Shown here: one piece after another, positions 1 through 64,000 of the stretch | Numbering within the stretch: the first letter of the stretch is position 1 | Layout: each line of letters opens with the position of its first letter | Assembly: GCA_964554015.1 (NCBI GenBank) | Contig: CAZKMO010000001.1 | Location: forward strand, 22,756 to 86,755 | Direction of reading: 5' to 3' | DNA length: 64,000 nt | Source: an uncultured bacterium | Lineage (GTDB): Bacteria; Zhuqueibacterota; QNDG01; CAYUAG01 | Position numbers and translations under genes: made by a program | The notes under the pieces: generated by a model | The model's database searches: none | Told to the model about the DNA's origin: nothing | The model's input: the letters and a program-made list of their open reading frames with translations, nothing else

Positions 1-722
1 GCAACGGCAGTCCCTGGGGATACCATACCGGCAATCTGGTGTATCATACAGACGGGGGCACCTGGGAGATCGTGGACTGGAAGCCCAAGCCTGGTTTTGC
101 TAATTTCAATCAGGTCATGGTCAGAATGTTTGTCACCATGTTTTATCAGCAGCTTTCAATTTATTTATTCGGAGGTCGAGGTCCCAAATTTAATCCCTAT
201 GGCGATCTTCCAAAAATAAATGCACCGTATACTGCTGAGGAAGACACCGTGTTTCACGACATGTGGCGGTGTAACACCCAGGACAGCTCCGTGACCCGGT
301 GTGCTGATTTACCCGTGGCCTTGACTAATGCAGCCGGTGTGCTTCTGGATGATGAATTCTATCTCTTTGGGGGCATGAAATCAGACAGTAGCCTCAGTGA
401 TGCACTGTACCGATATAAAATTGAAGATACCCAGATAGAAACTATGGATCAGACTCCAAATGTTTTCTGCCTGTATCCCAATTATCCCAATCCCTTCAAT
501 CCAAAAACCACCATACAATATGCGATTCCCAAAGCCGGTCGTGTTAGTCTGCGTGTGTTCGATCTACAGGGAAAACAGGTGAAATTATTAGTGAATCAAT
601 ATCAATCTCCAGGCAATCACAGCATCTCCTTCAATGGAAGTGAACTGCCCAGCGGAGTATATTTTTATAAGTTGGAAATAGGGAGACATACTCAAATCCG
701 CAAGATGTTGTTGATTAAATAA
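1..722 (+). CDS. Kelch-repeat protein with a T9SS (Por) C-terminal sorting domain. It is 5'-partial: the reading frame is open from the window edge.
   Basis: The frame is open from nt 3 with no upstream stop. Kelch-like motifs are present (YLFGGRGPKF, FYLFGGMKSD). The C-terminus LYPNYPNPFNPKTTIQYAIP...GVYFYKLEI is a typical T9SS CTD. Confidence 0.6.
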   Translation, partial: NGSPWGYHTGNLVYHTDGGTWEIVDWKPKPGFANFNQVMVRMFVTMFYQQLSIYLFGGRGPKFNPYGDLPKINAPYTAEEDTVFHDMWRCNTQDSSVTRCADLPVALTNAAGVLLDDEFYLFGGMKSDSSLSDALYRYKIEDTQIETMDQTPNVFCLYPNYPNPFNPKTTIQYAIPKAGRVSLRVFDLQGKQVKLLVNQYQSPGNHSISFNGSELPSGVYFYKLEIGRHTQIRKMLLIK

Positions 723-754
723 TTGTATATAATCAATATAATTGGAGTTAAAGG

Positions 755-1525
755 ATGAAAAAAAATATTACCTTTATAATATTGACAACCCTGCTATGCT
801 TTACCCTAACCGGATGCCCACCATCTCATAATACAGTAGAAAATAAGGATATTCTCTTTCAGTACTCCGCCCTGGGTTCTCTTCTGGCCGGAGTTTATGA
901 CGGGAACATTACTTTTGCTGAGTTAAAACAATATGGTGATTTTGGACTGGGAACCTTTAATGCTCTGGATGGGGAAATGATTGCAGTCGATCATCAGTTT
1001 TATCAAATCAAAGCAGACGGTATTGCCTATCAGGTTCCGGATGAGATGAAGGCGCCTTTCGCCGTGGTAACCTGGTTTGGAGCAGACCAGACAATTATCT
1101 CAGATACGCCCATGGACTGGGATCAGCTGCTAACCTATCTGGACAGTGTACTGCCCACTGAAAATATTCCTTTTGCCATTAAGATAGAAGGTACTTTTGA
1201 TTATATGAAAACCAGAAGTGTACCCAGACAAAACAAACCCTACCCTCGATTATTGGAGGTCCTGAAACAACAGCCTGTATTTGAATTTCACCAGATTGAA
1301 GGAGTCATGGCAGGATTCCGGCTACCGGAATATGTGCAGGGATTAAATGCATCCGGGTATCATTTTCATTTTATTACTAAAAATAGAGATGCAGGCGGAC
1401 ATGTACTGGATTGTAAGATCCAAAATATAAAAATTGAAATAGACTATACGGACCAATGGCACCTGGTATTCCCTGAAGATGAGGAATTTTATCATTTCAA
1501 TATGACAGCGGACAAATATCAATAA
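755..1525 (+). CDS. budA: Alpha-acetolactate decarboxylase family protein with a lipoprotein signal peptide (LTGC lipobox).
   Basis: An RBS GGAG lies upstream. The ALDC-family core FQYSALGSLLAGVYDG...FGLGTFNALDGEMI is present. The N-terminal hydrophobic segment ends in LTGC. Confidence 0.65.
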   Translation: MKKNITFIILTTLLCFTLTGCPPSHNTVENKDILFQYSALGSLLAGVYDGNITFAELKQYGDFGLGTFNALDGEMIAVDHQFYQIKADGIAYQVPDEMKAPFAVVTWFGADQTIISDTPMDWDQLLTYLDSVLPTENIPFAIKIEGTFDYMKTRSVPRQNKPYPRLLEVLKQQPVFEFHQIEGVMAGFRLPEYVQGLNASGYHFHFITKNRDAGGHVLDCKIQNIKIEIDYTDQWHLVFPEDEEFYHFNMTADKYQ

Positions 1526-1567
1526 TATTGATGTATAAAATTATAAATAAAAAATGGAGAATTAAGT

Positions 1568-2827
1568 ATGAAAGTACATTTATTTTTTCTGCTCATAGTA
1601 TCCTGTACACTAATGGTAAGCATGTGTTTTTCTCAAGCTGATGTTGCTTCCCAAATTACCCCGGAAGCCCTGGATGCCCGCATTGCCAAAATCCGGATGG
1701 GTGATATCATGGTTAAAACCAAACCCGATGCCGAGGTAAAGGTAAAACAGGTACGCCATGAATTTTTATTCGGTACTGCCATTACCGACAATCTGGCTGA
1801 AAAAGCCGGGAATGCCATGTCAGAGCAGGACAGAAAGATGTTTCTGAAAATTCTGGAAGAAAATTTCAACTATGCCGTACATGAGAACGCGTTGAAATGG
1901 TACGATACCGAAGTTGAATACAAAAAGGTGGATTATTACCTGGCGGACAGGATATATGAACTCTGTGAGGAACGTAATATACCTATGCGGGGTCACTGTG
2001 TATTTTGGGCTAAGGACAAGTACGCTATGCCCTGGCTGATGGAACTGGATAATGATGAACTCCGGGCTGCGGTAGTGCGCCGGGCAACCGATGTTGTAAA
2101 CCACTTTAAAGGCAGAATCGAAGAATTTGACCTGAATAACGAAATGATCAACGGCGATTTTTTCCGGCGCCGCTTAGGGTACGGCATTGTCAATGAAATG
2201 GCCTGGCTGGCAAAAGCGGCAAATCCGGAGGCTACATTATTTGTGAATGACTATGGAGTTCTGGTTGAAAACGGTTTTAATAAAAGCTCTTATATTACCC
2301 AGATCAAGAACCTGCTGGCAAATGGAGTGCCTATCGACGGGATCGGTTGTCAGGCTCATTTTGTTACTTCTGATAAAAATAATTCCGGTCCCAGAGCCAG
2401 TACCACATCCCGGCATGTGCAGGAAACTCTGAATGAGCTGGCCCAATTCAATCTGCCCATTAAAATCACCGAGTTTCTGGTTATTGCAGATACCGAAGAA
2501 GGAAAAGCCGAGGAACTGCGCCGATTTTTCCGGCTCTGTTTTGCTCATCCCAGTGTAGAAGCCATTATCATATGGGGCTTCTGGGAAGTGGGCCACTGGG
2601 TTCCGGAATCAGCCCTGTGGAAAAAAGACTGGACTCCCACCCAGCAGGCTCTGGCTTACCGCGACCTGGTATTCAAGCAATGGTGGACTGAAGTTTCCGG
2701 AAAAGCAGATAAAGAAGGCTTTTACCGAACCCGTGCTTTTTACGGCGACTATGAAATCACCTGTGAGGGGAAAACCAAAAAAGTAACCCTGAGTAAAAAA
2801 GAAAAATCCATAGAAGTCAGTTTTTAA
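1568..2827 (+). CDS. Glycoside hydrolase family 10-like protein (endo-1,4-beta-xylanase-like), secreted.
   Basis: There is a signal peptide. A GH10-type motif FNYAVHENALKWYDTE is present. The catalytic-type pairs NEM (FDLNNEMING) and ITEF (PIKITEFLV) are present. Confidence 0.6.
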   Translation: MKVHLFFLLIVSCTLMVSMCFSQADVASQITPEALDARIAKIRMGDIMVKTKPDAEVKVKQVRHEFLFGTAITDNLAEKAGNAMSEQDRKMFLKILEENFNYAVHENALKWYDTEVEYKKVDYYLADRIYELCEERNIPMRGHCVFWAKDKYAMPWLMELDNDELRAAVVRRATDVVNHFKGRIEEFDLNNEMINGDFFRRRLGYGIVNEMAWLAKAANPEATLFVNDYGVLVENGFNKSSYITQIKNLLANGVPIDGIGCQAHFVTSDKNNSGPRASTTSRHVQETLNELAQFNLPIKITEFLVIADTEEGKAEELRRFFRLCFAHPSVEAIIIWGFWEVGHWVPESALWKKDWTPTQQALAYRDLVFKQWWTEVSGKADKEGFYRTRAFYGDYEITCEGKTKKVTLSKKEKSIEVSF

Positions 2828-2861
2828 TAATTAATATTAAATGGAGGTTAAGATTACTGTC

Positions 2862-4751
2862 ATGAAGATTTATCTTAAAAAAATATTGCCTTTTAGTATG
2901 ATACTCTTTATAGGAATCTTTGTTACTTTAATTTACGCCGGGAACTCATCGGATGTTCATGTATGGGAGATGCAGGAGATTTTTCTGAAGGCAGAAAACA
3001 ATTACCAGAATTATTATAGGGATGTGCTGTGCTGGGTGGATCTTCAGGGACCCGATTTTTCCCATAGAATTTATGGTTTCTGGAATGGGGATAATGTATT
3101 TGTGGTGCGAGTGGTTGCCACTGAACCCGGTAAGTGGACCTGGAAAAGCGGCTCCAATCAGAAAAATGATATGGGGTTGAACCATCAAACCGGAGAATTT
3201 CAGGCGGTTGCCTGGACTGAAAAGGAAAAAAAGGACAATCCCAACCGCCGGGGCTTTATCCGTTCTATCCCTAATGGTCATGCTCTACAGTATGCGGACG
3301 GAACTCCTTTTTTTCTTATAGGCGATACTTGGCTGGCCGGAACTACCTGGCGGCTTCCCTTCCGAGGAGCTGCCGCTGCAGAAAATTATGAACCATCTCC
3401 GGGAATCGGTTTTGAGGATGCAGTGGCTTATCGTAAGAGGCAGGGATATAATTCGGTAAGCATGATTGCCTGTTTTCCCAATTGGGAATCGGATTGTTAT
3501 CCCAGCACCTATGCGGATTCTAACGGCATTTATTTGCGTAATGCCTGGGAAAAATTCGGTTACTATACCCAGGAAGGAAAGCTGACCGCCAAAAATATGC
3601 GGGATGAATACGGGAATCTGCCTTTCGCCATGTCAAAGAAGCATAAGGGAGTTGCTGATTTCAACCATATCAATCCTGAGTATTTCAAAAGTCTGGATAA
3701 AAAAATGCAGTACCTGTCCGAGCAGGGATTTGTCCCCCTGCTGGAAACAGTGAGAAGGGATAACTGTCCGGCCTGGAAAGCCTACTTTGATTTCAATGAG
3801 TCGTATGCCCGCTATGTACAATATCTCATTTCCCGATACGGTGCCTATAATATAATTTTTAGCGGGATTCATCTGGACTGGATCCCTAAAGAATACAGTC
3901 TGACTGCGGATGAATTCAATGAAGCCTTGACCTATCACTTAAAAAAATATGGCCCCCTGCCCTTTGGACAGCCCCATACCACCTTAATAAATAATTCCAC
4001 CTTTACCCAGTTCGGACATGCTGCAGACTGCCCCTGGCTCACCATGCACAGCGTAGGCAATAAACCCCGGGACCACCGTATTGCTGATTCTCTTCAGGTC
4101 CTCTTTCATCTTGATCCCCCCTACCCTGCCATTAATTTCGAACCTTATTATACGGGCTGGGACCATGAAATAAACAGGCCTAATGGTGAACGTCCCCCGG
4201 CAAATTCCCCCCGGGATAACTATTTCTCCCGGGCCCAGATGTACGGCTCGATTCTTTCCGGAGGACTTTCCGGGCATGTGCACGGCACTGGGGCTTACGA
4301 TATTACCACCACCGGTGAACCTGATGGTATGCGTCCGCATATCTGGGATGCTTTGAAATTCAAATCAGGGCAGTATATGCAGCATCTAAGTTCATTTGTT
4401 CTATCCCAGGGAGATACATATCAGCAGCTCCAGCCCTGTCCGGAAAATCTGCACCCGGAAAAAACTCCCCCCTATCCGGAAAAGGGCCTGGACGGGCGCT
4501 CCTATATGATGTGCACTCCTGAAAAAAATTTTGCCCTTCTTTATTTTGAAAATAAATCCTTGCTTCCCACCTTGAGCGGTCTTAAACCGGAAACCTCATA
4601 TACATTTCAATGGTATAACCCCCGCAATGGTAAGTGGGAAGAAAGTATGATAATTATGACTGATGGAGAAGGAACATTGGAACTGCCGCCCTTTCCTGAC
4701 GGACAAAATCCATCTGTCTCTGACTGGGCCGCAAAAATTTGCAATCATTAA
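2862..4751 (+). CDS. Putative glycoside hydrolase with DUF5060 N-terminal and DUF4038 catalytic-like domains (GH5/GH140-like). It has a signal/TM N-terminus.
   Basis: A GGAGG RBS lies about 15 nt upstream of ATG 2862; the ORF track's earlier in-frame start at 2841 is less likely. The sequence IYGFWNGDNVFVVRVVATEPGKWTWKSG is DUF5060-like. The sequence YADGTPFFLIGDTWLAG is DUF4038-like. Confidence 0.5.
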   Translation: MKIYLKKILPFSMILFIGIFVTLIYAGNSSDVHVWEMQEIFLKAENNYQNYYRDVLCWVDLQGPDFSHRIYGFWNGDNVFVVRVVATEPGKWTWKSGSNQKNDMGLNHQTGEFQAVAWTEKEKKDNPNRRGFIRSIPNGHALQYADGTPFFLIGDTWLAGTTWRLPFRGAAAAENYEPSPGIGFEDAVAYRKRQGYNSVSMIACFPNWESDCYPSTYADSNGIYLRNAWEKFGYYTQEGKLTAKNMRDEYGNLPFAMSKKHKGVADFNHINPEYFKSLDKKMQYLSEQGFVPLLETVRRDNCPAWKAYFDFNESYARYVQYLISRYGAYNIIFSGIHLDWIPKEYSLTADEFNEALTYHLKKYGPLPFGQPHTTLINNSTFTQFGHAADCPWLTMHSVGNKPRDHRIADSLQVLFHLDPPYPAINFEPYYTGWDHEINRPNGERPPANSPRDNYFSRAQMYGSILSGGLSGHVHGTGAYDITTTGEPDGMRPHIWDALKFKSGQYMQHLSSFVLSQGDTYQQLQPCPENLHPEKTPPYPEKGLDGRSYMMCTPEKNFALLYFENKSLLPTLSGLKPETSYTFQWYNPRNGKWEESMIIMTDGEGTLELPPFPDGQNPSVSDWAAKICNH

Positions 4752-4861
4752 GGTTAACCTGAATAAAATTATTAATAAACAGAGTATGCATACAAATATA
4801 TATAATTCATAATGGAAGTAAGTATATATAGTTTAGAAATTAAAAGGAATATTTCCGTATA

Positions 4862-5701
4862 ATGAAAGCCTGGTCCAATATTGAAGTTTCATCCCAGGAC
4901 TTAGAAATAAAAAAAATAAATGAATTCGAGAAAACCCTGGGGGAGATACCAGCTCAAGTTCGGCAGATTCGTGCGTTGATAACCAGATTTGAGATATGTC
5001 ACTTTAAATATCAGCAGCATTTAAAAAAAATCAAAGATTCAATTACCAACTTAGAACCGGCCCTAAATCCTGATAAAATAGGTGAACATCATATCCAAAA
5101 GGGAGAAAATGCCTGGAAAAAGGATAAAACCGGACGCAGTCTGCTGGGTCAGCAATATCTGTGGTCATTAATTAATTGGCTGGGAGATGATCCTGAAGTA
5201 ACCAAAAAGCATAATTATAAAAAGGATCTTAGTCAAAAAATTAAGCAATGGCTGGGAGATAAAAACCCTGATAAGCAAAGATTAGTCCGTTTATTAATAG
5301 CCAGATTGACCTGGGACTGGAATTCCTATGAAAAACTGCGGTCCGGGGGGCAAAATAAGGAACTTGAATTCCAAGCCTGCAGAATGGACATATGTCATCA
5401 TGCTTTTCCGGAACATCTCAATTCTTTGCTGCAGGCAATGGGAGTAATGAAACCGTTTAAAAATTTTGCGGGATGTGGAACCTATAATGAGGAAATCAAA
5501 AAAAATATTAAAAAGGAATTATCACAATTGTTCACTAGGTTGAAATCTAAAACCCTATCTCCTAAAAATAATACTTTGAATCGGAAAGAACACCTGGAAA
5601 CCTGGCTGTTAGCTTGTCTGGTAAAAACCATGAAAGAACAAATTGGGCTGACCAAATCTTTACCTGGATATTTTCGAGTAAAAGGAGGTATAAAAAAATG
5701 A
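4862..5701 (+). CDS. Hypothetical Lys-rich protein of 279 aa with no recognisable domain.
   Basis: This is a long ORF in a compact operon context. Its 3' end overlaps the GH88/105 gene start. There is no signal peptide. Confidence 0.35.
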   Translation: MKAWSNIEVSSQDLEIKKINEFEKTLGEIPAQVRQIRALITRFEICHFKYQQHLKKIKDSITNLEPALNPDKIGEHHIQKGENAWKKDKTGRSLLGQQYLWSLINWLGDDPEVTKKHNYKKDLSQKIKQWLGDKNPDKQRLVRLLIARLTWDWNSYEKLRSGGQNKELEFQACRMDICHHAFPEHLNSLLQAMGVMKPFKNFAGCGTYNEEIKKNIKKELSQLFTRLKSKTLSPKNNTLNRKEHLETWLLACLVKTMKEQIGLTKSLPGYFRVKGGIKK

Positions 5702-6822
5702 ATATAAAAAAACTAGTGGGTAATATGAGGGTCTTCTGTTTCTACCTCTTATTAATAATATTTTCAGCCGGATTCTTTGGGTGCAAAGAATCCAGTTCAT
5801 GGGAAAATAAAATTTTGAGAACCAAAGACACTTCACCTGAGACAATCGGAAGAATGGTCATTAATGATTTGTTGAATAGACCAGATTTAATGATGTATGT
5901 AACCGATTTCTGGACCGGCGTTCATTATGCGGAAGCCTGTGCCGGCTTCGGGGCAGCCCGGTTAGCCGGTCTTTTAAAGGACTCGCATAGTATGGACAGA
6001 TTGACTGCCCGCTACAACAAAGTAATCCAAGACAGTCTGGTAAAGGATGCAAATCATGTGGACGCCAATGTATACGGCATACTGCCGCTGGAATTGTACC
6101 TGCAAACCGGTCAGGAAAAATTCCTGCAGCAGGGGCTTGCTCTGGCTGACCAACAGTGGGAAGACACCCTGTCCAATGGACTGACCAGCCAGGTGCGTTA
6201 CTGGATCGATGATGTCTGGATGATCGGCAGTCTGCAGGTTCAGGCCTACCGAGTTACAGATAATGAAAAATATCTGGAAAGAGCTGCTAAAACTGTGGAA
6301 TCCTATCTTGAAAAATTACAGCAGCCCAATGGTTTGTTTTACCATGGAGAAAACGCTCCTTTTTTCTGGGGAAGAGGAAACGGCTGGGTGGCGGCAGGAA
6401 TGGCTGAACTTTTATCCCAACTGCCGGAAAGCAATCCCCATTATGCCTCCATTGTATCAGGCTATCAAAAAATGATGCATGCCTTACTGGAATATCAGGC
6501 TGACGATGGCATGTGGCGGCAGTTGATCGATAAAAAAGAGGCCTGGAAAGAGACCTCCTCCACTGCCATGTTTGGCTATGCTGTAACCGTGGGGGTTAAA
6601 AAGGGTATTTTATCCGACTCCACCTTTACTCCGGTGTATGAGAAAGCCTGGAAGGCCTTGACAGGATATATCAATCCACAGGGAAAAGTGACCAATGTCT
6701 GTGTAGGTACGGGTAAAAACAATAATATGGATTATTATCTCAATCGTCCCCGTACCACCGGGGATCTGCACGGTCAGGCTCCGGTACTCTGGTTTGCTTA
6801 TAGTCTGTTAGCCGAATATTAA
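5698..6822 (+). CDS. Glycosyl hydrolase family 88/105-like protein (unsaturated glucuronyl/rhamnogalacturonyl hydrolase-like), secreted.
   Basis: ATG 5698 is preceded by AAAGGAGG, so the ORF-track start at 5614 is likely too long. There is a signal peptide. The motifs WIDDVWMIG and GRGNGWVAAGMAEL are typical of the YteR/UGL fold. Confidence 0.55.
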   Translation: MNIKKLVGNMRVFCFYLLLIIFSAGFFGCKESSSWENKILRTKDTSPETIGRMVINDLLNRPDLMMYVTDFWTGVHYAEACAGFGAARLAGLLKDSHSMDRLTARYNKVIQDSLVKDANHVDANVYGILPLELYLQTGQEKFLQQGLALADQQWEDTLSNGLTSQVRYWIDDVWMIGSLQVQAYRVTDNEKYLERAAKTVESYLEKLQQPNGLFYHGENAPFFWGRGNGWVAAGMAELLSQLPESNPHYASIVSGYQKMMHALLEYQADDGMWRQLIDKKEAWKETSSTAMFGYAVTVGVKKGILSDSTFTPVYEKAWKALTGYINPQGKVTNVCVGTGKNNNMDYYLNRPRTTGDLHGQAPVLWFAYSLLAEY

Positions 6823-6860
6823 ATTCTGAACTGTAATAATAAATAAAAGGGGAAATATAA

Positions 6861-7082
6861 ATGCTGTGTCCAAAATGCGGGCAGGAAAATCCTGATAATG
6901 CCGGGCAATGTTCGAATTGTTTCTATAAATTCAGATTCGGAAACGCCTTTAATGATCCCAAGAATATGACCTTTGTCACCCCTGGTAAATCAAAAGAATC
7001 AAAAATTGCCCAATATATATTTTTCTCAATACTGTTATTCCTATTTATTTTAATTATAGTATCATGGATTAAATCTCTTTAA
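6861..7082 (+). CDS. Small zinc-ribbon membrane protein.
   Basis: A CPKCG...CSNC zinc ribbon is followed by a C-terminal TM helix (FFSILLFLFILIIVSWI). A GGGGA RBS is present. Confidence 0.45.
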   Translation: MLCPKCGQENPDNAGQCSNCFYKFRFGNAFNDPKNMTFVTPGKSKESKIAQYIFFSILLFLFILIIVSWIKSL

Positions 7083-7176
7083 ATCATCACATACTGATCA
7101 AAATAAACATGAGTAATATATTATACGTAGTTTTGGTACAATTATTATATAAAAACTAAAAAACATATCATTTATT

Positions 7177-7680
7177 ATGAAAAATTTTATAATAAAAACA
7201 GCTAGCAATTTCAACGACGCTATAATTATTTCTCAACATATCTCAGATATATGGAAAGATAAGGTTGATCATGACTACTATATGAAAATGTATAATCATA
7301 TTACAAAATTTAGGGAAGGATATCTTATAGGATACTTGACACATAAGCCGGTGGCTTCTTCCCTGGCCTTTCCCATAGGCCGCATACCCAGTTTGGAGGA
7401 AATTAACCAGGGAAATATATTTGACTTTTTCGATAAGCAGGCAAAATATTACTACATTCATATTATACAGGTTATAGATACTATGAGAAATAAAGGATTT
7501 GGTATTAAATTATTAAGATATCAGATCAATACGGCTCAAAAAAATAAATACAAGGAAATCGTTGGTATGGCAATTGATCGAGAGTTAGCATTATGGAAAA
7601 AATGCGGCTTCAGAGATTTCGGTGAATTCGGAATCTATAAACATTACGGAAGAATGAAATGGGTGAAGATGCCGATATAA
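7177..7680 (+). CDS. GNAT-like N-acetyltransferase (divergent).
   Basis: A Gly-rich segment before an acetyl-CoA-binding-like region (NKGFGIKLL...KCGF) is present. The gene is adjacent to a clear GNAT paralog. Confidence 0.4.
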   Translation: MKNFIIKTASNFNDAIIISQHISDIWKDKVDHDYYMKMYNHITKFREGYLIGYLTHKPVASSLAFPIGRIPSLEEINQGNIFDFFDKQAKYYYIHIIQVIDTMRNKGFGIKLLRYQINTAQKNKYKEIVGMAIDRELALWKKCGFRDFGEFGIYKHYGRMKWVKMPI

Positions 7681-7737
7681 ACCACTACTAAAAATAATAA
7701 AATTAAAAAAATATCATTAAGGAGCAACTTATACATT

Positions 7738-8259
7738 ATGACTCTTTGCACAAAAGTTCAAAATAATCCTCAAATAGAAACAGTGGCTCGTTTAGCCAAA
7801 ATAATCTGGACAGAACATTTCAATGAAATGATCGGACCGGAAGCCGTTGCCTACATGATCGAAACCTTCCAGTCGAAACCGGCAATAATCAAACAAATAA
7901 AAGAACAGGGCTATACCTACTATTTGATACAGCCTGGCCAGAAAGCAATCGGCTATGCAGGGATCTGTTTGAATAAAGAAAAGGATGAACTGTTTGTAAG
8001 TAAATTGTATTTGCTTTCCTCCCAGCGGGGAAAGGGGTATGGAAAGCAGGTAATGCAGTTTCTGGAAAATATGGCCAGAAAACATCAAGTCAGTAAAATC
8101 AGTTTAACCGTCTATCATAAAAATACAACTGCTATTCAGGCTTATAAAAAAATGGGATTCCGGCACACCGGCTCCATTAAACGTGATATTGGCAAGAATA
8201 TTATAATCCATGATTATACTATGGAAAAACAAATTCTATCAGAGGAAAGTATTAAATAA
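7738..8259 (+). CDS. GNAT family N-acetyltransferase.
   Basis: The motif QRGKGYGKQVMQFLENMA...AIQAYKKMGF is a classic GNAT motif A/B. Confidence 0.7.
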   Translation: MTLCTKVQNNPQIETVARLAKIIWTEHFNEMIGPEAVAYMIETFQSKPAIIKQIKEQGYTYYLIQPGQKAIGYAGICLNKEKDELFVSKLYLLSSQRGKGYGKQVMQFLENMARKHQVSKISLTVYHKNTTAIQAYKKMGFRHTGSIKRDIGKNIIIHDYTMEKQILSEESIK

Positions 8260-8356
8260 AAATATTCACCCTTCAGAACTGATGAGTAAAAGTAGAGTTT
8301 AATCTTATATCCGAATTAAATATATTCATTTTTACAAGGAGTAAATTATAAAACTT

Positions 8357-9679
8357 ATGACTCAAAAATATAACCATAATATTACCGCAACGGAAACAGA
8401 AAAAATTATGCAAGTTTCTGCCCGGGAGGTATTAAGTAACCTTGAGAATCAAAATGTAAAAATCATCGACGTCCGCTCAGTTAATGCCTACAATGGGTGG
8501 AGGGAACAAAACGAGGTTCGAGGCGGGCATATTAAAGGAGCCAAAAGCCTGCCTGCCAAATGGACAGAATATATAGACTGGATTGAAATAGTACGCTCTA
8601 AAAACATCTCTCCCCGGCATTCCCTAATTATATACGGCTATGATAAGGGCAAGACCGAAAAAGTTGCTCAGCTTTTTCAACGGTCAGGATATAAAAAAAT
8701 AAAAGTGTTTCAAAATTTTGTTCAGGAATGGAGTTCTAATGAAGACTATCCTATGCAAAGATTAGCCCGATACCGCCATTTAGTATCAGCTAAATGGCTC
8801 CATCAACTTATCAACGAAGGAACAGCCCCGGAATTTGATAACCAAAAATATGTACTCTGTCATGCCCATTACCGCCATAAGGAAGACTACCGGAAAGGGC
8901 ATATCCCGGGTGCAGTCGATGTTGATACCAATACCCTGGAATCAACTGAGACCTGGAACCGCCGTTCTCCCCAGGAAATTAAAAAAACTTTGGAAAATTT
9001 GGGTATAAGTCATGATACAGCCGTAATTTTATACGGAAGATTCTCTTTCCCTGACAGCCAGGATGCTTTTCCAGGCAGCAGTTCAGGACATCTGGCAGCT
9101 TTTCGCAGTGCTTTTATTATGCTGTATGCAGGAGTACGGGATATACGCATACTTAACGGGGGCTTGCAATCCTGGTTAGATGAGAAGTTTGACCTTTCCA
9201 CCCAAGAAGTAAAGAAACAACCAGTTTCAGAATTTGGCATAGAAATTCCTGCTCACCCGGAATATGCCGTTGGCTTGGCTGAGGCAAAAGAAATTTTACA
9301 AGCCAAAAACAAAAATCTGGTATGTATGCGAAGCTGGCGGGAGTATATCGGAGAGGTAAGTGGTTATAATTATATTGAAAAAAAGGGAAGAATACCCGGG
9401 GCTGTTTTTGCCAACTGCGGCAGCGATTCCTATCATATGGAAAACTACAGGAATCCTGATCACACTACCCGGGAATATCATGAAATAGAGGAAAATTGGG
9501 CAGAAGCAGGAATAACTTCTGACAAGTTCAATGCCTTTTATTGCGGTACCGGATGGAGGGGGAGTGAAGCTTTTTTTAATGCCTGGTTTATGGAGTGGCC
9601 ATCCATAGCCTTATTTGACGGGGGATGGTTTGAATGGAGCAACAATAATTATCCCTTTGAAACCGGAATTCCCGAATAA
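8357..9679 (+). CDS. eanB: Rhodanese-domain sulfurtransferase. It is a candidate EanB-type hercynine sulfurtransferase of the anaerobic ergothioneine pathway.
   Basis: Multiple rhodanese-like modules are present. A C-terminal active-site loop FYCGTGWRGSE (Cys-X5-Arg type) is present. The gene is immediately followed by an EgtD-like methyltransferase. Confidence 0.55.
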   Translation: MTQKYNHNITATETEKIMQVSAREVLSNLENQNVKIIDVRSVNAYNGWREQNEVRGGHIKGAKSLPAKWTEYIDWIEIVRSKNISPRHSLIIYGYDKGKTEKVAQLFQRSGYKKIKVFQNFVQEWSSNEDYPMQRLARYRHLVSAKWLHQLINEGTAPEFDNQKYVLCHAHYRHKEDYRKGHIPGAVDVDTNTLESTETWNRRSPQEIKKTLENLGISHDTAVILYGRFSFPDSQDAFPGSSSGHLAAFRSAFIMLYAGVRDIRILNGGLQSWLDEKFDLSTQEVKKQPVSEFGIEIPAHPEYAVGLAEAKEILQAKNKNLVCMRSWREYIGEVSGYNYIEKKGRIPGAVFANCGSDSYHMENYRNPDHTTREYHEIEENWAEAGITSDKFNAFYCGTGWRGSEAFFNAWFMEWPSIALFDGGWFEWSNNNYPFETGIPE

Positions 9680-9691
9680 AAAAAGGTAACA

Positions 9692-10681
9692 ATGAATATT
9701 TCTGAACGTATACCAAAAATTGAAATACGTAACTTTTTACCCAATCAAGGATTTGCAGTACAGAGAAATAAAATCCTTCGCGGACTGACTGGCAGGAACA
9801 AATATATCTCCAGCATTTTTTTCTATGATGATACAGGATCAAAACTTTTTGAACAAATAACCAGGCTTCCTGAATATTATCCTCCCCGGAAAGAAATGCT
9901 ATTACTTAAAAAAATTACCTCCCTGATTAAAAATGAACTAAAAGATATTGATATAGTTGAATTGGGAAGCGGTGACTGCTCTAAAATTTCCATTCTTTTA
10001 AAATCCGTCCCTCCCCATTTTAGAAAAACCATTCGTTACCTTCCTTTTGACGTATCTATGGGAACGATTGAAAAATCAGCAAAAACACTTGTAAAAAAAT
10101 TCCCCTATATTACCATCCTGGGTATTGTAGCAGATTTTCACACTCAGCTCCATTTAATTCCCCGGGAGAGAAAACGCATATTCTGTTTTTTCGGCAGTAC
10201 AATTGGAAATTTTACTCCTCCCAAAGCGGAAGAATTCATAAGTAATCTGAACAATATCATGAATCCGGGAGAAATGCTGTTACTCAGTTTTGACCTGGTA
10301 AAAGAAAAAGATATTCTGGAAAAAGCATACAATGACAGTCAAAAAATAACTGCAAAGTTTAATCGTAACATTTTAAATGTTGCCAACAGATATGCAAAAA
10401 CCAATTTTGATCCTCAAGACTTTCAGCACCTGGCATTTTATAACCCTCAATGCTCCCGAATTGAAATGCACCTTAAGGCTAAAAGAGACATTACCATTAA
10501 CTCCCCCTATTTAAATCAGAGCAGTATCATCAATAAGGGAGAAACCATCCATACTGAATATTCTCACAAGTTTGCTTTGAATACCATTCAAGCTCTGGTT
10601 GAGGGCAGTCAGCTTACCATTCAAAATATTTTTACTGATAAAAAAAAATGGTTTGCAGTAAGCCAACTCATTAAACAATGA
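9692..10681 (+). CDS. egtD: L-histidine N-alpha-methyltransferase (EgtD/EanA family).
   Basis: The motif FFYDDTGSKLFEQITRLPEYYPPRKE matches the EgtD signature (F-Y-D-x-x-G-S-x-L-F-E-x-I-x-x-L-P-E-Y-Y-P-T-R). The methyltransferase motif ELGSGDCSKI is present. Confidence 0.75.
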   Translation: MNISERIPKIEIRNFLPNQGFAVQRNKILRGLTGRNKYISSIFFYDDTGSKLFEQITRLPEYYPPRKEMLLLKKITSLIKNELKDIDIVELGSGDCSKISILLKSVPPHFRKTIRYLPFDVSMGTIEKSAKTLVKKFPYITILGIVADFHTQLHLIPRERKRIFCFFGSTIGNFTPPKAEEFISNLNNIMNPGEMLLLSFDLVKEKDILEKAYNDSQKITAKFNRNILNVANRYAKTNFDPQDFQHLAFYNPQCSRIEMHLKAKRDITINSPYLNQSSIINKGETIHTEYSHKFALNTIQALVEGSQLTIQNIFTDKKKWFAVSQLIKQ

Positions 10682-10690
10682 AATTCATAT

Positions 10691-11908
10691 ATGTATGATA
10701 TAAATAAAATTCGGGCTGATTTTCCTATTCTGGGGGAAAAAATCTATGATAAGCCATTAGTTTATCTTGATAATGCCGCCACTACCCAAAAACCCCAAAA
10801 GGTGCTTGATGCCATATTCGAATTTTATTCCTCTATAAACAGTAACATTCACCGGGGTGTCCACTTCCTTAGTGAGCAAGCAAGCACTGCTTATGAAGAG
10901 GCAAGAGAAACGGTAAAAAAATACATAAATGCGAAAAAAATTTCAGAAATAATATTTACCCAGGGAACCACTGACTCAATAAACATGGTGGCTGACTCTT
11001 TTGGGAGGGCATGTATAAACCAAGGAGATGAAATTATTATTTCTGAGATGGAGCATCATTCCAATATAGTGCCCTGGCAAATGCTTGGTGAGCATAAGGG
11101 TGCAGTTCTCAAGATAATTCCTATTAACCAAGATGGAACTCTCAACCTGAAAAGATTAAAAACGCTCATTACTGACAAAACCAGACTTATTGCAGTGACC
11201 TATGTATCTAATGTATTGGGAATTATATATCCGGTTAAGAAAATTATCGACGTAGCCCACCTGCGGAATATACCGGTACTGATCGATGGCGCCCAGGCAG
11301 TTCAGCACCGCCCGGTCGATGTTCAAAGTTTAGACTGTGATTTTTTTGCCTTTTCCGGACATAAAATGTATGCCGGAACCGGAATAGGAGTTTTATATGC
11401 CAAGCAAAAATGGCTGGATACCATGCCTCCTTACCGATATGGCGGAGGTATGATTTCCAGCGTAAATTTTGAAAAAACCTCATTTCTAAAACCGCCCCAT
11501 AATTTTGAAGCAGGCACTCCTAATATTGCCGGGGCAGTAAGTCTTAAGGCAGCAATTGAATATATAAATTATATTGGATTAAAAAACATTACTGACCAGG
11601 AAATGAAATTATATAATTATGCCCTGAATAGGCTTAGCCGGTTGCCGGGACTAACTGTATATGGAAAAGCAGAAAACAGGTGTGGAGCACTATCATTTAA
11701 TTTGCATGACATTCATCCCTATGATGCTGGCTCCCTACTGGATAAAATGGGGATTGCCGTGCGCACCGGCAAGCATTGTGCCGAACCCTTAATGAACCGA
11801 TTCAAAATACAGGGATCCATTCGGGCCAGCTTTGCTATGTATAATAATAAACAAGAAGTTGATATTTTAATAGACGGAATAAAAAAAGTACAGCAAATGC
11901 TAAAATAA
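10691..11908 (+). CDS. sufS: Cysteine desulfurase, SufS/CsdA group II (PLP-dependent).
   Basis: The N-terminal DFPIL...YLDNAATTQKP is present. The PLP lysine lies in FSGHKMYAGTGIGVLY. The catalytic Cys loop RTGKHCAEPL is present. Confidence 0.8.
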   Translation: MYDINKIRADFPILGEKIYDKPLVYLDNAATTQKPQKVLDAIFEFYSSINSNIHRGVHFLSEQASTAYEEARETVKKYINAKKISEIIFTQGTTDSINMVADSFGRACINQGDEIIISEMEHHSNIVPWQMLGEHKGAVLKIIPINQDGTLNLKRLKTLITDKTRLIAVTYVSNVLGIIYPVKKIIDVAHLRNIPVLIDGAQAVQHRPVDVQSLDCDFFAFSGHKMYAGTGIGVLYAKQKWLDTMPPYRYGGGMISSVNFEKTSFLKPPHNFEAGTPNIAGAVSLKAAIEYINYIGLKNITDQEMKLYNYALNRLSRLPGLTVYGKAENRCGALSFNLHDIHPYDAGSLLDKMGIAVRTGKHCAEPLMNRFKIQGSIRASFAMYNNKQEVDILIDGIKKVQQMLK

Positions 11909-11910
11909 CC

Positions 11911-12318
11911 ATGAATATTAATAACATTCAGGATCAAATCATAAAAGAATTTTCCGGTTTAGATGACTGGCTGGATAAATATGAACATCTGATTAAATTA
12001 GGAAAATCCCTTAAAATTTCCGATATGGATTTGAAGAAAGAAGAATATCAAATACCAGGATGTCAATCTAACCTTTGGATTAATGTAGAAAAGAGAAATA
12101 ATAAACTATTTATCGCCGCAGACAGCGATGCCCTCATAACCAGAGGAATCATATCTTTATTGCTCAGGGTTTTAAATAATCAATCACCTGATGATATTGT
12201 AAATGCTGATCTCTATTTTATAGATAAAATCGGATTAAGCTCCCACCTCTCACCCACCCGGGCCAATGGCTTGGCATTAATTGTAAAGACGATTAAATCC
12301 CTGGCCCAGAACGGTTAA
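11911..12318 (+). CDS. sufE: SufE-like sulfur acceptor protein.
   Basis: The length of about 135 aa fits the family. The conserved Cys loop IPGCQSNLWI is present. The gene immediately follows sufS. Confidence 0.7.
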   Translation: MNINNIQDQIIKEFSGLDDWLDKYEHLIKLGKSLKISDMDLKKEEYQIPGCQSNLWINVEKRNNKLFIAADSDALITRGIISLLLRVLNNQSPDDIVNADLYFIDKIGLSSHLSPTRANGLALIVKTIKSLAQNG

Positions 12319-12345
12319 GGTTAAAAATAAAAAAGGAGATGCTAT

Positions 12346-13029
12346 ATGCAACCTAAAGCTCTACTGATTGGAAACTCCGATGGCATTGGATTAGCAACAA
12401 CCAGAAGACTACTCCTAACCGGATGGAAAATCATGGGTGTATCCAGAAGTAAATCACCCCTATCCAACAAAACCTATATTCACCGGATCGCTGATGTGAG
12501 CAAAAGCAACTACTCAGAACTGATTAAAGAATTGACACAAAAAGGTCCATTTGATCTGTGTATTTACTTTGCAGGAATCGGAAAACTGTTTGATTTCACC
12601 AATATGAATCCTGAACCAAAAGTTATAGAGGTGAACCTAACCGGAATGGTCAAAACCGCAGCTGCAGTCATACCCCCTATGGTTACTAAAGGACAGGGAC
12701 ACTTCATTGGTATTTCCAGCGTGGCTGATGAATTACTCTCAGCCGAGGCGCCTTCTTACCACGCCTCCAAAGCAGGCTTTTCCCATTATCTGGAGAGTCT
12801 GGCCTTGGCTTTGAAAAATACGGGTGTACAGGTTACCAATGTCCGGTTAGGATTTGTAGATACAAAAATGGCAAAAGGTGAAGTTAAACCCTTTATGATA
12901 AGTATTGAAAAAGCAGTTGACCATCTGATGAAGTGCATCAAAAAGAAACCTGTCCGTTACACAGCACCAGGCATTATTGTACCATTGGTAAAGTTTCGTA
13001 AAGTACTGATAAAATTAAGAGGAGAATAA
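12346..13029 (+). CDS. Short-chain dehydrogenase/reductase (SDR) family oxidoreductase.
   Basis: The N-terminal Rossmann segment LLIGNSDGIGLATTRRLL is present. The catalytic residues YHASKAG (YxxxK) are present. Confidence 0.6.
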   Translation: MQPKALLIGNSDGIGLATTRRLLLTGWKIMGVSRSKSPLSNKTYIHRIADVSKSNYSELIKELTQKGPFDLCIYFAGIGKLFDFTNMNPEPKVIEVNLTGMVKTAAAVIPPMVTKGQGHFIGISSVADELLSAEAPSYHASKAGFSHYLESLALALKNTGVQVTNVRLGFVDTKMAKGEVKPFMISIEKAVDHLMKCIKKKPVRYTAPGIIVPLVKFRKVLIKLRGE

Positions 13030-13032
13030 CGT

Positions 13033-14124
13033 GTGATGCAAAAAACAAAAATAATTAAGTATTTTTATCTGGTTAGAGTATGTATCATAATTGGTTTACT
13101 AAACATAAGTATTACTATTAATTGCTCGAAAAATCCTGCTTCATCAGAAAATAAGGGAAATCGACTCGAGTATGTTGACCCTGAAGAGGTTGGTTATTCA
13201 TCTGAAAAACTCAACCTGGCAAAACAATTTGCAGAACAAAGCGGCTATGCTGCCGTAATGGCACTATGTGAAGGAAAAGTGTTCTTTTCCTGGGGTGAGA
13301 TAACTAAGAATTATTTATGCCATTCTATCAGAAAGCCATTTTTAAGTGCACTTTACGGTATTTATGTTGAGCAGGGTACTATCAACCTCGATGCAACCCT
13401 GGAAGAGCTAAATATTGATGATATCTCCCCCAGCCTGACTGAGGCTGAAAAACAAGCAACCGTAAGAGATTTATTGAAATCCCGCTCCGGTGTCTATCAT
13501 GAAGCTGCTTCGGAAGATCCTGTCATGATTGCAACCCGCCCGGAACGAGGAAGCCATCCTCCGGGCACTTTCTATTATTATAATAATTGGGATTTTAATG
13601 TACTGGGTACCATTTTTGAACAAGAAACCGAAACCAAGATATTCGAGGAATTCAACAACAAGATAGCCGGGCCTGTGGGTATGGAAGATTTTGCGATTGA
13701 AAACTGTTATTATAAGTATGAGATGGAAAAATCCCAGCATCCGGCCTATCATTTCAGGATGAGTGCAAGGGATATGGCAAGATTCGGGGTACTGTATCAA
13801 AAAAATGGAATGTGGAAGGAAAACCGGATAATTTCCCGTGCCTGGATTGATGAAAGTACAACCGCCTATTCACCTGTAGATAGCGCTTCCGGTATAGGGT
13901 ATGGGTATATGTGGGATGTTTTCCCGGAAGGTTCCTTAATAGCCACTCTAATCGGTTATTCAGGCTATTATCATACCGGCGTAGGTGTTCATGTCTTAGT
14001 GATTGTACCAGAACTAAATTTAGTACTGGTGGAACGGTACGATACAGACAGCGATTGGATTGATCCCGGAGAAGTAGGCATAGAGCTGGGGTTGATGATA
14101 ATAAATTCCCGTATAACTAACTAA
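13033..14124 (+). CDS. Beta-lactamase-family serine hydrolase (lipoprotein or secreted).
   Basis: There is a signal peptide. An SxxK motif (HSIRKPF) is present. The tail is rich in YxN/Gly, as in penicillin-binding-fold esterases. Confidence 0.5.
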   Translation: MMQKTKIIKYFYLVRVCIIIGLLNISITINCSKNPASSENKGNRLEYVDPEEVGYSSEKLNLAKQFAEQSGYAAVMALCEGKVFFSWGEITKNYLCHSIRKPFLSALYGIYVEQGTINLDATLEELNIDDISPSLTEAEKQATVRDLLKSRSGVYHEAASEDPVMIATRPERGSHPPGTFYYYNNWDFNVLGTIFEQETETKIFEEFNNKIAGPVGMEDFAIENCYYKYEMEKSQHPAYHFRMSARDMARFGVLYQKNGMWKENRIISRAWIDESTTAYSPVDSASGIGYGYMWDVFPEGSLIATLIGYSGYYHTGVGVHVLVIVPELNLVLVERYDTDSDWIDPGEVGIELGLMIINSRITN

Positions 14125-14181
14125 AGACTAATTTCTATTTAAACCAAAGATTCCTTATTTCTTAAAAAAGGGAGTATATCA

Positions 14182-14649
14182 ATGAGTAATCTTTTATATG
14201 TTCTGTTAATTTCGGCTGTAATATTCTGCACCTGTGTTGAAAATAAAAATTCGGAAGACCTTGCCCTTCAGGCAATCCAAGAACTGCATGCAAAAGATAA
14301 GGTTGCTTCTTTTCAAGGTGATATAAGGACCTTATTGTCTCTCTTTGCAGAGGATGGTATAGTGATTCCAGCGGAAGGTGAAATTATTAGAGGAAAAGAG
14401 GGGCTAAAAAAAATGCTGGAAAAAAATTTTAAAGACCAGAAAGACTATACGTTGATAGAATATAAGCATGATTTTAAAGAAATAAAAGTTATGGGTGAAT
14501 ATGCCTATGAATGGGGTCTATACAGTGGCGCCTATAAATCCAAAAAAAATGATAAAATATTAACCGGAAGCGGTAAACTGATGAGAATATTAAAACGACA
14601 AAAAGATGGAAGTTGGAAAATATCAAGATCGATTTGGACTGTTGATTAA
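14182..14649 (+). CDS. DUF4440/SnoaL-like (NTF2-fold) protein, secreted.
   Basis: There is a signal peptide. The C-terminus GSGKLMRILKRQKDGSWKISRSIWT is typical of the DUF4440 fold. Confidence 0.45.
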   Translation: MSNLLYVLLISAVIFCTCVENKNSEDLALQAIQELHAKDKVASFQGDIRTLLSLFAEDGIVIPAEGEIIRGKEGLKKMLEKNFKDQKDYTLIEYKHDFKEIKVMGEYAYEWGLYSGAYKSKKNDKILTGSGKLMRILKRQKDGSWKISRSIWTVD

Positions 14650-14950
14650 TAACATACAGTTTAATAACCGATAATAAAATCTTAAAAGCAAATTTAGCAG
14701 TAATAGTATCGTTTTGATTTCATTCAGAGGGAATATTTCATTGGGAAAAAATTGAAATAATATACGTAAGTCAAAAATCTTATTAAAAAAATATCTGTGA
14801 AAATATATTTTTGGGGAACTTTAAAAAAATTTCTAACGTTAAATGATGGGTATTATTTAATAAAAATTATTAAATAAGTAAGAATACTTAGTAATGGAAG
14901 TTATTAAATATAAGATTTTTTAGAGTAAATAAGCTCATTAAAGGCAATAT

Positions 14951-16861
14951 GTGAAAAAAAAATCTAAAAATATTAATTCTAAATTACCGTTTTCCAGACG
15001 AGAATTCATAAAAAAAACAGCCGGAGCCACTACTGGCTTACTTTTTTCTCCCTTTTTTGTTACAAAATATATAAAAGAACCCCGGAGAGTATCAGACAAT
15101 TCCCGGGTTGTTATGGTCAAGGATGATAGTGCCATTCCTACATCCGTTATTGATGAGAATGTTGTACAGGTTATGATGGATGTTGGTATCTGTGATCTTA
15201 CTGATATCGATAATGTGGGGGAAGCCTGGAAAAGTCTGTTCCCTGATCTCACTTTAAATTCTGTTATTGGCATTAAAGTAAACTGTATTAATAAATCGCT
15301 TTCCAGTCATCCCCGGGTTGCCAATGCCATTGTGCAGGGATTAAAACGTATGACGGTTGAAAATGAATCCTTTCCGGAAAATAATATAATAATCTGGGAT
15401 AGAACTAACCGGGAATTAAGAAATGCAGGATACACTATCAATACTAGTGATACTGGAGTCCGGTGTTTCGGAAGTAACCAAAATGGCGTCGGCTATTCCA
15501 AAAAATCCTATAATATTCATGGCAGCACCCAGAAACTCAGCCGGATCCTCACCGAATCCATTGATTATTTGATCAATCTCTCTGTATTAAAAAATCACGG
15601 AACTGCCGGCGTGACTTTAAGTATGAAAAATCATTACGGCACCTGCCAACAACCAGGACATATACATGGTAACTATTGTAACCCCTTTATACCAGCCTTA
15701 AATGCACTCTCACCCATCCGGGATAAACAAGTTGTTTGTATAAACGATGCCCTTATGGGAATTATTTCAGGGGGACCGGGAGGACCTCCTCAAATCACTC
15801 CCCAAAGTCTGATTCTGAGTACCGATCCTGTAGCTCTGGACAGCATAGGTGCTCAATTACTGGAGGACAACGGATGTAAATCCTTATATCGAGCTGCCTA
15901 TATTCACTCTGCTTCCCAAGAACCATATAATCTTGGTATAGATGATCCGGAGCAAATCGACTTGGTAACCATTACCTCGCCCTCTGTTCCCGGCTCGGTT
16001 TTTCTGGACCAGACCACTGTTACCCAGGGAGAGATGGTCAAGGTGAACTGGTCAGACTGGCCGGGAAAGGTGAACATCGCCCTTTATAAGGATGGCACTT
16101 TCTGGATGTATGCAGTTAAGGTCACAGACAGCAGCGGTACCCTGGATTTGGATACCACTGATTGGGAGATCAGAAATGATTACCAGATTAAGATCATGCT
16201 GCAGGCCAATGAAAATATCAGCCAGTCTTCTAGTACTTTCTCTGTTACCTCTCCATTTTCACCCGGCTCGGTTTCTCTGAACCAGACCACTGTCACCCAG
16301 GGAGAGTGGGTCAAGGTGAACTGGTCAGGCTGGCCGGGAAAGGTGAATATTGCCCTTTATAAGGGCGGCACTTTCTGGATATATGTTGCTAAGGAAGCAG
16401 ACAGCAGCGGTACCCTGAATTTGGATACCACTGATTGGGAGATCAGAGATGACTACCGGATCAAAATCGTTCTTTGTGCGGATGAAAATATCAGTCAATT
16501 CTCAAGTACCTTCTCTGTGGAAGAACCCACCGGGGAAACAGATCCCACCACCATAGAAGAACAAAATGGAGGAAAGATTCCGAAACGATTTCGACTATAT
16601 CAGAATTATCCCAATCCCTTCAATGCCAGCACTATAATTGCTTATCAATTAATGAAGTCATCCTACGTTGATCTGGGCATATACAATGTAAAAGGTTCAT
16701 TATTAAGGAGAATGGTGCATCAGCGACAGAATACTGGATTTCATCGCCTTAGATGGGATGGGACCAATACATTCGGCGTACCAGTTCCCAGTGGAATTTA
16801 TATAGTCCGTCTTACAGTGGATGGATACAGCCAAGCCAGAAAAATGCAGTTGCTGCGTTGA
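14951..16861 (+). CDS. DUF362-domain protein with a Tat signal peptide, two Kre9/KNH-like repeat domains and a T9SS C-terminal sorting domain.
   Basis: The Tat motif SRREFIKK plus a hydrophobic stretch is present. The DUF362-like core (VLKNHGTAGVTLSMKNHYG) is present. Two ~90-aa repeats (VTQGEMVKVNWSDWPGKVNIALYKDGTFW...) are present. The CTD LYQNYPNPFNAST...GIYIVRL is present. Confidence 0.55.
   Translation: MKKKSKNINSKLPFSRREFIKKTAGATTGLLFSPFFVTKYIKEPRRVSDNSRVVMVKDDSAIPTSVIDENVVQVMMDVGICDLTDIDNVGEAWKSLFPDLTLNSVIGIKVNCINKSLSSHPRVANAIVQGLKRMTVENESFPENNIIIWDRTNRELRNAGYTINTSDTGVRCFGSNQNGVGYSKKSYNIHGSTQKLSRILTESIDYLINLSVLKNHGTAGVTLSMKNHYGTCQQPGHIHGNYCNPFIPALNALSPIRDKQVVCINDALMGIISGGPGGPPQITPQSLILSTDPVALDSIGAQLLEDNGCKSLYRAAYIHSASQEPYNLGIDDPEQIDLVTITSPSVPGSVFLDQTTVTQGEMVKVNWSDWPGKVNIALYKDGTFWMYAVKVTDSSGTLDLDTTDWEIRNDYQIKIMLQANENISQSSSTFSVTSPFSPGSVSLNQTTVTQGEWVKVNWSGWPGKVNIALYKGGTFWIYVAKEADSSGTLNLDTTDWEIRDDYRIKIVLCADENISQFSSTFSVEEPTGETDPTTIEEQNGGKIPKRFRLYQNYPNPFNASTIIAYQLMKSSYVDLGIYNVKGSLLRRMVHQRQNTGFHRLRWDGTNTFGVPVPSGIYIVRLTVDGYSQARKMQLLR
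15963..16515 (+). repeat. Direct tandem duplication of about 270 bp, two copies at roughly 85-90% identity, inside the DUF362/T9SS gene.
   Basis: Copy 1 begins near 15963 and copy 2 near 16246. Both encode the SP(S/F)xPGSV(F/S)L(D/N)QTTVTQGE... domain. Confidence 0.8.
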
Positions 16862-17000
16862 GTTGAGTATAATGGTTCTTAAAAGAATTAGCTATAAGGG
16901 GATAGGGAAAATAGAGGATATAAGCAAAAGAAAAAAAATAATTAGCAAAATTTTGTAATAATAGAAGGACATTATCAATCTTGTTTGAAGGAGAAATAAT

Positions 17001-17543
17001 ATGAATCGTAAATATGTTGTTCTGCTGTTTAGCATAATCTTAATTAGTTCTCTTACCTGTTCTAAAAAAAATTCTACCAATCCTGAAATAGTCACCATAA
17101 CCGATTTGCTTCCCCAGGATAATGAAATAAGCGGATGGGTGAGCACAGGAAATACCTGGTGGGCTACCAGCAGCAGTGAATTGAACCAATATATCAATGG
17201 AGAAGAACCCGATTACACTAAATATGGATTTAGGGAAGGAGCCATGCAGAGCTATTCCGGCACTGTATTGGAAAACTCAACTATTATGGAAGTTCGGGTA
17301 TTCGATCAGCAATCAGAGGAAAATGCGCAGGCATTGTTTCAGGAATTAGCTACCCGTTTAGTTAATCCCCTGGTCTGGTCTGAAGCAGGTGAAGAGGCAA
17401 GAATAGAACGATTTTTCCTCTCTCAGAAAATTATCTTCTGGAAATCGAAATATTTCGTATCACTCACTATTGATTCAGGTTTGGATGAGGCATTGAACGT
17501 TCTTAAAACCTTTGCTACCAATATGGATGCAAAAATTTCATAA
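17001..17543 (+). CDS. Hypothetical lipoprotein.
   Basis: The signal peptide ends in LTCS (lipobox). It lies between the two DUF362 genes. A GGAG RBS is present. Confidence 0.4.
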   Translation: MNRKYVVLLFSIILISSLTCSKKNSTNPEIVTITDLLPQDNEISGWVSTGNTWWATSSSELNQYINGEEPDYTKYGFREGAMQSYSGTVLENSTIMEVRVFDQQSEENAQALFQELATRLVNPLVWSEAGEEARIERFFLSQKIIFWKSKYFVSLTIDSGLDEALNVLKTFATNMDAKIS

Positions 17544-17561
17544 TTAAAAAATTGAATCTCC

Positions 17562-18521
17562 ATGCAGAATGAAAATATAAAATTAAAAAATCCCATATCT
17601 CGAAGAGCCTTTCTGGAATACTCGGCCAAATTGGGGAGTGCCCTAACCGCAGGGATGCTTTTCCCAGGATTGCCATCAGAAAGCATCCCCTTATCCCCTT
17701 CTTCACCAGTAGTGGCTGTAGTTAAGGGAACCCCCCCCAACGCAGTCAGCAAAGCCATCGAGCTGGTGGGGGGGATAGGCAGTTTCGTACAACCTGGCAG
17801 TACAGTACTGATTAAACCCAATGTATCTTTTCCTAATTCCAAAACCTGGGGAACCACTACCAGCCCGGAAGTTGTAAAAGCTGTTACCCAGCTTACCCTG
17901 GATGCTGGTGCCCAAAGAGTAATCATTGCAGATAATACCATGCGTAAAACCGATATCTGTTTCCATAAAACTGGTATAATGGAAATGCTTTCTAATATGG
18001 ATAAGGTAAACATCATTCCCATACAACAGGAAAATTTTTTCAGGGAAGTTCCGGTTCCCGGGGGAAAAGCACTCACCAAGGTGAAAATAGCCAAGCTTAT
18101 CCAGCGAGCTGATTTGATTATCAATCTGCCCTGTGCCAAATCTCATTCAGCCACTCAGGTAAGTTTTGGTTTGAAAAACCTGATGGGACTAATCTGGGAT
18201 AGAAGTTATTTACATCAGGGAACTGATCTGCATACTGCCATTGCTGAACTGGCTTTGATAATGCAACCCCAGCTTACCATACTGGATGCCACTCGTGCCC
18301 TGATAACTGCCGGCCCTACCGGTCCGGGCAAAGTGCAGAATTTGAACACCATTGTAGCTAGTACTAATATCTTGGCTGTGGATGCCTATGCCGTAGGCCT
18401 GGCACCCTGGAATAATCGTTTTCTGACCGCAAAAACAGTTAAACATCTTTACCGGGCTTCCCAATTAGGAATTGGAGAGATAAATATTGATAATATGATC
18501 ATCCGCAAAGCTATCCTCTAA
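17562..18521 (+). CDS. DUF362-domain protein with a Tat signal peptide. It is a paralog of 14951..16861.
   Basis: The Tat-like signal ISRRAFLEYSAKLGSALTAG is present. The core VVKGTPPNAVSKAIELVGGIGSFVQPGSTVLIKPNVSF...GLKNLMG aligns with the upstream paralog. Confidence 0.55.
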   Translation: MQNENIKLKNPISRRAFLEYSAKLGSALTAGMLFPGLPSESIPLSPSSPVVAVVKGTPPNAVSKAIELVGGIGSFVQPGSTVLIKPNVSFPNSKTWGTTTSPEVVKAVTQLTLDAGAQRVIIADNTMRKTDICFHKTGIMEMLSNMDKVNIIPIQQENFFREVPVPGGKALTKVKIAKLIQRADLIINLPCAKSHSATQVSFGLKNLMGLIWDRSYLHQGTDLHTAIAELALIMQPQLTILDATRALITAGPTGPGKVQNLNTIVASTNILAVDAYAVGLAPWNNRFLTAKTVKHLYRASQLGIGEINIDNMIIRKAIL

Positions 18522-18576
18522 TAAAAGGTATGGGATTAGAATGTTATAAATATGACATTTTATATAAGGAAAATAA

Positions 18577-21500
18577 ATTATAAAATCCCTTTCCAAGGTT
18601 ATTTGTACCAGGAATATCTGGCTTTCCTGGTTATTTGTATTTCTGAGCCTATTTCCCGCTTTTTCCCAGGTAAAAAAATACTGGCCTAAACGGCGGTTCC
18701 CCCACCTGGTTGTAAAAGATAAACTCTGGATTGGTACTCCCCGGGGATTATATCAGTATCATGCTGAGGATGACACCTGGACAATATACGGCAAGCACAA
18801 TGGTCTCCCTTCCAACCGTATTCAACTAATTCAATATGACGGAGAATATCTCTGGGTAGTCACCCCCGAAGGTACAGCATTTGGTGATATTCGTCTGAAT
18901 AAATGGCTGGTTTATAATCAAGAAAACGGTCTTCCCAGCAATAAGGTTAATTCCATAGCTTTTCAGGAAGACTATGTATGGGTAGCCACCGACAGGGGAG
19001 CTGCCCGTTTTGATAAACTCATTCAGGAATGGGAACACTTTACCCTTGAAGATGGTCTTCCTGACTCCGTAGTTACAGATGTGATTGTGGAAGAGGATCT
19101 GGTGTATCTTTCCACCTATAAAGGTCTGGTCGAATATGATATAAATTTTGAAAAATGGCGTGTATATCCTATTCTTCATGACAGTATATCCTCGGTAATA
19201 AAATTTATATATCCCACCACAGATTACCTCTGGTTGTTTACTGATCAGGGCCCCCTGAGATTTAACAAACAGCTTCATTCTATTCTTTCCTTCCCCGAAA
19301 ATGATCAACTGAAATTTTCCAACATACAAGACCTGGTGGTTGACAATGAAAAATTTTGGTCTGCCACCACTGCAGGAGTATTTATCTATGATCCGGCCAA
19401 CATTCTCTGGCGTCCATTTCAGGAACAAATTCATCTTCCCGATTCATCAGTAAAAGCTATGGCCTTTAGCCAGGGCAAGCGTTGGTTTGTCACTGAAACC
19501 GGTATAGCAGTATTTGATGAGCAAATAAAAAGCTGGGATTATTATGGGAAAGCACATGGACTCTCCTCCCAACAGTATGACGCCATAGCCACTTTCCGGA
19601 GTCAGGTTTTTCTGATAAATAATTCAACTATTGACTATTATATACCTCAGGAAAATCGCTGGAGAGTATATCCTCTGAAAGATGTAAGCATATTATCACA
19701 GAGAAAAACTCCTTATGTTTCCCTGGATCAGGAAAAGGGAAGTTTTGTACAAATTACACCCAAGGCGCAACTCGGGATCAGCGGCAGCCGTTGGAATTCT
19801 CGTTTTAATTTCTCCCACTCTTTTGATCTGGAGACGGATCAATCCCAAAGCGAAAATGATATAGCTCACCGAAGAGATGTGAAATCTCAGCTGACTCTTC
19901 CTAAAGGACAAACAATTAATGGATTCTATGATGATACAGATTTCAATCAGACCATGTATGGTATTCGATATAAAGGGTTGAAGAAGGATCTGGTGCAGGA
20001 AGTAAATTGGGGAGATATTCGTTATGAACAGGGTAAGACTCATCTGATTCCGTCTATCGGCATATTCGGAGTTTCAGGTCGGTTGGAAACCGGATCCAAA
20101 ACAGAGCAATACGGCCGGAGTCTGGTATCAGCCAAGGTCTGGAGTGGTGAAAAAACAACAGGGCAGGACACTGAATTTTTCACCGGAAATATGCATGAGG
20201 CCCGAATTTCCCTTCGAGATGTCGATTACATCCCCTATACCTATTTTTGCTGGGATACTACTGATACAGGCATTGATCTGGATAAAAACTCGGAACAGAT
20301 CTTTGTTGATGATGGCAATGAACAAACCAATACCCGCAATACGCTGATTGACTTTACCATAGGAGGCATAAAAGGAGATTTCGATAAACTCCTGCCTTTT
20401 GAGGATTATGTTGTTGATCATGATAAAGGTATATTAATGCTGACCAGACCACTATCTCCATCAGCTGTCATGATCCTGAAAGCAAAATCGGCAGGCTTAC
20501 CCTGGGAACGGGTGTTAAAAACTACTGAGAAATCTTCTTATACCATGCTGAATCGATACTTTGTGGACGGAATGAAAATTATTCCTTCCAGTTTCAGCCT
20601 GCAGATTACTGATTCGACTGGAAAGGATTTACCTATTTTCCAATTCGGCCTGGATGGGAATAGAGATGGAAGAGTTGATCCGGAATGGATAGATACCAGA
20701 GAAGGGATTCTGTCTTTTCCCTCCCCCCAACCTTTTCCCCAGGCTGTATATCAGATAGAAAATCCCCTGTCTTCTTTTCTGATGCATATCCAGTTTGAAA
20801 CCGAAATTTCTATTTTTATGTTAAAACATAACCGCTTGATTCGGGGAACGGAGACGGTTACCGTGGATGGGGATATTCTGACCGCAGGGCAAGATTATAT
20901 AATTGATTATACCAGTGGTTCCCTGCTTATTCTTAAGGAAGGAATAGTTGCAGAAGATAGTGAGATAAAAGTAAAGTATGAATTTTACCAGAATTCATCG
21001 GAAAAATTTCATTTAGGCGGAATTGGATTCGGACCTTCGGATAATATACTGATGGAAGTGAATGGATTTGCTTATGATGAAGAAAACTCGGGAAGTGATT
21101 CTGGATCCATGCAAGGTATTAATTTTTTTGGGGAATTTAAAGGGAAAATAAAGGGATTGGATTTCAAATTAACTCCTGAACTTGCCCAGAGTCTGGGAAG
21201 GGAAAGCAAGGGCAGCAGTTTTCATATCAGAACCGATATAAGTTCACAACGGATACGACTGTATTCGGAATATGAAAAATATGATTCCGAATTTAAAAAT
21301 CTTTTTCCCAGAAAATTCCAGTTAGGTGAAATGGAGAAGCGGTTAGCTGCAGGAGTAACTGTATTACCCCTAGATTTTCTGGATATTACAGGTCAATGGT
21401 CTCAGCAGCAAACCCCAAAAACTATTTCGGGAAAACATAATAAGGAAGAAAACCTGAGTGGAAAACTTTTACTGAATAAAAAACAACTGCCAGCTTTATC

Positions 21501-22773
21501 CCTTTCTTTAAGACACCGTACTCTTAAGACAGAAGAATATCAATCCTCCAAGCAAACCGTAAAGGGAGAAGTGGAATATAAGATTCCTGCCTCAATCTTG
21601 GATATGCTTTCCCTTAAATCCATACGTATTTACGGAGTATGGAGAAAAAGCTGGGAGTCCAGGGATAGTACTAATACTCATGCTGATCATTCCCCTAATA
21701 GATTATATGACAACCGCTATTTTCGCATTGATTGTTCTCCTGTAAATCTTATACAGATTAATGCTTATTATCGGGGAGAAAGCGTAACCATGCAGAATCT
21801 CGATAACCGGGGAAAACGTCCCTTAACCCGGCAGCAGAAATGGTTTTTGGATGCAACTGTAGACAGGATTCAGGGAATTAACCTGAATGTACGTTACCAG
21901 AGTGAAATTGCTCAAAGGTTTGATTTATCACCTTCCGGGATTTCTTCTATAACCCTGCAACGACTACTGCAGTCAAACATTCGTTTTTTCCCCGGTCAGT
22001 GGGTACGATTCTTATCGCCTTTTACCTTTGAAATAAATCTTAATCCCGGCTGGAAAGGAACCCTGGAAGATAATACCCGGAAATTGAAGTGGAAGGAAAA
22101 ATTATGGCAGCTAACCGAATCAAAAGCCCTGAATGTAGGGGAAGATAATATGCTGTATCAATTACGGGGTGAGTGGAGACCCACTGCTTCTCTCTTTCTA
22201 TATACCGGACTGGAATTTTTTCGTTTTGACTCCAAACATCTGGATAGCAGATCTCAAACCAGAGGTAAACGGTTTCATAATAAAGTTGAATACCAACCAT
22301 CCCCTCAATCCCTGATCACTCTGCAATATTTTTACACTGAAGATAATATCGATCTCTATAAACATACCATCAGATACAATCCTATGCTCTGGGTGGAGCA
22401 TCGATGGAACGACAAACTGCAGACTAAAATCAATCTGGCCTATCTGCAAGAAGATAAAACCTTAGTAAGCATAAAAGAAATTACATCCAATTTTTCTCCC
22501 TTGGTAGGAATAACTTATCGATGGCGTCATTCTGAAACCGGTAAAATAAGAGCAGAAGTCCGCAATGACCTTTCTTCCTCATTTTATCAGCATTCATCTT
22601 CGAATTTGAATACAGCTGTTAACAGTTATACCAATACCCTGGCTTTGGATATTTACCCGACTTCAATCTTTATTCTCCGTTTCCGTTTATCCACCATATT
22701 CAGGGATAAACTGGATTCTGTAAAAGATAATCTGTCCAATTCCCTGGAATTAAGATTGACAGCACAATTTTAA
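18577..22773 (+). CDS. Very large secreted protein of about 1400 aa. It has N-terminal two-component-regulator-propeller (Reg_prop-like) repeats and a long C-terminal region with outer-membrane beta-barrel character ending ...RLTAQF. The start codon is uncertain.
   Basis: The ORF track calls GTG 19081. The same frame is open back to the stop at 18574-18576. That upstream stretch encodes a signal peptide (RNIWLSWLFVFLSLFPAFSQ) and further propeller repeats (YVWVATDRGAARFD, LWIGTPRGLYQY). There is no ATG/GTG/TTG in that frame upstream of 19081. Confidence 0.5.
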   Translation: MIKSLSKVICTRNIWLSWLFVFLSLFPAFSQVKKYWPKRRFPHLVVKDKLWIGTPRGLYQYHAEDDTWTIYGKHNGLPSNRIQLIQYDGEYLWVVTPEGTAFGDIRLNKWLVYNQENGLPSNKVNSIAFQEDYVWVATDRGAARFDKLIQEWEHFTLEDGLPDSVVTDVIVEEDLVYLSTYKGLVEYDINFEKWRVYPILHDSISSVIKFIYPTTDYLWLFTDQGPLRFNKQLHSILSFPENDQLKFSNIQDLVVDNEKFWSATTAGVFIYDPANILWRPFQEQIHLPDSSVKAMAFSQGKRWFVTETGIAVFDEQIKSWDYYGKAHGLSSQQYDAIATFRSQVFLINNSTIDYYIPQENRWRVYPLKDVSILSQRKTPYVSLDQEKGSFVQITPKAQLGISGSRWNSRFNFSHSFDLETDQSQSENDIAHRRDVKSQLTLPKGQTINGFYDDTDFNQTMYGIRYKGLKKDLVQEVNWGDIRYEQGKTHLIPSIGIFGVSGRLETGSKTEQYGRSLVSAKVWSGEKTTGQDTEFFTGNMHEARISLRDVDYIPYTYFCWDTTDTGIDLDKNSEQIFVDDGNEQTNTRNTLIDFTIGGIKGDFDKLLPFEDYVVDHDKGILMLTRPLSPSAVMILKAKSAGLPWERVLKTTEKSSYTMLNRYFVDGMKIIPSSFSLQITDSTGKDLPIFQFGLDGNRDGRVDPEWIDTREGILSFPSPQPFPQAVYQIENPLSSFLMHIQFETEISIFMLKHNRLIRGTETVTVDGDILTAGQDYIIDYTSGSLLILKEGIVAEDSEIKVKYEFYQNSSEKFHLGGIGFGPSDNILMEVNGFAYDEENSGSDSGSMQGINFFGEFKGKIKGLDFKLTPELAQSLGRESKGSSFHIRTDISSQRIRLYSEYEKYDSEFKNLFPRKFQLGEMEKRLAAGVTVLPLDFLDITGQWSQQQTPKTISGKHNKEENLSGKLLLNKKQLPALSLSLRHRTLKTEEYQSSKQTVKGEVEYKIPASILDMLSLKSIRIYGVWRKSWESRDSTNTHADHSPNRLYDNRYFRIDCSPVNLIQINAYYRGESVTMQNLDNRGKRPLTRQQKWFLDATVDRIQGINLNVRYQSEIAQRFDLSPSGISSITLQRLLQSNIRFFPGQWVRFLSPFTFEINLNPGWKGTLEDNTRKLKWKEKLWQLTESKALNVGEDNMLYQLRGEWRPTASLFLYTGLEFFRFDSKHLDSRSQTRGKRFHNKVEYQPSPQSLITLQYFYTEDNIDLYKHTIRYNPMLWVEHRWNDKLQTKINLAYLQEDKTLVSIKEITSNFSPLVGITYRWRHSETGKIRAEVRNDLSSSFYQHSSSNLNTAVNSYTNTLALDIYPTSIFILRFRLSTIFRDKLDSVKDNLSNSLELRLTAQF

Positions 22774-23635
22774 GATACAAATTTCATTCTACCCGGTTAA
22801 GGGAAAATAAGTGTTAACAGAATTCTCTTTCCTTACCTAAATTTATTATCTTTTACCTTGATTTTTTATAAAAAATTCACCATCATACTAACCAAGGTTA
22901 TTTTAATTTATATTGATGATTAAAAAATATTATGACGGAAAAAGATAAAAATGCCGGAGTTAATTCTTCCCGTATTCGTTTTTGTACCCCGCAATGTGAA
23001 CACGCCTCATTTCCTGTGGATAGGGATATTGATGGGGCAAAAAGCTGTCGAACTTTTTCTGCCCTTTGGTGTGATATTTTAAAAGAATACGTAACCAGGA
23101 ATGCACCCTGCTCGGCTCAGTTTGGTAAACGGAGACCAAAAAGTAACTGGTAGAAATAAAAGGAAAAGGACAAAGGATAAAGAGTTAGTCAGATAAGGTA
23201 ATAATGTACATTACATACATTAATGTATCTTATTATTAAAATTCCTACAAAATTGTAATTATGAATTTATAATCCATCTTGTTTTCTCTGAATGATTTAC
23301 CAAATAGAGATTCATAATTCATTTTGTAGGTTTTAAATACAATATTTCAATTTATAACAGTCATTTACCCCGTTATTTCTTATTTATTTTAGCTAAAAAT
23401 GCGAAAATACTACATAAATGTATTAAATATTTATTAAAATTACAATATTGTCTTTTATTTCTTTCATTTTCTATGCTTCATTTTAAATTTTTTTTTTCCA
23501 GTCCCCTCTTTTAAACATTGTATTTTCAAGTCATTAGGTATATGTAATTTCTTAAATTCTAGATGTATTCTTATATGTCTTACTTCTGGCATAACTATTG
23601 CGAATATATACTTAAATTAACTGAATACGACTATT

Positions 23636-23711
23636 TGGGGTGTAGCATAATTGGCAATGCGCCTGGCTGTTAACCAGGATATTGGAAGTTCGAGTCTTCC
23701 CGCCCCAGCCA
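23636..23711 (+). tRNA. tRNA-Asn (anticodon GTT).
   Basis: A manual cloverleaf fold was made. The acceptor pairing is TGGGGTG/CGCCCCA. The D stem is GCAT/ATGC. The anticodon stem is CCTGG/CCAGG with loop CTGTTAA. The T arm is GGAAG-TTCGAGT-CTTCC. The 3' end is discriminator G + CCA. Confidence 0.75.
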
Positions 23712-23814
23712 TATTTTTTCTGAGACTGTAACGGTGTTAATTTAAATCATATCAGATATTCCCTATTCAAATATTGTACTTTTATTAATTTTTAATTTTA
23801 ATGGAGGATTTTGT

Positions 23815-25227
23815 ATGACCTCAAAAAAATTTTTTGATTTTGCCAAAAGACATAATGCAAAAATGGTTGACTTAAAGTTTACTGATCTCCTCGGAACGTG
23901 GCAGCACTGTACTTTTCCAGTCGATTCCTGGGATGAAAAAACTTTTATCAATGGAGTGGGATTTGATGGTTCATCAATTAGAGGATGGCAAGGTATCCAT
24001 ATGTCCGATATGCTAGGAGTTCCTGTCGCCGATACGGTATGCCTCGATCCTTTTTTCAAAAAACCCACCATCAGTGTGCTTGCCAAGATTGTGGATCCTA
24101 TTACCAAAGAGGATTATTCCCGCGATCCGCGTCATGTGGCCTGGAAAGGAGAGAAATACCTTAAAAAGACAGGTATTGCCGATGTCTGCTACATCGGACC
24201 GGAACCCGAATTTTTTATCTTCGATGAAATCCGTTTCGAACAAAAACAGAATACAGGATTTTATCAAATTGATTCTGTGGAAGGAGCTTGGAATACTAAT
24301 CGTATTGAAGAACCCAACCTCGGATATAAGCCAAGCTACAAAGGAGGATATTTTCCAGTAAGTCCTACTGATACCTATCACGATTTACGCGGAGATATGG
24401 TGGATGAAATGCAAAAAGTAGGGATCGAAGTGGAAGCCCACCATCACGAGGTAGGAACCGGGGGGCAGGCAGAAATAGATATGAAGTATGCAGAACTAGT
24501 CAGGATGGCCGACCAGTTCATGTGGTTTAAATATATCATCAAGAATGTGGCACGAAGAGCAGGCAAAACTGTTACTTTTATGCCCAAACCCATTTTTGAA
24601 GATAACGGTAGCGGAATGCACACCCATGTATCTTTATGGAAAAAAGGGAAACCGCTTTTTGGAGGAAACAAATATGCTGGATTAAGTCAATTGGCCCTCC
24701 ATGCCATTGGGGGATTGCTAAAGCATGCTCCAGCAGTTCTTGCCTTTGCAGCGCCTACCACAAATTCCTATCGCCGACTTGTTCCCGGATTTGAGGCGCC
24801 GGTTCATCTGGTTATGTCGCAGAGGAATCGTTCGGCTGCCGTCCGCATTCCTATGTACCACAGTGATCCTAAAACAAAACGATTTGAATTTCGATGCCCG
24901 GATCCCAGCTGTAATTCCTATCTTGCTTTTACAGCTATACTTATGGCGGTTATTGACGGAATTGAAAATAAAATCGACCCCGGTGAACCCCTGGATCGCG
25001 ACATCTACGAAATGAGTCCCGAAGAATTGGCAGGAAACCATAAAGTTCCCCCATCACTGGGAAAAGCTTTAGAAGCGCTGGAAAAGGATCATTCCTTCCT
25101 CACCAAAGGAGGTGTTTTCACTGATGATCTGATCCAAACCTGGATCACTTACAAAAAAGATTTTGAGCTGGATCCGCTTGCCTTGCGACCCCATCCTTTT
25201 GAATTTCAATTGTATTATGATAGTTGA
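23815..25227 (+). CDS. glnA: Glutamine synthetase type I.
   Basis: A GGAGG RBS is present. The GS-I N-terminal beta-grasp and catalytic-domain motifs ([22 protein letters not shown]) are present. Confidence 0.85.
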
Positions 25228-25285
25228 GGAGGAATAAACAACATATAAATAATATTTAACAATTTCTAAATGAAGAAGTTTTATT

Positions 25286-28200
25286 ATGACAAGGAAAGAT
25301 TATTTTCAACGCAATACAGCAGGCGTTCCGGAATCCCGGGGATTATACACGCCTGCTTTTGAACATGATAGCTGCGGTACCGGCTTCGTCGCTCGAATAG
25401 ACGGAATCCCTAAACATTCTATCGTAGAAAAAGGAATTAAAATTTCAGTGAATCTGGAACACCGGGGAGCTGTTGGTGGTGATAAGTCAACCGGAGACGG
25501 CGCTGGCCTTCTTGTACAACTTCCCCATGCTTTTTTCCAGCAGGAATGCCGTGATATTAAACTGCCGGATCCGGGAGAGTACGGTGTGGGAATGATCTTT
25601 CTACCTTCTGAAAAAAATTTAGCTGAACAATGCAAAAAAGCACTTAAAAATATTATCCAGCAAGAAGGGGGAAAAATCCTGGGATGGCGGCAGGTACCAG
25701 TACAATCTCACCACCTGGGTAATTTTGCCCGTATCACTGAACCAAAAATTTATCAACTTTTTGTGTCCCGGGGAAAAATCCTCCTGGAGGATTTTGAACG
25801 AAAATTGTACATCATTCGCCGACTGGCGGAAAAAGAAATATCTGGTTGGAAAGAAAAAGACTTCAGTCAGTTTTATGTGGTTAGTCTTTCTCATCGAACA
25901 ATTGTTTACAAAGGTCTTTTAACCGGCACCCAGCTTCCTCTTTATTATCCTGATCTGAACAACCATACCTTTGTCAGTGCTTTTGCCTTAGTGCATCAGA
26001 GATACAGTACCAATACACTACCAACCTGGAATATGGCCCAGCCTTTTCGTTACTTGGCTCATAACGGTGAAATTAATACACTTAAGGGCAACATTAATCG
26101 TATGCGTATGCGGGAATCGGTAATGAAGTCAGATTTTTTTGGAGAAGATATCGAAAAAATTAAGCCGGTCATTGTCAGCCAAGGAAGTGATTCAGCTATG
26201 TTTGACAATGTCCTGGAATTACTGGTCATGGCAGGGCGCTCCATACCTCATGCCATGATGATGATGGTTCCGGAAGCCCATGCAGCTAAAATCCATATGA
26301 GTGAGGATAAACGAGCATTTTATGCTTTCCATTCCTCCATTATGGAACCCTGGGATGGCCCGGCTGCTTTGGTTTTTTCCGACGGTCGATACATCGGTGC
26401 CACCTTGGACAGGAACGGTTTACGGCCTGCCCGATACACCATCACCAGAGATGGTTTAATAATCCTGGCATCAGAGACCGGCGTGTTGAAAGTGCCCGGA
26501 ACTCAGATAAGAAGTCGGGGGCGTCTTCAACCCGGTAAAATGTTTTTGGTGGATCTGAAACAAAACCGAATCGTGCCGGATAAAGAAATCAAAGCCAAGA
26601 TATCCAGGCAGAGCCCCTACCGCAGGTGGGTGAAAGACAAACAGATTACCTTAAGAGGATTATTTATGCCTTCCCGGGTTCCCACTATCGAACCAGAAGT
26701 ACTGCTTCGCAAACAGCATGTGTTTGGATATACCGATGAAGAGCTGAAAATGATAGTCAGCCCCATGGCATCCCGGGGTCAGGAACCAGTGGGATCTATG
26801 GGAAATGACACAGCTCTGGCCGTACTTTCACATCGTTCCCAGTTACTGTTCTCATATTTCAAACAGTTGTTTGCTCAGGTGACCAATCCGCCCATAGATC
26901 CTCTGAGAGAAGAATTGGTAATGTCCCTGGAAAGTTTTCTGGGAGGAGAAGAAAATTTTCTGGAAGAGACTTCCGAACAGTACCGGGGTCTAAAATTAAG
27001 TCATCCCATTTTGAGTATTCGGGATATGGCCCGCATAAAAGAGGCAAACCATCCTGATGTGGTTCCCATGACAATTGATCTGATTTTCCCGGTCAACAAC
27101 GACGGAACTACCCTGAAATCCGCTTTACAAAAATTATTCAAACAGGCTGAGAAATGTATTGCTAAGGGATGTACTCTGCTTATTCTCTCTGATAGAAATG
27201 TAGATAAAGATCATGCTCCCATTCCTTCTCTTTTAGCTACCTCGGCTCTTCATCATCACTTGATCAAAAAAGGACTCCGTCATTCAGCCGGTCTGATTAT
27301 CGAAACAGGTGAGGCCCGGGAAGTAATGCATTTTTCTCTCCTTATAGGCTACGGAGCTGATGCCATCTGTCCCTATTTAGCTTTTTACACTATAGGAAAT
27401 ATGGCTGCATCCGACTTACTAGAAAAGCCCTTAACTCCGGAAAATGCCATGGATGAATATGTCACTGCGGTTAAAAAAGGCCTTTTAAAAACCATGAGTC
27501 GGATGGGGATATCAACTTTACATAGTTTTTTCGGATCCCAAATTTTCGAAGCTGTAGGGTTGAACAATAAAATTGTTAATACTTACTTCTGCGGTACAAC
27601 TTCGCGTATCGGAGGTATAGGTCTGAAAGAGATCGCTGAAGAATCCATAATGCGACACCGTCGAGGATATCCCCTCCAAGGCATGCCGGACAAATTACTG
27701 GATGTTGGTGGTGCTTACCATTACCGAGTAGGAGGAGAAAAACATCTCTGGAATACTGAGGCGATTTACAAACTCCAGTCAGCAACCCGTACTAAAAATT
27801 ATTCTGTTTTCAAGGAGTATACCAGCTTGGTCAATGACCAATCCAAGGAACAAGTTACCCTGCGCAGTCTATTCCATTTTAAAAAACGTGATCCCATCCC
27901 TTTGAATAAAGTGGAACCAGCAGCATCGATTCTCTCTCGGTTCGTATCCGCTGCTATGTCCTTTGGTTCCATCAGCCCGGAAGCTCATGAAGCTATTGCC
28001 ATTGCTATGAACCGACTTGGTGCACGAAGCAATTCCGGTGAAGGAGGTGAAGATCCGGCCCGCAACATTCCTTTACCCAACGGTGATCGCAGGGGTTCCG
28101 TTATCAAACAGGTGGCTTCCGGCCGCTTTGGGGTTACCACCGAATATCTTGTCCATGCCCATGAAATTCAGATAAAAATGGCTCAAGGGGCTAAACCAGG

Positions 28201-29857
28201 AGAGGGAGGACAGCTTCCGGGACACAAAGTAAGCAAAGAGATTGCCAAGGTCCGTCATACTACTCCTGGGGTAACTCTGATTTCTCCTCCTCCTCATCAT
28301 GATATCTATTCTATTGAAGATTTGGCTCAATTAATATTTGATTTAAAATCAGTAAATCCCCGGGCTCGGGTATCGGTCAAACTGGTTTCGGAAGCTGGAG
28401 TGGGTACCATTGCCGCTGGTGTGGCAAAAGCAAATGCTGATACAGTACTGATTTCAGGACAGGATGGTGGTACCGGTGCCTCCCCCCTTACAGCCATCAA
28501 ACATGCAGGACTTCCCTGGGAATTGGGCCTGGCCGAGACCCAGCAGACCCTTATAGGAAACAACCTTCGGGAGCGGATTCGCATTCAGGTGGATGGTCAG
28601 CTGAAAACCGGACGTGATCTGGCTATAGCGGCTTTACTGGGAGCTGAGGAGTTTGGGTTTGGGACCGCCATTTTAATTACTTTGGGTTGTGTAATGATGC
28701 GTAAATGTCATCTAAATACCTGCTCCACAGGTATAGCAACCCAGGATCCTAAGCTTCGTTCCCGATTTAAAGGTAAACCGGAATATATCGAATGTTTTCT
28801 CCGATTTATTGCTGAAGAGCTGCGTGAAATTATGGCCCAGCTTGGTTTTCGCACCCTGGACGATATGATCGGCCGAGTGGATGTCCTTGATTTTCAACCC
28901 GCGCTTGGTCACTGGAAAACCAGCAACCTGGATCTCTCCCCTCTACTTTCTTCCCTAAGTGAAAGGAAAGATGCACCCCGGCATTCCTTATCTCATAAGA
29001 ATCCAAACCGGGTAACTAGTTTGCATAGTAGATTGTTGAAGCAAGTTAATTCCGCTTTGGAAAAGAAAGAAAAGGTTAAGATCGAAACAACTATACGAAA
29101 TGTCCACCGAACCATTGGAACCCGGATTAGTGGAGAAATCATTCAACAATATGGGTCAGAGGGATTACCTGAAGATACCATTCAACTCAGTTTCAAGGGG
29201 TCAGCCGGACAGAGTCTGGGTGCCTTTTTAGCTCCGGGAATCAGTATTCAGGTGGAAGGAGATGCCAATGATTATTTGGCAAAAGGTATGACCGGAGGAA
29301 GGATTGTGTTGATTCCTCCTCAAGGAGCAAAATTTTTATCTCACGAAAATGTCATCTGCGGTAATGTTGTGCTTTATGGTGCCACTGGTGGGGAATTGTA
29401 TATCAATGGTATGGCTGGCGAACGATTTGCGGTACGAAACAGCGGAGGAAGTGCAGTGGTGGAAGGAGTAGGAGATCACTGCTGTGAATATATGACCGGT
29501 GGTGTAGTAGTGGTTATTGGTTCCACCGGAAATAATTTTGCCGCTGGAATGAGTGGTGGTATTGCCTATGTATATGATGAAAACGAGTTGTTTGACACCA
29601 GATGCAATCTGGATATGGTTGATCTGGAAAGTGTATGGAGCAAAGAAGATCGAATGCTCCTGCGGTCTATGCTGGAAAAGCATTTTCGCTTTACCAATAG
29701 TACACGGGCAAAAATGCTGCTGGAAAACTGGGATACCCATTTACCCCTGTTTGTGAAAGTCATGCCTATTGATTATCGCCAAGTCCTGGAAAGAATTCAC
29801 CTTAAGGAAGATACCGACCGGGTGACCGTATCAGCAACCGAGGAAGTGTATGGTTAA
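25286..29857 (+). CDS. gltB: Glutamate synthase large subunit.
   Basis: The N-terminal Cys amidotransferase (CGTGFVA), the FMN/Fe-S central domain and the GXGXG C-terminal repeats (GMTGG...GGSAVVEGVGDH) are present. Length is 1523 aa. Confidence 0.9.
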   Translation: MTRKDYFQRNTAGVPESRGLYTPAFEHDSCGTGFVARIDGIPKHSIVEKGIKISVNLEHRGAVGGDKSTGDGAGLLVQLPHAFFQQECRDIKLPDPGEYGVGMIFLPSEKNLAEQCKKALKNIIQQEGGKILGWRQVPVQSHHLGNFARITEPKIYQLFVSRGKILLEDFERKLYIIRRLAEKEISGWKEKDFSQFYVVSLSHRTIVYKGLLTGTQLPLYYPDLNNHTFVSAFALVHQRYSTNTLPTWNMAQPFRYLAHNGEINTLKGNINRMRMRESVMKSDFFGEDIEKIKPVIVSQGSDSAMFDNVLELLVMAGRSIPHAMMMMVPEAHAAKIHMSEDKRAFYAFHSSIMEPWDGPAALVFSDGRYIGATLDRNGLRPARYTITRDGLIILASETGVLKVPGTQIRSRGRLQPGKMFLVDLKQNRIVPDKEIKAKISRQSPYRRWVKDKQITLRGLFMPSRVPTIEPEVLLRKQHVFGYTDEELKMIVSPMASRGQEPVGSMGNDTALAVLSHRSQLLFSYFKQLFAQVTNPPIDPLREELVMSLESFLGGEENFLEETSEQYRGLKLSHPILSIRDMARIKEANHPDVVPMTIDLIFPVNNDGTTLKSALQKLFKQAEKCIAKGCTLLILSDRNVDKDHAPIPSLLATSALHHHLIKKGLRHSAGLIIETGEAREVMHFSLLIGYGADAICPYLAFYTIGNMAASDLLEKPLTPENAMDEYVTAVKKGLLKTMSRMGISTLHSFFGSQIFEAVGLNNKIVNTYFCGTTSRIGGIGLKEIAEESIMRHRRGYPLQGMPDKLLDVGGAYHYRVGGEKHLWNTEAIYKLQSATRTKNYSVFKEYTSLVNDQSKEQVTLRSLFHFKKRDPIPLNKVEPAASILSRFVSAAMSFGSISPEAHEAIAIAMNRLGARSNSGEGGEDPARNIPLPNGDRRGSVIKQVASGRFGVTTEYLVHAHEIQIKMAQGAKPGEGGQLPGHKVSKEIAKVRHTTPGVTLISPPPHHDIYSIEDLAQLIFDLKSVNPRARVSVKLVSEAGVGTIAAGVAKANADTVLISGQDGGTGASPLTAIKHAGLPWELGLAETQQTLIGNNLRERIRIQVDGQLKTGRDLAIAALLGAEEFGFGTAILITLGCVMMRKCHLNTCSTGIATQDPKLRSRFKGKPEYIECFLRFIAEELREIMAQLGFRTLDDMIGRVDVLDFQPALGHWKTSNLDLSPLLSSLSERKDAPRHSLSHKNPNRVTSLHSRLLKQVNSALEKKEKVKIETTIRNVHRTIGTRISGEIIQQYGSEGLPEDTIQLSFKGSAGQSLGAFLAPGISIQVEGDANDYLAKGMTGGRIVLIPPQGAKFLSHENVICGNVVLYGATGGELYINGMAGERFAVRNSGGSAVVEGVGDHCCEYMTGGVVVVIGSTGNNFAAGMSGGIAYVYDENELFDTRCNLDMVDLESVWSKEDRMLLRSMLEKHFRFTNSTRAKMLLENWDTHLPLFVKVMPIDYRQVLERIHLKEDTDRVTVSATEEVYG

Positions 29858-31280
29858 TCACACAGGTTTTATGAAATATGAACGTCTGGATCCGCCTAAG
29901 CGAGCTGTGAAAAAGCGGATTAAGGATTTTAAAGAATTTGAAGAATTGTTACCGGTTGAATCACTGACCCAACAAGCTGCACGCTGTATGTACTGCGGTG
30001 TACCCAGTTGTCATGCCTTCGGCTGCCCATTACAAAATCGCATTCCAGATTGGAACGATATGGTACATAGAGGTCACTGGAAACGAGCATTGGAATTACT
30101 ACATATAACCAATAATTTTCCCGAAATAACCGGCCGTATTTGTCCGGCTCCCTGTGAAGCTGCCTGTACCCTTTCCATCAATCAATCTGCTGTCTTGATT
30201 CGACACATTGAGCTTCAAATAATCGAACAGGGATGGCAAAAGGGTTGGATTCAGCCAGAGCCTTCTCAGTATAAAACCGGGAAAAGAGTAGCCATTGTTG
30301 GTTCAGGACCAGCAGGACTTGCTGCTGCTCAACAACTGGCCCGATATGGACACGAAGTGGTAGTCTTTGAAAAAATGGATCGGATTGGAGGAATTCCCCG
30401 CTATGGAATTCCTGATTTTAAAATGGAAAAATGGATCATTGACCGGCGCCTCGAGCACCTGCGAAAAGAGGGAGTTATATTCGAGACCAGGGTGGATGCC
30501 GGGATTGATATTTCTGCCCGCTATATGAAACGCAGCTTTGATGCTATGGTGATAGCTACCGGTGCTGTTGTGCCTCGATCTCTTGATGTACCTGGAAGTA
30601 ATTTACAATCTATACATTTTGCCATGGATTTTCTGATTCAGCAAAACCGGCGCTTGGCTGGCGACACACTCAGACCTGAAAAACAGATTACAGTAAAGGA
30701 TAAGAATGTAGTAGTGATTGGTGGTGGAGATACAGGTGCAGATTGTGTAGGAACTGCACGGCGTTTGGGAGCTGATAAAATTGTTCTAATCGAGATACTA
30801 CCCAAGCCTCCCCTTGAACGTTCCCTTAATAATCCCTGGCCAACCTGGCCTAATATTCTCTGTTCCTCCAGTTCCCATCAGGAAGGATGTAAGCGATTAT
30901 GGAGTATTTTAGTGCAAAAATTTGTAGGTGATAATAATAAGGTTAAACAACTTGAATGTGTTAAGTTGGAATGGTATCAATCAGACAAGACAGGAAAGGC
31001 TGAATTTCGTCAAATTCCGGGTTCAGAGTTTTCTATTCAGGCAGATCTGGTACTCCTAGCCACCGGATTTCTCCATGTTGAGCACGGACCCTTGCTGAAA
31101 AATCTTAATATCAAAATTAACCCCAAAGGAAATATTATTGTTGATACCAACCAAATGACTTCCACTCCAGGAGTATTTGCTGCAGGTGACAGCGTACTGG
31201 GGGCATCCTTGGTGGTTAAAGCCATTGCCCAGGGGCGGAAAACAGCCGAAGGAGTGCAAAGATATCTTACAACCCCCTAA
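29850..31280 (+). CDS. gltD: Glutamate synthase small subunit (NADPH-dependent).
   Basis: The 4Fe-4S Cys motifs CMYCGVPSC and CPAPCEAAC are present. The FAD/NAD motifs GSGPAGLAAA and VIGGGDTGADC are present. It overlaps gltB by 8 nt. Confidence 0.85.
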   Translation: MVNHTGFMKYERLDPPKRAVKKRIKDFKEFEELLPVESLTQQAARCMYCGVPSCHAFGCPLQNRIPDWNDMVHRGHWKRALELLHITNNFPEITGRICPAPCEAACTLSINQSAVLIRHIELQIIEQGWQKGWIQPEPSQYKTGKRVAIVGSGPAGLAAAQQLARYGHEVVVFEKMDRIGGIPRYGIPDFKMEKWIIDRRLEHLRKEGVIFETRVDAGIDISARYMKRSFDAMVIATGAVVPRSLDVPGSNLQSIHFAMDFLIQQNRRLAGDTLRPEKQITVKDKNVVVIGGGDTGADCVGTARRLGADKIVLIEILPKPPLERSLNNPWPTWPNILCSSSSHQEGCKRLWSILVQKFVGDNNKVKQLECVKLEWYQSDKTGKAEFRQIPGSEFSIQADLVLLATGFLHVEHGPLLKNLNIKINPKGNIIVDTNQMTSTPGVFAAGDSVLGASLVVKAIAQGRKTAEGVQRYLTTP

Positions 31281-31546
31281 ATTTCCCTTTACATTAAAAT
31301 ACCTTCTTTATTTATAATTTCCCTTAGCTTCTCTTTACCAAAGAGTAATTTAAGTATATAGATTATAAGGTATAAAGGAATTAAATATATTTTTATCTGT
31401 TTGTTAATTCGGAAAATATTATTTTTTCATCCAGAAGATTGCAGAAATACATAAAAATTTGTATAATAATAAATGATACCATTTTTTTATGATTTCGATT
31501 ATCCATAATAAGATATTGCTGTTAAAAAAATATTAGGGAGGTAGAT

Positions 31547-31846
31547 ATGCAAACCTATATTTTATTAACTAAGCTTTCTACTGGTATAAGTAAGAAAGTG
31601 AAGGATCGTAAAGAAATTGGAAGAGCCTGGTTGGATGAAGTCAAAAAGAAATGTCCGAAGGTTAACTTTATATCCCATTACGCTCTTCTGGGTGAATATG
31701 ATTTTATGGACATTTATGAAGCCCCCAATGAAGAGACAGCAGCAAAAGTATCCATAATAAGTCTGCAAAACGAGGCTTTTCAGGCAAAGAGCATGATAGC
31801 TATTCCATACAAACGTTATCTAAAGCTAATAAACGAAATTACTTAA
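31547..31846 (+). CDS. GYD-domain protein.
   Basis: It is about 100 aa. The sequence YILLTKLS...GEYDFMDIYEAPNEETAAK matches the GYD family. Confidence 0.5.
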   Translation: MQTYILLTKLSTGISKKVKDRKEIGRAWLDEVKKKCPKVNFISHYALLGEYDFMDIYEAPNEETAAKVSIISLQNEAFQAKSMIAIPYKRYLKLINEIT

Positions 31847-31847
31847 T

Positions 31848-32723
31848 CTAAGATTCCCTTAATCCTTGCTTAATTCCTATAAATTTGGTGGAGAGTAAAC
31901 GACGAGCTTTGCTGATGTCAAAACTGGTATCCTGAGGCCGGGGAGCTTGCGTTTTGATCGAAGACATGGATACTGGTTGTAACAGATCTTCAGATAATCC
32001 CTTTATCTCTGCCAGACAGGTGCCAAAGGTATACCTATCGGTTCTTTCTTTTCCTCCCAAATGAATAATCCCACAAAAATCACTCCTGGCAAGCTCCAGT
32101 AGCGCTTGGGCCAGATTCTGGACTAAAATAGGGGAACGAAACTGATCCCTAAAAAGAGGCATGATTTCACCCGCAGAGAGTTTTTCCAAAATCTTCTCAG
32201 AAAATGAATTGGACCCGGTAAGGGGCGAACCGTAAATCAAGGCGGAACGAGCAATTACATAATTTGTACAGATTGCCTTTACAAACATCTCCGCAGTCAG
32301 TTTGGTTTTGCCATAAATATTTATGGGATTGGTTGTATCTGTTTCTTTATAATTACCCTTTTTGCCATCAAATACCATATCTGAGGAGATAAATAAAAAC
32401 CGGATTCCGGCTTTTACACTTATTTCGGCAAAAACTTCGGTGGCAGTAGTATTTATTCGAAACGCCTGTTCTGGATTTTTCTCACATTTTTCCAGATCTG
32501 ACCAGGCAGCAGTATGTATAACCACTTGTGGCTGTAGTTTATCTACCAGATCTTCTATGGCTTTTTCAGATGAAATATCAAGATTTACTGATCGTACTCC
32601 TTTCATTGAAATAGGATGTGTATTCCAGGTCGTCCAGACATCCCATTCACTCTGGGCCAGATTAATTAGATGCCCTCCGACAAAACCGCTGCCTCCGGTT
32701 ATTAGCAATCTATTCTTTATCAT
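31848..32723 (-). CDS. NAD(P)-dependent SDR-family reductase, dTDP-4-dehydrorhamnose reductase (RmlD)-like.
   Basis: The N-terminus LLITGGSGFVGGHL is present. The length and the YxxxK region (YGKTK) fit the RmlD substrate-binding-domain family. Confidence 0.6.
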   Translation of the reverse strand: MIKNRLLITGGSGFVGGHLINLAQSEWDVWTTWNTHPISMKGVRSVNLDISSEKAIEDLVDKLQPQVVIHTAAWSDLEKCEKNPEQAFRINTTATEVFAEISVKAGIRFLFISSDMVFDGKKGNYKETDTTNPINIYGKTKLTAEMFVKAICTNYVIARSALIYGSPLTGSNSFSEKILEKLSAGEIMPLFRDQFRSPILVQNLAQALLELARSDFCGIIHLGGKERTDRYTFGTCLAEIKGLSEDLLQPVSMSSIKTQAPRPQDTSFDISKARRLLSTKFIGIKQGLRES

Positions 32724-32806
32724 AATTTAATAATCTAAAATATTAAAATATTAAAAAATGTATCATTTATGCCTGTTTCGCGGAAAATTTCTAAATAATT
32801 GACTTT

Positions 32807-33709
32807 TTATTTATGATCAGAAATAAAAACCAGATAATCACCCTTATTCTGATAGGTATCATACTGGAGAGCAGATAAATTATCTACAGGAATACAGACA
32901 GCAATTTTTTGATTAATTTCTGGTTTTAATAAATGCAGTTTCTGAGCAAGGCCCAAACCATTAGCAACATGAAAAACCCCCTGAAAAGCAATAACTTGGC
33001 ATCCCGGATTCTTTTCTAAAAAATCACTTATGGTCTCAGCCATGGTATCATCCTTTAAACACTGAGCTTTATACAAATTCTGCATATCAAATTTTAGCAT
33101 GGGAAGGGGACGATTCTTTTCACTCATTTGTTCCATAAAGTTTTCTTTATAAGCGTCATCAAAACACTTTAATTCTCTGGCCATCCATACTTTCTCAGAA
33201 TCAGGGATTGCATAAAGAACCTGTTCTCCCCCTAAAGCAACCTGATTCGCATAGGACCGGGGAACATTCATAGCTAATACTGGAAGTTTATGCGTCTTGG
33301 CAAACTCAACTAAAAGTCGATAGGAAGATTTATAATTACTCCAGAATTTGACATTTTTCAGAAATTCTTTTTCAGTAATCCTTCCGGCAAGATATTTATT
33401 GAGAATCTCCTGGTCATCCCGTTCAAACATCTCCAAAGCTACTGCATATTTTTTATGTTTTGTATGAAGGATTTGGAGAAGTTCATACTCAAAAATATGG
33501 GTAGCGCTGTCGGAATGAATCTCTCCCACAAAAATCACATCCACATTTGAGACCTCCTTTAAAAACTGCTCACTGGTAAGCTCAGCTTTTTCCCTTCCCC
33601 TCATAATGGTGATCATCTTATTAAGCTCATAAGAGAATCTTAATTCCGAACTGCATCCCAGCCAAACAATAACGACTATAGTAATCAGTAAAAATAATGA
33701 ACGCTTCAT
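32807..33709 (-). CDS. ChaN-family (Cofac_haem_bdg/DUF399) lipoprotein.
   Basis: A GGAGGGGAG RBS lies before ATG 33709, so the ORF-track start at 33757 is less likely. There is a lipoprotein signal (LGCSS). The motif IFVGEIHSDSATHIFEYELL matches the ChaN signature. Confidence 0.55.
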   Translation of the reverse strand: MKRSLFLLITIVVIVWLGCSSELRFSYELNKMITIMRGREKAELTSEQFLKEVSNVDVIFVGEIHSDSATHIFEYELLQILHTKHKKYAVALEMFERDDQEILNKYLAGRITEKEFLKNVKFWSNYKSSYRLLVEFAKTHKLPVLAMNVPRSYANQVALGGEQVLYAIPDSEKVWMARELKCFDDAYKENFMEQMSEKNRPLPMLKFDMQNLYKAQCLKDDTMAETISDFLEKNPGCQVIAFQGVFHVANGLGLAQKLHLLKPEINQKIAVCIPVDNLSALQYDTYQNKGDYLVFISDHK

Positions 33710-33761
33710 CTCCCCTCCAAATTGTCTTCGCCTCACTTTTTTGTTTTGTTTATTCATTTAT

Positions 33762-34502
33762 TCAAAATTTTTTTACCAGCCAAAGTTGCACTCCACCCCC
33801 AGGAACAGGAGAAAGTCCCATCTTTAGCGAAGTTTTATCCTGATCAGCTTTAATGGCAACCCGCATGGCATCAATACCACTCACTATATGATTCACCACT
33901 ACAATACCAAGTAACAGAACAGAGTTAGAAAAAGCTTGGTCACTGGACATCCTGATTTTTTCATATTTCAACCGATTACTTTTATTGTCCCATTTCCAAG
34001 AGTACTCCCGGTTCTCGGGATATAATGCATCCAGATTTCTCTGCTGCAATTTGGTTTGATTATATGTCTGTATATCATCATAATGTTCAATATTAACAAA
34101 ATAATCATGGTCCTTACCTGCAGGATTTATATGAGCATGAGCGATGGCAAAATTTTTATAATCGTTCTCTCTCCAATTGCCGTATACTCTAAAACAACAA
34201 TAGGAAGTCCATAAGGCGATCTCAGCTCCCAGAAATATTTTTGCCATTTTAGGGGAACCGGCATAGTACTCTCCCCATCCTGGAATTAATAAGGACAAAA
34301 GAAATGCCTTGCCCCGGGAAGGAGAGCTGACATCAGATTGCTGATCAGGTTTATCCTTGGAGACAAGAAATGATTTATTAAATTCCTGCTTGCCGGATAC
34401 TCCATCTTGTTTCTTTTTAATTCCACCCCATCCATGGGAGGAAAGTAACATAGAAATAATTAAAACTGATATCAACAATATATTATTTTTGCCCACCTTC
34501 AT
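33762..34502 (-). CDS. DUF5683-like secreted/membrane-associated protein.
   Basis: There is a signal peptide. The motif LSLLIPGWGEYYAGSPKMAKIFLGAEIALW is shared with the downstream paralog. Confidence 0.4.
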   Translation of the reverse strand: MKVGKNNILLISVLIISMLLSSHGWGGIKKKQDGVSGKQEFNKSFLVSKDKPDQQSDVSSPSRGKAFLLSLLIPGWGEYYAGSPKMAKIFLGAEIALWTSYCCFRVYGNWRENDYKNFAIAHAHINPAGKDHDYFVNIEHYDDIQTYNQTKLQQRNLDALYPENREYSWKWDNKSNRLKYEKIRMSSDQAFSNSVLLLGIVVVNHIVSGIDAMRVAIKADQDKTSLKMGLSPVPGGGVQLWLVKKF

Positions 34503-34548
34503 TTTTCTCTCTTTTTTATTTATATCTCAAACTAATATTTAACAATGC

Positions 34549-34730
34549 CGTCATCCTGAGGAACGCTGGTGACGAAGGATATCACGCTACATTGGATTCA
34601 GTAAAGGAGTATGTTTAGCTGGAAATGAATGTAATTTCTTTAAAGAATCGCACTTTATCGGGTAAAAATAGTCATACCTTTTCATTCATTGGCGTGAGAT
34701 TCTTCGCTCCTTTCAGTCGTTCAGAATGAC
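34549..34730. repeat. Imperfect ~39-bp inverted repeat (GTCAT[C/T]CTGA...GCGAAG[G/A]AT[A/C]TCACGC) flanking about 104 bp. It is a member of a small dispersed repeat family.
   Basis: The left arm is 34549-34587. The right arm is 34692-34730, in reverse complement. A related motif GTCCTGAGCGAAAGCGAAGGGAT occurs at 54214-54236. Confidence 0.6.
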
Positions 34731-34826
34731 AATACAGAGTTACTGTTTTGAAAAATTGTAAACTTTTTCCAGGACGACACATTTTTTTATCTTTTGTCTT
34801 TTTTATTTTTTCTTTTGTCTTTATTT

Positions 34827-35615
34827 TTACCACCTGGTAATAAGTGACAGAAAAGGAACCTCACATCCATGCACCTTTCGGTAACTCATCCGCACCTGCG
34901 ATTCGATCTTTCTGTTCACTCCCCGAATGGTCCAGGCTGCATCCAAGGCTGAAAAAACATGGTTGGCCAGGGTAAGCATGGCACAGGTTGATGCTTTGGC
35001 AAATTCATTATTACTGTTAAGCCGCATGGTCATGTATCTGTCCCTGTGTTCAGTAACAGCCGTGCCACCTTCCTCGTAATCATCCCATCCTGCTTTAAAC
35101 TGATCGTATTTTCCTATCATTTCATAGTACTGCTGGGTTTTAGTTGCCGGCAGCGTGTGAGTGGTGTCACCAAACTCCGGATGCTGCTGCATCCAGTCTT
35201 TCCATCTTATCTCATTCCAATTAGTATCAGCAAAAGCCTCATATTCTTCTTCAAGGTCAAATCCTTTTCCCCGAAAATCAACGTATTTCCACCAGAGCAG
35301 AATTTCAAACCCTAAAAATACAGCCCCTTTAATTTTAGATCCGGCATAGATTTCTCCGGTTCCCGGAACAGCGCCGGAAAGCAGTATGCCTATGGCCGGT
35401 ATCTTTCTTTTAGGGGCAGGATTAGCACTATTCTTGTCAAAAATTATATGATCATTCCCTGCATACTGGTATTTATTTAGCATAAAATATCTCAACTCTG
35501 CATTATGATTAAGGGAATTATTCTTATCTTTTGCCTTTAAAACTTGAGGCATGAATATAGCTTGAAAAAATACTATCATACTCATTATGACAATTTTATG
35601 TTTAAATTTTTCCAT
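34827..35615 (-). CDS. DUF5683-like protein. It is a paralog of 33762..34502.
   Basis: There is a signal peptide. The motif LLSGAVPGTGEIYAGSKIKGAVFLGFEILLW is shared with the paralog. Both share a C-terminal VxxHxxSAxDA motif. Confidence 0.4.
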   Translation of the reverse strand: MEKFKHKIVIMSMIVFFQAIFMPQVLKAKDKNNSLNHNAELRYFMLNKYQYAGNDHIIFDKNSANPAPKRKIPAIGILLSGAVPGTGEIYAGSKIKGAVFLGFEILLWWKYVDFRGKGFDLEEEYEAFADTNWNEIRWKDWMQQHPEFGDTTHTLPATKTQQYYEMIGKYDQFKAGWDDYEEGGTAVTEHRDRYMTMRLNSNNEFAKASTCAMLTLANHVFSALDAAWTIRGVNRKIESQVRMSYRKVHGCEVPFLSLITRW

Positions 35616-35626
35616 ATGATTCCTCT

Positions 35627-38575
35627 CTAATCAAGAAAATCAAATAAAACTCCCAGATAAAACCGCCATTCTTCACCATAGGAATTTCCCCGCAGCCGAT
35701 ACTTGTCAAAACCATACACACTGTCAAAGGTTAGGCATAAGGGAAAATTATAAAAAGAGAACAGCTGCAAACGAAGTTGTAACCCTGCATCCCTTTTAAT
35801 TTGGTCAAAATCAAAATCTTTACTCCATATATTCCCTGCCTGGGCATATACTGACAGATAAAGTTTATGCAGATGGAGAAACCATAATCTGGTATTGAGA
35901 TGGGTTGAAATGGGGAAACGGTAGGCTGCATCAAATTGCAATAATTTTCTTCCCTGCAGGCTGTAAAAGGAATAGCCTTTTAATCCTTCCAGGCCTCCAC
36001 CGAAAAAATAGTAAAAATCATCAACTGGTCTGTCAATGTATCCGGCCTTGAGTCTGAGGGCAGAAGAATGCTGTTTGAATAAACCAGGCAGATATTCAAA
36101 CCAGTCCATCTCCAAGGAATAAAATTTATAGGTTTTATATTTTTCCACCAGGGTTCCATAATCTTTATGAACTTTAAAATCATCCAGAAATTTATTATAT
36201 GACCATTTACCCCAGATACTTATATTCCGCCCGCCATCAGGAGCAATACTTGATGAAGCGCTGGGTTTTAGGGCCCGATAATCCCATTTGACCTGTAGAT
36301 CATTGCCCAGATGATAATTATAGGAAAAATCAATCTTCTGATTCTGTTCTTCAAAAGACATGCCAGCGTCAGATCGGGAAAAAATATAGGCAGTACGCAG
36401 CTTATGATCATCACCAAGAGGCCAATCCGCCCCCAGGTCTACTTCTATCAGATTAAAACTATAGTCTCTTTCTTCTATACTGGTATGACGGCGCTGATTG
36501 TAAGCTTCCAAAAACAAAGTGGGATATAATTCCCGATCATTGAAAATACAAAACAGATCAGTATCAAACTGAGTATTCAAAGCAGCACCACCAAAAATAA
36601 AAATCTTGTCCAAAAAATCACTTCCGGTAAAATAGGCGCCCAATTTTATTTTCCCGGGATAATCTGACATTATTCTGGGGAAAAAAGATAACTTGGACAA
36701 CATTTTTTTATAAGGCCTGCTTTCATAGTCAGGGATTTTGGTATCATCATAGCTGCTGATGGCAATCTTTTGAGAATCCCGCCACTCTCTGATCTTCTGA
36801 TAGGGTGATACATATCTTTGTTTAGGGATAGATGAGTTACTGATCGAATCCATATAGGCAATTTTATATCCATCCGCAGTAAACAGAGAAAAGGTCAGTT
36901 TTTCATTCCTGTCTACAGCCGGCATAAAAGCTCCTCCCGGCACTGCGGTGAGTACTGTCGAATTGCCGGTTTCCATATTCAGGCAGTAAACATTAAAAAT
37001 TCCGGAACTGTCACTGGAAAAGTATAATTTCTTTCCCTCCGGACCAGGAAAGGCATCCCGGTTATCCCACTTGTTTTTAATCAAATAGGTAAATTCTGAA
37101 CCGGAAGAATCCACACAAGCAATAGCCCGGGATTCTTTACCCTCATCAAAGCTGAAAACAATTCGCCCGTCCGGCATCCAGCGGGGAGCTAAGATCTGTT
37201 CTCCCTTACTGAACTCTGTAATCATTTTCAGTGTATTCTGTTGTAAATCATAGATGCAGAGATTACAAGTACCGTCCTTTTGCACCACACACACAATTTT
37301 TCTATACTGGGAAGACACATCAGGCTCTTGCGTACGGGCACTGTGCGTTAAACGCTTCTCCTTTTTGTTTTTCAGATCAAAGATGTATAGATCATAGAAA
37401 TGAGAACCCTGCACGGTCGGGTCAGTTCTTTTTGCGTATACCAAGCTGGTATCAGAGAGCCAGGAAACCGAGGTTGTCACTCCGGATTGAACCATCTTTT
37501 TTTCCCCGGTTTGTAAGTTCCACACCCATAAATTCAATTGAGAAGAGTAATCGTTACCGCAGCTGGAAATATAGGCGATATGTTTACTGTCCGGAGACAG
37601 TACCGGATAGTAATTGCCGCTTCCTTTTGGTTCCAAAATTTTATAATTTTTATTTTTACTGAAGTTATTATTAAAATAGCCGGTAAGCAGCCAGTCTTTC
37701 CATTCAGCATACAGTTCTTTACTGCTCTTGCCTAAAACCTGTTTGGTTGCCTGGGAAAAACTCAAATCAAGAGGTTTACTCATAGAATGAATCAGCTGAT
37801 TAAGTTTTTCTTCACCATAGGTAAAGGCCAGGTAAAGGGTAAATCCGTACCCTTGGTTGTACACTCTTTCATTTCCCAGTCCCTTTTTGCCGAATACTCC
37901 CATCTGCTTAATTCCCAGCAGTCTATCTTCCAGACAAGCGGTTCTCAATACCATATCCCGGTGAGTATCCCAGGTATCATAATCCAAGCCTGCTCGCTGG
38001 AATTGAGCAACTCCCTCTGCAAACCACATGGGAATCACTGTGCCTGCCAGGGGAAATGATACCAGTCTGTTAGGATATCCGTGAATCACATCCGGTCTTT
38101 TTTCTTTTTCGTACCCCAGCCACTGAATATATAGAGCCGGGATCTGTCTGGGTAATTTTCTGGCTGCTCCCAGGGAAATCATATGAGAAAATTCATGGGT
38201 AATAACGTTCCGCAGCCAGTTATGACTGCCTCTGAGAAAAAATTCCAGGGAAGGGGCCCAGAGTTCAACTTTATTATTATAGTAAAAAGCAGCACCATTG
38301 GAAACATCGCCATGATCTCGGACAATAAAATGCATTTTCCCGTCGGGTTTATAGGAATACAGGGAAGTTATGGGATCAAAAATTTGTTCGGCAATCTTTG
38401 CGGTTAAGCGGGCAGTACGTTCTGTTCCCTGATGAAAATGTATGTAAAAATGATCTGTTTCTATCGTACGCCAGTTCAGCTCCGGGTGGTTGAATGTCTC
38501 CATCTGCCCCCATAAAGGAACTGAGATAAGTATAAGTAAGAAAGGAATTAATATATTTTTCAATTGCATATTCAA
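35627..38575 (-). CDS. Secreted zinc-metallopeptidase-like protein with HEXXH, TolB-type PD40 beta-propeller repeats and a C-terminal beta-rich (barrel-like) domain.
   Basis: There is a signal peptide. The motif HEFSHMISLGAARK is present. PD40-like repeats (YYPVLSPDSKHIAYIS, WMPDGRIVFSF) are present. Length is 982 aa. Confidence 0.5.
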   Translation of the reverse strand: MNMQLKNILIPFLLILISVPLWGQMETFNHPELNWRTIETDHFYIHFHQGTERTARLTAKIAEQIFDPITSLYSYKPDGKMHFIVRDHGDVSNGAAFYYNNKVELWAPSLEFFLRGSHNWLRNVITHEFSHMISLGAARKLPRQIPALYIQWLGYEKEKRPDVIHGYPNRLVSFPLAGTVIPMWFAEGVAQFQRAGLDYDTWDTHRDMVLRTACLEDRLLGIKQMGVFGKKGLGNERVYNQGYGFTLYLAFTYGEEKLNQLIHSMSKPLDLSFSQATKQVLGKSSKELYAEWKDWLLTGYFNNNFSKNKNYKILEPKGSGNYYPVLSPDSKHIAYISSCGNDYSSQLNLWVWNLQTGEKKMVQSGVTTSVSWLSDTSLVYAKRTDPTVQGSHFYDLYIFDLKNKKEKRLTHSARTQEPDVSSQYRKIVCVVQKDGTCNLCIYDLQQNTLKMITEFSKGEQILAPRWMPDGRIVFSFDEGKESRAIACVDSSGSEFTYLIKNKWDNRDAFPGPEGKKLYFSSDSSGIFNVYCLNMETGNSTVLTAVPGGAFMPAVDRNEKLTFSLFTADGYKIAYMDSISNSSIPKQRYVSPYQKIREWRDSQKIAISSYDDTKIPDYESRPYKKMLSKLSFFPRIMSDYPGKIKLGAYFTGSDFLDKIFIFGGAALNTQFDTDLFCIFNDRELYPTLFLEAYNQRRHTSIEERDYSFNLIEVDLGADWPLGDDHKLRTAYIFSRSDAGMSFEEQNQKIDFSYNYHLGNDLQVKWDYRALKPSASSSIAPDGGRNISIWGKWSYNKFLDDFKVHKDYGTLVEKYKTYKFYSLEMDWFEYLPGLFKQHSSALRLKAGYIDRPVDDFYYFFGGGLEGLKGYSFYSLQGRKLLQFDAAYRFPISTHLNTRLWFLHLHKLYLSVYAQAGNIWSKDFDFDQIKRDAGLQLRLQLFSFYNFPLCLTFDSVYGFDKYRLRGNSYGEEWRFYLGVLFDFLD

Positions 38576-38694
38576 TTTTTTCTGTCTTTAGAAGATAAAA
38601 ATTTGAAGATAAGACCCTATTCCCATCCTCTCAAACCAATTAATTTTTAATCTTCTGTTTTATCCTTTATCTTTTATCTTTTGTATTTTTTCTT

Positions 38695-41600
38695 CTATTT
38701 AATGACTGCAATCTTACAAATGACTGCTTTCTCTCTGGAACCGGCATCTGCCTTAACCCGGCAGAAATAAACCCCGCTTTCCTTTCCGGAAATATCCCAC
38801 CTAATTTCATTTTCCGTGTTACCCATGCCGGGGCCGGAAAAGGAATCCACTAATTCCCCCGCCAGATCATATATTTCTATGGATACCTTAGCCTGCTTTT
38901 CCAGACGGTACCTGATATAAGTAAAATTCCCTTTTGCCGGGTTGGGATAGTTATACACCAGATTATCAGGCATAAGATCGGACTTCTCCGGAACAGCAAT
39001 TGGTTTTACTCTGCTCATCCCGGAATTGGCTGCATCGTAAAGATAACTTCCCCAAGGAATCAATTCGGCTGAATAACTGCCGGGAAGATCCCATACAAAC
39101 AACTCTCCCCTTTCCGAAACCGCTGCCATCTCCAGGTCGCCATCCTTATCCAGATCCAACAAAGTAGGTGAACCCGGAATTGATCCGCCCGTGGTCAGGG
39201 GAAAACCGGTTACCATTTCTCCGGAATAATTCCAGGCTTCAATATTCCCTTCAGAGTTGGCAACCACAATATCAATCTTATCATCTCCATTAACATCTCC
39301 CAGCAGGCAGGAAGACAACTCCGCTGTACGGGGAAAATAGGGAAAAGGTGAATAGTCGACATAACTGGCATTGGCGTTAAATCCGTATATCTTATCCTGC
39401 GCTGTAATTACAATCTCACTTATTCCATCCCCGTCAATATCTCCGGCAGCAGGGAAAGAGAGAGAGGAACCGGTTATTTTATCTTCTGTAGTATAATAAT
39501 CATCCTCAAATCTGTCATAAATCAGCAGATTTCCGCTCCGGGAAACAACTGCAGTCAAAGGATAATCTTGTTCTCCCAGATAAGCCGATATGGGATTATG
39601 GAGTTCTCCAGCTTCTGAAAACTGTTTTTCTTTTATCAGAGAACCGGCGTTATCTATAAATATTAGATTAGAGGAAACAGTAACCGCAATAGCCCCCTCC
39701 TCATCAGCCTGACAGATACCGGTGATAGCTTCCTCTCCTGCCTGGTAATCCCATTTAAGAGATCCGGTGCTGGTGAGACTGAAAACTTTCCCTTCTCTGG
39801 TACCAAATATCAAACAGGTATCCGAGGGTGATGTAATTATGTGCAGATTGGTGGAAATCGAAGTTTGATCATTATTCCAGGAAAATACCTTGGTTGCTGC
39901 CAGGCCCCCGCCATTTCCCCCTTCCATACCCCAGCCGGACACGGTTCCGCTCTTATCAGCTATTATAATTTCATCCCGAAAATCTCCATTGATATCAAAC
40001 ACCAGGGGAGAAATGGATATTGTTTCCGAACATTTGATTAATAAAGGAACCTTATAAAAAATAGTATCATGGGTAACCGTCACCCGAAAACCGGTAGAAT
40101 CGGAGGAAAAGGGAGTACCATCCTGGTTCCAGGCAAATATTGCGTGGTCTGAAGCAATGATCAGTTCCCGATTTCCTTCTCCGTTCAGGTCTCCTGTCAG
40201 TACCGGAGAAACCCAGGTGGAGCAGCTCTGAAAATAAGAGGGGAAACCTGGCTGCAGCATATCGGTGGTAAGGGAAAAACTCATCACTGTATCTCTGGGG
40301 GAAAAATCAGTGATCACAATATGGGAATTACCACCCTGGTTTGATCGGGAGTTAGGGAAACTGAAGGGAGTAAACATCACCTTAGTTGTATCATTTACTT
40401 CTTGATTTATCTCATTGTCCTGATACCAGGCATCCTGTAAAACACCGTATTCTGAACCATAACCATAAGAAGTATAACTATATAATTCACCGATATCCTG
40501 AGCCCCATCTGCCTCCTCCAGGTCAACCCCCCGGTGATTCTTATCCGCATTGATCCTATTTTCTTCTATGGTTCTGCGGATCACCTCTTCATCAATATGC
40601 CAGATCAATATACCTGAGCCGGGAAGGCCGTAATCATACTCTTCCACTGAAGTTATAACTCCATACCTTTCCATCTCAATAGTTCCATCGGATCGGAATA
40701 TTACTTGTCCGCCGTTAGCGGTTCTTCCGGTAGTTATACTGTCTCCGTTGGTATCATACTGGCGGTTTTCAATCAGAAAATATTCATGATCATTAATGGG
40801 CACTTTATAAATTTTATTGGATTCAGTTGCTTTGGAGCAGGCTATTTTTATATTATTCTGGTGAGTAATTGTTATTGGTTTTTCCCAACCCATTAATACT
40901 TTGCTGAAAGCACAGGGCTCGGCTGGTATCAATCCTATATAATTTCCGGATCCCTGATCCATTAATCCCCACATACCAATACCGGAATGACCGGTCTCCG
41001 TATTCCAGAGAGCAGGCAGACCCAGCTGGAATCCATACATAATACTCATAGTACCCAAAAGACCTATTTCATAAAAATATTGACTGTCTTCCTGATTTTG
41101 GGTTTCAGGAAGGATAATTCCTTCTTGTACCCGGAAACTGCTGTTCTCAACTTCAATACCCGGAAAATTCGGATCTCCTGGGGCAAGATATCTGCGTAAT
41201 TTATCCAGATCTAAAAAGGCGGAAGAAATATCATGAGGTGTGGGATCATAATCAAAAGCAAAATCATTTCCTACTCCGGCATGAAAAATAATATAGGAAT
41301 CATAATGGGAGAACTCAGCACCTGCTGCATCAGCAGCATGGATTGCATCACCAAAAAGTTCAACCAATCCTCTATCAACTCCGGTATCACTATCTTCTGA
41401 GCTATAATAGGACATGGCATGATTAAGTTTCAGTATTTCCGGAAATACTGTACCACTTAAAATCAGCTTTCCTCCGGAAACCGCTTTATAGTAGGAACTC
41501 AGGGCTGTAAGTTGATTTTTAAAATAAGATTGGTTATGAGGTGACGGATCAATGACAGTATCTTCAACGGTGAGCATAAATGTACCATCTCCAGTAGTAA

Positions 41601-41859
41601 GGGAATCATCTTTTTTAATAAATTCAACCATAAAGGCCAAAATATTAACTGTATCACTATTATTAATTGTAAAATTTCTATTCTTTTCCGAGAAAAAGAC
41701 TTTTTCTCCCTTCCAGGAAAGAAAAGATGATTTCACTAAATTTTTTCTGGAAATAGAGCATTTTTTAAAATCGTATTTTATATTATTAACCGAAGCAGAA
41801 ACGATGCTTGAGAATATAATGAAAATATTGATAAACAATTTACAGATACTACTTTTCAT
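38695..41859 (-). CDS. Large FG-GAP/VCBS-repeat surface protein with a T9SS C-terminal sorting domain.
   Basis: There is a signal peptide. Repeated FDINGDFRDEIII, GDIDGDGISEIVI, GDVNGDDKIDIVV and LDLDKDGDLEM (FG-GAP calcium loops) are present. The CTD YNYPNPAKGNFTYIRY...GVYFCRV is present. Confidence 0.6.
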   Translation of the reverse strand: MKSSICKLFINIFIIFSSIVSASVNNIKYDFKKCSISRKNLVKSSFLSWKGEKVFFSEKNRNFTINNSDTVNILAFMVEFIKKDDSLTTGDGTFMLTVEDTVIDPSPHNQSYFKNQLTALSSYYKAVSGGKLILSGTVFPEILKLNHAMSYYSSEDSDTGVDRGLVELFGDAIHAADAAGAEFSHYDSYIIFHAGVGNDFAFDYDPTPHDISSAFLDLDKLRRYLAPGDPNFPGIEVENSSFRVQEGIILPETQNQEDSQYFYEIGLLGTMSIMYGFQLGLPALWNTETGHSGIGMWGLMDQGSGNYIGLIPAEPCAFSKVLMGWEKPITITHQNNIKIACSKATESNKIYKVPINDHEYFLIENRQYDTNGDSITTGRTANGGQVIFRSDGTIEMERYGVITSVEEYDYGLPGSGILIWHIDEEVIRRTIEENRINADKNHRGVDLEEADGAQDIGELYSYTSYGYGSEYGVLQDAWYQDNEINQEVNDTTKVMFTPFSFPNSRSNQGGNSHIVITDFSPRDTVMSFSLTTDMLQPGFPSYFQSCSTWVSPVLTGDLNGEGNRELIIASDHAIFAWNQDGTPFSSDSTGFRVTVTHDTIFYKVPLLIKCSETISISPLVFDINGDFRDEIIIADKSGTVSGWGMEGGNGGGLAATKVFSWNNDQTSISTNLHIITSPSDTCLIFGTREGKVFSLTSTGSLKWDYQAGEEAITGICQADEEGAIAVTVSSNLIFIDNAGSLIKEKQFSEAGELHNPISAYLGEQDYPLTAVVSRSGNLLIYDRFEDDYYTTEDKITGSSLSFPAAGDIDGDGISEIVITAQDKIYGFNANASYVDYSPFPYFPRTAELSSCLLGDVNGDDKIDIVVANSEGNIEAWNYSGEMVTGFPLTTGGSIPGSPTLLDLDKDGDLEMAAVSERGELFVWDLPGSYSAELIPWGSYLYDAANSGMSRVKPIAVPEKSDLMPDNLVYNYPNPAKGNFTYIRYRLEKQAKVSIEIYDLAGELVDSFSGPGMGNTENEIRWDISGKESGVYFCRVKADAGSREKAVICKIAVIK

Positions 41860-42015
41860 AATTACTATTCCTAGAAAAAGTTACACCTTGCCATCTTAAT
41901 GCATACTGAATAAACTGCCCGCCAAAAACACAAAATTTTTCTATCTAAATTATACCTATAATTTAAATTATTTGATGTATTCTGTATTTTTGGCAGGCAA
42001 ATATAAACTCGGGTT

Positions 42016-43074
42016 CTAAAATCCGAGACTAAGAGAAAATCTCATGGTATCAGAGAGGGGATGTCCTTTTTCAGCAGCCACATAAGCAAAATCAAACCTG
42101 TAGGTATTATATTGAAGACCGGCACCAAAGGTAGGAAACTTTACTTTGCCAATTTCATCATAATAGTAGCCGGTTCTTAAAAATATCATATCACTATAAA
42201 CATATTCTAATCCCATACAGGTAATAAGCTCTTGCAATTGTTCATCTATGGGTTTATCTGTCCAACTGGTAAAAATGGCTTTATAAAAAGCATCCGATTC
42301 ATTCCCTTTCTTGACTACCATAAGTTTATTAGTATCAAGAGTTAAAGTTAGTCTATTATATTTTTTATCCAAGACTTTGTAGGCAAATCCCAATTTTAAA
42401 TTTGTCGGCAAGGGATCTGCTTGGGCAGCATCAACATAAGCTATTTTGGGGCCCATATTGGCAAGATTTGCTCCAAATGATAATCCTTTGATAAATCCAA
42501 TTTTCCAGAGAACTCCCACATCAAAAGCAAAGGCATTACCAGAACCACTGCCCTTCTCGGTTCCGACATCAACCCAATCAGGAGCAAGCATACTTTGGAT
42601 GTAACGTACATTAACACCCAATCCAACATTATCGGTTACCTTGGTTGCATACCCCAGGGTTATAGCAAAATCATAACTTTGGAATCTGCCTCTTTCTTCC
42701 CCGGTTTCACCTGTCCATACCTGCTCTCCCATATTCAGATAGGTAACATTAGCAGCGATAGTCCCTCCCAAGCTCTCCACATAATGCCGGTAAGAAGCAA
42801 ATTCATAAAACATATCATCAACTAATCCCGGAAGCCATTTACAATGCATAAAAATAATCTCTTTACCTTTCAGAAAGGCAAGTCCACCCGGATTCCAATA
42901 TATGGCTGTTGCATCATCGGCAAGGGCTACAAATGATTCTCCCATACCCGAAGCCCGGGCTCCTGGTGAAATTAATAGAAACAGCACCGCAGCTTCACTT
43001 ACAGCAAATACATTAGATGCCATAATCAAGCTAAATACGAAAACCAATAAAATTATTGTTAATTTTTTCATCAA
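42016..43074 (-). CDS. FadL/OMPP1-family outer-membrane beta-barrel protein. It may be a T9SS PorV-like shuttle.
   Basis: There is a signal peptide. The N-terminal hallmark GARASGMGESFVALADDATAIYWNPGGLAF is present. It ends in aromatic ...SLGF. It is adjacent to T9SS cargo genes. Confidence 0.5.
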   Translation of the reverse strand: MMKKLTIILLVFVFSLIMASNVFAVSEAAVLFLLISPGARASGMGESFVALADDATAIYWNPGGLAFLKGKEIIFMHCKWLPGLVDDMFYEFASYRHYVESLGGTIAANVTYLNMGEQVWTGETGEERGRFQSYDFAITLGYATKVTDNVGLGVNVRYIQSMLAPDWVDVGTEKGSGSGNAFAFDVGVLWKIGFIKGLSFGANLANMGPKIAYVDAAQADPLPTNLKLGFAYKVLDKKYNRLTLTLDTNKLMVVKKGNESDAFYKAIFTSWTDKPIDEQLQELITCMGLEYVYSDMIFLRTGYYYDEIGKVKFPTFGAGLQYNTYRFDFAYVAAEKGHPLSDTMRFSLSLGF

Positions 43075-43656
43075 TAATACCTCCCTAAAATAAAAAAACC
43101 GAACTTTTCAAAAAAATATAACCCGTATCATTAGTTATATTTTTTTAGTAATCCGGTCTGATGCAATAATTCGTTGCAGGCCATGGATACAGCTTAACTA
43201 TAATAGAAAAAAATTGTTTTATCCATCAGACCTATAACGAATTCTTATACGTAAACCTCTTATCTTTATTTAAAATTTCATTTAATATATAAATTTATGA
43301 TTTCAATGTCAAGTTTTTTTTAACTCTTTTTTAGTATGAAATTAAAACCTAAATATACCTTTATAAAAAAGACTGCAAAAAAAATGCCATCATATATTAA
43401 ATCACTAAAATCCTCATTAGGTGAGATATTTCCCTGTTACCAAGCCGGCCTTTATAGCTCTGGAGCCGAATAATACAGGCATAGCAATAACTTCACACAT
43501 ATATTTTGATTCACCGTGAAAACAATCAAATAAAACTTCACCCTGGTAAATAAATTGTATACCGATAATAAAAAAATAAAAAATTATATCCATCCCACCT
43601 CCATTTACTTGAATAAATAATAAAAAATCAGTACTTTAAAAAAAATATAAAAATCT

Positions 43657-44094
43657 ATGAATGAAAATACCCAAAAAGTACGAATAGATTCCTGGTTGAA
43701 TGCAGCCAGATTTTATAAAACCAGATCACAGGCAGCCAAAGCTTGTAAAGGTGGAAAAATTAAGGTAAATGGTAAGCGGGTAAAACCCCACAAATTCCTT
43801 AATATAGGTGATAATATCATCATACACTGGCATGATAGATATAGAGATATTACCGTAGAAGCTCTTGCTGACAGAGGTCTTCCTGCCCTAGAAGCCCAAA
43901 AATTATATAAGGAAGAAAAACAAATAACTCTTTCTGAAGAAGGCCAGCAGCTGATTAAAATCTTTAAAATAGGTCATAAAAAAAATAAAAAGAAATACAG
44001 GAAAAAACAAGGAAGACCCACTAAAAAGGAACGGCGAACGTTAGAGAAATTTAAACACAAAATGCATGGATCCAGTAATAATCAACATTCCTGA
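43657..44094 (+). CDS. hslR: RNA-binding S4-domain protein, Hsp15-like (ribosome-associated heat shock protein), with a Lys-rich tail.
   Basis: The sequence VRIDSWLNAARFYKTRSQAAKACKGGKIKVNGKRVKP is an S4 domain. Confidence 0.55.
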   Translation: MNENTQKVRIDSWLNAARFYKTRSQAAKACKGGKIKVNGKRVKPHKFLNIGDNIIIHWHDRYRDITVEALADRGLPALEAQKLYKEEKQITLSEEGQQLIKIFKIGHKKNKKKYRKKQGRPTKKERRTLEKFKHKMHGSSNNQHS

Positions 44095-44109
44095 AGAAAA
44101 TTATAATAA

Positions 44110-44766
44110 ATGAATACTAAAACCTTAATTACCGTATTATCTGTTCTACAAAAAGAATATAAACATTGGAAGACTCCTATAGTAACCGATATTGCCGAAA
44201 AAACAAAACAGCCCTTTAAAGTGCTTATTTCCACCATGCTTAGTTTAAGAACTAAAGATGAAGTAACTGCAAAAGCTGCTCACCGTCTTTTCCAGTTTGC
44301 AGACACACCTGAAACCATGCAAAATCTCCCTGTCTCCCGCCTTGAAAAATTAATTTATCCAGTAGGATTTTATAAAAAAAAAGCGGAAAATATCCACGCT
44401 GTAAGCACTATTCTTATGAACACCTATAAGGGTAAGGTTCCTGATGATCTGGAACTCCTTCTTGCTCTTCCCGGAGTAGGCAGAAAAACTGCTAATTTGG
44501 TTATGACCCGCGGCTTTTATAAACAGGGAATTTGTGTTGATACCCATGTGCATAGAATAATAAACAGGTTGGGATATGCAAAGACAAGAACACCCGAGGA
44601 AACGGAAAGAGTACTCAGAAATAAACTTCCCCCTCAATGGTGGATTCCCATCAATGATATACTGGTGGCTTTCGGGCAAAATCTCTGCAAACCGGTTAGC
44701 CCCTGGTGCAGCAGATGCCCTGTATTTAAAAAATGTAAAAAAATAGGAGTTGTTAAAAATCGTTAA
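44110..44766 (+). CDS. nth: Endonuclease III (DNA glycosylase/AP lyase).
   Basis: The HhH-GPD motif LLALPGVGRKTANLVM is present. The 4Fe-4S cluster motif CxxxxxxC..C...C lies at the C-terminus (CKPVSPWCSRCPVFKKC). Confidence 0.85.
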   Translation: MNTKTLITVLSVLQKEYKHWKTPIVTDIAEKTKQPFKVLISTMLSLRTKDEVTAKAAHRLFQFADTPETMQNLPVSRLEKLIYPVGFYKKKAENIHAVSTILMNTYKGKVPDDLELLLALPGVGRKTANLVMTRGFYKQGICVDTHVHRIINRLGYAKTRTPEETERVLRNKLPPQWWIPINDILVAFGQNLCKPVSPWCSRCPVFKKCKKIGVVKNR

Positions 44767-44889
44767 GAAAACTGAAATAACCATAATACTTTTTTTTAAA
44801 TTATAAAAGAATGCTTGAATGATTAGTCATTTTATATTATCTTTACTAGAAAAATAGTTAAATCATATAGGTCTATTTATGGAGGTAAA

Positions 44890-46197
44890 ATGAATATTGC
44901 CGTAATTGGAACCGGATACGTGGGACTGGTAGCTGGAACTTGTTTTGCTGAATCCGGAAATAATGTTATCTGTATGGATAATGATAAAAATAAAATTGAT
45001 AACCTAAAAAATGGTATTATTCCTATTTATGAACCCGGTCTAGAGCCCCTTATTATCAGAAATGTAAAAAATAAAAATCTACATTTTTCAACCGATATTA
45101 AAAAGACAATTAAAAATTCTGAAATAATATTTATTGCAGTAGGAACACCTCCTGATGAAGACGGTTCTGCTGATCTGAGTTATGTACTTGAGGTGGCTAA
45201 TTCCATAGGTAAGTATATGGAAAAACCAAAAATTGTAGTGGATAAAAGTACAGTTCCGGTAGGCACTGCCGCCCTGGTAAAAAAAACCATACAAAAGCAA
45301 ACTGATATTCCCGTCCAGGTAGTGTCCAATCCTGAATTTCTTAAAGAAGGTGCAGCCGTAGATGATTTTATGTATCCTGACCGGGTGGTTATAGGAACCA
45401 GTGATCCTGAAGTTGGTGAAACCATGAAAAAATTATACGAACCCTTTGTAAGAACCGGCAATCCAATCCATATTATGGATGAAATAAGTGCTGAAATGAC
45501 CAAATATGCAGCTAACGCTCTGCTTGCCACTAAAATATCCTTTATTAATGAAATGGCCAGACTATGCGAATTAGTGGGAGCCGATATAGAAAGCATACGA
45601 TTAGGTATTGGTTCGGATAAAAGAATAGGCTATTCCTTCATATTTCCAGGGGTAGGATATGGAGGGTCCTGCTTCCCTAAAGATGTAAAGGCAATAATAA
45701 AAACAGCCCAAAAAAATAATTTTCCCATGCGCATTTTAGAATCAGTTGAACAGGTAAATGAAGAGCAAAAAAAGCATTTGATCCCCAAAATTAAAAATCA
45801 TTTTAAAAATCTGAAAGGAAAGACAGTGGCAATCTGGGGATTAAGCTTTAAACCTAAAACCGATGACATGCGGGAAGCACCTTCCCGGGTAATGATAAAG
45901 GAGCTTAACAAGCTGGGAGTTAAAATTCAAGCGCATGATCCGGTTGCCATGGAGGAGGCAAAACGCTTACAATTAGACAAAAAAATCACTTTATGTGATG
46001 ATAATTATAAGGCTCTAAAAGGAGCAGACTGCCTGGTTATTGTTACCGAATGGCTTGAATATCGTAAACCTGATTTTGATAAAATAAAAAAATTACTAAA
46101 ACATCCGGTAATTTTTGACGGAAGAAATATCTATAATCCGAAAAATATGAAAGAGTTAGGTTTTGAATACTATTGTATTGGAAGACCAAAAAAATAA
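44890..46197 (+). CDS. ugd: UDP-glucose 6-dehydrogenase.
   Basis: The N-terminus MNIAVIGTGYVGLV is present. The catalytic motif GGSCFPKD is present. Length is 435 aa. Confidence 0.85.
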   Translation: MNIAVIGTGYVGLVAGTCFAESGNNVICMDNDKNKIDNLKNGIIPIYEPGLEPLIIRNVKNKNLHFSTDIKKTIKNSEIIFIAVGTPPDEDGSADLSYVLEVANSIGKYMEKPKIVVDKSTVPVGTAALVKKTIQKQTDIPVQVVSNPEFLKEGAAVDDFMYPDRVVIGTSDPEVGETMKKLYEPFVRTGNPIHIMDEISAEMTKYAANALLATKISFINEMARLCELVGADIESIRLGIGSDKRIGYSFIFPGVGYGGSCFPKDVKAIIKTAQKNNFPMRILESVEQVNEEQKKHLIPKIKNHFKNLKGKTVAIWGLSFKPKTDDMREAPSRVMIKELNKLGVKIQAHDPVAMEEAKRLQLDKKITLCDDNYKALKGADCLVIVTEWLEYRKPDFDKIKKLLKHPVIFDGRNIYNPKNMKELGFEYYCIGRPKK

Positions 46198-46200
46198 TAA

Positions 46201-47517
<1,317 letters not shown>

Positions 47518-47531
47518 CAAAGTTTATTTTA

Positions 47532-47831
47532 ATGGCTAAAAAGAAAAAATTTTTTAAAAGATTTGGATGGCTGATTTATCTAATAATCTTTTTAATGGTT
47601 TTGATACTTCTTTCCTTAGGTGATCGTGGTTTTATCAAGCAATTCCAGGCTTACAAGCAACAATCGACCCTGAAAAAACAAATTAAGGAACTGAAAGCTC
47701 AAGAAGATAATCTGCAACAAAAGGTTGAAGACCTGGATCAGCCTGAAACCATTGAAAAAGTAGCCAGAGAGGAATATGGGATGGCCAAAGAGGGCGAAGA
47801 AGTCTATAAGGTTGTCCCCAAAGAAAAATAA
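47532..47831 (+). CDS. Septum formation initiator (FtsB/DivIC-like) family protein.
   Basis: It has a single N-terminal TM helix and a coiled coil (LKKQIKELKAQEDNLQQKVEDL). It lies just downstream of eno, as in many bacteria. Confidence 0.5.
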   Translation: MAKKKKFFKRFGWLIYLIIFLMVLILLSLGDRGFIKQFQAYKQQSTLKKQIKELKAQEDNLQQKVEDLDQPETIEKVAREEYGMAKEGEEVYKVVPKEK

Positions 47832-47930
47832 ATAAAAAAATATCAGCTGTCCAAAATCTTTTTCTTCTCCACTATCTGTTTTGTTTTTAAATTTATTAAA
47901 AGATTATTATAGATAAGCTAGAGGATTTAT

Positions 47931-48620
47931 ATGTGGGCTAAAATACGAAAAACATTTTTTGCTGGGATATTAGTTCTGGCGCCAATTGCTCTTTCGGTTT
48001 ATATCTTATATTTTCTTTTTAATTTTCTGGATGGCATTCTCAGGGGAACAGTAACTAATATACTCATTAAACGATTTGGAGATGAAAGTATGGTTACTGC
48101 TATTCCGGGCTTGGGTATACTATTTTTAATTGCCTTGATCTTTATAACTGGGGCAATAGCGCGAAACTATGTTGGGCGTAAAATCCTTGCTCTGGGGGAT
48201 TATATTGTAACTCGTATACCTCTTTTAAATCGTATTTACATTGCCATTCAGGAAATAAGTGAGGCAGTGTTTTCAGAAAAAAGAGAACTGTTTAAGAAAG
48301 CTGTTCTTATTGAATATCCCCGCATTGGTTGTTATTCCATTGCCTTTTTTACTCAGGATACCAAGGGAAAAATTCAGGAGAATATTGGTGAGGATGTGGT
48401 CAGTGTAATAGTTCCTACTACTCCCAATCCAACTTCAGGGTATCTTCTTTTTGTCCCCAAAAAGGACGTACTAGAGCTTAATATGTCGGTAGAAGAAGCT
48501 TTAAAACTGGTAATCTCAGGAGGATCAATTCATATAAAAGAAAAAATTGGTTTGGAGAAGTTATTCCCTTCTCGAAAAAAGAAAAAAAATAAAAACTTAC
48601 CCGTCAATGGAAAAAAATAA
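47931..48620 (+). CDS. DUF502-family membrane protein.
   Basis: The N-terminal TM segment FFAGILVLAPIALSVYILYFLFNFLDG and overall layout match DUF502. Confidence 0.5.
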   Translation: MWAKIRKTFFAGILVLAPIALSVYILYFLFNFLDGILRGTVTNILIKRFGDESMVTAIPGLGILFLIALIFITGAIARNYVGRKILALGDYIVTRIPLLNRIYIAIQEISEAVFSEKRELFKKAVLIEYPRIGCYSIAFFTQDTKGKIQENIGEDVVSVIVPTTPNPTSGYLLFVPKKDVLELNMSVEEALKLVISGGSIHIKEKIGLEKLFPSRKKKKNKNLPVNGKK

Positions 48621-49023
48621 AAAATATTTTAAATATAAAATTTCCAGTACAAGAGACCAATTACCAAAGGTTGAAAAGATCACCTCCTCCCTTGCAGATA
48701 AGATGAAACTTAATGATGAACAGAAAGATAATCTTTCCATAGCGGTTACAGAAGCAGTAGGAAATGCCATTGTGCATGGAAATAAAGAAGATGCAAAAAA
48801 AAAAGTAACCTTGGAATTTTATCTCAAAAAAAATAAAATAACGGTCATGGTAAAAGATGAAGGAAACGGTTTTAATCCTGATAGCTTATCTAATCCCTTG
48901 GAACCAGAAAACATCATGAAAGAAAGCGGCAGAGGTATTTTTATTCTCACATCACTTATGGATCAAGTTAAATTCAGCGAAAAGGGAACTAAAATTATTT
49001 TTAGCATGAAGATTTCCGCTTAA
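48607..49023 (+). CDS. Anti-sigma regulatory factor-like Ser/Thr protein kinase (HATPase_c, RsbW/SpoIIAB-like).
   Basis: The start was moved to internal ATG 48607 to avoid a long overlap with the upstream gene. The N-box-like segment SIAVTEAVGNAIVHGN and the G-box-like segment GRGIFIL are present. Confidence 0.5.
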   Translation: MEKNKKYFKYKISSTRDQLPKVEKITSSLADKMKLNDEQKDNLSIAVTEAVGNAIVHGNKEDAKKKVTLEFYLKKNKITVMVKDEGNGFNPDSLSNPLEPENIMKESGRGIFILTSLMDQVKFSEKGTKIIFSMKISA

Positions 49024-49120
49024 AATATACCTCCTTAATAAATATATTTATAAAGATTAAATTCTGCCTTAGTAAAAAATTTATACTAAACCTGACTTTT
49101 TTTAATAATGCTTATTAAAA

Positions 49121-50140
49121 ATGAACAAAATTAATTTAATTGGTCTATCCCGTAAAGAGCTGGGAGACTTTATAAAAAAAATTGATGAGAAAGAATTTCG
49201 TGTCTCTCAGATATGGTCCTGGATCTATGGAAAAAAAGTAAAAAAATTTCAAGAAATGACCAATATATCAAAAAATTTCCGTTCCGGGTTAGATGAAATT
49301 TCCTATGTGGGATCACTTACTCTCCTCGACAAAAAAACATCGGTGAAATCCGGAACTGTGAAATATCTCTGGCAATTGGATGACGGAAATAAAATCGAAT
49401 CTGTATTTATTCCGGAGGGAAAACGGAAAACCATTTGCCTCTCTTCTCAAGTCGGATGTGCTCTGGGATGCAGGTTTTGTGCCACTGCCAATCTGGGATT
49501 TATTCGTAACCTTACTTCATTCGAGATTGTATCCCAAGTATTGGATATAATTAGGAATATACAAGTTACTCCTACCAATCTGGTATTTATGGGTATGGGT
49601 GAACCTCTCTTAAACTATGAAAATCTGATAAAATCACTTAAAATATTAAATGATCCGGAAGGATTAGCCTTTAGTCATAGAAAAATCACTATCTCAACTG
49701 CCGGATTAGTTCCCCAGATCCAAAGATATACCGGAGAAAAACATCCCTTTAAATTAGCAATTTCCCTTAATGCCACTGACGATGCTATACGATCTGACCT
49801 TATGCCCATAAATAGGAAATATCCGCTGGCGCAATTAATAAACGCAGCCAAAGAGTATACGAAAATATCAGGCAAAAGAATTACCTTCGAATATGTACTT
49901 TTAGGTGAGATAAATGATCATCCCCAAGATGCAGAAAAGTTATACCAGTTACTAAATGGATTAAAATGTAAACTCAATCTCATTGTGTACAATACTACCA
50001 AAAATAAATTCCATCCTCCTTCGGAAAAAAAAATCCATAAATTTACAGCCTTGGTCAGAAAACTGACTGTACCGGTTATGATCCGGAACAGCAAGGGAGA
50101 TGATATCCAGGGAGCCTGTGGTCAGCTGGCTGGGAAATGA
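49121..50140 (+). CDS. rlmN: 23S rRNA (adenine2503-C2)-methyltransferase, radical SAM.
   Basis: The radical SAM motif CALGCRFCAT is present. The C-terminal catalytic Cys in GACGQL is present. The RlmN N-terminal domain is present. Confidence 0.8.
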   Translation: MNKINLIGLSRKELGDFIKKIDEKEFRVSQIWSWIYGKKVKKFQEMTNISKNFRSGLDEISYVGSLTLLDKKTSVKSGTVKYLWQLDDGNKIESVFIPEGKRKTICLSSQVGCALGCRFCATANLGFIRNLTSFEIVSQVLDIIRNIQVTPTNLVFMGMGEPLLNYENLIKSLKILNDPEGLAFSHRKITISTAGLVPQIQRYTGEKHPFKLAISLNATDDAIRSDLMPINRKYPLAQLINAAKEYTKISGKRITFEYVLLGEINDHPQDAEKLYQLLNGLKCKLNLIVYNTTKNKFHPPSEKKIHKFTALVRKLTVPVMIRNSKGDDIQGACGQLAGK

Positions 50141-50492
50141 AACGATGATAGTGTGTATAGTTCAGAAATCAGTAATAAGAAACCAGAAGTATCTTGATAT
50201 TGAGGTTAAAGAAACAGAGTAACGGGGTATTGAAGAATTTATATTTCGGATTGATTGTTTTTAGTAATGAAAGAAATTTAATGTTGATATAAAGTTGAAA
50301 AGAAAGTATAATCATTAATGATTTTCCCCCCTTTCTCCGGTTCTCCAATACACCGTTCCTGTAAACCTGATCAGTAGTTTATAAGCGGCAGACTGAATAA
50401 AAGTATTCAAACAATAAAAAATCAACTTGCATTCCTAGACTAATATTATTATTTTAATCATAGTTAATCTCCCAAAAAACTCGAGGTTCAGT

Positions 50493-51239
50493 ATGAAGAT
50501 TGTAATCATTGGCTATGGCAACATGGGCAGGGAAGTGGAAAAAGCTGCTTTAAAGAAAAATCATACTATAATACAAAAAATCGATCCCCAAGCGCAAGGA
50601 GCAGAAACAGCTGAAATTACCCCACAAACGTTATCTGGAGCAGACGTCTGCATTGAATTTACCCATCCGGATAGTGTTGTTGAAAATATAAAAAAAGTTG
50701 TGGAAATAGGAATTCCTATTGTAGTTGGTACTACCAAGTGGTTTGACCACCTGAAAGAGATTGAAACACTGATACAAAAGAAAAACGGTTCCTTATTATA
50801 TGCACCCAATTTTTCTCTGGGAATGAATATATTTTTTAAAATCTGCGAAGTTACTGCCAAGATAATGAACCGTTTTGATGATTATGATATCGGGGGAATG
50901 GAACTTCATCATAACCAAAAAGCCGATGCTCCCTCCGGAACAGCTAAAAAATTGTCTCAGATTTTAATAGATAACATTAAGAGGAAAAAAACACCCGTAT
51001 TTCACCTGGGTGACAGAAAAATTCAGCCGGATGAGCTGCATTTTTCTTATCTGCGGTCTGGAGCAATTCCCGGAACTCATCAGATTGTATTTGATTCTGA
51101 ACCAGATACCATTACCTTAACCCATACTGCCCGCTCCAGACAAGGTTTTGCCAGTGGAGCGATTACTGCTGCAGAATGGATTGTAGGTAAAAAAGGATTA
51201 TTCTCTTTTGATGAAATGATGAATCATTTATTAAAATAA
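50493..51239 (+). CDS. dapB: 4-hydroxy-tetrahydrodipicolinate reductase.
   Basis: The N-terminus MKIVIIGYGNMGR is present. The DapB core EL(H)HNQKADAPSGTA is present. Confidence 0.85.
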   Translation: MKIVIIGYGNMGREVEKAALKKNHTIIQKIDPQAQGAETAEITPQTLSGADVCIEFTHPDSVVENIKKVVEIGIPIVVGTTKWFDHLKEIETLIQKKNGSLLYAPNFSLGMNIFFKICEVTAKIMNRFDDYDIGGMELHHNQKADAPSGTAKKLSQILIDNIKRKKTPVFHLGDRKIQPDELHFSYLRSGAIPGTHQIVFDSEPDTITLTHTARSRQGFASGAITAAEWIVGKKGLFSFDEMMNHLLK

Positions 51240-51254
51240 GGAAAGGAATAACCC

Positions 51255-52142
51255 ATGAAAATAAGAGGAACTTTTACTGCCCTGATTACTCCCTTTAAAA
51301 ATAATAAAGTCGATTACGACGGATTTAAAGAAAATATCAGATTTCAAATAGAAAACGGAATAAATGGTATATTGCCTCTAGGGACAACAGGCGAGACTCC
51401 AACCTTGGAGGAAGATGAACAGAGAAAAATAATCCGGATAGCAGTTAAGGAAACCGATAAAAAAATTCCGGTTATGGTGGGAACAGGAAGCAATTCAACC
51501 AAACACACCATTGAAAATACAAAACAGGCAAAACAGGAAGGAGCAGATATAGCCCTCATAGTTACTCCCTATTACAATAAACCCACTCAAGAAGGGATTT
51601 TTCTGCACTTTAAGAAAGTAACGGAATCTGTAAATATACCAGTAATTGTCTATAACATTAAAGGGCGGACCGGTACTAATATAGAAACTCCCACCTTAAG
51701 AAGAATTGCTGCCCTGCCCCATATTATAGGAGTAAAGGAAGCTTCCGGTGATATTATGCAGATGGGAGATGTAATAAATCAGATAAAAAAAGAATTTCCT
51801 CAATTCTCAGTTATGAGCGGGGATGACAAAATTACCTTACCCCTGCTGGCTTTGGGAGGTGACGGAGTAATCTCAGTGATAAGTAACCTTATTCCTGCCC
51901 AAATAAGCCAGATGGTAGAAGCGGGATTAGCCGGAGATTTTAATAAAGCAAGAAAAATGCACTATGAATTGCTGCCACTAATGACAGGCGCTTTTGTGGA
52001 AACTAATCCTATACCCATAAAAGCCGCTATGCAGATGTGTGGCAAACCTGCCGGAGATGTCCGACTTCCCCTATGTGAATTAAAACCGGAAAACAGAGAA
52101 AAGGTAAAAAAAATACTACAGGATATGGGACTGCTTTCATGA
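51255..52142 (+). CDS. dapA: 4-hydroxy-tetrahydrodipicolinate synthase.
   Basis: The sequence GTTGETPTL and the active-site Lys context (GVKEASG) are present. Length is 295 aa. Confidence 0.85.
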   Translation: MKIRGTFTALITPFKNNKVDYDGFKENIRFQIENGINGILPLGTTGETPTLEEDEQRKIIRIAVKETDKKIPVMVGTGSNSTKHTIENTKQAKQEGADIALIVTPYYNKPTQEGIFLHFKKVTESVNIPVIVYNIKGRTGTNIETPTLRRIAALPHIIGVKEASGDIMQMGDVINQIKKEFPQFSVMSGDDKITLPLLALGGDGVISVISNLIPAQISQMVEAGLAGDFNKARKMHYELLPLMTGAFVETNPIPIKAAMQMCGKPAGDVRLPLCELKPENREKVKKILQDMGLLS

Positions 52143-52984
52143 ATAAAAAACTAAAAGAACAGATTGAGCAATTTTATGAGAAAGATCAGAATGAGTTTAA
52201 AAATTCCTCCCAATGGAAAAGAATCTTCCAAGAATTTATTCAGGGATTAAATTCAGGAAAAATTCGTTCCGCAGAACCTGAAAAAAATATATGGAAAGTA
52301 AACCAATGGATTAAGAAAGGAATTATCCTTGGATTCCGTACTGGTTCCTTGACTGACATGTCCTCAGGAAAATTTACCTATTTTGATAAATCCACCTATC
52401 CTTTAAAAAAGGTAGGTATTAAAGATGAGATTCGCATTGTTCCGGGAGGAACAAGCATACGCTCAGGTTGTTATATTGCTCCTGGAGTGGTAATGATGCC
52501 TCCCTGCTATGTAAATGTAGGTGCCTATGTGGATGAGGGAACCATGCTCGACTCCCATTCCCTAGTGGGAAGCTGTGCCCAGGTGGGGAAGAACTGTCAT
52601 ATTAGTGCTGCTGCCCAGATTGGAGGTGTTCTGGAACCTATCAACGCCAGACCAGTGATAATTGAAAATAATGTCCTGATCGGGGGAAACTGCGGAATTT
52701 ATGAGGGAATTCTAATCAAAAAAAACGCAATACTTGCTTCCGGAGTTATAATAACCTCCTCCACTCCGGTGTATGATCTGGTAAAAAAACAGGTATATAA
52801 AACCACATCCTTGGATCCTTTAACAATTCCTGAAAACAGTGTGGTAGTACCGGGTTCCCGACCGGCTTCCGGAGAATTTGCCCGGGGAAATATGATAAGC
52901 CTGCATACACCGGTTATTGTAAAATACAGGGATGCCAGCAGTAATTCTAAAACTGCACTGGAGGAGGCCCTGCGTACTTCATGA
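52139..52984 (+). CDS. dapD: 2,3,4,5-tetrahydropyridine-2,6-dicarboxylate N-acyltransferase (DapD-type, hexapeptide-repeat).
   Basis: Left-handed beta-helix hexapeptide repeats are present. It sits between dapA and an aminotransferase. It overlaps the dapA stop (ATGA). Confidence 0.65.
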   Translation: MNKKLKEQIEQFYEKDQNEFKNSSQWKRIFQEFIQGLNSGKIRSAEPEKNIWKVNQWIKKGIILGFRTGSLTDMSSGKFTYFDKSTYPLKKVGIKDEIRIVPGGTSIRSGCYIAPGVVMMPPCYVNVGAYVDEGTMLDSHSLVGSCAQVGKNCHISAAAQIGGVLEPINARPVIIENNVLIGGNCGIYEGILIKKNAILASGVIITSSTPVYDLVKKQVYKTTSLDPLTIPENSVVVPGSRPASGEFARGNMISLHTPVIVKYRDASSNSKTALEEALRTS

Positions 52985-54123
52985 AATTCCCCAGAACTAA
53001 GAATATCAAAATCTCAAAAATACGATCTATCTATAGCCAGGCTCCGGAACAATGTATTGATCTGGGCATAGGAAAACCTTTTTGTCCTACTCCTGCTTCC
53101 ATCAAAGAAAAAGCCTGTGCTGCTCTTAGGGAAAATTATACCAGCTATACCCCTACCCGAGGAATTACCGAATTAAGAGAAGCAGTAGCTGAAAGATATA
53201 ATCGTGAGTATAATATAACCATAACTGCCGATAATGTACTGATAACCTGCGGAGTGGCTGAAGCTATTTTTACTTCTATGTTCTCACAACTCCGGAAAAA
53301 TGATGAAGTGTTGATTCCTGATCCCGGATATCCGGCCTATGCTGCTGTTGCAGAATTGTTAGAAGCCCGGCCTGTTTTCTACTCTTTGTCTCTTGAAAAT
53401 AAATTTAGCGCCCGGGCTGAGGATATAATTCCACTCCTCCGCTCCCGAACCAAAATTATAATTTTCAATTCTCCTTCTAATCCTACCGGAGGAATAAATG
53501 AGAAAAAAGAATTAGAGAAAATTGCTCGATATCTGAAAAATAAAAAAATCTGTGTCATCTCGGACCAGGTGTATCACAAACTGAACTATACACACCAACC
53601 CTTAACCTCTCTAACAGATTTCTTGAACCTGGATAACCTTATCCTACTCTCCGGGGTTTCCAAAGAATTTTCCATGACCGGATGGAGAATCGGATGGGCT
53701 TTGTCTTCACCTGAGAACATAGCTGAACTTGCTAAATCTCATCTCTACCAGGTTTCCTGTGCTCCTTCCCTCAGCCAAAAAGCCGCCCTGGAAGCCTTAC
53801 ATTCTGGATCTGAAGAGGTAAAAAATAGTATGCTTAACAACAGAAATCTCATGTTATCTGGACTTAAGAAAATTAATGATCTGAAATATATAATACCAGA
53901 GGCAGGACTCTATTTTTTTGTGGATGTATCAGCCTATGGGACTGGTGATACAATCTGCCAAGAAATATTAAATACAGTTAAGGTAATCACCATACCAGGT
54001 TCTGGATTTGGTAAGAATGGCAAAAATTACATTCGCTTATCATTTGGGGCCAATCCCGAGGATATAAAAGAAGGCATGAAAAGGCTGCAGCAATTTTTTA
54101 ATTCAAAAGCTAAAGATAGCTAA
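52981..54123 (+). CDS. Class I/II PLP-dependent aminotransferase. It may be N-succinyl-diaminopimelate aminotransferase.
   Basis: It has the aminotransferase I/II fold (NSPSNPTG, SKEFSMTGWRIG with the Lys). It is in the dap operon. Confidence 0.6.
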   Translation: MKFPRTKNIKISKIRSIYSQAPEQCIDLGIGKPFCPTPASIKEKACAALRENYTSYTPTRGITELREAVAERYNREYNITITADNVLITCGVAEAIFTSMFSQLRKNDEVLIPDPGYPAYAAVAELLEARPVFYSLSLENKFSARAEDIIPLLRSRTKIIIFNSPSNPTGGINEKKELEKIARYLKNKKICVISDQVYHKLNYTHQPLTSLTDFLNLDNLILLSGVSKEFSMTGWRIGWALSSPENIAELAKSHLYQVSCAPSLSQKAALEALHSGSEEVKNSMLNNRNLMLSGLKKINDLKYIIPEAGLYFFVDVSAYGTGDTICQEILNTVKVITIPGSGFGKNGKNYIRLSFGANPEDIKEGMKRLQQFFNSKAKDS

Positions 54124-54180
54124 TCAGTAAAATCATAAATCATGAAAGTTGAGTTGTAAGAGGGAGAGAATAAAGATTAA

Positions 54181-54240
54181 AGAAAAAATACAAAATACAA
54201 AAGATACAAGCTTGTCCTGAGCGAAAGCGAAGGGATAAAA
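54181..54240 (+). repeat. Intergenic copy of the dispersed ACAAAAGATA.../GTCCTGAGCGAAAGCGAAGGGAT repeat motif.
   Basis: The sequence AGAAAAAATACAAAATACAAAAGATACAAGCTTGTCCTGAGCGAAAGCGAAGGGAT resembles the minus-strand sequence at 34741-34830 and the repeat arms at 34549/34730. Confidence 0.5.
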
Positions 54241-54383
54241 AGTAATAGTGATAGATTCATATAACTATTCTTTGCTTATGAACCTTGTGTTTTCTTTGAT
54301 AAAACTTAATTTAAAACTAACATTATAAGAAATTCTATTTAAAATTAAATATACTATAAAATTATTGAATTAAAAGGAAAAGT

Positions 54384-55277
54384 ATGAGCAGTTCTAAAAT
54401 TATAATATGGCTCAAGCAAATCAGAGCTCCCTTTTTAGTCTTATCAGTGGTTCTGGTTTTAATCGGTGTAGGCTTTGCTTACAGAGAAGGATATGCAAGC
54501 TGGTTTTATACTTTACTGCTGCTAACAGGGGTAATATTGGCTCACATTTCGGTCAATTTATTTAATGAGTTATCCGACTTTAAAACCGGAATTGACTTCC
54601 ATACCACTCCCACTCCTTTTAGCGGTGGAAGTGGTATGCTGCAAAAGCAAAACACTGATCCCAAGACAGTAAAAACTATTGCTTATATCTGTATTTTTTT
54701 GAGTGCTATAATAGGATTATACTTTTTCTTAAGCAGGGGATGGTTAATTCTTGTTTTTATGATAAGTGGAGCTTTTGCTGCCCGTTTTTACACTTCTCAT
54801 CTTACCCGCTATCTATTAGGAGAACTGGTGGCAGGACTCACTCTGGGGACATTTGTGGTACTGGGTAGTTTTTATGCTCTATCTGGGTTCCTGAATCCTC
54901 TAGTTATATGGGTATCTGTTCCTGCTGGTATACTTACTTCCCTGCTGCTGCTATTAAATGAATTCCCGGATAGAGAAGCTGATCAAAAAGGAGGACGGCA
55001 TCATCTAATTATTCACTTTGGTACTAAAACTTCCTCAAAAATATACCTTATAGGAATGGTGGTAACTTTTTCCATGATATGCCTCACTCCTCTGCTATTC
55101 AACCTTTCTTATCTATTTCTTATCTCACTTTCCACAGTTCCCTTAGCTGTGAAAGCTGTTCTCATCACCAGAAAATATCATGATGATGAAAAAAATCTTC
55201 TCCCTGCCCTGGGATTGAATGTAGGAGTAATAATATTAACTGATTTGTTAATTGCAATAGGGAGCATACTATCATAA
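54384..55277 (+). CDS. menA: UbiA-family prenyltransferase (MenA-like 1,4-dihydroxy-2-naphthoate polyprenyltransferase).
   Basis: It has about 8-9 TM helices. The Asp-rich motifs NELSDFKTGID and NEFPDREADQK are present. Confidence 0.55.
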   Translation: MSSSKIIIWLKQIRAPFLVLSVVLVLIGVGFAYREGYASWFYTLLLLTGVILAHISVNLFNELSDFKTGIDFHTTPTPFSGGSGMLQKQNTDPKTVKTIAYICIFLSAIIGLYFFLSRGWLILVFMISGAFAARFYTSHLTRYLLGELVAGLTLGTFVVLGSFYALSGFLNPLVIWVSVPAGILTSLLLLLNEFPDREADQKGGRHHLIIHFGTKTSSKIYLIGMVVTFSMICLTPLLFNLSYLFLISLSTVPLAVKAVLITRKYHDDEKNLLPALGLNVGVIILTDLLIAIGSILS

Positions 55278-55328
55278 CTATTCTTTCATATTTCTCGTTC
55301 TTATACAATAAGGAATACAGCCCTAAAA

Positions 55329-55718
55329 ATGACTAAAGATAAAAAAATTATTAAAAATTTCCTACAACAGGTTCTGGGCTGCCAGTGTCCGGAAAAGGTT
55401 TTCCACAATATACAGTGGGGGAATAAAAACCAGATTCTGGAGATAACTGTATCTAATCAACTGCTGATCAATATTTTTTTGGAACCCTTAAAAGAATTGA
55501 ATAAAAAACACATCATTGATGTACTTAAAGTGGGACAGAAAAAAAGAGATTATAAAAATTTTAACAGATTTCGGTTAGTGATTCCTTCCCATCAGGTAGC
55601 AGAAATGCAAAAACAATATAATCAAATAATAAAAAAAATTTTCCCTCAGGATAACAAAATCCATCTGCATATCGTAGAAAATAAACAGTTAAAAAATATT
55701 TTTAGTATTATCCGATAA
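55329..55718 (+). CDS. Hypothetical protein of 129 aa.
   Basis: This is an ORF only. It is Lys-rich and has no recognisable motif. Confidence 0.3.
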   Translation: MTKDKKIIKNFLQQVLGCQCPEKVFHNIQWGNKNQILEITVSNQLLINIFLEPLKELNKKHIIDVLKVGQKKRDYKNFNRFRLVIPSHQVAEMQKQYNQIIKKIFPQDNKIHLHIVENKQLKNIFSIIR

Positions 55719-55740
55719 TAATAAAAAATTATTTATGTTG

Positions 55741-56388
55741 TTAATTTTTTTGCTTGCTTTCCTGTTCCGCCTTCTCTATCTGGGGTTTAAGATATTTTTC
55801 AAAACATTCGGGACAAACACCATGACTGAATTGAAGCTCGGAATGATTGGAAATATAGGTTTCAACCTGTTGCCAGTAATTTTTATCATCTCTTACTTTT
55901 TTGCAGTAGCAACATATGGGTAAAAGACCCTGTAGTATTTCTACTTTATTCAGCGCCTCTTGTAATTTTCGAACATGATGATTAAGGTTCGCCTCCAAAT
56001 TAATAACCCGTAATCCCACATTAATCCTGGCTCGCAGTTCCTTAAGATTGAAAGGTTTAGTCATGTAGTCATCCGCACCAGCATCCAAACCACTCACGAT
56101 ATTTTCTAATTCGGATAAAGATGTTAAAATAATTATATAGGTGTAATAATCACATTTCAGCTTACGAATTTTCCTGCATAATTCTATGCCGTCCATCTCA
56201 GGCATCATCCAGTCAATAATGGCAAGATGGGGCAGATCTGATTGCACCTGTGCCCAGGCTTTTCCCCCATCTTCTACCGCTGTAACCGTATATCCCCACT
56301 TCTGAAGGGACGAAGTTACTAATTTTCTGGAAATAACATCATCCTCAGCTACCAATATTTTAAGGTCTTTCTTTTTGTAAAAACTCAT
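55741..56388 (-). CDS. Response regulator: a receiver domain fused to a Cys-rich C-terminal module (CCYCKK...W...HGVCPEC).
   Basis: The REC motifs [19 protein letters not shown] and K in TKPF are present. The C-terminal 60 aa carry C-x-C-x2-C...H-x2-C-x2-C. Confidence 0.6.
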   Translation of the reverse strand: MSFYKKKDLKILVAEDDVISRKLVTSSLQKWGYTVTAVEDGGKAWAQVQSDLPHLAIIDWMMPEMDGIELCRKIRKLKCDYYTYIIILTSLSELENIVSGLDAGADDYMTKPFNLKELRARINVGLRVINLEANLNHHVRKLQEALNKVEILQGLLPICCYCKKVRDDKNYWQQVETYISNHSELQFSHGVCPECFEKYLKPQIEKAEQESKQKN

Positions 56389-56771
56389 ATTAATTTCTCA
56401 ATAGTTTTGATTAATATGTCGTGACTAACGGTTTTAACTAAAAACTCATCTGCACCGCAATGCTTGGCTAGATCCCTGTCTTTATGCATATCCCGCGATG
56501 TTAATACAATAAATGGAATATTCCTATAATTCTTATCATATTTTAAAAACCTGCAAATTTTATGCCCGTCCATTTGAGGAAGCAATAAATCACAAATAAT
56601 CAGATCCGGTTTCTTTGCCTTTGCCAGATTAAACCCGGTAAGTCCGTTTTCAGCTGAAATCACCCTATACCCACTGGACTCCAGTTTTAATCGTACTATC
56701 TTTAAAAATGAAGGATTATCTTCAATAAATAATATTAATGGTTTCTGTAAGCTTTCCATCTTTTTCTCCAT
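56385..56771 (-). CDS. Single-domain response regulator (CheY-like receiver).
   Basis: The REC motifs ILFIEDN, LIICDLLLPQMDG and the K in VKT are present. The start was set at internal ATG 56771, which is an inference; the ORF track extends to 56816. Confidence 0.6.
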   Translation of the reverse strand: MEKKMESLQKPLILFIEDNPSFLKIVRLKLESSGYRVISAENGLTGFNLAKAKKPDLIICDLLLPQMDGHKICRFLKYDKNYRNIPFIVLTSRDMHKDRDLAKHCGADEFLVKTVSHDILIKTIEKLI

Positions 56772-56787
56772 TTTAAGCAATAAGTAC

Positions 56788-58260
56788 TTAATCCAATATT
56801 CCTTCCACTTTGGCAACTAATTTTTCATTATCTATTGGTTTTTCCATTACAGGTAATGTGCTTTCTCCATTCAAATCATTTAGTCTTTTATAATCAATCT
56901 CCACCCCACTAATTATAATAGCCGGAATAGAAATTTTTTCTTTTTTCATTTGTTCCAGAATTTCATAACCGTCAATTTCAGGGAGCATTAAATCCAGAAT
57001 GACCAGAGATGGATTTTGAGATTTAATTTTCTCAAGCGCACTCTTCCCATCATAAGCAGCTATGAATTTGTAGCCTTTATATTTCAGTAATTTCCCTACT
57101 ATATCCACAATTTTCTCAGAATCATCAACTACCAATACGGAAGGAAACTCTGCTTTCTCCAAAGTGAAATAAAAGGTTGTTCCTTTTCCCAATTCTGAAT
57201 CTACAGTAATGTTTCCTCCATGCTTTTCCACTAAAGCTTTGGAAATCGCCAGTCCCAGACCAGTTCCCTTGTATCCAGAGCCTTGGGTTCTGTCAAACTG
57301 TTCAAACCGTGAAAATAATTTCGGTACATTCTCTTTGGCTATTCCTGTCCCGGTATCAGACACCCAGCAGGTTACATATTTTTCCTGATCTTTAAAACCT
57401 AAACTTATTTCTCCTTTTAAAGTAAATCTTATACTGTTACTCACTAAATTGGTAAAAATCTGAATAATCCTATCTCGGTCAGCATATATATTCAAAGAAT
57501 TATCAGGAATAGTAAGCGCAAACTTCAAACCCTTTTCCGATACTTGTTGAGTAAAATCCCTCTCTATTTTTTTTGCCACCGCACATAGATCCACTGAAGA
57601 TTTGTGAATACTCAATTTACCAGCTTCAATCTTTGCCGCATCTAAAAGATCAGTTACTAACCGATTCAGCCGGTCAATGTTTTCCAGTGAATCACTGAGT
57701 ATATCCTGCTGCTTTTCATTCAATTCTCCGATAACTCCATCCAGGCATAGAGATATACCGCCTCGCATAACAGCGATCGGTGTTCTCAGTTCATGGGTAA
57801 CGGTTGAAATAAATTCATCTTTCAAATTATCTAATTCTTTGAGACGTTCAATATGGGAATTAAGCTGATTCTCCAACCCTAAAATTCTTTGTCCCACCTC
57901 GATACGTGCCATTAATTCCTGTGTATCGAAGGGTTTACTGATATAATCATCGGCACCGGCAGACATGCCTTTTGAGAGATCTTCTTTTTGCCCCTTAGCG
58001 GTTAGAAAAATAATATAAGTATATTTATTATCATTTTTATTACGGACTTTCTTACACACTTCAACTCCATCCATCTCCGGCATCATCCAGTCTAAAATAA
58101 TCAACTGAGGTGCATTTTTTTTCTTAAGTATCTCCCATGCCTCCAATCCGTTAACTGCATCAGTTACCAAAAATCCCCGCTTCTCTAAAACTCTCCGTAA
58201 TATTTTTCTTGAAATAGGATCATCTTCAGCAATTAATATTTTTGTTTTATTTTCAGACAT
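56788..58260 (-). CDS. Hybrid histidine kinase: REC-HisKA-HATPase_c-REC.
   Basis: The N-terminal REC (ILIAEDDP...[11 protein letters not shown]) is present. The H-box is THELRTPI. The G-boxes are [10 protein letters not shown]. The C-terminal REC is VLVVDDS...[11 protein letters not shown]. Confidence 0.75.
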
Positions 58261-60784
58261 TTACATATTCCTTCCCTTCCGTGCAGAAAAAATCCTTTAT
58301 CAGCTGTAACTGTTTTTCCAATTCCTGCAAAACATGAAGACTTTTCTCCTGGTCAAAATCAGAATCTATTTTTTCTAACTCAAAAGCAAGATCGTATGCT
58401 TTTTGAACGCCAAAATTACTGATTGCACCTTTGAAACTATGAGCTCTTTCCTTCAGTTTTTCAACCTCACCTGCCTGAATTAATTTCTCTAATTCGGTTA
58501 CCTGTCGGGGATATTCATCTAAAAAAGATTCGACCATTTCTTCTAACAAATCTCTGTCTCCATCCAAACGTTTGAGTAAATCCGTTATATTTATCTTTAC
58601 TACCTTTGCATTAGTAGAATGTTTAATTTCTGGATTTGCTTTCTCACTTTGAAATTCTGAACCATTGATTACTTTATTTATTATCTTATAAACATCCTCG
58701 GATTTAACAGGTTTGGAAATATATTCATCCATACCCGCAGAGATGCATTTTCCCCGATCCTTGGCCAGGGCATGGGCGGTCAAGGCTATGATGGGAATAT
58801 GGCCACCTTTTTCTTTCTCATATTTTCTGATTAATTTTGTGGATTCAAAACCATCCATTTGCGGCATCTGTACATCCATAAAAATTAAGTCATATGCATT
58901 CTGCTTAACTTTCTCCAGTGCCTCTTTACCATTTCCTACCTGGCTTACTTCCCATCCCTTTTTACTTAATAGAGTATGAACAACTCTGCTGTTAATAGGA
59001 TTATCCTCAGCCAGCAGTATTTTCAAATTCTCAGGAAGATTATTTTCCCTATATGATAATCTTTTCTTTTGTGATTGCTTATAACCGATAATTTCAACTT
59101 TTTGTTTACTGTTAAGTTCATAGATCATTGCCTTTATTAAATTAGATTTTTTGACCGGCTTTATAAGAAAACTAGAGACCCCCAAATCTTTCTTCTTTTT
59201 ATTTCTTTCCGGTCTATCTGCAGAAGTTAATATGATTACCGGAAGTTTGGCAAACCTCTTATCCTTACGCAATTCTTCTGTAAATTCTAAACCATTCATT
59301 TCTGCAATGTTCAAATCACATAGTACAATTGAATATTTTTCCCCCTTCTTATCGTTTTGAGTTAATGTTTTTAATCCAAGTATACAATTATCTTTCAGGG
59401 TCGGAAGCATCCCTAAGCTGGTTACCATCTCTTTTAATACAATTCTATTTGTTTTATTATCATCTATAATAAGAACCTTCTTATTTTTAAGTATTTTAAA
59501 ATCCTCGGATGATGTTGATTTTTTACCTAACTGTTTTTTAAATTGAGCTGTAAAATGAAATATACTTCCCGGTCCGTCACTCGAAATGCTACTATTTTTT
59601 ACTGGACTTTCCACCCATATATCACCATCCATTAAGTCAACCAGTTTGGATGATATAGCCAGTCCCAATCCTGAACCACCATATTTACGAGTGGTAGAGC
59701 CATCGGCTTGTTCAAATACCTCAAAAATAAACTTCTGCTTATCTGGTGATACCCCTATACCGGTATCCTGAACCATAAAATGGAGTTTTGTGTAATCCTG
59801 TTCATTCTCTTCAGAATCGATCCTCAGTATAATTTCTCCCTGGTTGGTAAATTTAATTGCATTATTTATAAGATTGATCACTATTTGACCTAACCGGTGA
59901 GGATCACCGATTAATCTATCCGGAACCCCGGGGAGTACATGAACAATCAATTCCAGTCCTTTCTCCGAGGCTTTAGCGGAAAATGTTTGCACTATCTCCC
60001 CGATTGTATCTCTTAACATAAATGGTAGTGATTCCATTTCCAGTTTTCCGGCTTCAATTTTGGAATAGTCTAAAATATCGTTAATAATAACCATTAATAA
60101 ATCTGCGGAAACTTTTACTCCTTCCAGATAATCTTTTCTATCCTCATCGGATTCAGCCTCCAAAGCAAGTTCCGTCATTCCAATAATACCATTCATAGGA
60201 GTACGTATTTCATGACTCATGTTGGCCAGAAATTCACTCTTGGCGCGGGTTGCAGCCTCGGCTTTACGTTTGGCAATATCTAACTCGTCAATCATATGAA
60301 ATAACCTTGAGGTATTTTGCTCTTCTTTTTCATGGGCCAATTGCAGATCTTTAGCTTGTTTCCTTAATTCCTCTTCGGTTCGTTTTCTTTGTTCAATTTC
60401 TTTTTTAAGAATTTTATTTAAGGCTTCCAGATCCGCTGCTTTTTCTTCAATTCCATTATACAAATCCGATGTCTTTTCATCAAAATATTTTATTCGATAA
60501 AGATATATTCCATAAGCAACTCCCACTATTAATAAAAACATTAATCCTATAAACCAATGAGTTTGCCAGAAAGGTGGAGTGATATTTATTGCTAAATCTG
60601 AATATCCATTACCCGACTCATTATAAACAACCATAATTCTCTCATAATCCACATCATTTGCCTTACAATTTTCAGATACCATTAAAATTATGTTCAATAG
60701 AACTGCAATCCATACTGCTAAAATTTGAATTTTCTTTAAAGAAAATAAATTACAGTACATGTTCTTCCCACTTATTTTCCGCAA
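58253..60784 (-). CDS. Membrane-anchored hybrid sensor histidine kinase: TM-coiled coil-HisKA-HATPase_c-REC-REC-HPt.
   Basis: The TM segments and the H-box [10 protein letters not shown] are present. The G-box is [10 protein letters not shown]. Two REC domains are present ([10 protein letters not shown]...; [10 protein letters not shown]...[11 protein letters not shown]). The HPt motif is [11 protein letters not shown]. Confidence 0.75.
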
Positions 60785-61529
60785 AATAATCTTTTACATG
60801 AATCATCTCTTCTTTTAATCTTTTAAATACTTCTAAGGCAGCATCCATTCGCGATTCTTTTCCCAGATTCTCAAGCTCAACTACAAGTTCATAAGCTCGC
60901 TCTGCTCCAAAACTAGCTACAGCACCTTTAAAACTATGAGCTCTCTTCTGAAGCTGACGGGAATCCTTCTTTTGGATCATTTCTCCTATTCCTGAAAGTT
61001 GTTTGGGAAATAAGGTAAGAAAATCCTCAATTAACTCCTGAAAAAGTTCCTTGTCACCTTCTACCGTTTCCATTGCCTTAGATAGATTAATACAAAAATC
61101 ATCATTCGTCCAACTGCTACTTTCACGTACTACTTTACTTATGGTCTGCCAAAGTTCTTCAACTTCAATTGGCTTTGAAATAAAAGCATCCATTCCTGCT
61201 TCTATACATTTATCCATATCCTCTTTCATAGCTGAAGCAGTTAAAGCAATTATGGGAATATGTTCTCCGGTAGTTTTTTCTTGTTTTCTAATCTCTTGGG
61301 TGGTTTCCAAACCATCCATAAGCGGCATTTTAGCATCCATTAAAATTAGATCAAAATATTCACGTTCCAAGCCACTCAATACTTCTTTTCCATTTTCAAC
61401 CGAGGTTACCCTAAATCCTTTTTTCTTTAATATGGTCTCTATTACTATTTTATTTATGGAATTATCTTCTGCTAATAAAATTTTTAATGATTTTTCCGGA
61501 AAAGGCATTACATTATTATTTGATTTCAT
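60750..61529 (-). CDS. Response regulator receiver + HPt phosphotransfer protein.
   Basis: The REC motifs [11 protein letters not shown] and [13 protein letters not shown] are present. The HPt motif is [11 protein letters not shown]. Confidence 0.7.
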
Positions 61530-61583
61530 TGTCTTACCCTTTATTTATTTTTTTTAAGTTGACCTTTTATAATAAATTGATAC

Positions 61584-62045
61584 TTAAAACTCATCGGTTA
61601 GGGTATAGATTATATTTATTTTTTTATTTTTTGTGTTTACCATTTCAGAAGATATATTATAATTTATTCTGCACTCTCCAGAATCATTCGCATTCCAAAT
61701 TAAAACATTTTTAATTTTGGGGACCATAGTTATAAGTTTCATTTCACTATCCTGACCTTTTTTTGTTAATCCTATACTGCATCCTTTATATATTGTATCC
61801 GTTGTGACTGTAATTTTTTTACTTCTATCGGATAGATGCCATTTTAAGGTAATATCATTGGATATATTCTTTCCCCTTACATCTTTTGATTGAGACAAAC
61901 TTTGATTTTCTTTTATAAAAAATTCATTCCTGCTAATTATTTTTATCCGAATTGAATGTGAACATATATCCTCAGCTCCGACGTCCAGCAGGAAATCGAA
62001 TAAAGTAAACAAAAATAAAAATATAATTAAAAGAAAACGTCTCAC
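61584..62045 (-). CDS. Small secreted hypothetical protein inside the phosphorelay operon.
   Basis: It has a signal peptide and conserved Cys residues. There is no known motif. Confidence 0.35.
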   Translation of the reverse strand: MRRFLLIIFLFLFTLFDFLLDVGAEDICSHSIRIKIISRNEFFIKENQSLSQSKDVRGKNISNDITLKWHLSDRSKKITVTTDTIYKGCSIGLTKKGQDSEMKLITMVPKIKNVLIWNANDSGECRINYNISSEMVNTKNKKINIIYTLTDEF

Positions 62046-62071
62046 CCCAAGAACCTATACAATAGATATTA

Positions 62072-62446
62072 TTAATTTAAACTCTCCAAAACGGATCTTA
62101 ATTTATTAAAGGTAAAAGGCTTAAGAAGCACATCTTCTACATTATTCTCATTAAACTTATGTTCATTGAATATGTAATCACTACCCATTCCAGTAACCAG
62201 AACTATTTTTTGTTCTGGTTTATATTTGCGTAGTTTCTGTATTAAATCCCAACCAGATATACCGGGTAAAAGCAAATCTACCATCACCAGATCGAATGTT
62301 TTTCTTTTAAATTTCTGTAAAGCATCCGTGCCAGTTTCAGATACTGTTGTATGGTATCCTAACTGGGAAATCATTTTTTCCAAAACTTCCAGGACAATTC
62401 TCTCGTCATCTACAATTAAAATCCGTTTCATTAATACCCCCTGCAT
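62072..62446 (-). CDS. Single-domain response regulator (CheY-like receiver).
   Basis: The REC motifs ILIVDDERIV, LVMVDLLLPGISG and the K in LKPF are present. Confidence 0.65.
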   Translation of the reverse strand: MQGVLMKRILIVDDERIVLEVLEKMISQLGYHTTVSETGTDALQKFKRKTFDLVMVDLLLPGISGWDLIQKLRKYKPEQKIVLVTGMGSDYIFNEHKFNENNVEDVLLKPFTFNKLRSVLESLN

Positions 62447-62938
62447 TAATATATACTAACATCACTACTGTCGTTAAAAGCAATCAACATGCCATATCAG
62501 TGAAAATCATTAAATATTAACATTATTCTTAGTTACTTAAGTACTTGAAAAACAATCCTTGACTTTAAAAATTTATTATCCTGAAATTGTTAATTTCTTC
62601 ATAAAATAAATTAAATATAAACCGATTATTTTTTAACTATCTTCAGGTAATAATTACTTTCTTTGATCAATATATAATTGTTATGAAAAATGTGATTAGA
62701 AAGGAAGATAAATGATGATAAAATTTCACATTTATCTCTGTGGTGGGATTTCTTTCAAATCTTAGAATCAATTAATAAAATTTAAATGGAATGATTAAAT
62801 AATTTCGAAATTTATATATAGATAAAAATCAGTATTGAAATTTAAAATTTTTTAAAAACGTAAAATATAACAAGTAATTTCATACACAGCTATTATAATT
62901 ATTAATAAAAATTATGTATGCTTATTTACTGTGAAATC

Positions 62939-63178
62939 TTACTCATCCTGAATTCCACCTGAATGGAAAATCTGTCGGATATTATCAATATTGATATTAG
63001 AAGCAGCTCTTTTGTTTTCTTCAACTATTCTTTGATAAATTTCTTCTCTATACACAGTTATTTCTCTGGGAGCTTTAATACCAACCTTAACTCCTCTTCC
63101 CTGAACAGAGAGAATAGTGAGTTTTATATTCTCTCCTAAAAGAATACTTTCTCCAACTTTTCTTGCTAATACAAGCAC
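62939..63178 (-). CDS. csrA: Carbon storage regulator CsrA.
   Basis: The sequence [48 protein letters not shown] is a near-canonical CsrA sequence. Confidence 0.9.
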
Positions 63179-63191
63179 CGTTCACTCCATT

Positions 63192-63668
63192 TTATTTAAT
63201 TGAATTAACAATTTTATGACGAATTAAATAATTCGAATCAGTTAAAATTATCTGTCTTCCCCACTTATCCGTTCTAGATAAGAGTACAGGAGCACGCATA
63301 TTAACCGTAACATCATCCTGAGAATTTCCGATGGTAACAATAGTATAAATGTATTCCCAATCCTTGACATCCTTAATATTAGGTTTATAATCCGGTATTA
63401 AAATTTTTGGATTAATAAGTGGAAAAAATAAATTTGGATCATCTATTGAAATTAGAAGTTTAAAAGGGCGATATTTTTCTCCACTCCAGATTATATAATC
63501 TTTAAACTCTTTATAGCCATAAAGACCTTCCTGAAAAGTATAAATGCTATCATCCGTATATTCAATTTTACCAACTTGAGTATCTAGATAATAAACATCC
63601 TTTTCTTGTTGTCTTTTTTTTTGTTTCTCTTTTTTTAACATTATTGTATCCTTTAAAATATTCCCCAT
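63192..63668 (-). CDS. fliW: FliW-like CsrA-antagonist/assembly factor.
   Basis: It lies immediately upstream of csrA in the same orientation. Its size and the FxEGLxGYxEF motif (FQEGLYGYKEF) fit FliW. Confidence 0.55.
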   Translation of the reverse strand: MGNILKDTIMLKKEKQKKRQQEKDVYYLDTQVGKIEYTDDSIYTFQEGLYGYKEFKDYIIWSGEKYRPFKLLISIDDPNLFFPLINPKILIPDYKPNIKDVKDWEYIYTIVTIGNSQDDVTVNMRAPVLLSRTDKWGRQIILTDSNYLIRHKIVNSIK

Positions 63669-64000
63669 AATTTTATTTGATTATCTTAATCTAATATCTA
63701 AAATAAAATTATAATTCTTATAAAAACTACTCAATCCAGCTACTCCTTAAAAACTTTTGCTCCCAGTTTTATCTTTTTTGAAACTGAGAAATTATCAATT
63801 TGTTCCCTGGAAACCTTTCATTTGTTACAATCAAATACGGATATAGTTTACTTGATTACTACCATAATCCTTCGAATTTCTGAGAACAAGACTTTTTCCT
63901 TTCTTGATGTCCTTAATATAAAATAAAAACTCAAATAATTATAAAGATACTGTTAAAGAAATGATTCTTGAGGATTATAATAAAAACTGTTTATATCAGG

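What the first reader, a model, noticed from the sequence alone, without database searches (positions are those of the whole stretch)
35627..43074. Surface-protein island: HEXXH-propeller protein, FG-GAP T9SS cargo and a FadL/PorV-like barrel in one minus-strand block
Three consecutive genes encode the following: (i) a signal-peptide protein with HEFSH and PD40 propeller repeats plus a C-terminal beta-rich region; (ii) a 1054-aa FG-GAP/VCBS repeat protein ending in a T9SS CTD; (iii) a 352-aa FadL-family barrel with the GMG...DD..A..NPAGL hallmark. The barrel's size and neighbourhood resemble the PorV cargo shuttle of T9SS. A cargo-shuttle pairing next to a protease would be a compact secretion/processing module.
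Basis: partly seen in the sequence, partly recalled or inferred. Interest (0 to 1): 0.5.

Follow-up and report, generated by a model that had tools for sequence, protein, structure and literature searches.

The report
PorV-linked five-gene outer-membrane cluster
The three genes are real and belong to a strictly conserved five-gene outer-membrane cluster that links the type IX secretion protein PorV to a dead protease-like surface protein, a membrane-barrel-anchored zinc protease and two small proteins, and no paper I could find describes this link.

Summary
All three ORFs exist at the stated coordinates with the stated motifs.

- **Barrel (42016..43074).** It is a PorV-family protein, not a FadL transporter. 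It scores 325 bits on NCBIfam PorV_fam and 17.5 bits on Pfam Toluene_X. Its only PDB sequence match is Flavobacterium PorV.
- **1054-aa protein.** It belongs to NCBIfam NF052323, "T9SS-dependent M6-like inactivated metalloprotease". None of 59 homologues has HExxH.

The conserved unit is five genes (33762..43074, minus strand). Two paralogous DUF5683-like small proteins follow the three. The order is identical in all 48 complete loci from KSB1, Calditrichota and Electryoneota genomes.

The PorV, M6i and Omp85-peptidase trio recurs in four of ten far more distant lineages. In two of these it lies directly behind the PorU sortase gene.

My best reading is an accessory outer-membrane sub-complex of the T9SS attachment stage. 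This rests on synteny and homology only. No T9SS core gene lies in the window. Several distant relatives of the Omp85-peptidase stand alone.

The parts
42016..43074 (-). porV homologue (PorV/PorQ-family FadL-like outer-membrane barrel). Signal peptide present; probable start is the ATG at 43071, behind a GGGAGG ribosome-binding site.
   Evidence: NCBIfam PorV_fam 325 bits (cutoff 90). PorV equivalog 249.1 (cutoff 250), PorQ 84, PorV2 65. Pfam PorV 109.5 bits against Toluene_X 17.5. The only PDB sequence hit, even at E<=10, is F. johnsoniae PorV 6h3i_F, 2e-33, over the full length. It is the most conserved of the five genes (median 55% identity).
38695..41859 (-). T9SS type A CTD protein: signal peptide, inactivated M6-like metalloprotease domain, FG-GAP beta-propeller, C-terminal sorting domain ('M6i').
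   Evidence: NF052323 at 642.8 bits (cutoff 600). TIGR03296 M6 domain 73 bits. Por_Secre_tail hit. FG-GAP_3 and FG-GAP hits. 2439 homologues at E<=1e-10, named 'M6 family metalloprotease-like' or 'T9SS type A sorting domain'.
40267..41691 (-). M6-like pseudo-protease domain of M6i (residues 57-531).
   Evidence: Best stretch of NF052323. None of 59 homologues has HExxH.
41029..41043 (-). Degenerate zinc site of M6i: IMYGF (residues 273-277), where active M6 peptidases have HExxH, followed by the conserved QLGLPALW.
   Evidence: Alignment of 57 homologues. The placement against the M6 motif HEfGHdLGLPD rests on my own knowledge of M6/InhA. One homologue (L077) keeps HQFGH.
38719..38949 (-). T9SS type A C-terminal sorting domain of M6i (residues 971-1047).
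   Evidence: PF18962 46.7 bits, TIGR04183 39.8 bits.
35627..38575 (-). Protein A, the 'WD40-Omp85' peptidase: signal peptide, MA-clan zinc peptidase, TolB-like propeller, Omp85 16-strand barrel, no POTRA domain. Probable start is the ATG at 38569.
37661..38503 (-). N-terminal zinc peptidase domain of A (residues ~25-305).
   Evidence: Peptidase_MA_2 matches 15 of 16 family members (best E 3e-10). With this domain as query, 269 clusters at 50% identity reach E<=1e-30. Most of the 150 best hits are proteins of ~950-1270 aa with the domain at the N-terminus. All 104 of them longer than 900 aa have HExxH.
38183..38197 (-). HEFSH zinc-binding and catalytic motif (residues 127-131). The third ligand candidate, E187 in WFAEG, lies at 38015..38017.
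   Evidence: H127, E128, H131 and E187 are invariant in 75 of 75 aligned homologues.
36848..37648 (-). TolB-like beta-propeller of A (residues ~310-576).
   Evidence: TIGR02800 78 bits. Profile search against the PDB: TolB at 2e-22. Foldseek: TolB at 1e-10.
35630..36721 (-). Omp85-type 16-stranded barrel of A (residues ~619-982).
35960..35998 (-). Loop 6 of the barrel, with G-G-L-x-G-[LMI]-[KR]-G-Y (residues 860-868 and following). This is the counterpart of the Omp85 signature (V/I/L)RG(F/Y).
   Evidence: [KR]866 75/75, G867 75/75, Y868 74/75. In the model's strand list the loop lies between strands 11 and 12 by my count. The motif is described as L779RGY782 in F. johnsoniae BamA in PMC12611786.
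34827..35615 (-). g262: small signal-peptide protein, DUF5683-like, paralogue of g246. It ends in an amphipathic strand with a terminal Trp.
   Evidence: It falls in one BLAST cluster with g246, two copies per locus in 58 loci. The terminal residue is W in 56 of 59 sequences. No Pfam or NCBIfam hit. It starts 11 bp after the stop codon of A.
33762..34502 (-). g246: small signal-peptide protein, DUF5683-like. It has a long helical hairpin and a C-terminal beta-hairpin ending in Phe.

Best explanation
Window 33762..43074 (minus strand) encodes a conserved five-gene envelope cluster tied to the attachment/sorting stage of type IX secretion. The order is porV, M6i, Omp85-anchored zinc peptidase (A), then two DUF5683-like small proteins.

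Proposed working, with each step marked as shown or inferred:
1. All five products are exported by Sec. Shown: each has an N-terminal signal peptide.
2. PorV sits in the outer membrane as the CTD-binding barrel. Homology is shown; binding is inferred.
3. M6i is carried out by the T9SS through its type A CTD. It probably stays docked on PorV as a non-catalytic binding or scaffold subunit, as PorU does on PorV and PorZ does on PorQ in Porphyromonas. Inferred, from its fixed single-copy position beside porV over very deep divergence, its dead active site and its propeller.
4. Protein A is embedded in the outer membrane by an Omp85 barrel. The barrel and the L6 motif are shown. By standard Omp85 topology its propeller and intact HExxH...E peptidase should face the periplasm. 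There it would trim or quality-control T9SS-related polypeptides, with the propeller gating access. Inferred.
5. The two small paralogues dock on one of the barrels through their C-terminal aromatic beta-hairpin. This is speculative.
For: **Component identities.** These rest.

**Catalytic state.** HExxH and E187 are invariant in 75 of 75 homologues of A. None of 59 M6i homologues has HExxH.

**Synteny in close relatives.** tblastn of the five proteins against 80 loci finds the same order and strand wherever the contig allows. The loci come from 355 matching GTDB species and include KSB1, Calditrichota and Ca. Electryoneota. In 48 loci all five genes are complete and none deviates in order. The flanks are unrelated housekeeping genes: efp, accBC and gcvH/P in distant loci; hsp15, nth and ugd in the window.

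**Synteny in distant lineages (27-33% identity of A).**
- L084: PorU (924.8 bits), PorV (297.7), M6i-like (439.8), A-like, then, after one intervening gene, a g262-like gene.
- L090: PorU (1067 bits), PorV (293.6), M6i (1271.6), A-like, DUF5683-like.
- L081 (Ca. Raymondbacteria) and L083: a PorV-family barrel carrying a PorZ-like insertion, then M6i-like, then A-like.

**T9SS-type sorting in this organism.** The window holds three CTD proteins.

**Precedent.** PorU and PorZ are themselves T9SS cargo anchored on PorV and PorQ (PMC12365241).
Against: - There is no experimental or structural evidence of any contact between the five proteins.
- The A family is wider than the cluster. In six of ten distant lineages sampled the A-like gene has no PorV or M6i neighbour (L085-L089, L091).
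- The 2014 survey lists members in Proteobacteria, which to my knowledge lack a T9SS. The basic job of A is therefore probably general.
- A periplasm-facing peptidase cannot reach surface-exposed, PorV-bound cargo.
- No T9SS core gene (porK/L/M/N, sov, porU) is in the window. The rest of the genome could not be searched.
- The PorV equivalog score is 0.9 bit under NCBI's cutoff.
Confidence: 0.5

Rival explanations
1. Two unrelated units lie side by side. PorV and M6i are an ordinary shuttle and cargo pair. A and the DUF5683-like proteins form a general outer-membrane or periplasmic protein quality-control unit (a peptide-degrading protease tethered by an Omp85 barrel) with no specific role in type IX secretion. 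Co-location reflects only co-expression of envelope genes.
For: A-like genes stand alone in six of ten distant lineages sampled; one lies about 4 kb from tamB and a POTRA-Omp85 gene. WD40-Omp85 members were reported in Anaeromyxobacter, Sorangium, Geobacter and Vibrio (PMC4104836 Table S3). NCBI names M6i merely 'T9SS-dependent', that is, cargo.
Against: Chance or regulatory co-location rarely keeps one order and strand from 78% down to 26% identity of A. Yet the order holds in KSB1, Calditrichota, Electryoneota, Raymondbacteria and three unnamed lineages. The trio attaches to porU-porV in two lineages. Ordinary T9SS cargo varies between species, whereas M6i is fixed. A and g262 are 11 bp apart, and in L084 and L090 the A-like gene abuts or overlaps the M6i-like gene by a few bases.
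Confidence: 0.25
2. The module is a BAM-like outer-membrane machine. A (Omp85 barrel) pairs with the FadL-like PorV barrel as BamA pairs with BamG in Bacteroidota. M6i, held on PorV, forms an extracellular canopy like BamH/BamM. The small proteins plug or regulate the barrel seam like BamP. The machine would assemble or service large T9SS outer-membrane components.
Against: This is analogy only. A lacks POTRA domains and carries an intact peptidase, which no BAM subunit does. The barrel is PorV, not BamG: the PDB search, which should include the BAM entries 9n2d and 9hj3 seen in the fold searches, returned only PorV. Nothing shows a contact.
Confidence: 0.12
3. A exports its own N-terminal peptidase and propeller to the cell surface, in a type Vd/PlpD-like manner. 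There it cleaves the CTD of PorV-bound cargo, replacing the PorU sortase.
For: A is the only catalytically competent peptidase in the window's cluster. No porU lies next to porV in the window or in the 80 close loci. PlpD sets a precedent for an Omp85 barrel that exports its own N-terminal enzyme domain, and Heinz & Lithgow left the topology of enzyme-bearing Omp85 proteins open when discussing the metallo-Omp85 class.
Against: In L084 and L090 a full PorU sortase is encoded directly upstream of the same trio, so A is not a substitute there. The default Omp85 topology puts N-terminal domains in the periplasm. Exporting a folded propeller of about 270 residues through a 16-strand barrel is unprecedented.
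Confidence: 0.08

Closest known systems
T9SS attachment complex PorU-PorV-PorZ-PorQ (Porphyromonas gingivalis) and the porU-porV gene pair
   Same: There is a PorV-family barrel encoded beside a large CTD-bearing protein built from a peptidase-like domain and a propeller. In two distant lineages the same trio follows porU-porV directly. PorU and PorZ are likewise CTD proteins anchored on PorV and PorQ (PMC12365241).
   Different: The window has no C25-type sortase and no PorZ or PorQ. M6i is an M6-like fold with a dead zinc site, not a C25 cysteine peptidase. The cluster adds an Omp85-barrel zinc peptidase and DUF5683-like proteins, neither of which is a described T9SS component.
'WD40-Omp85' (WD40-like) subfamily of the Omp85/TpsB superfamily (Heinz & Lithgow 2014, PMC4104836)
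   Same: The architecture is the same: an Omp85 barrel with no POTRA domain, a TolB-like propeller and an aminopeptidase-like N-terminus. Table S3 of that paper lists BamA, TolB and M1/M9 peptidase template hits for members. I take H1XQ58 to be from Caldithrix abyssi, from its accession prefix only.
   Different: That survey assigned no function beyond 'reminiscent of a BamA-BamB fusion' in the section I read, and my term searches of the paper found no mention of a link to PorV or type IX secretion. Here the subclade is locked in synteny with porV and M6i.
NCBIfam NF052323, T9SS-dependent M6-like inactivated metalloprotease
   Same: The 1054-aa protein passes the curated cutoff (642.8 against 600) over the same ~1040-aa architecture, with a CTD and no HExxH.
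   Different: The family name treats it as cargo. The conserved neighbourhood suggests a machinery-associated role.
Bacteroidota BAM complex (BamA-BamG-BamH...; PMC12611786, PMC12578637)
   Same: An Omp85 barrel occurs together with a FadL-like barrel that holds a surface-exposed protein, plus a small periplasmic partner.
   Different: PorV is not BamG, A is not BamA (no POTRA, and it has a peptidase), and the surface protein is a T9SS CTD protein, not a lipoprotein. The resemblance is architectural only.
FadL/TodX hydrophobic-compound transporters
   Same: PorV shares the FadL-like fold according to the literature (PMC12578637), and there is a weak N-terminal motif match.
   Different: Toluene_X scores only 17.5 bits (cutoff 29.7) against 325 bits for PorV_fam. 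It is not a member.

Membership tests
PorV (T9SS outer-membrane shuttle; PorV/PorQ family) | Matches the curated PorV/PorQ family model above its cutoff, and better than FadL models. | tested here: met
   NF033709 325 bits (cutoff 90). Pfam PorV 109.5 bits (cutoff 27). Toluene_X 17.5 bits (cutoff 29.7).
PorV (T9SS outer-membrane shuttle; PorV/PorQ family) | Orthology to PorV proper rather than to PorQ or PorV2 (equivalog model). | tested here: inconclusive
   NF033710 249.1 bits against a cutoff of 250. PorQ 84.4 (cutoff 220). PorV2 64.6 (cutoff 325). PorV is clearly the best match but falls 0.9 bit short. The only PDB hit is F. johnsoniae PorV, 2e-33, over the full length.
PorV (T9SS outer-membrane shuttle; PorV/PorQ family) | Genome encodes the T9SS core (SprA/Sov, PorK/L/M/N, PorU), and PorV binds cargo CTDs. 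| not testable with these tools
   No core gene in the 64-kb window. Three CTD proteins are present in the window. PorU is adjacent to PorV in the related clusters L084 and L090.
NF052323 T9SS-dependent M6-like inactivated metalloprotease | Full-length match above the curated cutoff. | tested here: met
   642.8 bits against a cutoff of 600.
NF052323 T9SS-dependent M6-like inactivated metalloprotease | M6-like fold with the HExxH zinc site lost. | tested here: met
   No HExxH in the window protein or in 59 of 59 homologues. The site reads IMYGF-QLGLP. TIGR03296 M6 domain 73.4 bits.
NF052323 T9SS-dependent M6-like inactivated metalloprotease | C-terminal type A sorting domain. | tested here: met
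   PF18962 46.7 bits and TIGR04183 39.8 bits at residues 971-1047.
Omp85 superfamily, WD40-Omp85 subfamily | C-terminal 16-stranded Omp85 barrel. | tested here: met
Omp85 superfamily, WD40-Omp85 subfamily | Loop 6 signature (V/I/L)RG(F/Y). | tested here: met
   [LMI]-[KR]-G-Y at residues 865-868. [KR] 75/75, G 75/75, Y 74/75. By my count of the model's strand list it lies in the long loop between strands 11 and 12.
Omp85 superfamily, WD40-Omp85 subfamily | TolB-like propeller in place of POTRA, with an aminopeptidase-like N-terminus. | tested here: met
   TolB matches. Peptidase_MA_2 in 15 of 16 members. No POTRA hit.
MA-clan zinc metallopeptidase (gluzincin-type), active | HExxH plus a downstream Glu ligand, conserved. 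| tested here: met
   H127, E128, H131 and E187 invariant in 75 of 75. The Pfam Peptidase_MA_2 score of the window protein is 30.3, below the cutoff of 32.4. Activity itself was not tested.
T9SS attachment complex (PorU/PorV/PorZ/PorQ) | C25-type sortase PorU and propeller protein PorZ encoded with, or binding, PorV and PorQ. | tested here: not met
   No C25 peptidase or PorZ in the window cluster. M6i matches PorU and PorZ models only through its CTD (20-30 bits). The cluster therefore resembles the complex but is not filed as a member of it.
FadL/TodX transporter | Match to Toluene_X / OMPP1 above cutoff. | tested here: not met
   17.5 bits against a cutoff of 29.7, over residues 48-73 only.
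DUF5683 (Pfam PF18935) | Match above the gathering score. | tested here: not met
   g246 scores 20.9 bits against 26.7. 31 of 32 homologues match weakly (best E 3.7e-5). g262 has no hit. I treat both as distant relatives only.

The most novel reading that the evidence does not exclude
M6i, the WD40-Omp85 zinc peptidase and the DUF5683-like proteins are unrecognised structural subunits of the type IX secretion attachment/sorting complex in many FCB lineages outside the studied Bacteroidia and Flavobacteriia. In this reading the Omp85-family barrel is physically coupled to the FadL-like PorV barrel, in parallel to BamA-BamG. This would give the orphan WD40-Omp85 class its first function. It would also place an Omp85 protein, and a second proteolytic activity, inside a T9SS.
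Probability: 0.3. Interest if true: 0.8.

Novelty: new variant of a known kind. Interest (0 to 1): 0.6.

Why it matters
Type IX secretion has been dissected almost only in Porphyromonas and Flavobacterium. How cargo is handled at the outer membrane in the other FCB phyla is largely unknown. A gene cluster kept intact across KSB1, Calditrichota, Electryoneota, Raymondbacteria and further lineages, and joined to porU-porV in some of them, names three candidate accessory components. It also gives a concrete, testable functional context to two orphan families: the WD40-Omp85 class, known since 2014 without a function, and DUF5683-like proteins. If A and PorV do touch, this would be a second example, after BamA-BamG, of an Omp85 barrel working with a FadL-like barrel.

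Tried and rejected
- **FadL-transporter reading of the barrel.** Rejected. Toluene_X scores 17.5 bits against 325 bits for PorV_fam.
- **BamG reading of the barrel.** Rejected. The PDB sequence search at E<=10 returns only F. johnsoniae PorV.
- **The 1230-aa ORF 19081..22773 as a short SprA translocon.** Not supported. It has a 49-residue match of 31.8 bits, no PDB hit and a BBP2-like C-terminus.
- **Integral-membrane reading of the small proteins.** Kyte-Doolittle hydropathy finds only the signal peptides and one segment of g246 (residues 189-215) above 1.5. Their membrane location stays open.
- **Exact look-up of the window's protein A.** Not on record. The source organism is known only through relatives at 78% identity (unnamed MAGs).
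- **Promoter and terminator scan.** Counts are no higher than in shuffled sequence. The best sigma-70-like site, at 43312..43284, lies upstream of porV but proves nothing.
- **Rfam.** Only a tRNA matched.
- **afdb50 fold library.** Not available.
- **Home-made CTD HMM on locus flanks.** It added nothing useful.
- **Literature.** Searches on T9SS with KSB1, Caldithrix, immune inhibitor A, Omp85, Ignavibacteria and DUF5683 found no description of the cluster.
- **A as a replacement for PorU.** Down-weighted after PorU was found upstream of the same trio in L084 and L090.

Full report
**1. Observation**

The ORF listing shows three consecutive minus-strand ORFs at exactly the stated coordinates: 35627..38575 (982 aa), 38695..41859 (1054 aa) and 42016..43074 (352 aa). 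The translations contain the reported features:
- HEFSH at residues 127-131 of the first protein;
- a C-terminal sorting domain on the second;

All three begin with signal peptides. The likely true starts are the ATG codons at 38569 and 43071, the latter 8 nt behind a GGGAGG site. The GC content of the block (0.34-0.43) is like the rest of the window, so nothing marks it as an island.

**2. What the three proteins are**

*The barrel is a PorV homologue.*
- NCBIfam PorV/PorQ family: 325 bits (cutoff 90).
- PorV equivalog: 249.1 bits (cutoff 250). PorQ 84, PorV2 65.
- Pfam PorV: 109.5 bits. The FadL model Toluene_X reaches 17.5 bits, below its cutoff, and only over residues 48-73.
- Against all PDB sequences, even at E<=10, the single hit is Flavobacterium johnsoniae PorV (6h3i_F, 2e-33, full length). 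The FadL-like BamG subunit of the Bacteroidota BAM complex is not hit.

*The 1054-aa protein ('M6i') is a catalogued pseudo-protease.* It passes the curated cutoff of NCBIfam NF052323, 'T9SS-dependent M6-like inactivated metalloprotease' (642.8 against 600). It has FG-GAP repeats and a type A CTD at residues 971-1047. Where M6 peptidases carry HExxH (my own knowledge of the motif HEfGHdLGLPD), it reads IMYGF-QLGLP. None of 59 homologues has HExxH. One keeps HQFGH.

*The 982-aa protein ('A') is an Omp85-anchored zinc peptidase.* An AlphaFold2 model built on 75 homologues is confident (pLDDT 88.6, pTM 0.86). It shows three parts:
- an alpha/beta N-terminal domain;
- a beta-propeller at about residues 310-576;
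- a 16-stranded barrel at about residues 619-982.

The propeller matches TolB (TIGR02800 78 bits; PDB profile search 2e-22; Foldseek 1e-10).

The N-terminal domain is an MA-clan peptidase. Peptidase_MA_2 matches 15 of 16 members. H127, E128, H131 and E187 (in WFAEG) are invariant in 75 of 75.

A full-library HMMER search with this domain alone finds 269 clusters at 50% identity with E<=1e-30. Most of the 150 best hits are proteins of about 950-1270 aa with the domain at the N-terminus. All 104 of those longer than 900 aa have HExxH.

This architecture is not new. Heinz & Lithgow (2014) defined a 'WD40-Omp85' subfamily. Their Table S3 lists BamA, TolB and aminopeptidase template hits for its members. 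These include H1XQ58, which I take to be from Caldithrix abyssi from its accession prefix only. No function was assigned (PMC4104836).

**3. The conserved unit is five genes**

Downstream on the same strand lie g262 (34827..35615, 11 bp after A) and g246 (33762..34502). They are paralogues: they fall in one BLAST cluster, with two copies per locus in 58 loci.

A scan of one genome per GTDB species found relatives of A in 355 stretches. The 80 best loci come from KSB1, Calditrichota (including Caldithrix) and Ca. Electryoneota MAGs. tblastn of the window's proteins shows porV, M6i, A, g262, g246 in this order and on one strand wherever the contig reaches far enough. In 48 loci all five genes are complete, and none deviates in order. 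Median identity to the window is 55% for PorV, 44% for A, 42% for g246, 38% for M6i and 35% for g262.

The genes outside the five are unrelated housekeeping genes and differ between lineages:
- efp, accB, accC, gcvH and gcvPA in distant loci;
- hsp15, nth and ugd upstream, and chaN and rmlD downstream, in the window.

**4. Deeper lineages tie the cluster to type IX secretion**

I looked up the contigs of ten distant A-like representatives (27-33% identity).

Four carry the trio:
- **L084:** PorU sortase (NF033707, 924.8 bits, cutoff 420), PorV (equivalog 297.7), M6i-like (NF052323, 439.8), A-like, then, after one intervening gene, a g262-like gene.
- **L090:** PorU (1067 bits), PorV (293.6), M6i (1271.6 bits, no HExxH, CTD present), A-like (HEFTH), DUF5683-like g262 homologue.
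- **L081/L082 (Ca. Raymondbacteria) and L083:** a PorV-family barrel with a 360-450-aa insertion that matches PorZ, then M6i-like, then A-like. L081 also has a DUF5683 gene nearby.

Six do not: L085 (Fibrobacteraceae), L086, L087, L088, L089 and L091.

The window also holds three CTD proteins: M6i, 14951..16861 and the truncated 39..722. It holds no T9SS core gene.

**5. Interpretation**

*Shown:*
- the identities and domain structures of the five proteins;
- the intact catalytic site in A and the dead one in M6i;
- the invariant synteny;
- the adjacency to porU-porV in two lineages.

*Inferred:*
- that the products work together at the T9SS attachment stage;
- that M6i stays docked on PorV by its CTD, as PorU and PorZ do on PorV and PorQ (PMC12365241);
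- that A's peptidase and propeller face the periplasm, following Omp85 topology;
- that the small proteins dock through their C-terminal hairpins.

Against a strict T9SS role, the A family also occurs without PorV and M6i, and in phyla that to my knowledge lack a T9SS. Its core activity is therefore probably general and was recruited into this cluster.

Three rivals remain:
- two independent units lying side by side (0.25);
- a BAM-like machine, in which the Omp85 barrel, the FadL-like barrel and a surface canopy parallel BamA, BamG and BamH (PMC12611786, PMC12578637) (0.12);
- A as a surface-exposed substitute for PorU (0.08), weakened by the presence of PorU in L084 and L090.

**6. Novelty and verdict**

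Each component is individually catalogued: PorV, NF052323, the WD40-Omp85 class and DUF5683-like proteins. I found no paper describing their linkage.

I rate it a new variant of a known kind: a T9SS PorV/PorU neighbourhood extended by a pseudo-protease, an Omp85-anchored zinc peptidase and DUF5683-like proteins. Interest is 0.6. The finding is solid as comparative genomics and gives clear experiments, but the mechanism is inferred only.

Noticed in passing
window 8357..12318 (+): Four adjacent genes: a triple-rhodanese protein (440 aa), an EgtD-like histidine methyltransferase (Methyltransf_33, 336 bits), a class V aminotransferase/cysteine desulfurase and SufE. From my own knowledge this resembles the anaerobic ergothioneine pathway pair EanB/EanA.
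   Followed up: no
window 19081..22773 (+): A 1230-aa ORF with a 49-residue match to the T9SS translocon SprA model (31.8 bits; cutoff 200) and a BBP2 porin-like C-terminus. It has no PDB sequence hit. It is probably a large outer-membrane protein of unknown kind.
   Followed up: partly
window 39..722 (+) and 14951..16861 (+): Two further T9SS type A CTD proteins. One is a Kelch-repeat protein that may be cut by the window start. The other combines DUF362, an FlgD-like Ig domain and a CTD, and a second DUF362 gene lies at 17562..18521.
   Followed up: partly
window 38504..38506 (residue Q24 of protein A): The residue right after the predicted signal-peptide cleavage site of A is Gln in 73 of 75 homologues. 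This recalls the 'Bacteroidetes Q-rule' (N-terminal pyroglutamate), which its authors reported as not holding for the whole FCB group (PMC5837995).
   Followed up: no
L081 4344..6536 and L083 3682..6111: PorV-family barrels of 730 and 809 aa, interrupted after the first ~60 residues by a 360-450-aa insertion. The insertion matches the PorZ model (41.7 and 30.5 bits) and weakly the Reg_prop propeller. This looks like a fusion of a PorZ-like propeller into a PorV-like barrel.
   Followed up: partly
L081 20864..23564 (-): In Ca. Raymondbacteria, on the opposite strand, a second pair is found: a 314-aa gene with a PorV-like N-terminal match next to a large gene whose end matches the M6i CTD. It is possibly a PorQ/PorZ-like pair.
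   Followed up: no
L077 (OZ251221.1), M6i homologue: One M6i homologue keeps both histidines but has Gln in place of the catalytic Glu (HQFGH). It may be an intermediate in the decay of the active site.
   Followed up: no
window 55741..61529 (-) and 63192..63668 (-): A cluster of hybrid histidine kinases and response regulators, and a FliW gene. The latter suggests a flagellated organism.
   Followed up: no
window 43075..43656: A 582-bp AT-rich intergenic region separates porV from the divergent hsp15-like gene. It holds the best sigma-70-like match of the region (TTGACA-17-TATATT at 43312..43284, minus strand), but promoter-like sites are no more frequent than in shuffled sequence.
   Followed up: partly

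Follow-up and report, generated by a model that had tools for sequence, protein, structure and literature searches.

Seven consecutive minus-strand genes (g1–g7) appear to form a single operon under a sigma-54 promoter and to specify a branched multistep phosphorelay whose output is a four-cysteine module (the Cys module); we put the probability of this reading at roughly 0.55. The module forms the C-terminus of the last gene product, g7, and on sequence grounds it can be assigned as the output of the relay and as a very widespread, unnamed signaling output domain. This conserved four-Cys REC output module, which has no name in Pfam or NCBIfam despite some 20 000 sequence clusters, is to judge from these collections what is new here. 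The sequence-only reading, made earlier on the same DNA, had held both the input and the output of the relay to be unclear; it stands for the input, while the output is now assignable to the Cys module of g7.

Organization of the locus

A domain scan of the window, i.e. the whole 64-kb stretch of DNA that was analysed, which comes from an uncultured bacterium, gave no REC, HK, HPt or Cys-module matches outside the seven-gene block. As the sole site of two-component system (TCS) domains in the window, the block is regarded as a discrete signaling island rather than a chance clustering. The features are as follows.

62939..63668, minus strand: csrA and fliW, upstream neighbouring unit, context (Pfam CsrA 1.4e-22, FliW 2.5e-24)
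62623..62657, minus strand: conserved upstream block GTAATTATTACCTGaaGATAGTTAAAAAATAATCG, candidate enhancer (UAS) or architectural-protein site (conservation in relatives)
62475..62497, minus strand: sigma-54-type promoter ATATGGCATGTTGATTGCTTTTA (GG 62492–62493, GC 62480–62481, consensus match 62479–62494)
62072..62431, minus strand: g1, single-domain receiver, 119 aa, accessory (Pfam Response_reg 4.9e-23)
61584..62045, minus strand: g2, lineage-specific secreted/periplasmic protein, 153 aa (signal peptide, two invariant Cys)
60750..61529, minus strand: g3, soluble REC-HPt phosphotransfer protein (Pfam REC 4.5e-29, Hpt 9.3e-12)
58253..60760, minus strand: g4, membrane unorthodox hybrid kinase, TM-loop-TM-coiled coil-HisKA-HATPase-REC-REC-HPt (Pfam, TM segments)
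56788..58260, minus strand: g5, soluble kinase REC-HisKA-HATPase-REC, accessory branch (Pfam)
56385..56759, minus strand: g6, single-domain receiver, 124 aa, likely to partner g5 (Pfam)
55741..56388, minus strand: g7, terminal response regulator, OmpR/PhoB-like REC, long helical linker and Cys module (Pfam REC 1.4e-28)
55804..55926, minus strand: Cys-module core of g7, residues 155–195, LLPICCYCKKVRDDKNYWQQVETYISNHSELQFSHGVCPEC (invariant columns in alignments)

All seven open reading frames described in the sequence-only reading end at the stop codons given there, and Pfam bears out their domain content, with the exception that the receivers number eight and not about nine. The Pfam totals are eight receivers, two HPt domains, as had been proposed (g3, 9.3e-12; g4, 1.7e-10; both with the motif RAHSFKGA), and two kinase cores (g4 HisKA 1.1e-20 and HATPase 1.2e-25; g5 HisKA 6.8e-18 and HATPase 3e-28). 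The H-boxes SHEIRTP and THELRTP are found in the two kinases, g4 and g5, and the acidic pocket, phospho-Asp, Thr/Ser and Lys are intact in 8/8 receivers in the alignment. Kinase cores, intact receivers and the HPt histidine motif are thus all present, in support of the His-Asp-His-Asp relay suggested earlier. Neither Pfam nor NCBIfam detects a DNA-binding or enzymatic output (HTH, winged-helix, GGDEF or other) in the seven proteins; the earlier statement that no DNA-binding output is recognizable thus survives a search for hidden GGDEF or HTH domains.

Three translation starts differ from those first proposed: g4 begins at ATG 60760, g6 at ATG 56759 and g1 most likely at ATG 62431, since AGGGGG lies upstream of this codon and the gene callers give a protein of 119 residues. 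Of the six junctions, g3/g4, g4/g5 and g6/g7 overlap, by 11, 8 and 4 nt, respectively, and the other three leave spacers of 26, 54 and 28 nt, the whole range being −11 to +54 nt; a 35 nt overlap of g3 and g4 arises only if a TTG start is used for g4. The notion of overlaps of 4–35 nt with translational coupling therefore holds for the three overlapping junctions, at which coupling may be argued, and fails at the three gaps. No terminator-like site was found on the minus strand inside the block, and the compact gene spacing together with a single conserved promoter element, in front of the first gene, suggests co-transcription.

Promoter and upstream region

The operon is apparently driven by a sigma-54 promoter. 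The consensus TGGCAY-N5-TTGCW is matched by TGGCATGTTGATTGCT at 62479–62494, about 50 nt before the g1 start codon, with a predicted transcription start near 62468; the window contains two such matches versus 0.10 expected. The 23-nt promoter block is identical in the related loci L004, L005–L007 and L090, although the surrounding intergenic DNA has diverged, and the distance from the element to the leading gene stays at about 50 nt; in L004, which lacks g1, the element precedes g2. No ORF for a GAFTGA-type (AAA+) activator of sigma-54 was found in the window. A further block, GTAATTATTACCTGaaGATAGTTAAAAAATAATCG, precedes the −24 element by about 150 nt; it is conserved in L004 and L090 amid diverged intergenic DNA, is unique in the window (zero matches expected by chance) and is a candidate UAS or architectural-protein site.

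The genes csrA (62939–63178) and fliW (63192–63668), assigned by Pfam, lie about 500 nt upstream of the operon, as noted previously. They adjoin the cluster in L004, L006/L007 and L090 as well; since these are all syntenic close relatives, the adjacency does not by itself prove a functional link.

Core and accessory genes

Comparison with relatives, as the sequence-only reading had proposed, shows the gene order to be shared for g2, g3, g4 and g7, which are kept wherever the contig permits checking, and not for g1, g5 and g6, which are missing or decayed in some. Three relatives are syntenic far outside the cluster, and conserved gene order alone is therefore weak evidence; the losses are more telling. 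g1 is intact here and in L006/L007, frameshifted in L090 and absent in L004. L090 has no g5 and only a 3′ remnant of g6 with an in-frame stop, and retains g2, g3, g4 and g7 intact, the last at 93% identity. L090 is a MAG contig, and misassembly might in principle account for the missing g5 and g6; the stop codon within the frame of the g6 remnant and the independent frameshift in g1 speak against this. g2 is present in L004, L006/L007 and L090, and the contig of L008 ends before its position. Natural gene loss, as read from these contigs, shows a putative core of g2-g3-g4-g7, to which g1 and g5 + g6 appear to be accessory. Conservation within the cluster is highest for g7 (78–93%), which equals or exceeds most of the flanking housekeeping genes.

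The Cys module of g7

The receiver of g7 matches OmpR/PhoB receivers at 34–43% identity (Foldseek), a likeness that is limited to the receiver, as no winged-helix match (Trans_reg_C) to g7 was found in Pfam. In the AF2 model (pLDDT 87) the receiver is followed by a long helix (residues 115–155), and the only Foldseek match running through this helix is P. aeruginosa RssB (3f7a, 176 columns). The module that follows has the consensus LLPICxxCKK[IV]RDDxNYWQQVExYIxxHSxxxFSHGICPxC, in which positions are also seen as QQ[VI]E and F[ST]HG[IV]CP. The four cysteines are invariant, a histidine is also conserved and the two CxxC motifs are separated by a fixed 29 residues, at an offset of 37 from the leading Leu; this spacing is ungapped in 74/74 sequences, with a mean identity of 67% across phyla. 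g7 carries all of the invariant and near-invariant residues of the REC-Cys core.

At E ≤ 1e-10 the family comprises 20 012 cluster representatives, i.e. about 20 000 clusters at 50% identity, and spans more than 12 bacterial phyla with nearly every surface position conserved and no indels. An architecture of about 200–215 residues consisting of a REC, a helical linker and the module is present in 57 of 80 GTDB loci. The module is located C-terminal to REC, PAS, GAF, MASE3, VUPS, Reg_prop/Y_Y_Y-TM and CheB-CheR-PAS. It is read as an output domain because it occupies the output position after REC, PAS, GAF, MASE3, VUPS and Reg_prop/Y_Y_Y.

No match to the module was found in Pfam, NCBIfam or the PDB, by sequence or by fold. 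Pfam offers no family model for it at E ≤ 1 or E ≤ 10, and the sub-threshold matches are mostly to zinc fingers and ribbons, including Rua1_C and the TFIIB ribbon, and also to thioredoxin-like CxxC motifs. In the structure models, which are of moderate confidence in this part (pLDDT 63–77), the first CxxC lies in a β-hairpin and the second where a helix begins. The CxxC...CxxC pattern and this secondary structure suggest zinc binding; the module is probably a C4 unit of about 45 residues, zinc-bound and treble-clef-like, with a knuckle and a helix N-terminus.

Such a module might bind nucleic acid, in which case g7 would be an ordinary transcription factor with an unrecognized zinc-finger DNA-binding (or RNA-binding) domain and the cluster an elaborate TCS controlling a regulon. 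The outputs of one-component systems and response regulators are in their majority DNA-binding, nucleic-acid binding is common among C4 zinc modules and some of the sub-threshold Pfam matches come from transcription factors (Rua1_C, TFIIB ribbon). A comparable haloarchaeal response-regulator output, HalOD2, consists of a helical part followed by two CXXC motifs, is predicted to be a zinc finger and to bind DNA or RNA, and is limited to a few halobacteria, with a CXXC spacing of 20–25 residues (Galperin et al., 2018; PMC5847659). The g7 module shares with HalOD2 the position C-terminal to a REC and the helix with two CXXC, and is not HalOD2 itself: its spacing is fixed at 29, it occurs in bacteria, across more than 12 phyla, and Pfam has no such family at E ≤ 1–10. 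We nevertheless consider the transcription-factor reading unlikely. The module core is slightly acidic (mean net charge about −1, range −5 to +2, in 74 sequences), its surface is conserved almost throughout and without indels across phyla, whereas DNA-recognition domains diverge with their target sites, and it also terminates membrane-anchored sensors (MASE3, VUPS, Reg_prop/Y_Y_Y-TM). Because of this charge, the 67% cross-phylum identity without indels, the membrane-anchored sensors and the finding of no conserved target gene next to Cys-module genes, the module most likely docks onto a highly conserved partner or ligand encoded elsewhere rather than reading specific DNA.

The module could also be an input, a thiol or metal (redox, Zn, Fe-S) switch acting on dimerization, with g6 and g1 as the true outputs that act in a CheY-like manner on the flagellar motor or other proteins. 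The four invariant cysteines and conserved histidine would suit this role, and the H-x2-C-x2-C arrangement presumably recalls zinc anti-sigma (ZAS) switches; thioredoxin-like CxxC motifs occur among the sub-threshold matches, flagellar regulators (fliW, csrA) adjoin the operon and the source, a salt marsh or anoxic sediment as inferred from the sample series, makes redox cues plausible. Such a role is improbable given that the module follows many dedicated sensor domains, where a transmitter would stand, that g1 is dispensable, that L090 loses g6 and keeps g7 at 93% identity, and that neither CheA nor motor-switch genes occur in the window nor CheW among the cluster proteins.

The g4 kinase and its pairing with REC-Cys proteins

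The membrane kinase g4 has TM segments at residues 4–32 and 64–91, which delimit a periplasmic loop of about 35–40 residues, shorter than the 45 or so first estimated. Its core is 38–43% identical over 620–670 residues to kinases of other phyla that adjoin REC-Cys genes. Among the 47 kinases of the comparison loci, the 16 best g4 matches include 12 that adjoin a REC-Cys gene. HisKA-HATPase-REC-REC-HPt was confirmed by Pfam in nine of ten adjoining kinases, the tenth ORF being N-terminally truncated with HisKA undetected. An HPt-terminated gene lies immediately upstream of 12 of the 57 short REC-Cys genes, with frames mostly overlapping, and immediately downstream of three, frequencies that apply to loci picked for containing the module (80 from GTDB) rather than to genomes at large. 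A TCS-domain gene within 200 nt is absent upstream of 33/57 and downstream of 43/57. In one protein of 1443 residues (P0291), REC-Cys is fused to PAS-GAF-PAS-HisKA-HATPase-REC-REC-HPt. The repeated adjacency to and overlap with REC-Cys genes in other phyla and this one fusion make g4 (with g3) to HPt to g7 the most likely core of the pathway.

That the block is instead a pile-up of tandem-duplicated, independent TCS genes with partners elsewhere in the genome is very improbable: internal paralogues (g3 and the tail of g4, g5 REC1 and g7 REC) do indicate local duplication and single genes have been gained or lost among relatives, but against this stand one conserved head promoter element, tight or overlapping junctions, 64 kb without further TCS genes, a kinase/REC-Cys pairing found again in unrelated phyla and in a fusion protein, a g5 without its own HPt and the presence of no second receiver with a candidate output domain.

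Proposed mechanism

The observed domains, catalytic residues, conserved promoter element, gene-loss pattern, cross-phylum pairing and family size and conservation are consistent with the following scheme, in which zinc binding, dimerization, partner binding and the direction taken by the phosphate are predictions. g4 would autophosphorylate and relay phosphate from His to Asp to His internally and/or via g3, a paralogue of its REC2-HPt tail (RECs 57% identical; 107/249 residues identical overall). The phosphorylated HPt would then donate to the OmpR/PhoB-like receiver of g7, which would dimerize through α4-β5-α5 and the long linker helix, and dimerization would reposition two copies of the Cys module, probably zinc-bound, to dock on a conserved cellular partner or ligand as the output of the pathway. 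A side branch would consist of g5, a receiver-gated soluble kinase, and the CheY-like receiver g6; it may be fed by the same HPt as g7, because the first receiver of g5 is paralogous to that of g7 (51% identical, linker helix included). g1 would be an additional receiver that the system can do without and that may act as a phosphate sink.

The best candidate sensor would be g2 together with the short loop of g4, the two fastest-evolving parts of the cluster. g2 has a hydrophobic signal-like segment at residues 1–25, invariant C28 and C125 and no Pfam domain above threshold, with sub-threshold lipocalin/FABP-like hints. A role as a periplasmic adaptor or co-sensor for g4 is plausible from its sequence, and is favoured because g2 is always kept where this can be checked, carries both a signal peptide and a pair of invariant cysteines and evolves rapidly alongside the g4 loop. 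Only four homologues were found among 5.8 billion proteins, and g2 is confined to its own lineage. This lineage restriction counts against the adaptor idea.

More broadly, and tentatively, the Cys module might be a universal bacterial output domain, a zinc-bound dimeric 'plug' through which many sensors (receivers, PAS, GAF, MASE3, Reg_prop/Y_Y_Y and others) act on one conserved hub, such as a sigma factor/RNA polymerase or the cognate HisKA-HATPase-REC-REC-HPt kinase; we rate this somewhat below an even chance. If true, this kinase and REC-Cys would constitute a dedicated, phylum-spanning phosphorelay cassette, which here would be wired into a sigma-54/flagellar-CsrA neighbourhood.

Comparison with known systems

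Like BarA/GacS, TorS, ArcB and EvgS, g4 combines HisKA-HATPase, receiver and C-terminal HPt on one membrane protein, and as in BarA/GacS-type systems a His-Asp-His-Asp relay would lead to a separate response regulator. Its best NCBIfam matches are BarA (507.1 bits) and TorS (435.1 bits), both well short of the respective equivalog cut-offs (890 and 676.5); it has two receivers, not one, before the HPt, and neither a NarL-type regulator (UvrY/GacA) nor an OmpR-type regulator (TorR) accompanies it, so that orthology to BarA or TorS is rejected. g4 further differs in having neither HAMP nor PAS, in its short loop and in its partner, which is REC-Cys in place of a DNA-binding regulator of the NarL/FixJ or OmpR type. 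The nearby csrA recalls the BarA/UvrY-Csr circuit, although CsrA here is of the FliW-partnered type; an Rfam search revealed no Csr sRNA. A chemotaxis-like system is rejected, as both kinases are of the HisKA type and the cluster proteins give no matches to CheA (Hpt-H-kinase_dim-CheW) or CheW.

The Red system of Myxococcus (RedCDEF) likewise encodes two or more kinases together with several receiver-only proteins in a single operon, lacks a DNA-binding output and shuttles phosphate internally. Red has neither an HPt nor a Cys module, and no homology is expected past generic TCS domains. In P. aeruginosa, hybrid kinases converge through HptB on HsbR, a non-DNA-binding regulator with a flagellar/biofilm link. 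The present cluster resembles this network in that several hybrid kinases and an HPt shuttle would converge on one non-DNA-binding regulator, and g7 resembles RssB of the same organism in its superposable receiver and long helix. In contrast, the HPt domains here are fused to receivers (g3, g4) and not free, the output of g7 is a Cys module of about 45 residues and neither a PP2C phosphatase, as in RssB-type REC-helix-PP2C proteins, nor an anti-sigma kinase, and no partner-switching genes lie near the operon.

The module is neither ZAS nor the DUF164 zinc ribbon of FlgZ, as zf-HC2 and DUF164 are absent even from the sub-threshold Pfam matches and there is no PDB match. H. pylori FlgZ (HP0958) consists of a coiled coil and a DUF164 zinc ribbon, and binds and protects sigma-54 (RpoN) in the flagellar regulon (PMC3372290). 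FlgZ has no receiver, and the likeness is an architectural analogy only: in both proteins a long helix or coiled coil precedes CXXC...CXXC, and here a sigma-54-type promoter and flagellar regulators adjoin the genes.

Gene content and domain boundaries

Seven minus-strand open reading frames, g1 to g7 from 62446 down to 55741, were all recovered at the positions proposed in the sequence-only reading. Their boundaries and Pfam domain assignments are as follows.

Genes of the relay block
g1, 62072-62446 (-) as the maximal frame, start moved to 62431: receiver (REC)
g2, 61584-62045 (-): no Pfam domain; signal-like segment at residues 1-25 by hydropathy
g3, 60750-61529 (-): REC-HPt
g4, 58253-60784 (-) as the maximal frame, start moved to 60760: HisKA-HATPase-REC-REC-HPt
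g5, 56788-58260 (-): REC-HisKA-HATPase-REC
g6, 56385-56816 (-) as the maximal frame, start moved to 56759: REC
g7, 55741-56388 (-): REC followed by about 90 C-terminal residues without Pfam assignment

Two HPt domains and about nine receivers had been proposed for this block; Pfam confirms the HPt count and gives eight receivers, together with two kinase cores. In alignments, the acidic pocket, phospho-Asp, Thr/Ser and Lys are intact in all eight receivers; H-boxes are present in both kinases and an HSFKG motif in both HPt domains. Hydropathy places the transmembrane segments of g4 at residues 4-32 and 64-91 and shortens its periplasmic loop, indeed short as proposed, from ~45 to about 35-40 residues. 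The start codons of g1, g4 and g6 were shifted on the basis of gene calls on identical metagenome contigs and ribosome-binding-site context, and the junctions from g1 to g7 consequently measure +26, +54, -11, -8, +28 and -4 nt in order. Overlaps of 4-35 nt had been claimed throughout; with the revised starts only three junctions overlap and the other three are gaps. A simple scan of the minus strand of the relay block was negative for terminator-like sites.

The absence of a recognisable output was borne out by Pfam and NCBIfam searches with whole proteins and with isolated regions at relaxed E-values; HTH, GGDEF, EAL, HD-GYP, PP2C and AAA+ domains were not found in the isolated regions at relaxed thresholds. 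NCBIfam returns generic two-component matches only, the best for g4 being BarA at 507 bits against a cut-off of 890. Within the 64-kb window, matches to REC, histidine kinase, HPt and the Cys module (the ~45-residue four-Cys C-terminal domain of g7) are confined to the relay block. The observation is real, with counts and boundaries corrected, and its original interpretation was right in part. The operon shares the unorthodox-kinase phosphorelay theme with BarA/GacS, TorS and ArcB, but its scores fall below the curated orthologue cut-offs and it has no DNA-binding partner of their kind. In function it is closest to multikinase/HPt networks ending in regulators that do not bind DNA, for example the HptB-HsbR pathway of Pseudomonas aeruginosa and architectures of the RssB type. 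The phosphorelay itself is an unremarkable one of a known kind.

Some of its parts are closely related to one another. The g3 receiver and the second receiver of g4 are 57% identical, and 107 of 249 residues are identical between whole g3 and the REC2-HPt tail of g4, which points to g3 as a detached copy of the g4 relay module. Similarly, the first receiver of g5 and the g7 receiver share 51% identity, with the likeness continuing through the helical linker, suggesting that they are alternative acceptors of one donor. The remaining receiver pairs are 23-43% identical.

The Cys module as a probable output domain

The C-terminus of g7 (LLPICCYCKKVRDDKNYWQQVETYISNHSELQFSHGVCPEC) retrieves dozens of close proteins, with E-values down to 4e-32, none of which has a Pfam domain over this region. 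At least 591 matches to the module were confirmed in GTDB species genomes; among the matches listed are Acidobacteriota, Planctomycetota, Verrucomicrobiota, Rokubacteria, Cloacimonadota, Desulfobacterota, Nitrospirota, Gemmatimonadota, Armatimonadota, Chloroflexota, Spirochaetia and others. Among 1.84 billion cluster representatives searched exhaustively with a profile, 20,012 matched at E<=1e-10; although the profile also covered the receiver tail, a match at this threshold is inferred to require the Cys module itself. The module has no match in Pfam, NCBIfam or the PDB, and searches of openly licensed PMC papers and bioRxiv with motif strings and keywords found no description of it. The CxxC motifs lie at an identical ungapped offset in all 74 full cores from the fetched loci; the core has a mean pairwise identity of 67% and a mean net charge of -1, and is more strongly conserved than the receivers to which it is attached.

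AlphaFold2 predicts g7 with an overall pLDDT of 87; the receiver is modelled confidently, with a long helix at residues 115-155. The module is predicted at moderate confidence: the first CxxC sits on a β-hairpin, a helix follows, and the last helix has the second CxxC at its N-terminus, an arrangement that we read from the DSSP string as a probable treble clef. By Foldseek, the receiver groups with OmpR/PhoB-type receivers (34-43% identity), and P. aeruginosa RssB is the only match that extends through the helix. The closest described analogue of the module is HalOD2, known from a few haloarchaea (PMC5847659), although spacing and distribution differ and no relationship is detectable. FlgZ/HP0958 (PMC3372290), which joins a coiled coil to a zinc ribbon and binds sigma-54, is analogous in architecture only.

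A short protein of receiver, linker and Cys module (REC-Cys) is encoded in 57 of the 80 module-containing GTDB loci fetched for comparison. Culturable close relatives of the loci include Desulfatirhabdium butyrativorans (L026) and Geothrix (L072). In the remaining loci the module terminates PAS, PAS-GAF, MASE3, VUPS, Reg_prop/Y_Y_Y-TM or CheB-CheR-PAS proteins, in the usual place of a kinase transmitter, GGDEF or HTH domain. Individual database proteins matching the module profile (P0180, P0286, P0299, P0211 and P0291) include tandem REC-Cys-REC(-Cys), REC-Cys-PilZ and REC-Cys-kinase fusions; PilZ is a c-di-GMP receptor domain. A deltaproteobacterial MAG encodes a 1000-aa CheB-CheR-PAS-Cys protein (L056, 12497-15499, -) within 5 kb of a REC-Cys frame, so that several module carriers occur in one neighbourhood. 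An unbiased search around the 80 loci for a recurrent neighbour outside two-component systems, as a candidate target, returned two-component genes and their antisense frames only. The near-invariant surface, acidic charge and membrane-tethered versions of the module, together with the lack of any target gene nearby, make docking to a conserved partner or ligand more probable than sequence-specific DNA binding.

A recurrent kinase partner

An HPt-terminated gene lies immediately upstream of REC-Cys in 12 of 57 loci, a count without a genome-wide background rate because the loci were chosen for containing the module. These 12 genes encode HK-REC-REC-HPt proteins (eight), a REC-HK-REC-REC-HPt protein (one) and HPt proteins (three), and mostly overlap the REC-Cys frame, by 1-37 nt. 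Three more REC-Cys loci have an HPt-terminated gene immediately downstream, and many REC-Cys genes are orphans. By Pfam, REC-REC-HPt is present in all of the ten such kinases that were examined, and the full HisKA-HATPase-REC-REC-HPt core in nine; the tenth (L061) is an N-terminally truncated frame with a partial HATPase. Their sensors differ (CHASE8-HAMP, CHASE4-HAMP-PAS, PAS repeats or REC). The cytoplasmic core of g4 aligns with these kinases end to end at 38-43% identity, and among the 47 kinases in the loci, 12 of the 16 best matches to g4 have a directly adjacent REC-Cys gene; none of the 47 is a comparable counterpart of g5. In P0291 (1443 aa), REC-Cys is fused to PAS-GAF-PAS-HisKA-HATPase-REC-REC-HPt. 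We conclude that g7 is a member of a very large family of output domains that spans phyla, appears to be unnamed and has a recurrent, dedicated kinase partner.

Relatives and gene loss

Exact cluster proteins were found on short metagenome contigs only; the source samples are JGI 3300031257, 3300031357, 3300031276 and 3300031698. A search beyond the end of the window for flgN, rpoN or an activator likewise gave only short contigs with the exact products of the neighbouring fliW or csrA. The enolase encoded in the window has an identical counterpart in an NCBI MAG; the nearest named enolases come from candidate division KSB1 (72% identity) and Calditrichota (67-69%), and the PorV and T9SS-tail proteins of the window are consistent with an FCB-group organism. 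With g2 as anchor, the whole cluster has no instance in GTDB species genomes, and JGI metagenomes gave the same contig only. Three independent relatives carry the cluster (L004, L008 and L090). In L004 the order is flgN-fliW-csrA-g2-g3-g4-g5-g6-g7, with g1 absent and identities of 45% (g2), 65% (g3), 64% (g4), 71% (g5), 68% (g6) and 83% (g7). L008, a GTDB MAG, has the end of g4 followed by g5-g6-g7 (g7 78%). L090 (GCA_037381465.1) retains g2 (69%), g3 (90%), g4 (79%) and g7 (93%), whereas g1 is frameshifted, g5 is absent and only the 3' part of g6 remains, with an in-frame stop. The loss of g5 and decay of g6 leave an intact g7 about 210 nt after the g4 stop codon, such that g4 is followed almost directly by g7 in the canonical kinase/REC-Cys arrangement within this lineage.

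The synteny of the relatives reaches the flanking housekeeping genes, and conserved order alone is therefore weakly informative. Co-conservation, suggested as a check, holds for g2, g3, g4 and g7, which are retained wherever the contig permits a check, and not for g1, g5 and g6, which are not fixed. Judged from these gene contents g1 is dispensable, and the joint loss of g5 and g6 suggests that they function as a pair. Conservation of g7 equals or exceeds that of most neighbouring biosynthetic enzymes. Evolution is fastest in g2 and over residues 1 to ~64 of g4 (TM1 and the loop); between the window and L004, the g4 N-terminus is alignable only from TM2 onwards. Just downstream of g7, L004 has a stand-alone 69-aa frame (10647-10856, +) consisting mostly of a Cys module (VICSYCKRVKYENDYWRRV…FSHGICPECYEKHLKPQ), then an FAA-hydrolase gene; neither is present in the window.

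Promoter and transcription signals

The csrA-g1 spacer is AT-rich and measures 492 nt, in agreement with the distance of about 500 nt first noted. Rfam gave nothing credible for a Csr-type or other sRNA in it. Two elements upstream of g1 were located.

Candidate control elements
62479-62494 (-): near-perfect sigma-54 -24/-12 element TGGCATGTTGATTGCT, inside the csrA-g1 spacer
62623-62657: second conserved block, about 150 nt further upstream of the promoter element, unique in the window

The consensus TGGCAY-N5-TTGCW has two matches in the window against 0.10 expected. From the element before g1, transcription is predicted to start near 62468, and the operon would run from there to 55741. A 23-nt segment, ATATGGCATGTTGATTGCTTTTA, is identical in L004 about 50 nt before g2, even though the spacer around it has diverged and g1 is absent, and is likewise identical in the related loci L005-L007 and in L090. 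The block at 62623-62657 is a candidate enhancer site. The window has no gene for a GAFTGA-type activator.

L004 also has sigma-54-type elements before a divergent M23-peptidase gene and flgN (1804-1819, -, and 2011-2026, +), so the lineage appears to use such promoters for flgN-fliW-csrA too. The flgN element, ATGGCATATGGTTTGCTTTTA, has extended flanks in common with the relay promoter, and the flgN-fliW-csrA unit and the relay may thus be co-regulated. Evidence that REC-Cys operons are generally linked to sigma-54 promoters was unconvincing, with five consensus matches in the 80 GTDB loci against roughly two expected by a rough estimate. One sigma-54-type match lies about 180 nt upstream of the REC-Cys frame of L056 (7340-7355, +). 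The sole other consensus match in the window, TGGCATTTTTTTTGCA at 43374-43389 (-), is a candidate promoter about 300 nt upstream of a PorV-like T9SS gene (42016-43074, -), which is followed by a gene for a 1054-aa FG-GAP/β-propeller protein with a Por_Secre_tail sorting domain (38695-41859, -).

Proposed mechanism

The system is most likely a sigma-54-controlled operon encoding a branched phosphorelay. The g4 kinase would autophosphorylate, possibly sensing through g2 and its own short loop, and phosphate would pass from a g4 receiver to its own HPt domain and/or to the paralogous soluble g3, and from the phosphorylated HPt to g7. Phosphorylated g7 may then dimerise through α4-β5-α5 and the linker helix, presenting paired Cys modules to a target whose gene lies elsewhere. 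This HPt would probably also serve the first receiver of g5, turning on this soluble kinase with its partner g6; the g5/g6 branch and g1 would be optional. We infer the phosphate flow, metal binding by the module and the nature of its target.

Most outputs of two-component systems are regarded as already catalogued: DNA binding, c-di-GMP turnover, CheY-like action, phosphatases and others. In this well-formed phosphorelay the sole candidate output is a module of ~45 residues that occurs in about 20,000 protein clusters and at least 12 phyla. Its binding partner, once known, would provide a mechanism for thousands of proteins annotated just as 'response regulator' or 'PAS protein', and could bring to light a new currency common to bacterial signalling. 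The recurrent kinase pairing and the natural gene-loss series define a concrete minimal system of g4, g3 and g7, and make this lineage a compact, naturally minimised test case for the REC-Cys family.

The g2 protein, the g4 loop and the flanking gene

Only four homologues of g2 were found among 5.8 billion proteins, none of them in GTDB species genomes. Two concordant hints of a lipocalin/FABP-like barrel were both below threshold (Pfam GH43_C, E=0.003; heart FABP in the PDB, E=0.1) and the assignment was not adopted; such a barrel, if real, would suggest a small hydrophobic periplasmic ligand. The g4 loop varies strongly: it has about 40 aa in the window, and in L004 about 75 aa that include four Cys. 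Residues ~50-75 of g4 (60484-60568, -) closely resemble LRLEIAPPFWRTWWF, the membrane-side exit of Y_Y_Y in a Reg_prop/Y_Y_Y-TM-Cys protein (L063, 7500-8213), with the juxtamembrane motif PPFWQTHWF in g4 and PPFWRTWWF in L063. This hints at the loop as a remnant of a larger Reg_prop/Y_Y_Y sensor, a reading not adopted, the likeness being confined to this motif and Pfam Y_Y_Y giving no match. On the opposite strand, the gene for a conserved 129-aa hypothetical protein (55329-55718, +) runs towards g7, and 22 nt separate the two stop codons. The protein matches no family in Pfam or NCBIfam; its identity in L004 and L008 is about 70%, and it is always positioned between UbiA and the relay cluster.

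What the first reader, a model, noticed from the sequence alone, without database searches (positions are those of the whole stretch)
55741..56388. Receiver domain fused to a conserved Cys-rich C-terminal module (LLPICCYCKKVRDDKNYWQQVETYISNHSELQFSHGVCPECF)
The last ~60 residues carry C-C-x-C-x2-[RK]-D-D-x3-W ... H-x2-C-x2-C. This could be a zinc-ribbon-like or redox-sensitive metal site. It occupies the position of the output domain in a response regulator. I recognise this block as recurring at the C-termini of sensory proteins in anaerobes, but I know of no assigned function. It may be the true output (metal- or redox-dependent partner binding) of the phosphorelay above.
Basis: seen in the sequence. 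Interest (0 to 1): 0.5.

Follow-up and report, generated by a model that had tools for sequence, protein, structure and literature searches.

The report
Uncatalogued Cys4 output domain on response regulator
The last gene of a phosphorelay operon encodes a receiver domain joined by a fixed-length coiled coil to a ~45-residue four-cysteine domain that no searched database or paper describes, yet it ends about 20,000 families of bacterial sensor proteins and so looks like a major signalling output of unknown function.

Summary
Window 55741..56388 (-) encodes a 215-aa protein: a complete receiver domain (aa 11-123), a long helix (aa 115-154), and a C-terminal module, LLPIC-x-x-CKK[IV]RDD-x-NYWQQVE-x-Y-x3-HS-x3-FSHG[IV]CP-x-C.

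The conserved ligand pattern is CxxC-x29-CPxC, with spacing fixed in 230 of 232 sequences.

The module has no match in Pfam, NCBIfam or PDB, by sequence or by fold. I found no paper on it.

An exhaustive profile search finds about 24,000 clusters at 50% identity (19,829 at E<=1e-10). They span many phyla, aerobes included.

The module is nearly always the extreme C-terminus. It follows REC, PAS, GAF, HAMP, MASE3, MASE6, VUPS, PocR, Reg_prop or SBP sensor domains. Many of these proteins are membrane receptors with no other cytoplasmic domain.

The REC-to-module linker is 46 residues, or 46 +/- 7, which fits a rigid coiled coil.

Best reading: a new metal-binding (probably Zn, treble-clef-like) transmitter domain, switched through a dimeric coiled coil. 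Its likeliest action is regulated binding to an unlinked partner. Metal, partner and function remain untested.

The parts
55741..56388 (-). Whole gene: 215-aa response regulator made of REC, coiled coil and Cys4 module. The stop codon is 55741-55743. The ATG overlaps the stop of the upstream REC gene by 4 nt (ATGA).
   Evidence: an identical protein is called on three metagenome contigs
56020..56358 (-). Receiver (REC) domain, aa 11-123. The acidic pair D16/D17, phospho-acceptor D59 (nt 56212-56214), T89 and K111 are all present.
   Evidence: Pfam PF00072 at 99.8 bits. AF2 pLDDT >90 over this stretch. Foldseek matches to PhoP/YycF receivers at E~1e-12. Residues read directly from the sequence.
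55927..56019 (-). Signalling-helix / coiled-coil linker, aa 124-154. It continues REC helix alpha5; the AF2 helix spans aa 115-154.
   Evidence: AF2 secondary structure. The distance from KPF to PIC is 46 aa in 216 of 228 relatives, otherwise mostly 39 or 53. This stretch plus REC is 50% identical over 139 aa to the REC + S-helix of the neighbouring REC-HisKA kinase.
55804..55926 (-). Cys4 module core, aa 155-195: LLPIC159-C-Y-C162-KKVRDDKNYWQQVETYISNH182SELQFSH189GVC192-P-E-C195. Pattern CxxC-x29-CPxC.
   Evidence: No Pfam, NCBIfam or PDB relative.
55744..55803 (-). C-terminal helix and tail, aa 196-215. It is semi-conserved ([YF]-x-[KR]-x-V-x-P-[EQ]-L) and then variable.
56385..56816 (-). 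Upstream single-domain REC gene, called as 124 aa on related contigs. Same operon.
56788..58260 (-). REC-HisKA-HATPase_c-REC kinase, 490 aa. Its N-terminal REC + S-helix is paralogous to the target's.
58253..60784 (-). Hybrid histidine kinase, 843 aa: TM, HisKA, HATPase_c, two REC domains and Hpt.
60750..61529 (-). REC-Hpt phosphotransfer protein, 259 aa.
62072..62446 (-). Single-domain REC, 124 aa, at the head of the cluster.

Best explanation
The gene encodes the terminal response regulator of a multi-step phosphorelay. Its effector is an uncatalogued domain of about 45-60 residues that binds a metal through four cysteines.

The four invariant cysteines (C159, C162, C192, C195) most likely hold one structural metal ion, probably Zn2+. 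The predicted fold is treble-clef-like: a CxxC knuckle in a short hairpin, a helix (Y171-H182), then CPxC capping the last helix.

The domain sits at the tip of a parallel dimeric coiled coil that continues REC helix alpha5. Proposed switch: phosphorylation of D59 repacks the REC dimer and shifts or rotates the coiled coil. This is the mechanism shown for the Rec-GGDEF cyclase DgcR. The shift would change how the two modules are presented.

The module then signals through its heavily conserved polar face (K163, K164, R166, D167, D168, N170, Q173, Q174, E176, S188, H189). The likeliest action is binding or releasing a conserved partner protein that is not encoded nearby.

The same module serves as the only cytoplasmic transmitter for thousands of PAS, GAF, HAMP, MASE and other sensor proteins.

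Shown: the anatomy, the conservation, the architectures and the linker periodicity. Inferred: the metal, the dimer, the register switch and partner binding.
For: Output role:
- The module is at the extreme C-terminus in 78 of 79 loci.
- It follows REC, PAS, GAF, HAMP, MASE3, VUPS, Reg_prop/Y_Y_Y, SBP_bac_3+PAS, MASE6 and PocR domains, with no other effector domain present.
- When a further domain follows, it is another input domain: PilZ with intact RxxxR and DxSxxG motifs in six clusters, hemerythrin, or REC.

Metal site: four Cys are 100% conserved with spacing fixed at 29. In the AF2 model the first pair lies in a beta-bridged knuckle and the second pair at a helix N-terminus.

Coiled-coil transmission:
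- AF2 predicts a continuous helix over aa 115-154.
- The linker is 46 aa in 216 of 228 relatives, with 39 (4 cases) and 53 (2 cases) the commonest exceptions, i.e. steps of one heptad.
- REC + linker is 50% identical to that of the adjacent REC-HisKA kinase. The homology ends where the H-box or LLPIC begins, so the two are alternative transmitters on one input module.
- The DgcR mechanism is described in PMC8041772.

Functional surface: about 30 of 39 core positions are at least 75% conserved across phyla, including many polar residues.

Against DNA binding: the core is mildly acidic (mean net charge -1.3, pI ~6) and many carriers are integral membrane receptors.

Operon position: it is the last gene, with a 4-nt start/stop overlap.
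Against: - No metal, dimer or partner has been observed.
- AF2 confidence for the module is only moderate (pLDDT 54-79 in the full-length model, 64-89 for the module alone). I could not measure Cys-Cys geometry.
- No conserved non-two-component neighbour was found in 80 loci, so there is no candidate partner.
- The very high conservation would also fit small-molecule binding or catalysis at a dimer interface.
- Minimal proteins made of a TM helix, a coil and the module (P0032, P0047) could mean the module itself senses something.
- H189 is 99% conserved but is replaced by Tyr in P0047, so its role (ligand or functional residue) is unclear.
Confidence: 0.45

Rival explanations
1. The module is a nucleic-acid-binding zinc finger. 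The protein is then a transcription factor (as NCBI's label 'response regulator transcription factor' implies) or an ANTAR-like RNA-binding regulator. Dimerisation on phosphorylation would create a two-fold DNA- or RNA-binding unit.
For: Cys4 fingers often bind nucleic acids. The module has a conserved K163-K164-x-R166 patch and aromatic Y171/W172. Its size and its position on a coiled coil resemble ANTAR output domains (general knowledge). Galperin and co-authors proposed DNA/RNA binding for an archaeal CxxC...CxxC response-regulator output domain, HalOD2 (PMC5847659).
Against: The core is acidic (mean net charge -1.3, pI ~6). Many carriers are polytopic membrane receptors (MASE3, MASE6, VUPS, Reg_prop-TM). 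There is no similarity to any DNA-binding family in Pfam, NCBIfam or PDB. NCBIfam transcription-factor models match only the REC part and fall far below their cut-offs. One relative adds a separate winged-helix-like tail (P0313).
Confidence: 0.15
2. The module is mainly a second input: a redox- or metal-sensing centre. It could be a Zn-thiolate switch like RsrA/Hsp33, or a rubredoxin-type Fe(Cys)4 site. Oxidation or metal loss would gate the protein, so it integrates redox state with phosphorylation.
For: It has four invariant Cys, including a CPxC at a helix N-terminus, the geometry of redox-active dithiols. The ligand spacing CxxC-x29-CPxC is identical to rubredoxin's, by my recollection of the C. 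pasteurianum sequence (spacing seen). Minimal proteins of TM helix, coil and module exist with no other sensor. The family is common in redox-stratified habitats and in Desulfobacterota.
Against: Thousands of proteins would then be made of sensors only, with no output. There is no detectable homology to rubredoxin (hhalign probability 1.6%; no Pfam rubredoxin hit even at E<=5). The conserved polar surface goes well beyond what a metal site needs. The family is equally common in aerobes.
Confidence: 0.15
3. The two modules at the coiled-coil tip form a composite site that binds a small molecule such as a nucleotide second messenger, or catalyses a reaction on one. In that case it would be a miniature enzymatic or ligand-handling transmitter that takes the place GGDEF occupies elsewhere.
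For: Nearly every residue is conserved, including a KK-x-RDD cluster that resembles phosphate and Mg2+ ligands. The partner sensor domains (MASE3/6, VUPS, PocR, PAS, GAF, REC of the PleD/DgcR type) are those typical of c-di-GMP enzymes. A recurrent REC-module-PilZ fusion exists, and REC-GGDEF genes lie next to REC-module genes in Terriglobia.
Against: At about 45 residues per chain the module is very small for an active site. No known nucleotide-binding motif or fold match was found. The PilZ fusion is rare, at six clusters.
Confidence: 0.1
4. The module is only a structural dimerisation cap. The REC-coil-cap protein would then act as a phosphate sink or connector in the relay and have no effector function of its own.
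For: The operon already holds several REC-only proteins. REC-module genes are sometimes sandwiched between two kinases. The coiled-coil hydrophobic seam runs into L156 and C159 (sequence inspection). The Rad50 zinc hook was a weak profile hit (E=3).
Against: A cap would not need about 30 conserved positions, many of them polar. It would make no sense as the sole cytoplasmic domain of membrane receptors.
Confidence: 0.1

Closest known systems
REC-coiled-coil-GGDEF response regulators (DgcR of Leptospira biflexa; PleD/WspR type)
   Same: The input half is the same: a receiver of a closely related subfamily, with alpha5 extended into a dimeric coiled coil of discrete length and heptad periodicity (PMC8041772). 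REC-GGDEF genes sit beside REC-module genes in some genomes.
   Different: The effector is a ~45-residue Cys4 module rather than a ~170-residue GGDEF cyclase. No catalytic activity can be inferred.
ANTAR-type regulators (AmiR, EutV, NasR)
   Same: A very small output domain (~55 aa) sits on a coiled coil and is combined with REC, PAS or GAF inputs (general knowledge).
   Different: ANTAR is an all-helical RNA-binding domain without a metal. It has a Pfam model, which does not match here, and is not typical of membrane receptors.
HalOD2, an archaeal response-regulator output domain with two CxxC motifs (Galperin et al. 2018, PMC5847659)
   Same: It is a predicted Zn-finger output domain at the C-terminus of response regulators, following a helical segment.
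   Different: HalOD2 is confined to a few halobacteria and its CxxC pairs are 20-25 residues apart, against a fixed 29 here. Homology was not tested because no sequences were to hand.
Treble-clef zinc domains that dimerise or bind proteins (papillomavirus E6/E7 zinc domain, ZAD)
   Different: There is no significant sequence or fold similarity (hhalign probability 1% against E7; Foldseek E 5.5). The resemblance is a lead, not membership.
Rubredoxin
   Same: The ligand pattern CxxC-x29-CPxC is identical.
   Different: No homology is detectable (hhalign probability 1.6%; no Pfam hit). The region between the knuckles is predicted helical here, not the rubredoxin sheet.

Membership tests
CheY-like receiver domain (Pfam PF00072) | Profile match above the curated threshold | tested here: met
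   99.8 bits against a cut-off of 30.2, aa 11-123
CheY-like receiver domain (Pfam PF00072) | Catalytic set: acidic pair, phospho-acceptor Asp, Thr/Ser, Lys | tested here: met
   D16/D17, D59, T89 and K111 read from the translation
CheY-like receiver domain (Pfam PF00072) | (beta-alpha)5 fold | tested here: met
   AF2 pLDDT >90 with five strand-helix units. Foldseek matches PhoP, YycF and PhoB receivers at E~1e-12, TM 0.9.
CheY-like receiver domain (Pfam PF00072) | Phosphorylation by a cognate kinase | not testable with these tools
   Only the operon context with two kinases and Hpt domains is available
OmpR/PhoB-type 'response regulator transcription factor' (the label some databases give relatives) | C-terminal winged-helix DNA-binding domain (Trans_reg_C) | tested here: not met
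   No Pfam hit beyond aa 123. NCBIfam PhoB, RpaB and similar models align only to aa ~10-140 and score ~109 bits against cut-offs of 296-330.
Cys4 zinc finger, treble-clef or zinc-ribbon class | Two pairs of metal ligands (CxxC ... CxxC) that are invariant | tested here: met
   C159, C162, C192 and C195 are 100% conserved in 189 cores, with fixed spacing of 29
Cys4 zinc finger, treble-clef or zinc-ribbon class | First pair on a knuckle or hairpin, second pair at the N-terminus of a helix (treble clef) | tested here: inconclusive
   AF2 secondary structure agrees: beta-bridge at 157/164 and a helix starting at 193. pLDDT is only 54-89 and no coordinates were available to measure S-S distances.
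Cys4 zinc finger, treble-clef or zinc-ribbon class | Bound metal ion | not testable with these tools
   Needs ICP-MS or a PAR assay on purified protein
Cys4 zinc finger, treble-clef or zinc-ribbon class | Significant similarity to a described zinc-finger family | tested here: not met
Rubredoxin | CxxC-x29-CPxC ligand pattern | tested here: met
Rubredoxin | Sequence or profile homology to rubredoxin | tested here: not met
   hhalign probability 1.6% over 8 columns. No Pfam rubredoxin hit in 48 members at E<=5.
ZAS anti-sigma zinc motif | H-x3-C-x2-C motif | tested here: not met
   The sequence has H189-x2-C192-x2-C195. No zf-HC2 Pfam hit.
DksA/TraR C4 zinc finger after a coiled coil | CxxC-x17-CxxC and the Pfam DksA/TraR profile | tested here: not met
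   The spacing is 29 and there is no Pfam hit
Signalling-helix (S-helix) coupled transmitters | Continuous helical linker of discrete length with heptad periodicity between the input and output domains | tested here: met
   AF2 helix over aa 115-154. Linker of 46 aa in 216 of 228 relatives, with 39 and 53 as the main alternatives.

The most novel reading that the evidence does not exclude
The module is a new, phylum-spanning class of signalling transmitter, comparable in reach to ANTAR or PilZ-type modules, with a mechanism not yet seen in bacterial signalling. One example would be a metal-thiolate centre at the tip of a coiled coil whose inter-subunit geometry, metal occupancy or thiol redox state is switched by the sensor and read by a global target. 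Another would be a composite mini-site that handles a second messenger. It would define a signalling pathway currently missing from the census of bacterial signal transduction.
Probability: 0.2. Interest if true: 0.85.

Novelty: new variant of a known kind. Interest (0 to 1): 0.62.

Why it matters
Response regulators and one-component sensors are classified by their output domains, and proteins without a recognised output are usually filed as stand-alone receivers or mislabelled. Relatives of this protein are named 'response regulator transcription factor', 'OmpR family', 'RsbU phosphatase' or 'RpfG phosphodiesterase'.

About 20,000-24,000 protein clusters end in one extremely conserved Cys4 module with no database entry. 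They occur in Acidobacteriota, Verrucomicrobiota, Planctomycetota, Desulfobacterota, Nitrospirota, Spirochaetota, Cloacimonadota and other phyla.

If the module is a real transmitter, a sizeable share of signalling in environmentally dominant but poorly studied phyla runs through an unknown mechanism.

The protein is small (215 aa) and soluble, and it has a clear phospho-switch. That makes metal analysis, structure determination and partner screens directly feasible.

Tried and rejected
Database and structure searches that found nothing:
- Pfam and NCBIfam scans of the whole protein, of the C-terminus alone, and of 48 + 10 relatives at permissive E-values. Only sub-threshold Rua1_C, knuckle-only DUF3039 (10-12 residues), E6, zf-C4pol and Thioredoxin_2 hits appeared. 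I reject them as Cys-pattern noise.
- PDB by sequence profile: best E 0.45, including a curious Rad50 zinc-hook hit at E=3.

Genome context:
- I clustered 702 ORFs from 80 loci. Only kinases and receivers recur. A lineage-specific synteny in Cloacimonadota (an S41-protease-like gene upstream, by my reading of its sequence) is not functional linkage.
- A downstream second kinase is seen in some loci (L085-L088 and others) but is not general.

Literature: nine full-text searches, including exact motif strings, plus look-ups inside four papers on the S-helix, archaeal two-component systems, c-di-GMP sensors and DgcR. None describes this module. The library holds open-access papers only, so absence is not proof.

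Other:
- tblastn against plasmids gave a single hit, an IS21-disrupted GAF-module gene in Dongshaea marina. It is uninformative.
- CXXCK resembles the NrfA-type heme c motif. I rejected this because the domain is cytoplasmic, following REC.
- The + strand ORF 55735..55923 (62 aa) overlaps the module antisense. I treat it as spurious.

Full report
THE OBSERVATION

The ORF at window 55741..56388 on the minus strand starts with ATG and encodes 215 aa. Its translation contains the quoted string. Pfam finds a receiver domain at aa 11-123 (99.8 bits against a cut-off of 30.2). It finds nothing credible for the last 70 residues. The best hit there is Rua1_C at 14-18 bits against a cut-off of 27.

NCBIfam models of PhoB, RpaB, OmpR and similar proteins align only with aa ~10-140 and fall far below their thresholds. 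D16/D17, D59, T89 and K111 are all present, so the receiver looks competent for phosphorylation (sequence inspection).

The start codon overlaps the stop of the upstream REC gene by 4 nt. The gene closes a minus-strand cluster:
- REC (62072-62446)
- REC-Hpt (60750-61529)
- hybrid kinase (58253-60784)
- REC-HisKA-HATPase-REC kinase (56788-58260)
- REC (56385-56816)
- the target (55741-56388)

IS THE MODULE REAL AND CONSERVED?

The 76 C-terminal residues alone retrieve relatives at E down to 3e-29. The full protein retrieves about 4,000 clusters. The best 120 are nearly all 203-217 aa, 54-81% identical and cover 89-100% of the query.

Alignments A1, A2 and A3 and a position table from 189 distinct cores define the module:

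P-I-C-x-[YS]-C-K-K-[IV]-R-[DN]-D-x-[NG]-Y-W-x-x-[VI]-[ED]-x-Y-[IVL]-x-x-H-[ST]-x-x-x-F-[ST]-H-[GS]-[IV]-C-P-x-C

P157, I158, C159, C162, R166, W172, C192, P193 and C195 are invariant. The CxxC to CPxC spacing is exactly 29 in 230 of 232 sequences. H189 is 99% conserved and H182 is 91%. One relative, P0047, has Tyr at position 189.

An exhaustive HMMER search of 1.84 billion cluster representatives found 23,979 hits at E<=1e-3 and 19,829 at E<=1e-10. I ran a control with the same profile and library size:
- the module alone scores 114.5 bits;
- the target with its module removed scores 30.9 bits (E 0.02);
- REC-coil paralogues without a module score at most 19 bits.
The counts therefore reflect the module itself.

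The record titles name Acidobacteriota/Terriglobia, Rokubacteria, Verrucomicrobiota, Planctomycetota, Cloacimonadota, Desulfobacterota, Nitrospirota, Spirochaetota, Gemmatimonadota, Dehalococcoidia and Bacteroidota. The family is not confined to anaerobes.

ARCHITECTURE

In 78 of 79 loci the module lies 45-96 residues from the stop codon. The domains before it are REC, PAS, GAF, HAMP, MASE3, VUPS, Reg_prop/Y_Y_Y, SBP_bac_3+PAS, sCache, MASE6 and PocR.

Many carriers are polytopic membrane or periplasmic-sensor receptors in which the module is the only recognisable cytoplasmic domain. Tandem [MASE6-module]x2 and [REC-module]x2 proteins also exist.

When something follows the module, it is another input domain:
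- a canonical PilZ with RxxxR and DxSxxG intact, found in six clusters that are 53-100% identical to each other;
- hemerythrin, in L080;
- REC, in P0301 and P0307.

No known effector domain co-occurs with the module. Proteins made only of sensors would make no sense, so I infer that the module carries the output.

LINKER

AF2 on the 139-sequence alignment gives mean pLDDT 83 for the whole protein. It predicts REC alpha5 running on as one helix from aa 115 to 154.

The distance from the REC KPF motif to PIC is 46 residues in 216 of 228 relatives. The commonest exceptions are 39 (4 cases) and 53 (2 cases), which is plus or minus one heptad.

REC plus linker is 50% identical over 139 aa to the N-terminal REC plus S-helix of the neighbouring REC-HisKA kinase. 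The similarity stops where one protein continues into the H-box and the other into LLPIC. The module is therefore an alternative transmitter on a shared input-and-coiled-coil cassette. The crystallographically established analogue for such a cassette is DgcR. There, pseudo-phosphorylation switches the coiled-coil register and repositions the two effector domains (PMC8041772).

FOLD

AF2 on the module alone gives pLDDT 77. It predicts a beta-bridged knuckle around C159/C162, a helix at Y171-H182, a loop, and a final helix that starts at P193, so C192 and C195 cap it. This is the treble-clef arrangement (general knowledge of zinc-finger classes) rather than a two-hairpin ribbon. Confidence is moderate, and I had no coordinates to measure distances.

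WHAT DOES IT DO?

Evidence against DNA binding:
- The core is mildly acidic (mean net charge -1.3, pI ~6).
- Many carriers are membrane receptors.

Evidence against a merely structural cap: about 30 of 39 core positions are at least 75% conserved, including many polar ones (K163, K164, R166, D167, D168, N170, Q173, Q174, E176, S188, H189).

Genome context offers no partner. Among 702 ORFs from 80 loci, only kinases and receivers recur. In Terriglobia the gene lies between two kinases and upstream of a REC-GGDEF gene.

My best-supported reading, at confidence about 0.45, is this. Phosphorylation of D59 is transmitted through a dimeric coiled coil to two metal-stabilised modules. Their conserved face then binds or releases a conserved partner that is not encoded nearby.

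Four rivals remain open, and the report sections state what would refute each:
- a nucleic-acid-binding finger;
- a redox or metal sensor;
- a small-molecule site formed at the dimer interface;
- a structural cap.

COMPARISON AND NOVELTY

The receiver half is an ordinary member of the CheY-like family. The labels that databases give to relatives are not supported: 'response regulator transcription factor', 'OmpR family', 'RsbU phosphatase', 'RpfG' and 'PleD family'. None of those output domains is present.

The module itself has no entry in Pfam (a copy whose newest models date from 2025), NCBIfam release 20 or the PDB. Nine full-text searches and look-ups inside four relevant papers found no description of it.

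The nearest idea in the literature is HalOD2. It is a halobacterial response-regulator output domain with two CxxC motifs 20-25 residues apart, predicted to bind DNA or RNA (PMC5847659).

I rate the finding as a new variant of a known kind: familiar sensor and receiver proteins carrying an undescribed and very widespread transmitter domain. The literature search covers open-access papers only, so an earlier description elsewhere cannot be excluded.

VERDICT

Its mechanistic part is untested. Interest is 0.62, for three reasons:
- the family is large and extremely conserved;
- it sits at the output position of many signalling proteins in understudied phyla;
- the question of what it does is now directly testable with a small soluble protein.

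Noticed in passing
window 62939-63178 (-) and 63192-63668 (-): A csrA-like gene (79 aa, [12 protein letters not shown]...) and a fliW gene (Pfam FliW, 85.8 bits) lie directly upstream of the phosphorelay cluster on the same strand. This may link the cluster to flagellar or post-transcriptional control.
   Followed up: partly
window 55329-55718 (+): A 129-aa ORF convergent with the target has no Pfam hit and a CQC motif near its N-terminus. It is conserved next to the target on related contigs (L001, L081-L083).
   Followed up: partly
window 61584-62045 (-): A 153-aa ORF with a hydrophobic N-terminus and no Pfam hit is embedded between the REC and REC-Hpt genes of the cluster. It may be an exported or periplasmic accessory protein.
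   Followed up: no
window 56788-58260 (-): The REC-HisKA-HATPase-REC kinase has an N-terminal REC + S-helix that is 50% identical to the target's. The two look like a recent duplication followed by a swap of transmitter.
   Followed up: yes
L085-L088 (Terriglobia contigs), 3775-11329: The gene order is conserved: kinase, REC-module, kinase (4-nt overlap with the REC-module gene), REC-GGDEF. The module protein could act between two kinases or alongside c-di-GMP signalling.
   Followed up: partly
P0212, P0319-P0323 (metagenome proteins); L084 1664-2695: A recurrent REC-coil-module-PilZ architecture of 340-351 aa, in six clusters 53-100% identical. The c-di-GMP-binding motifs RxxxR and DxSxxG are intact in P0212.
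   Followed up: partly
P0177, P0178 and about ten similar proteins: Proteins of about 520-550 aa consist of two tandem [MASE6 membrane domain - coil - module] units. The module can therefore be internal when the whole unit is duplicated.
   Followed up: partly
P0032 (103 aa), P0047 (133 aa): These minimal proteins consist of one transmembrane helix, a short coil and the module. P0047 has Tyr in place of the near-invariant H189.
   Followed up: no
L089 (Dongshaea marina plasmid NZ_CP028898), 816-4111: An annotated GAF-domain gene and an unannotated module remnant are separated by an IS21 transposase gene. This looks like a GAF-module gene disrupted by the insertion, and it was the only plasmid hit.
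   Followed up: partly
window 49121-55277 (+): Housekeeping genes flank the locus. By my reading of the sequences these are a radical-SAM RlmN-like gene and a dapB-dapA-dapD-aminotransferase lysine-pathway cluster. A UbiA-family prenyltransferase is confirmed by Pfam. None shows a link to the finding.
   Followed up: no
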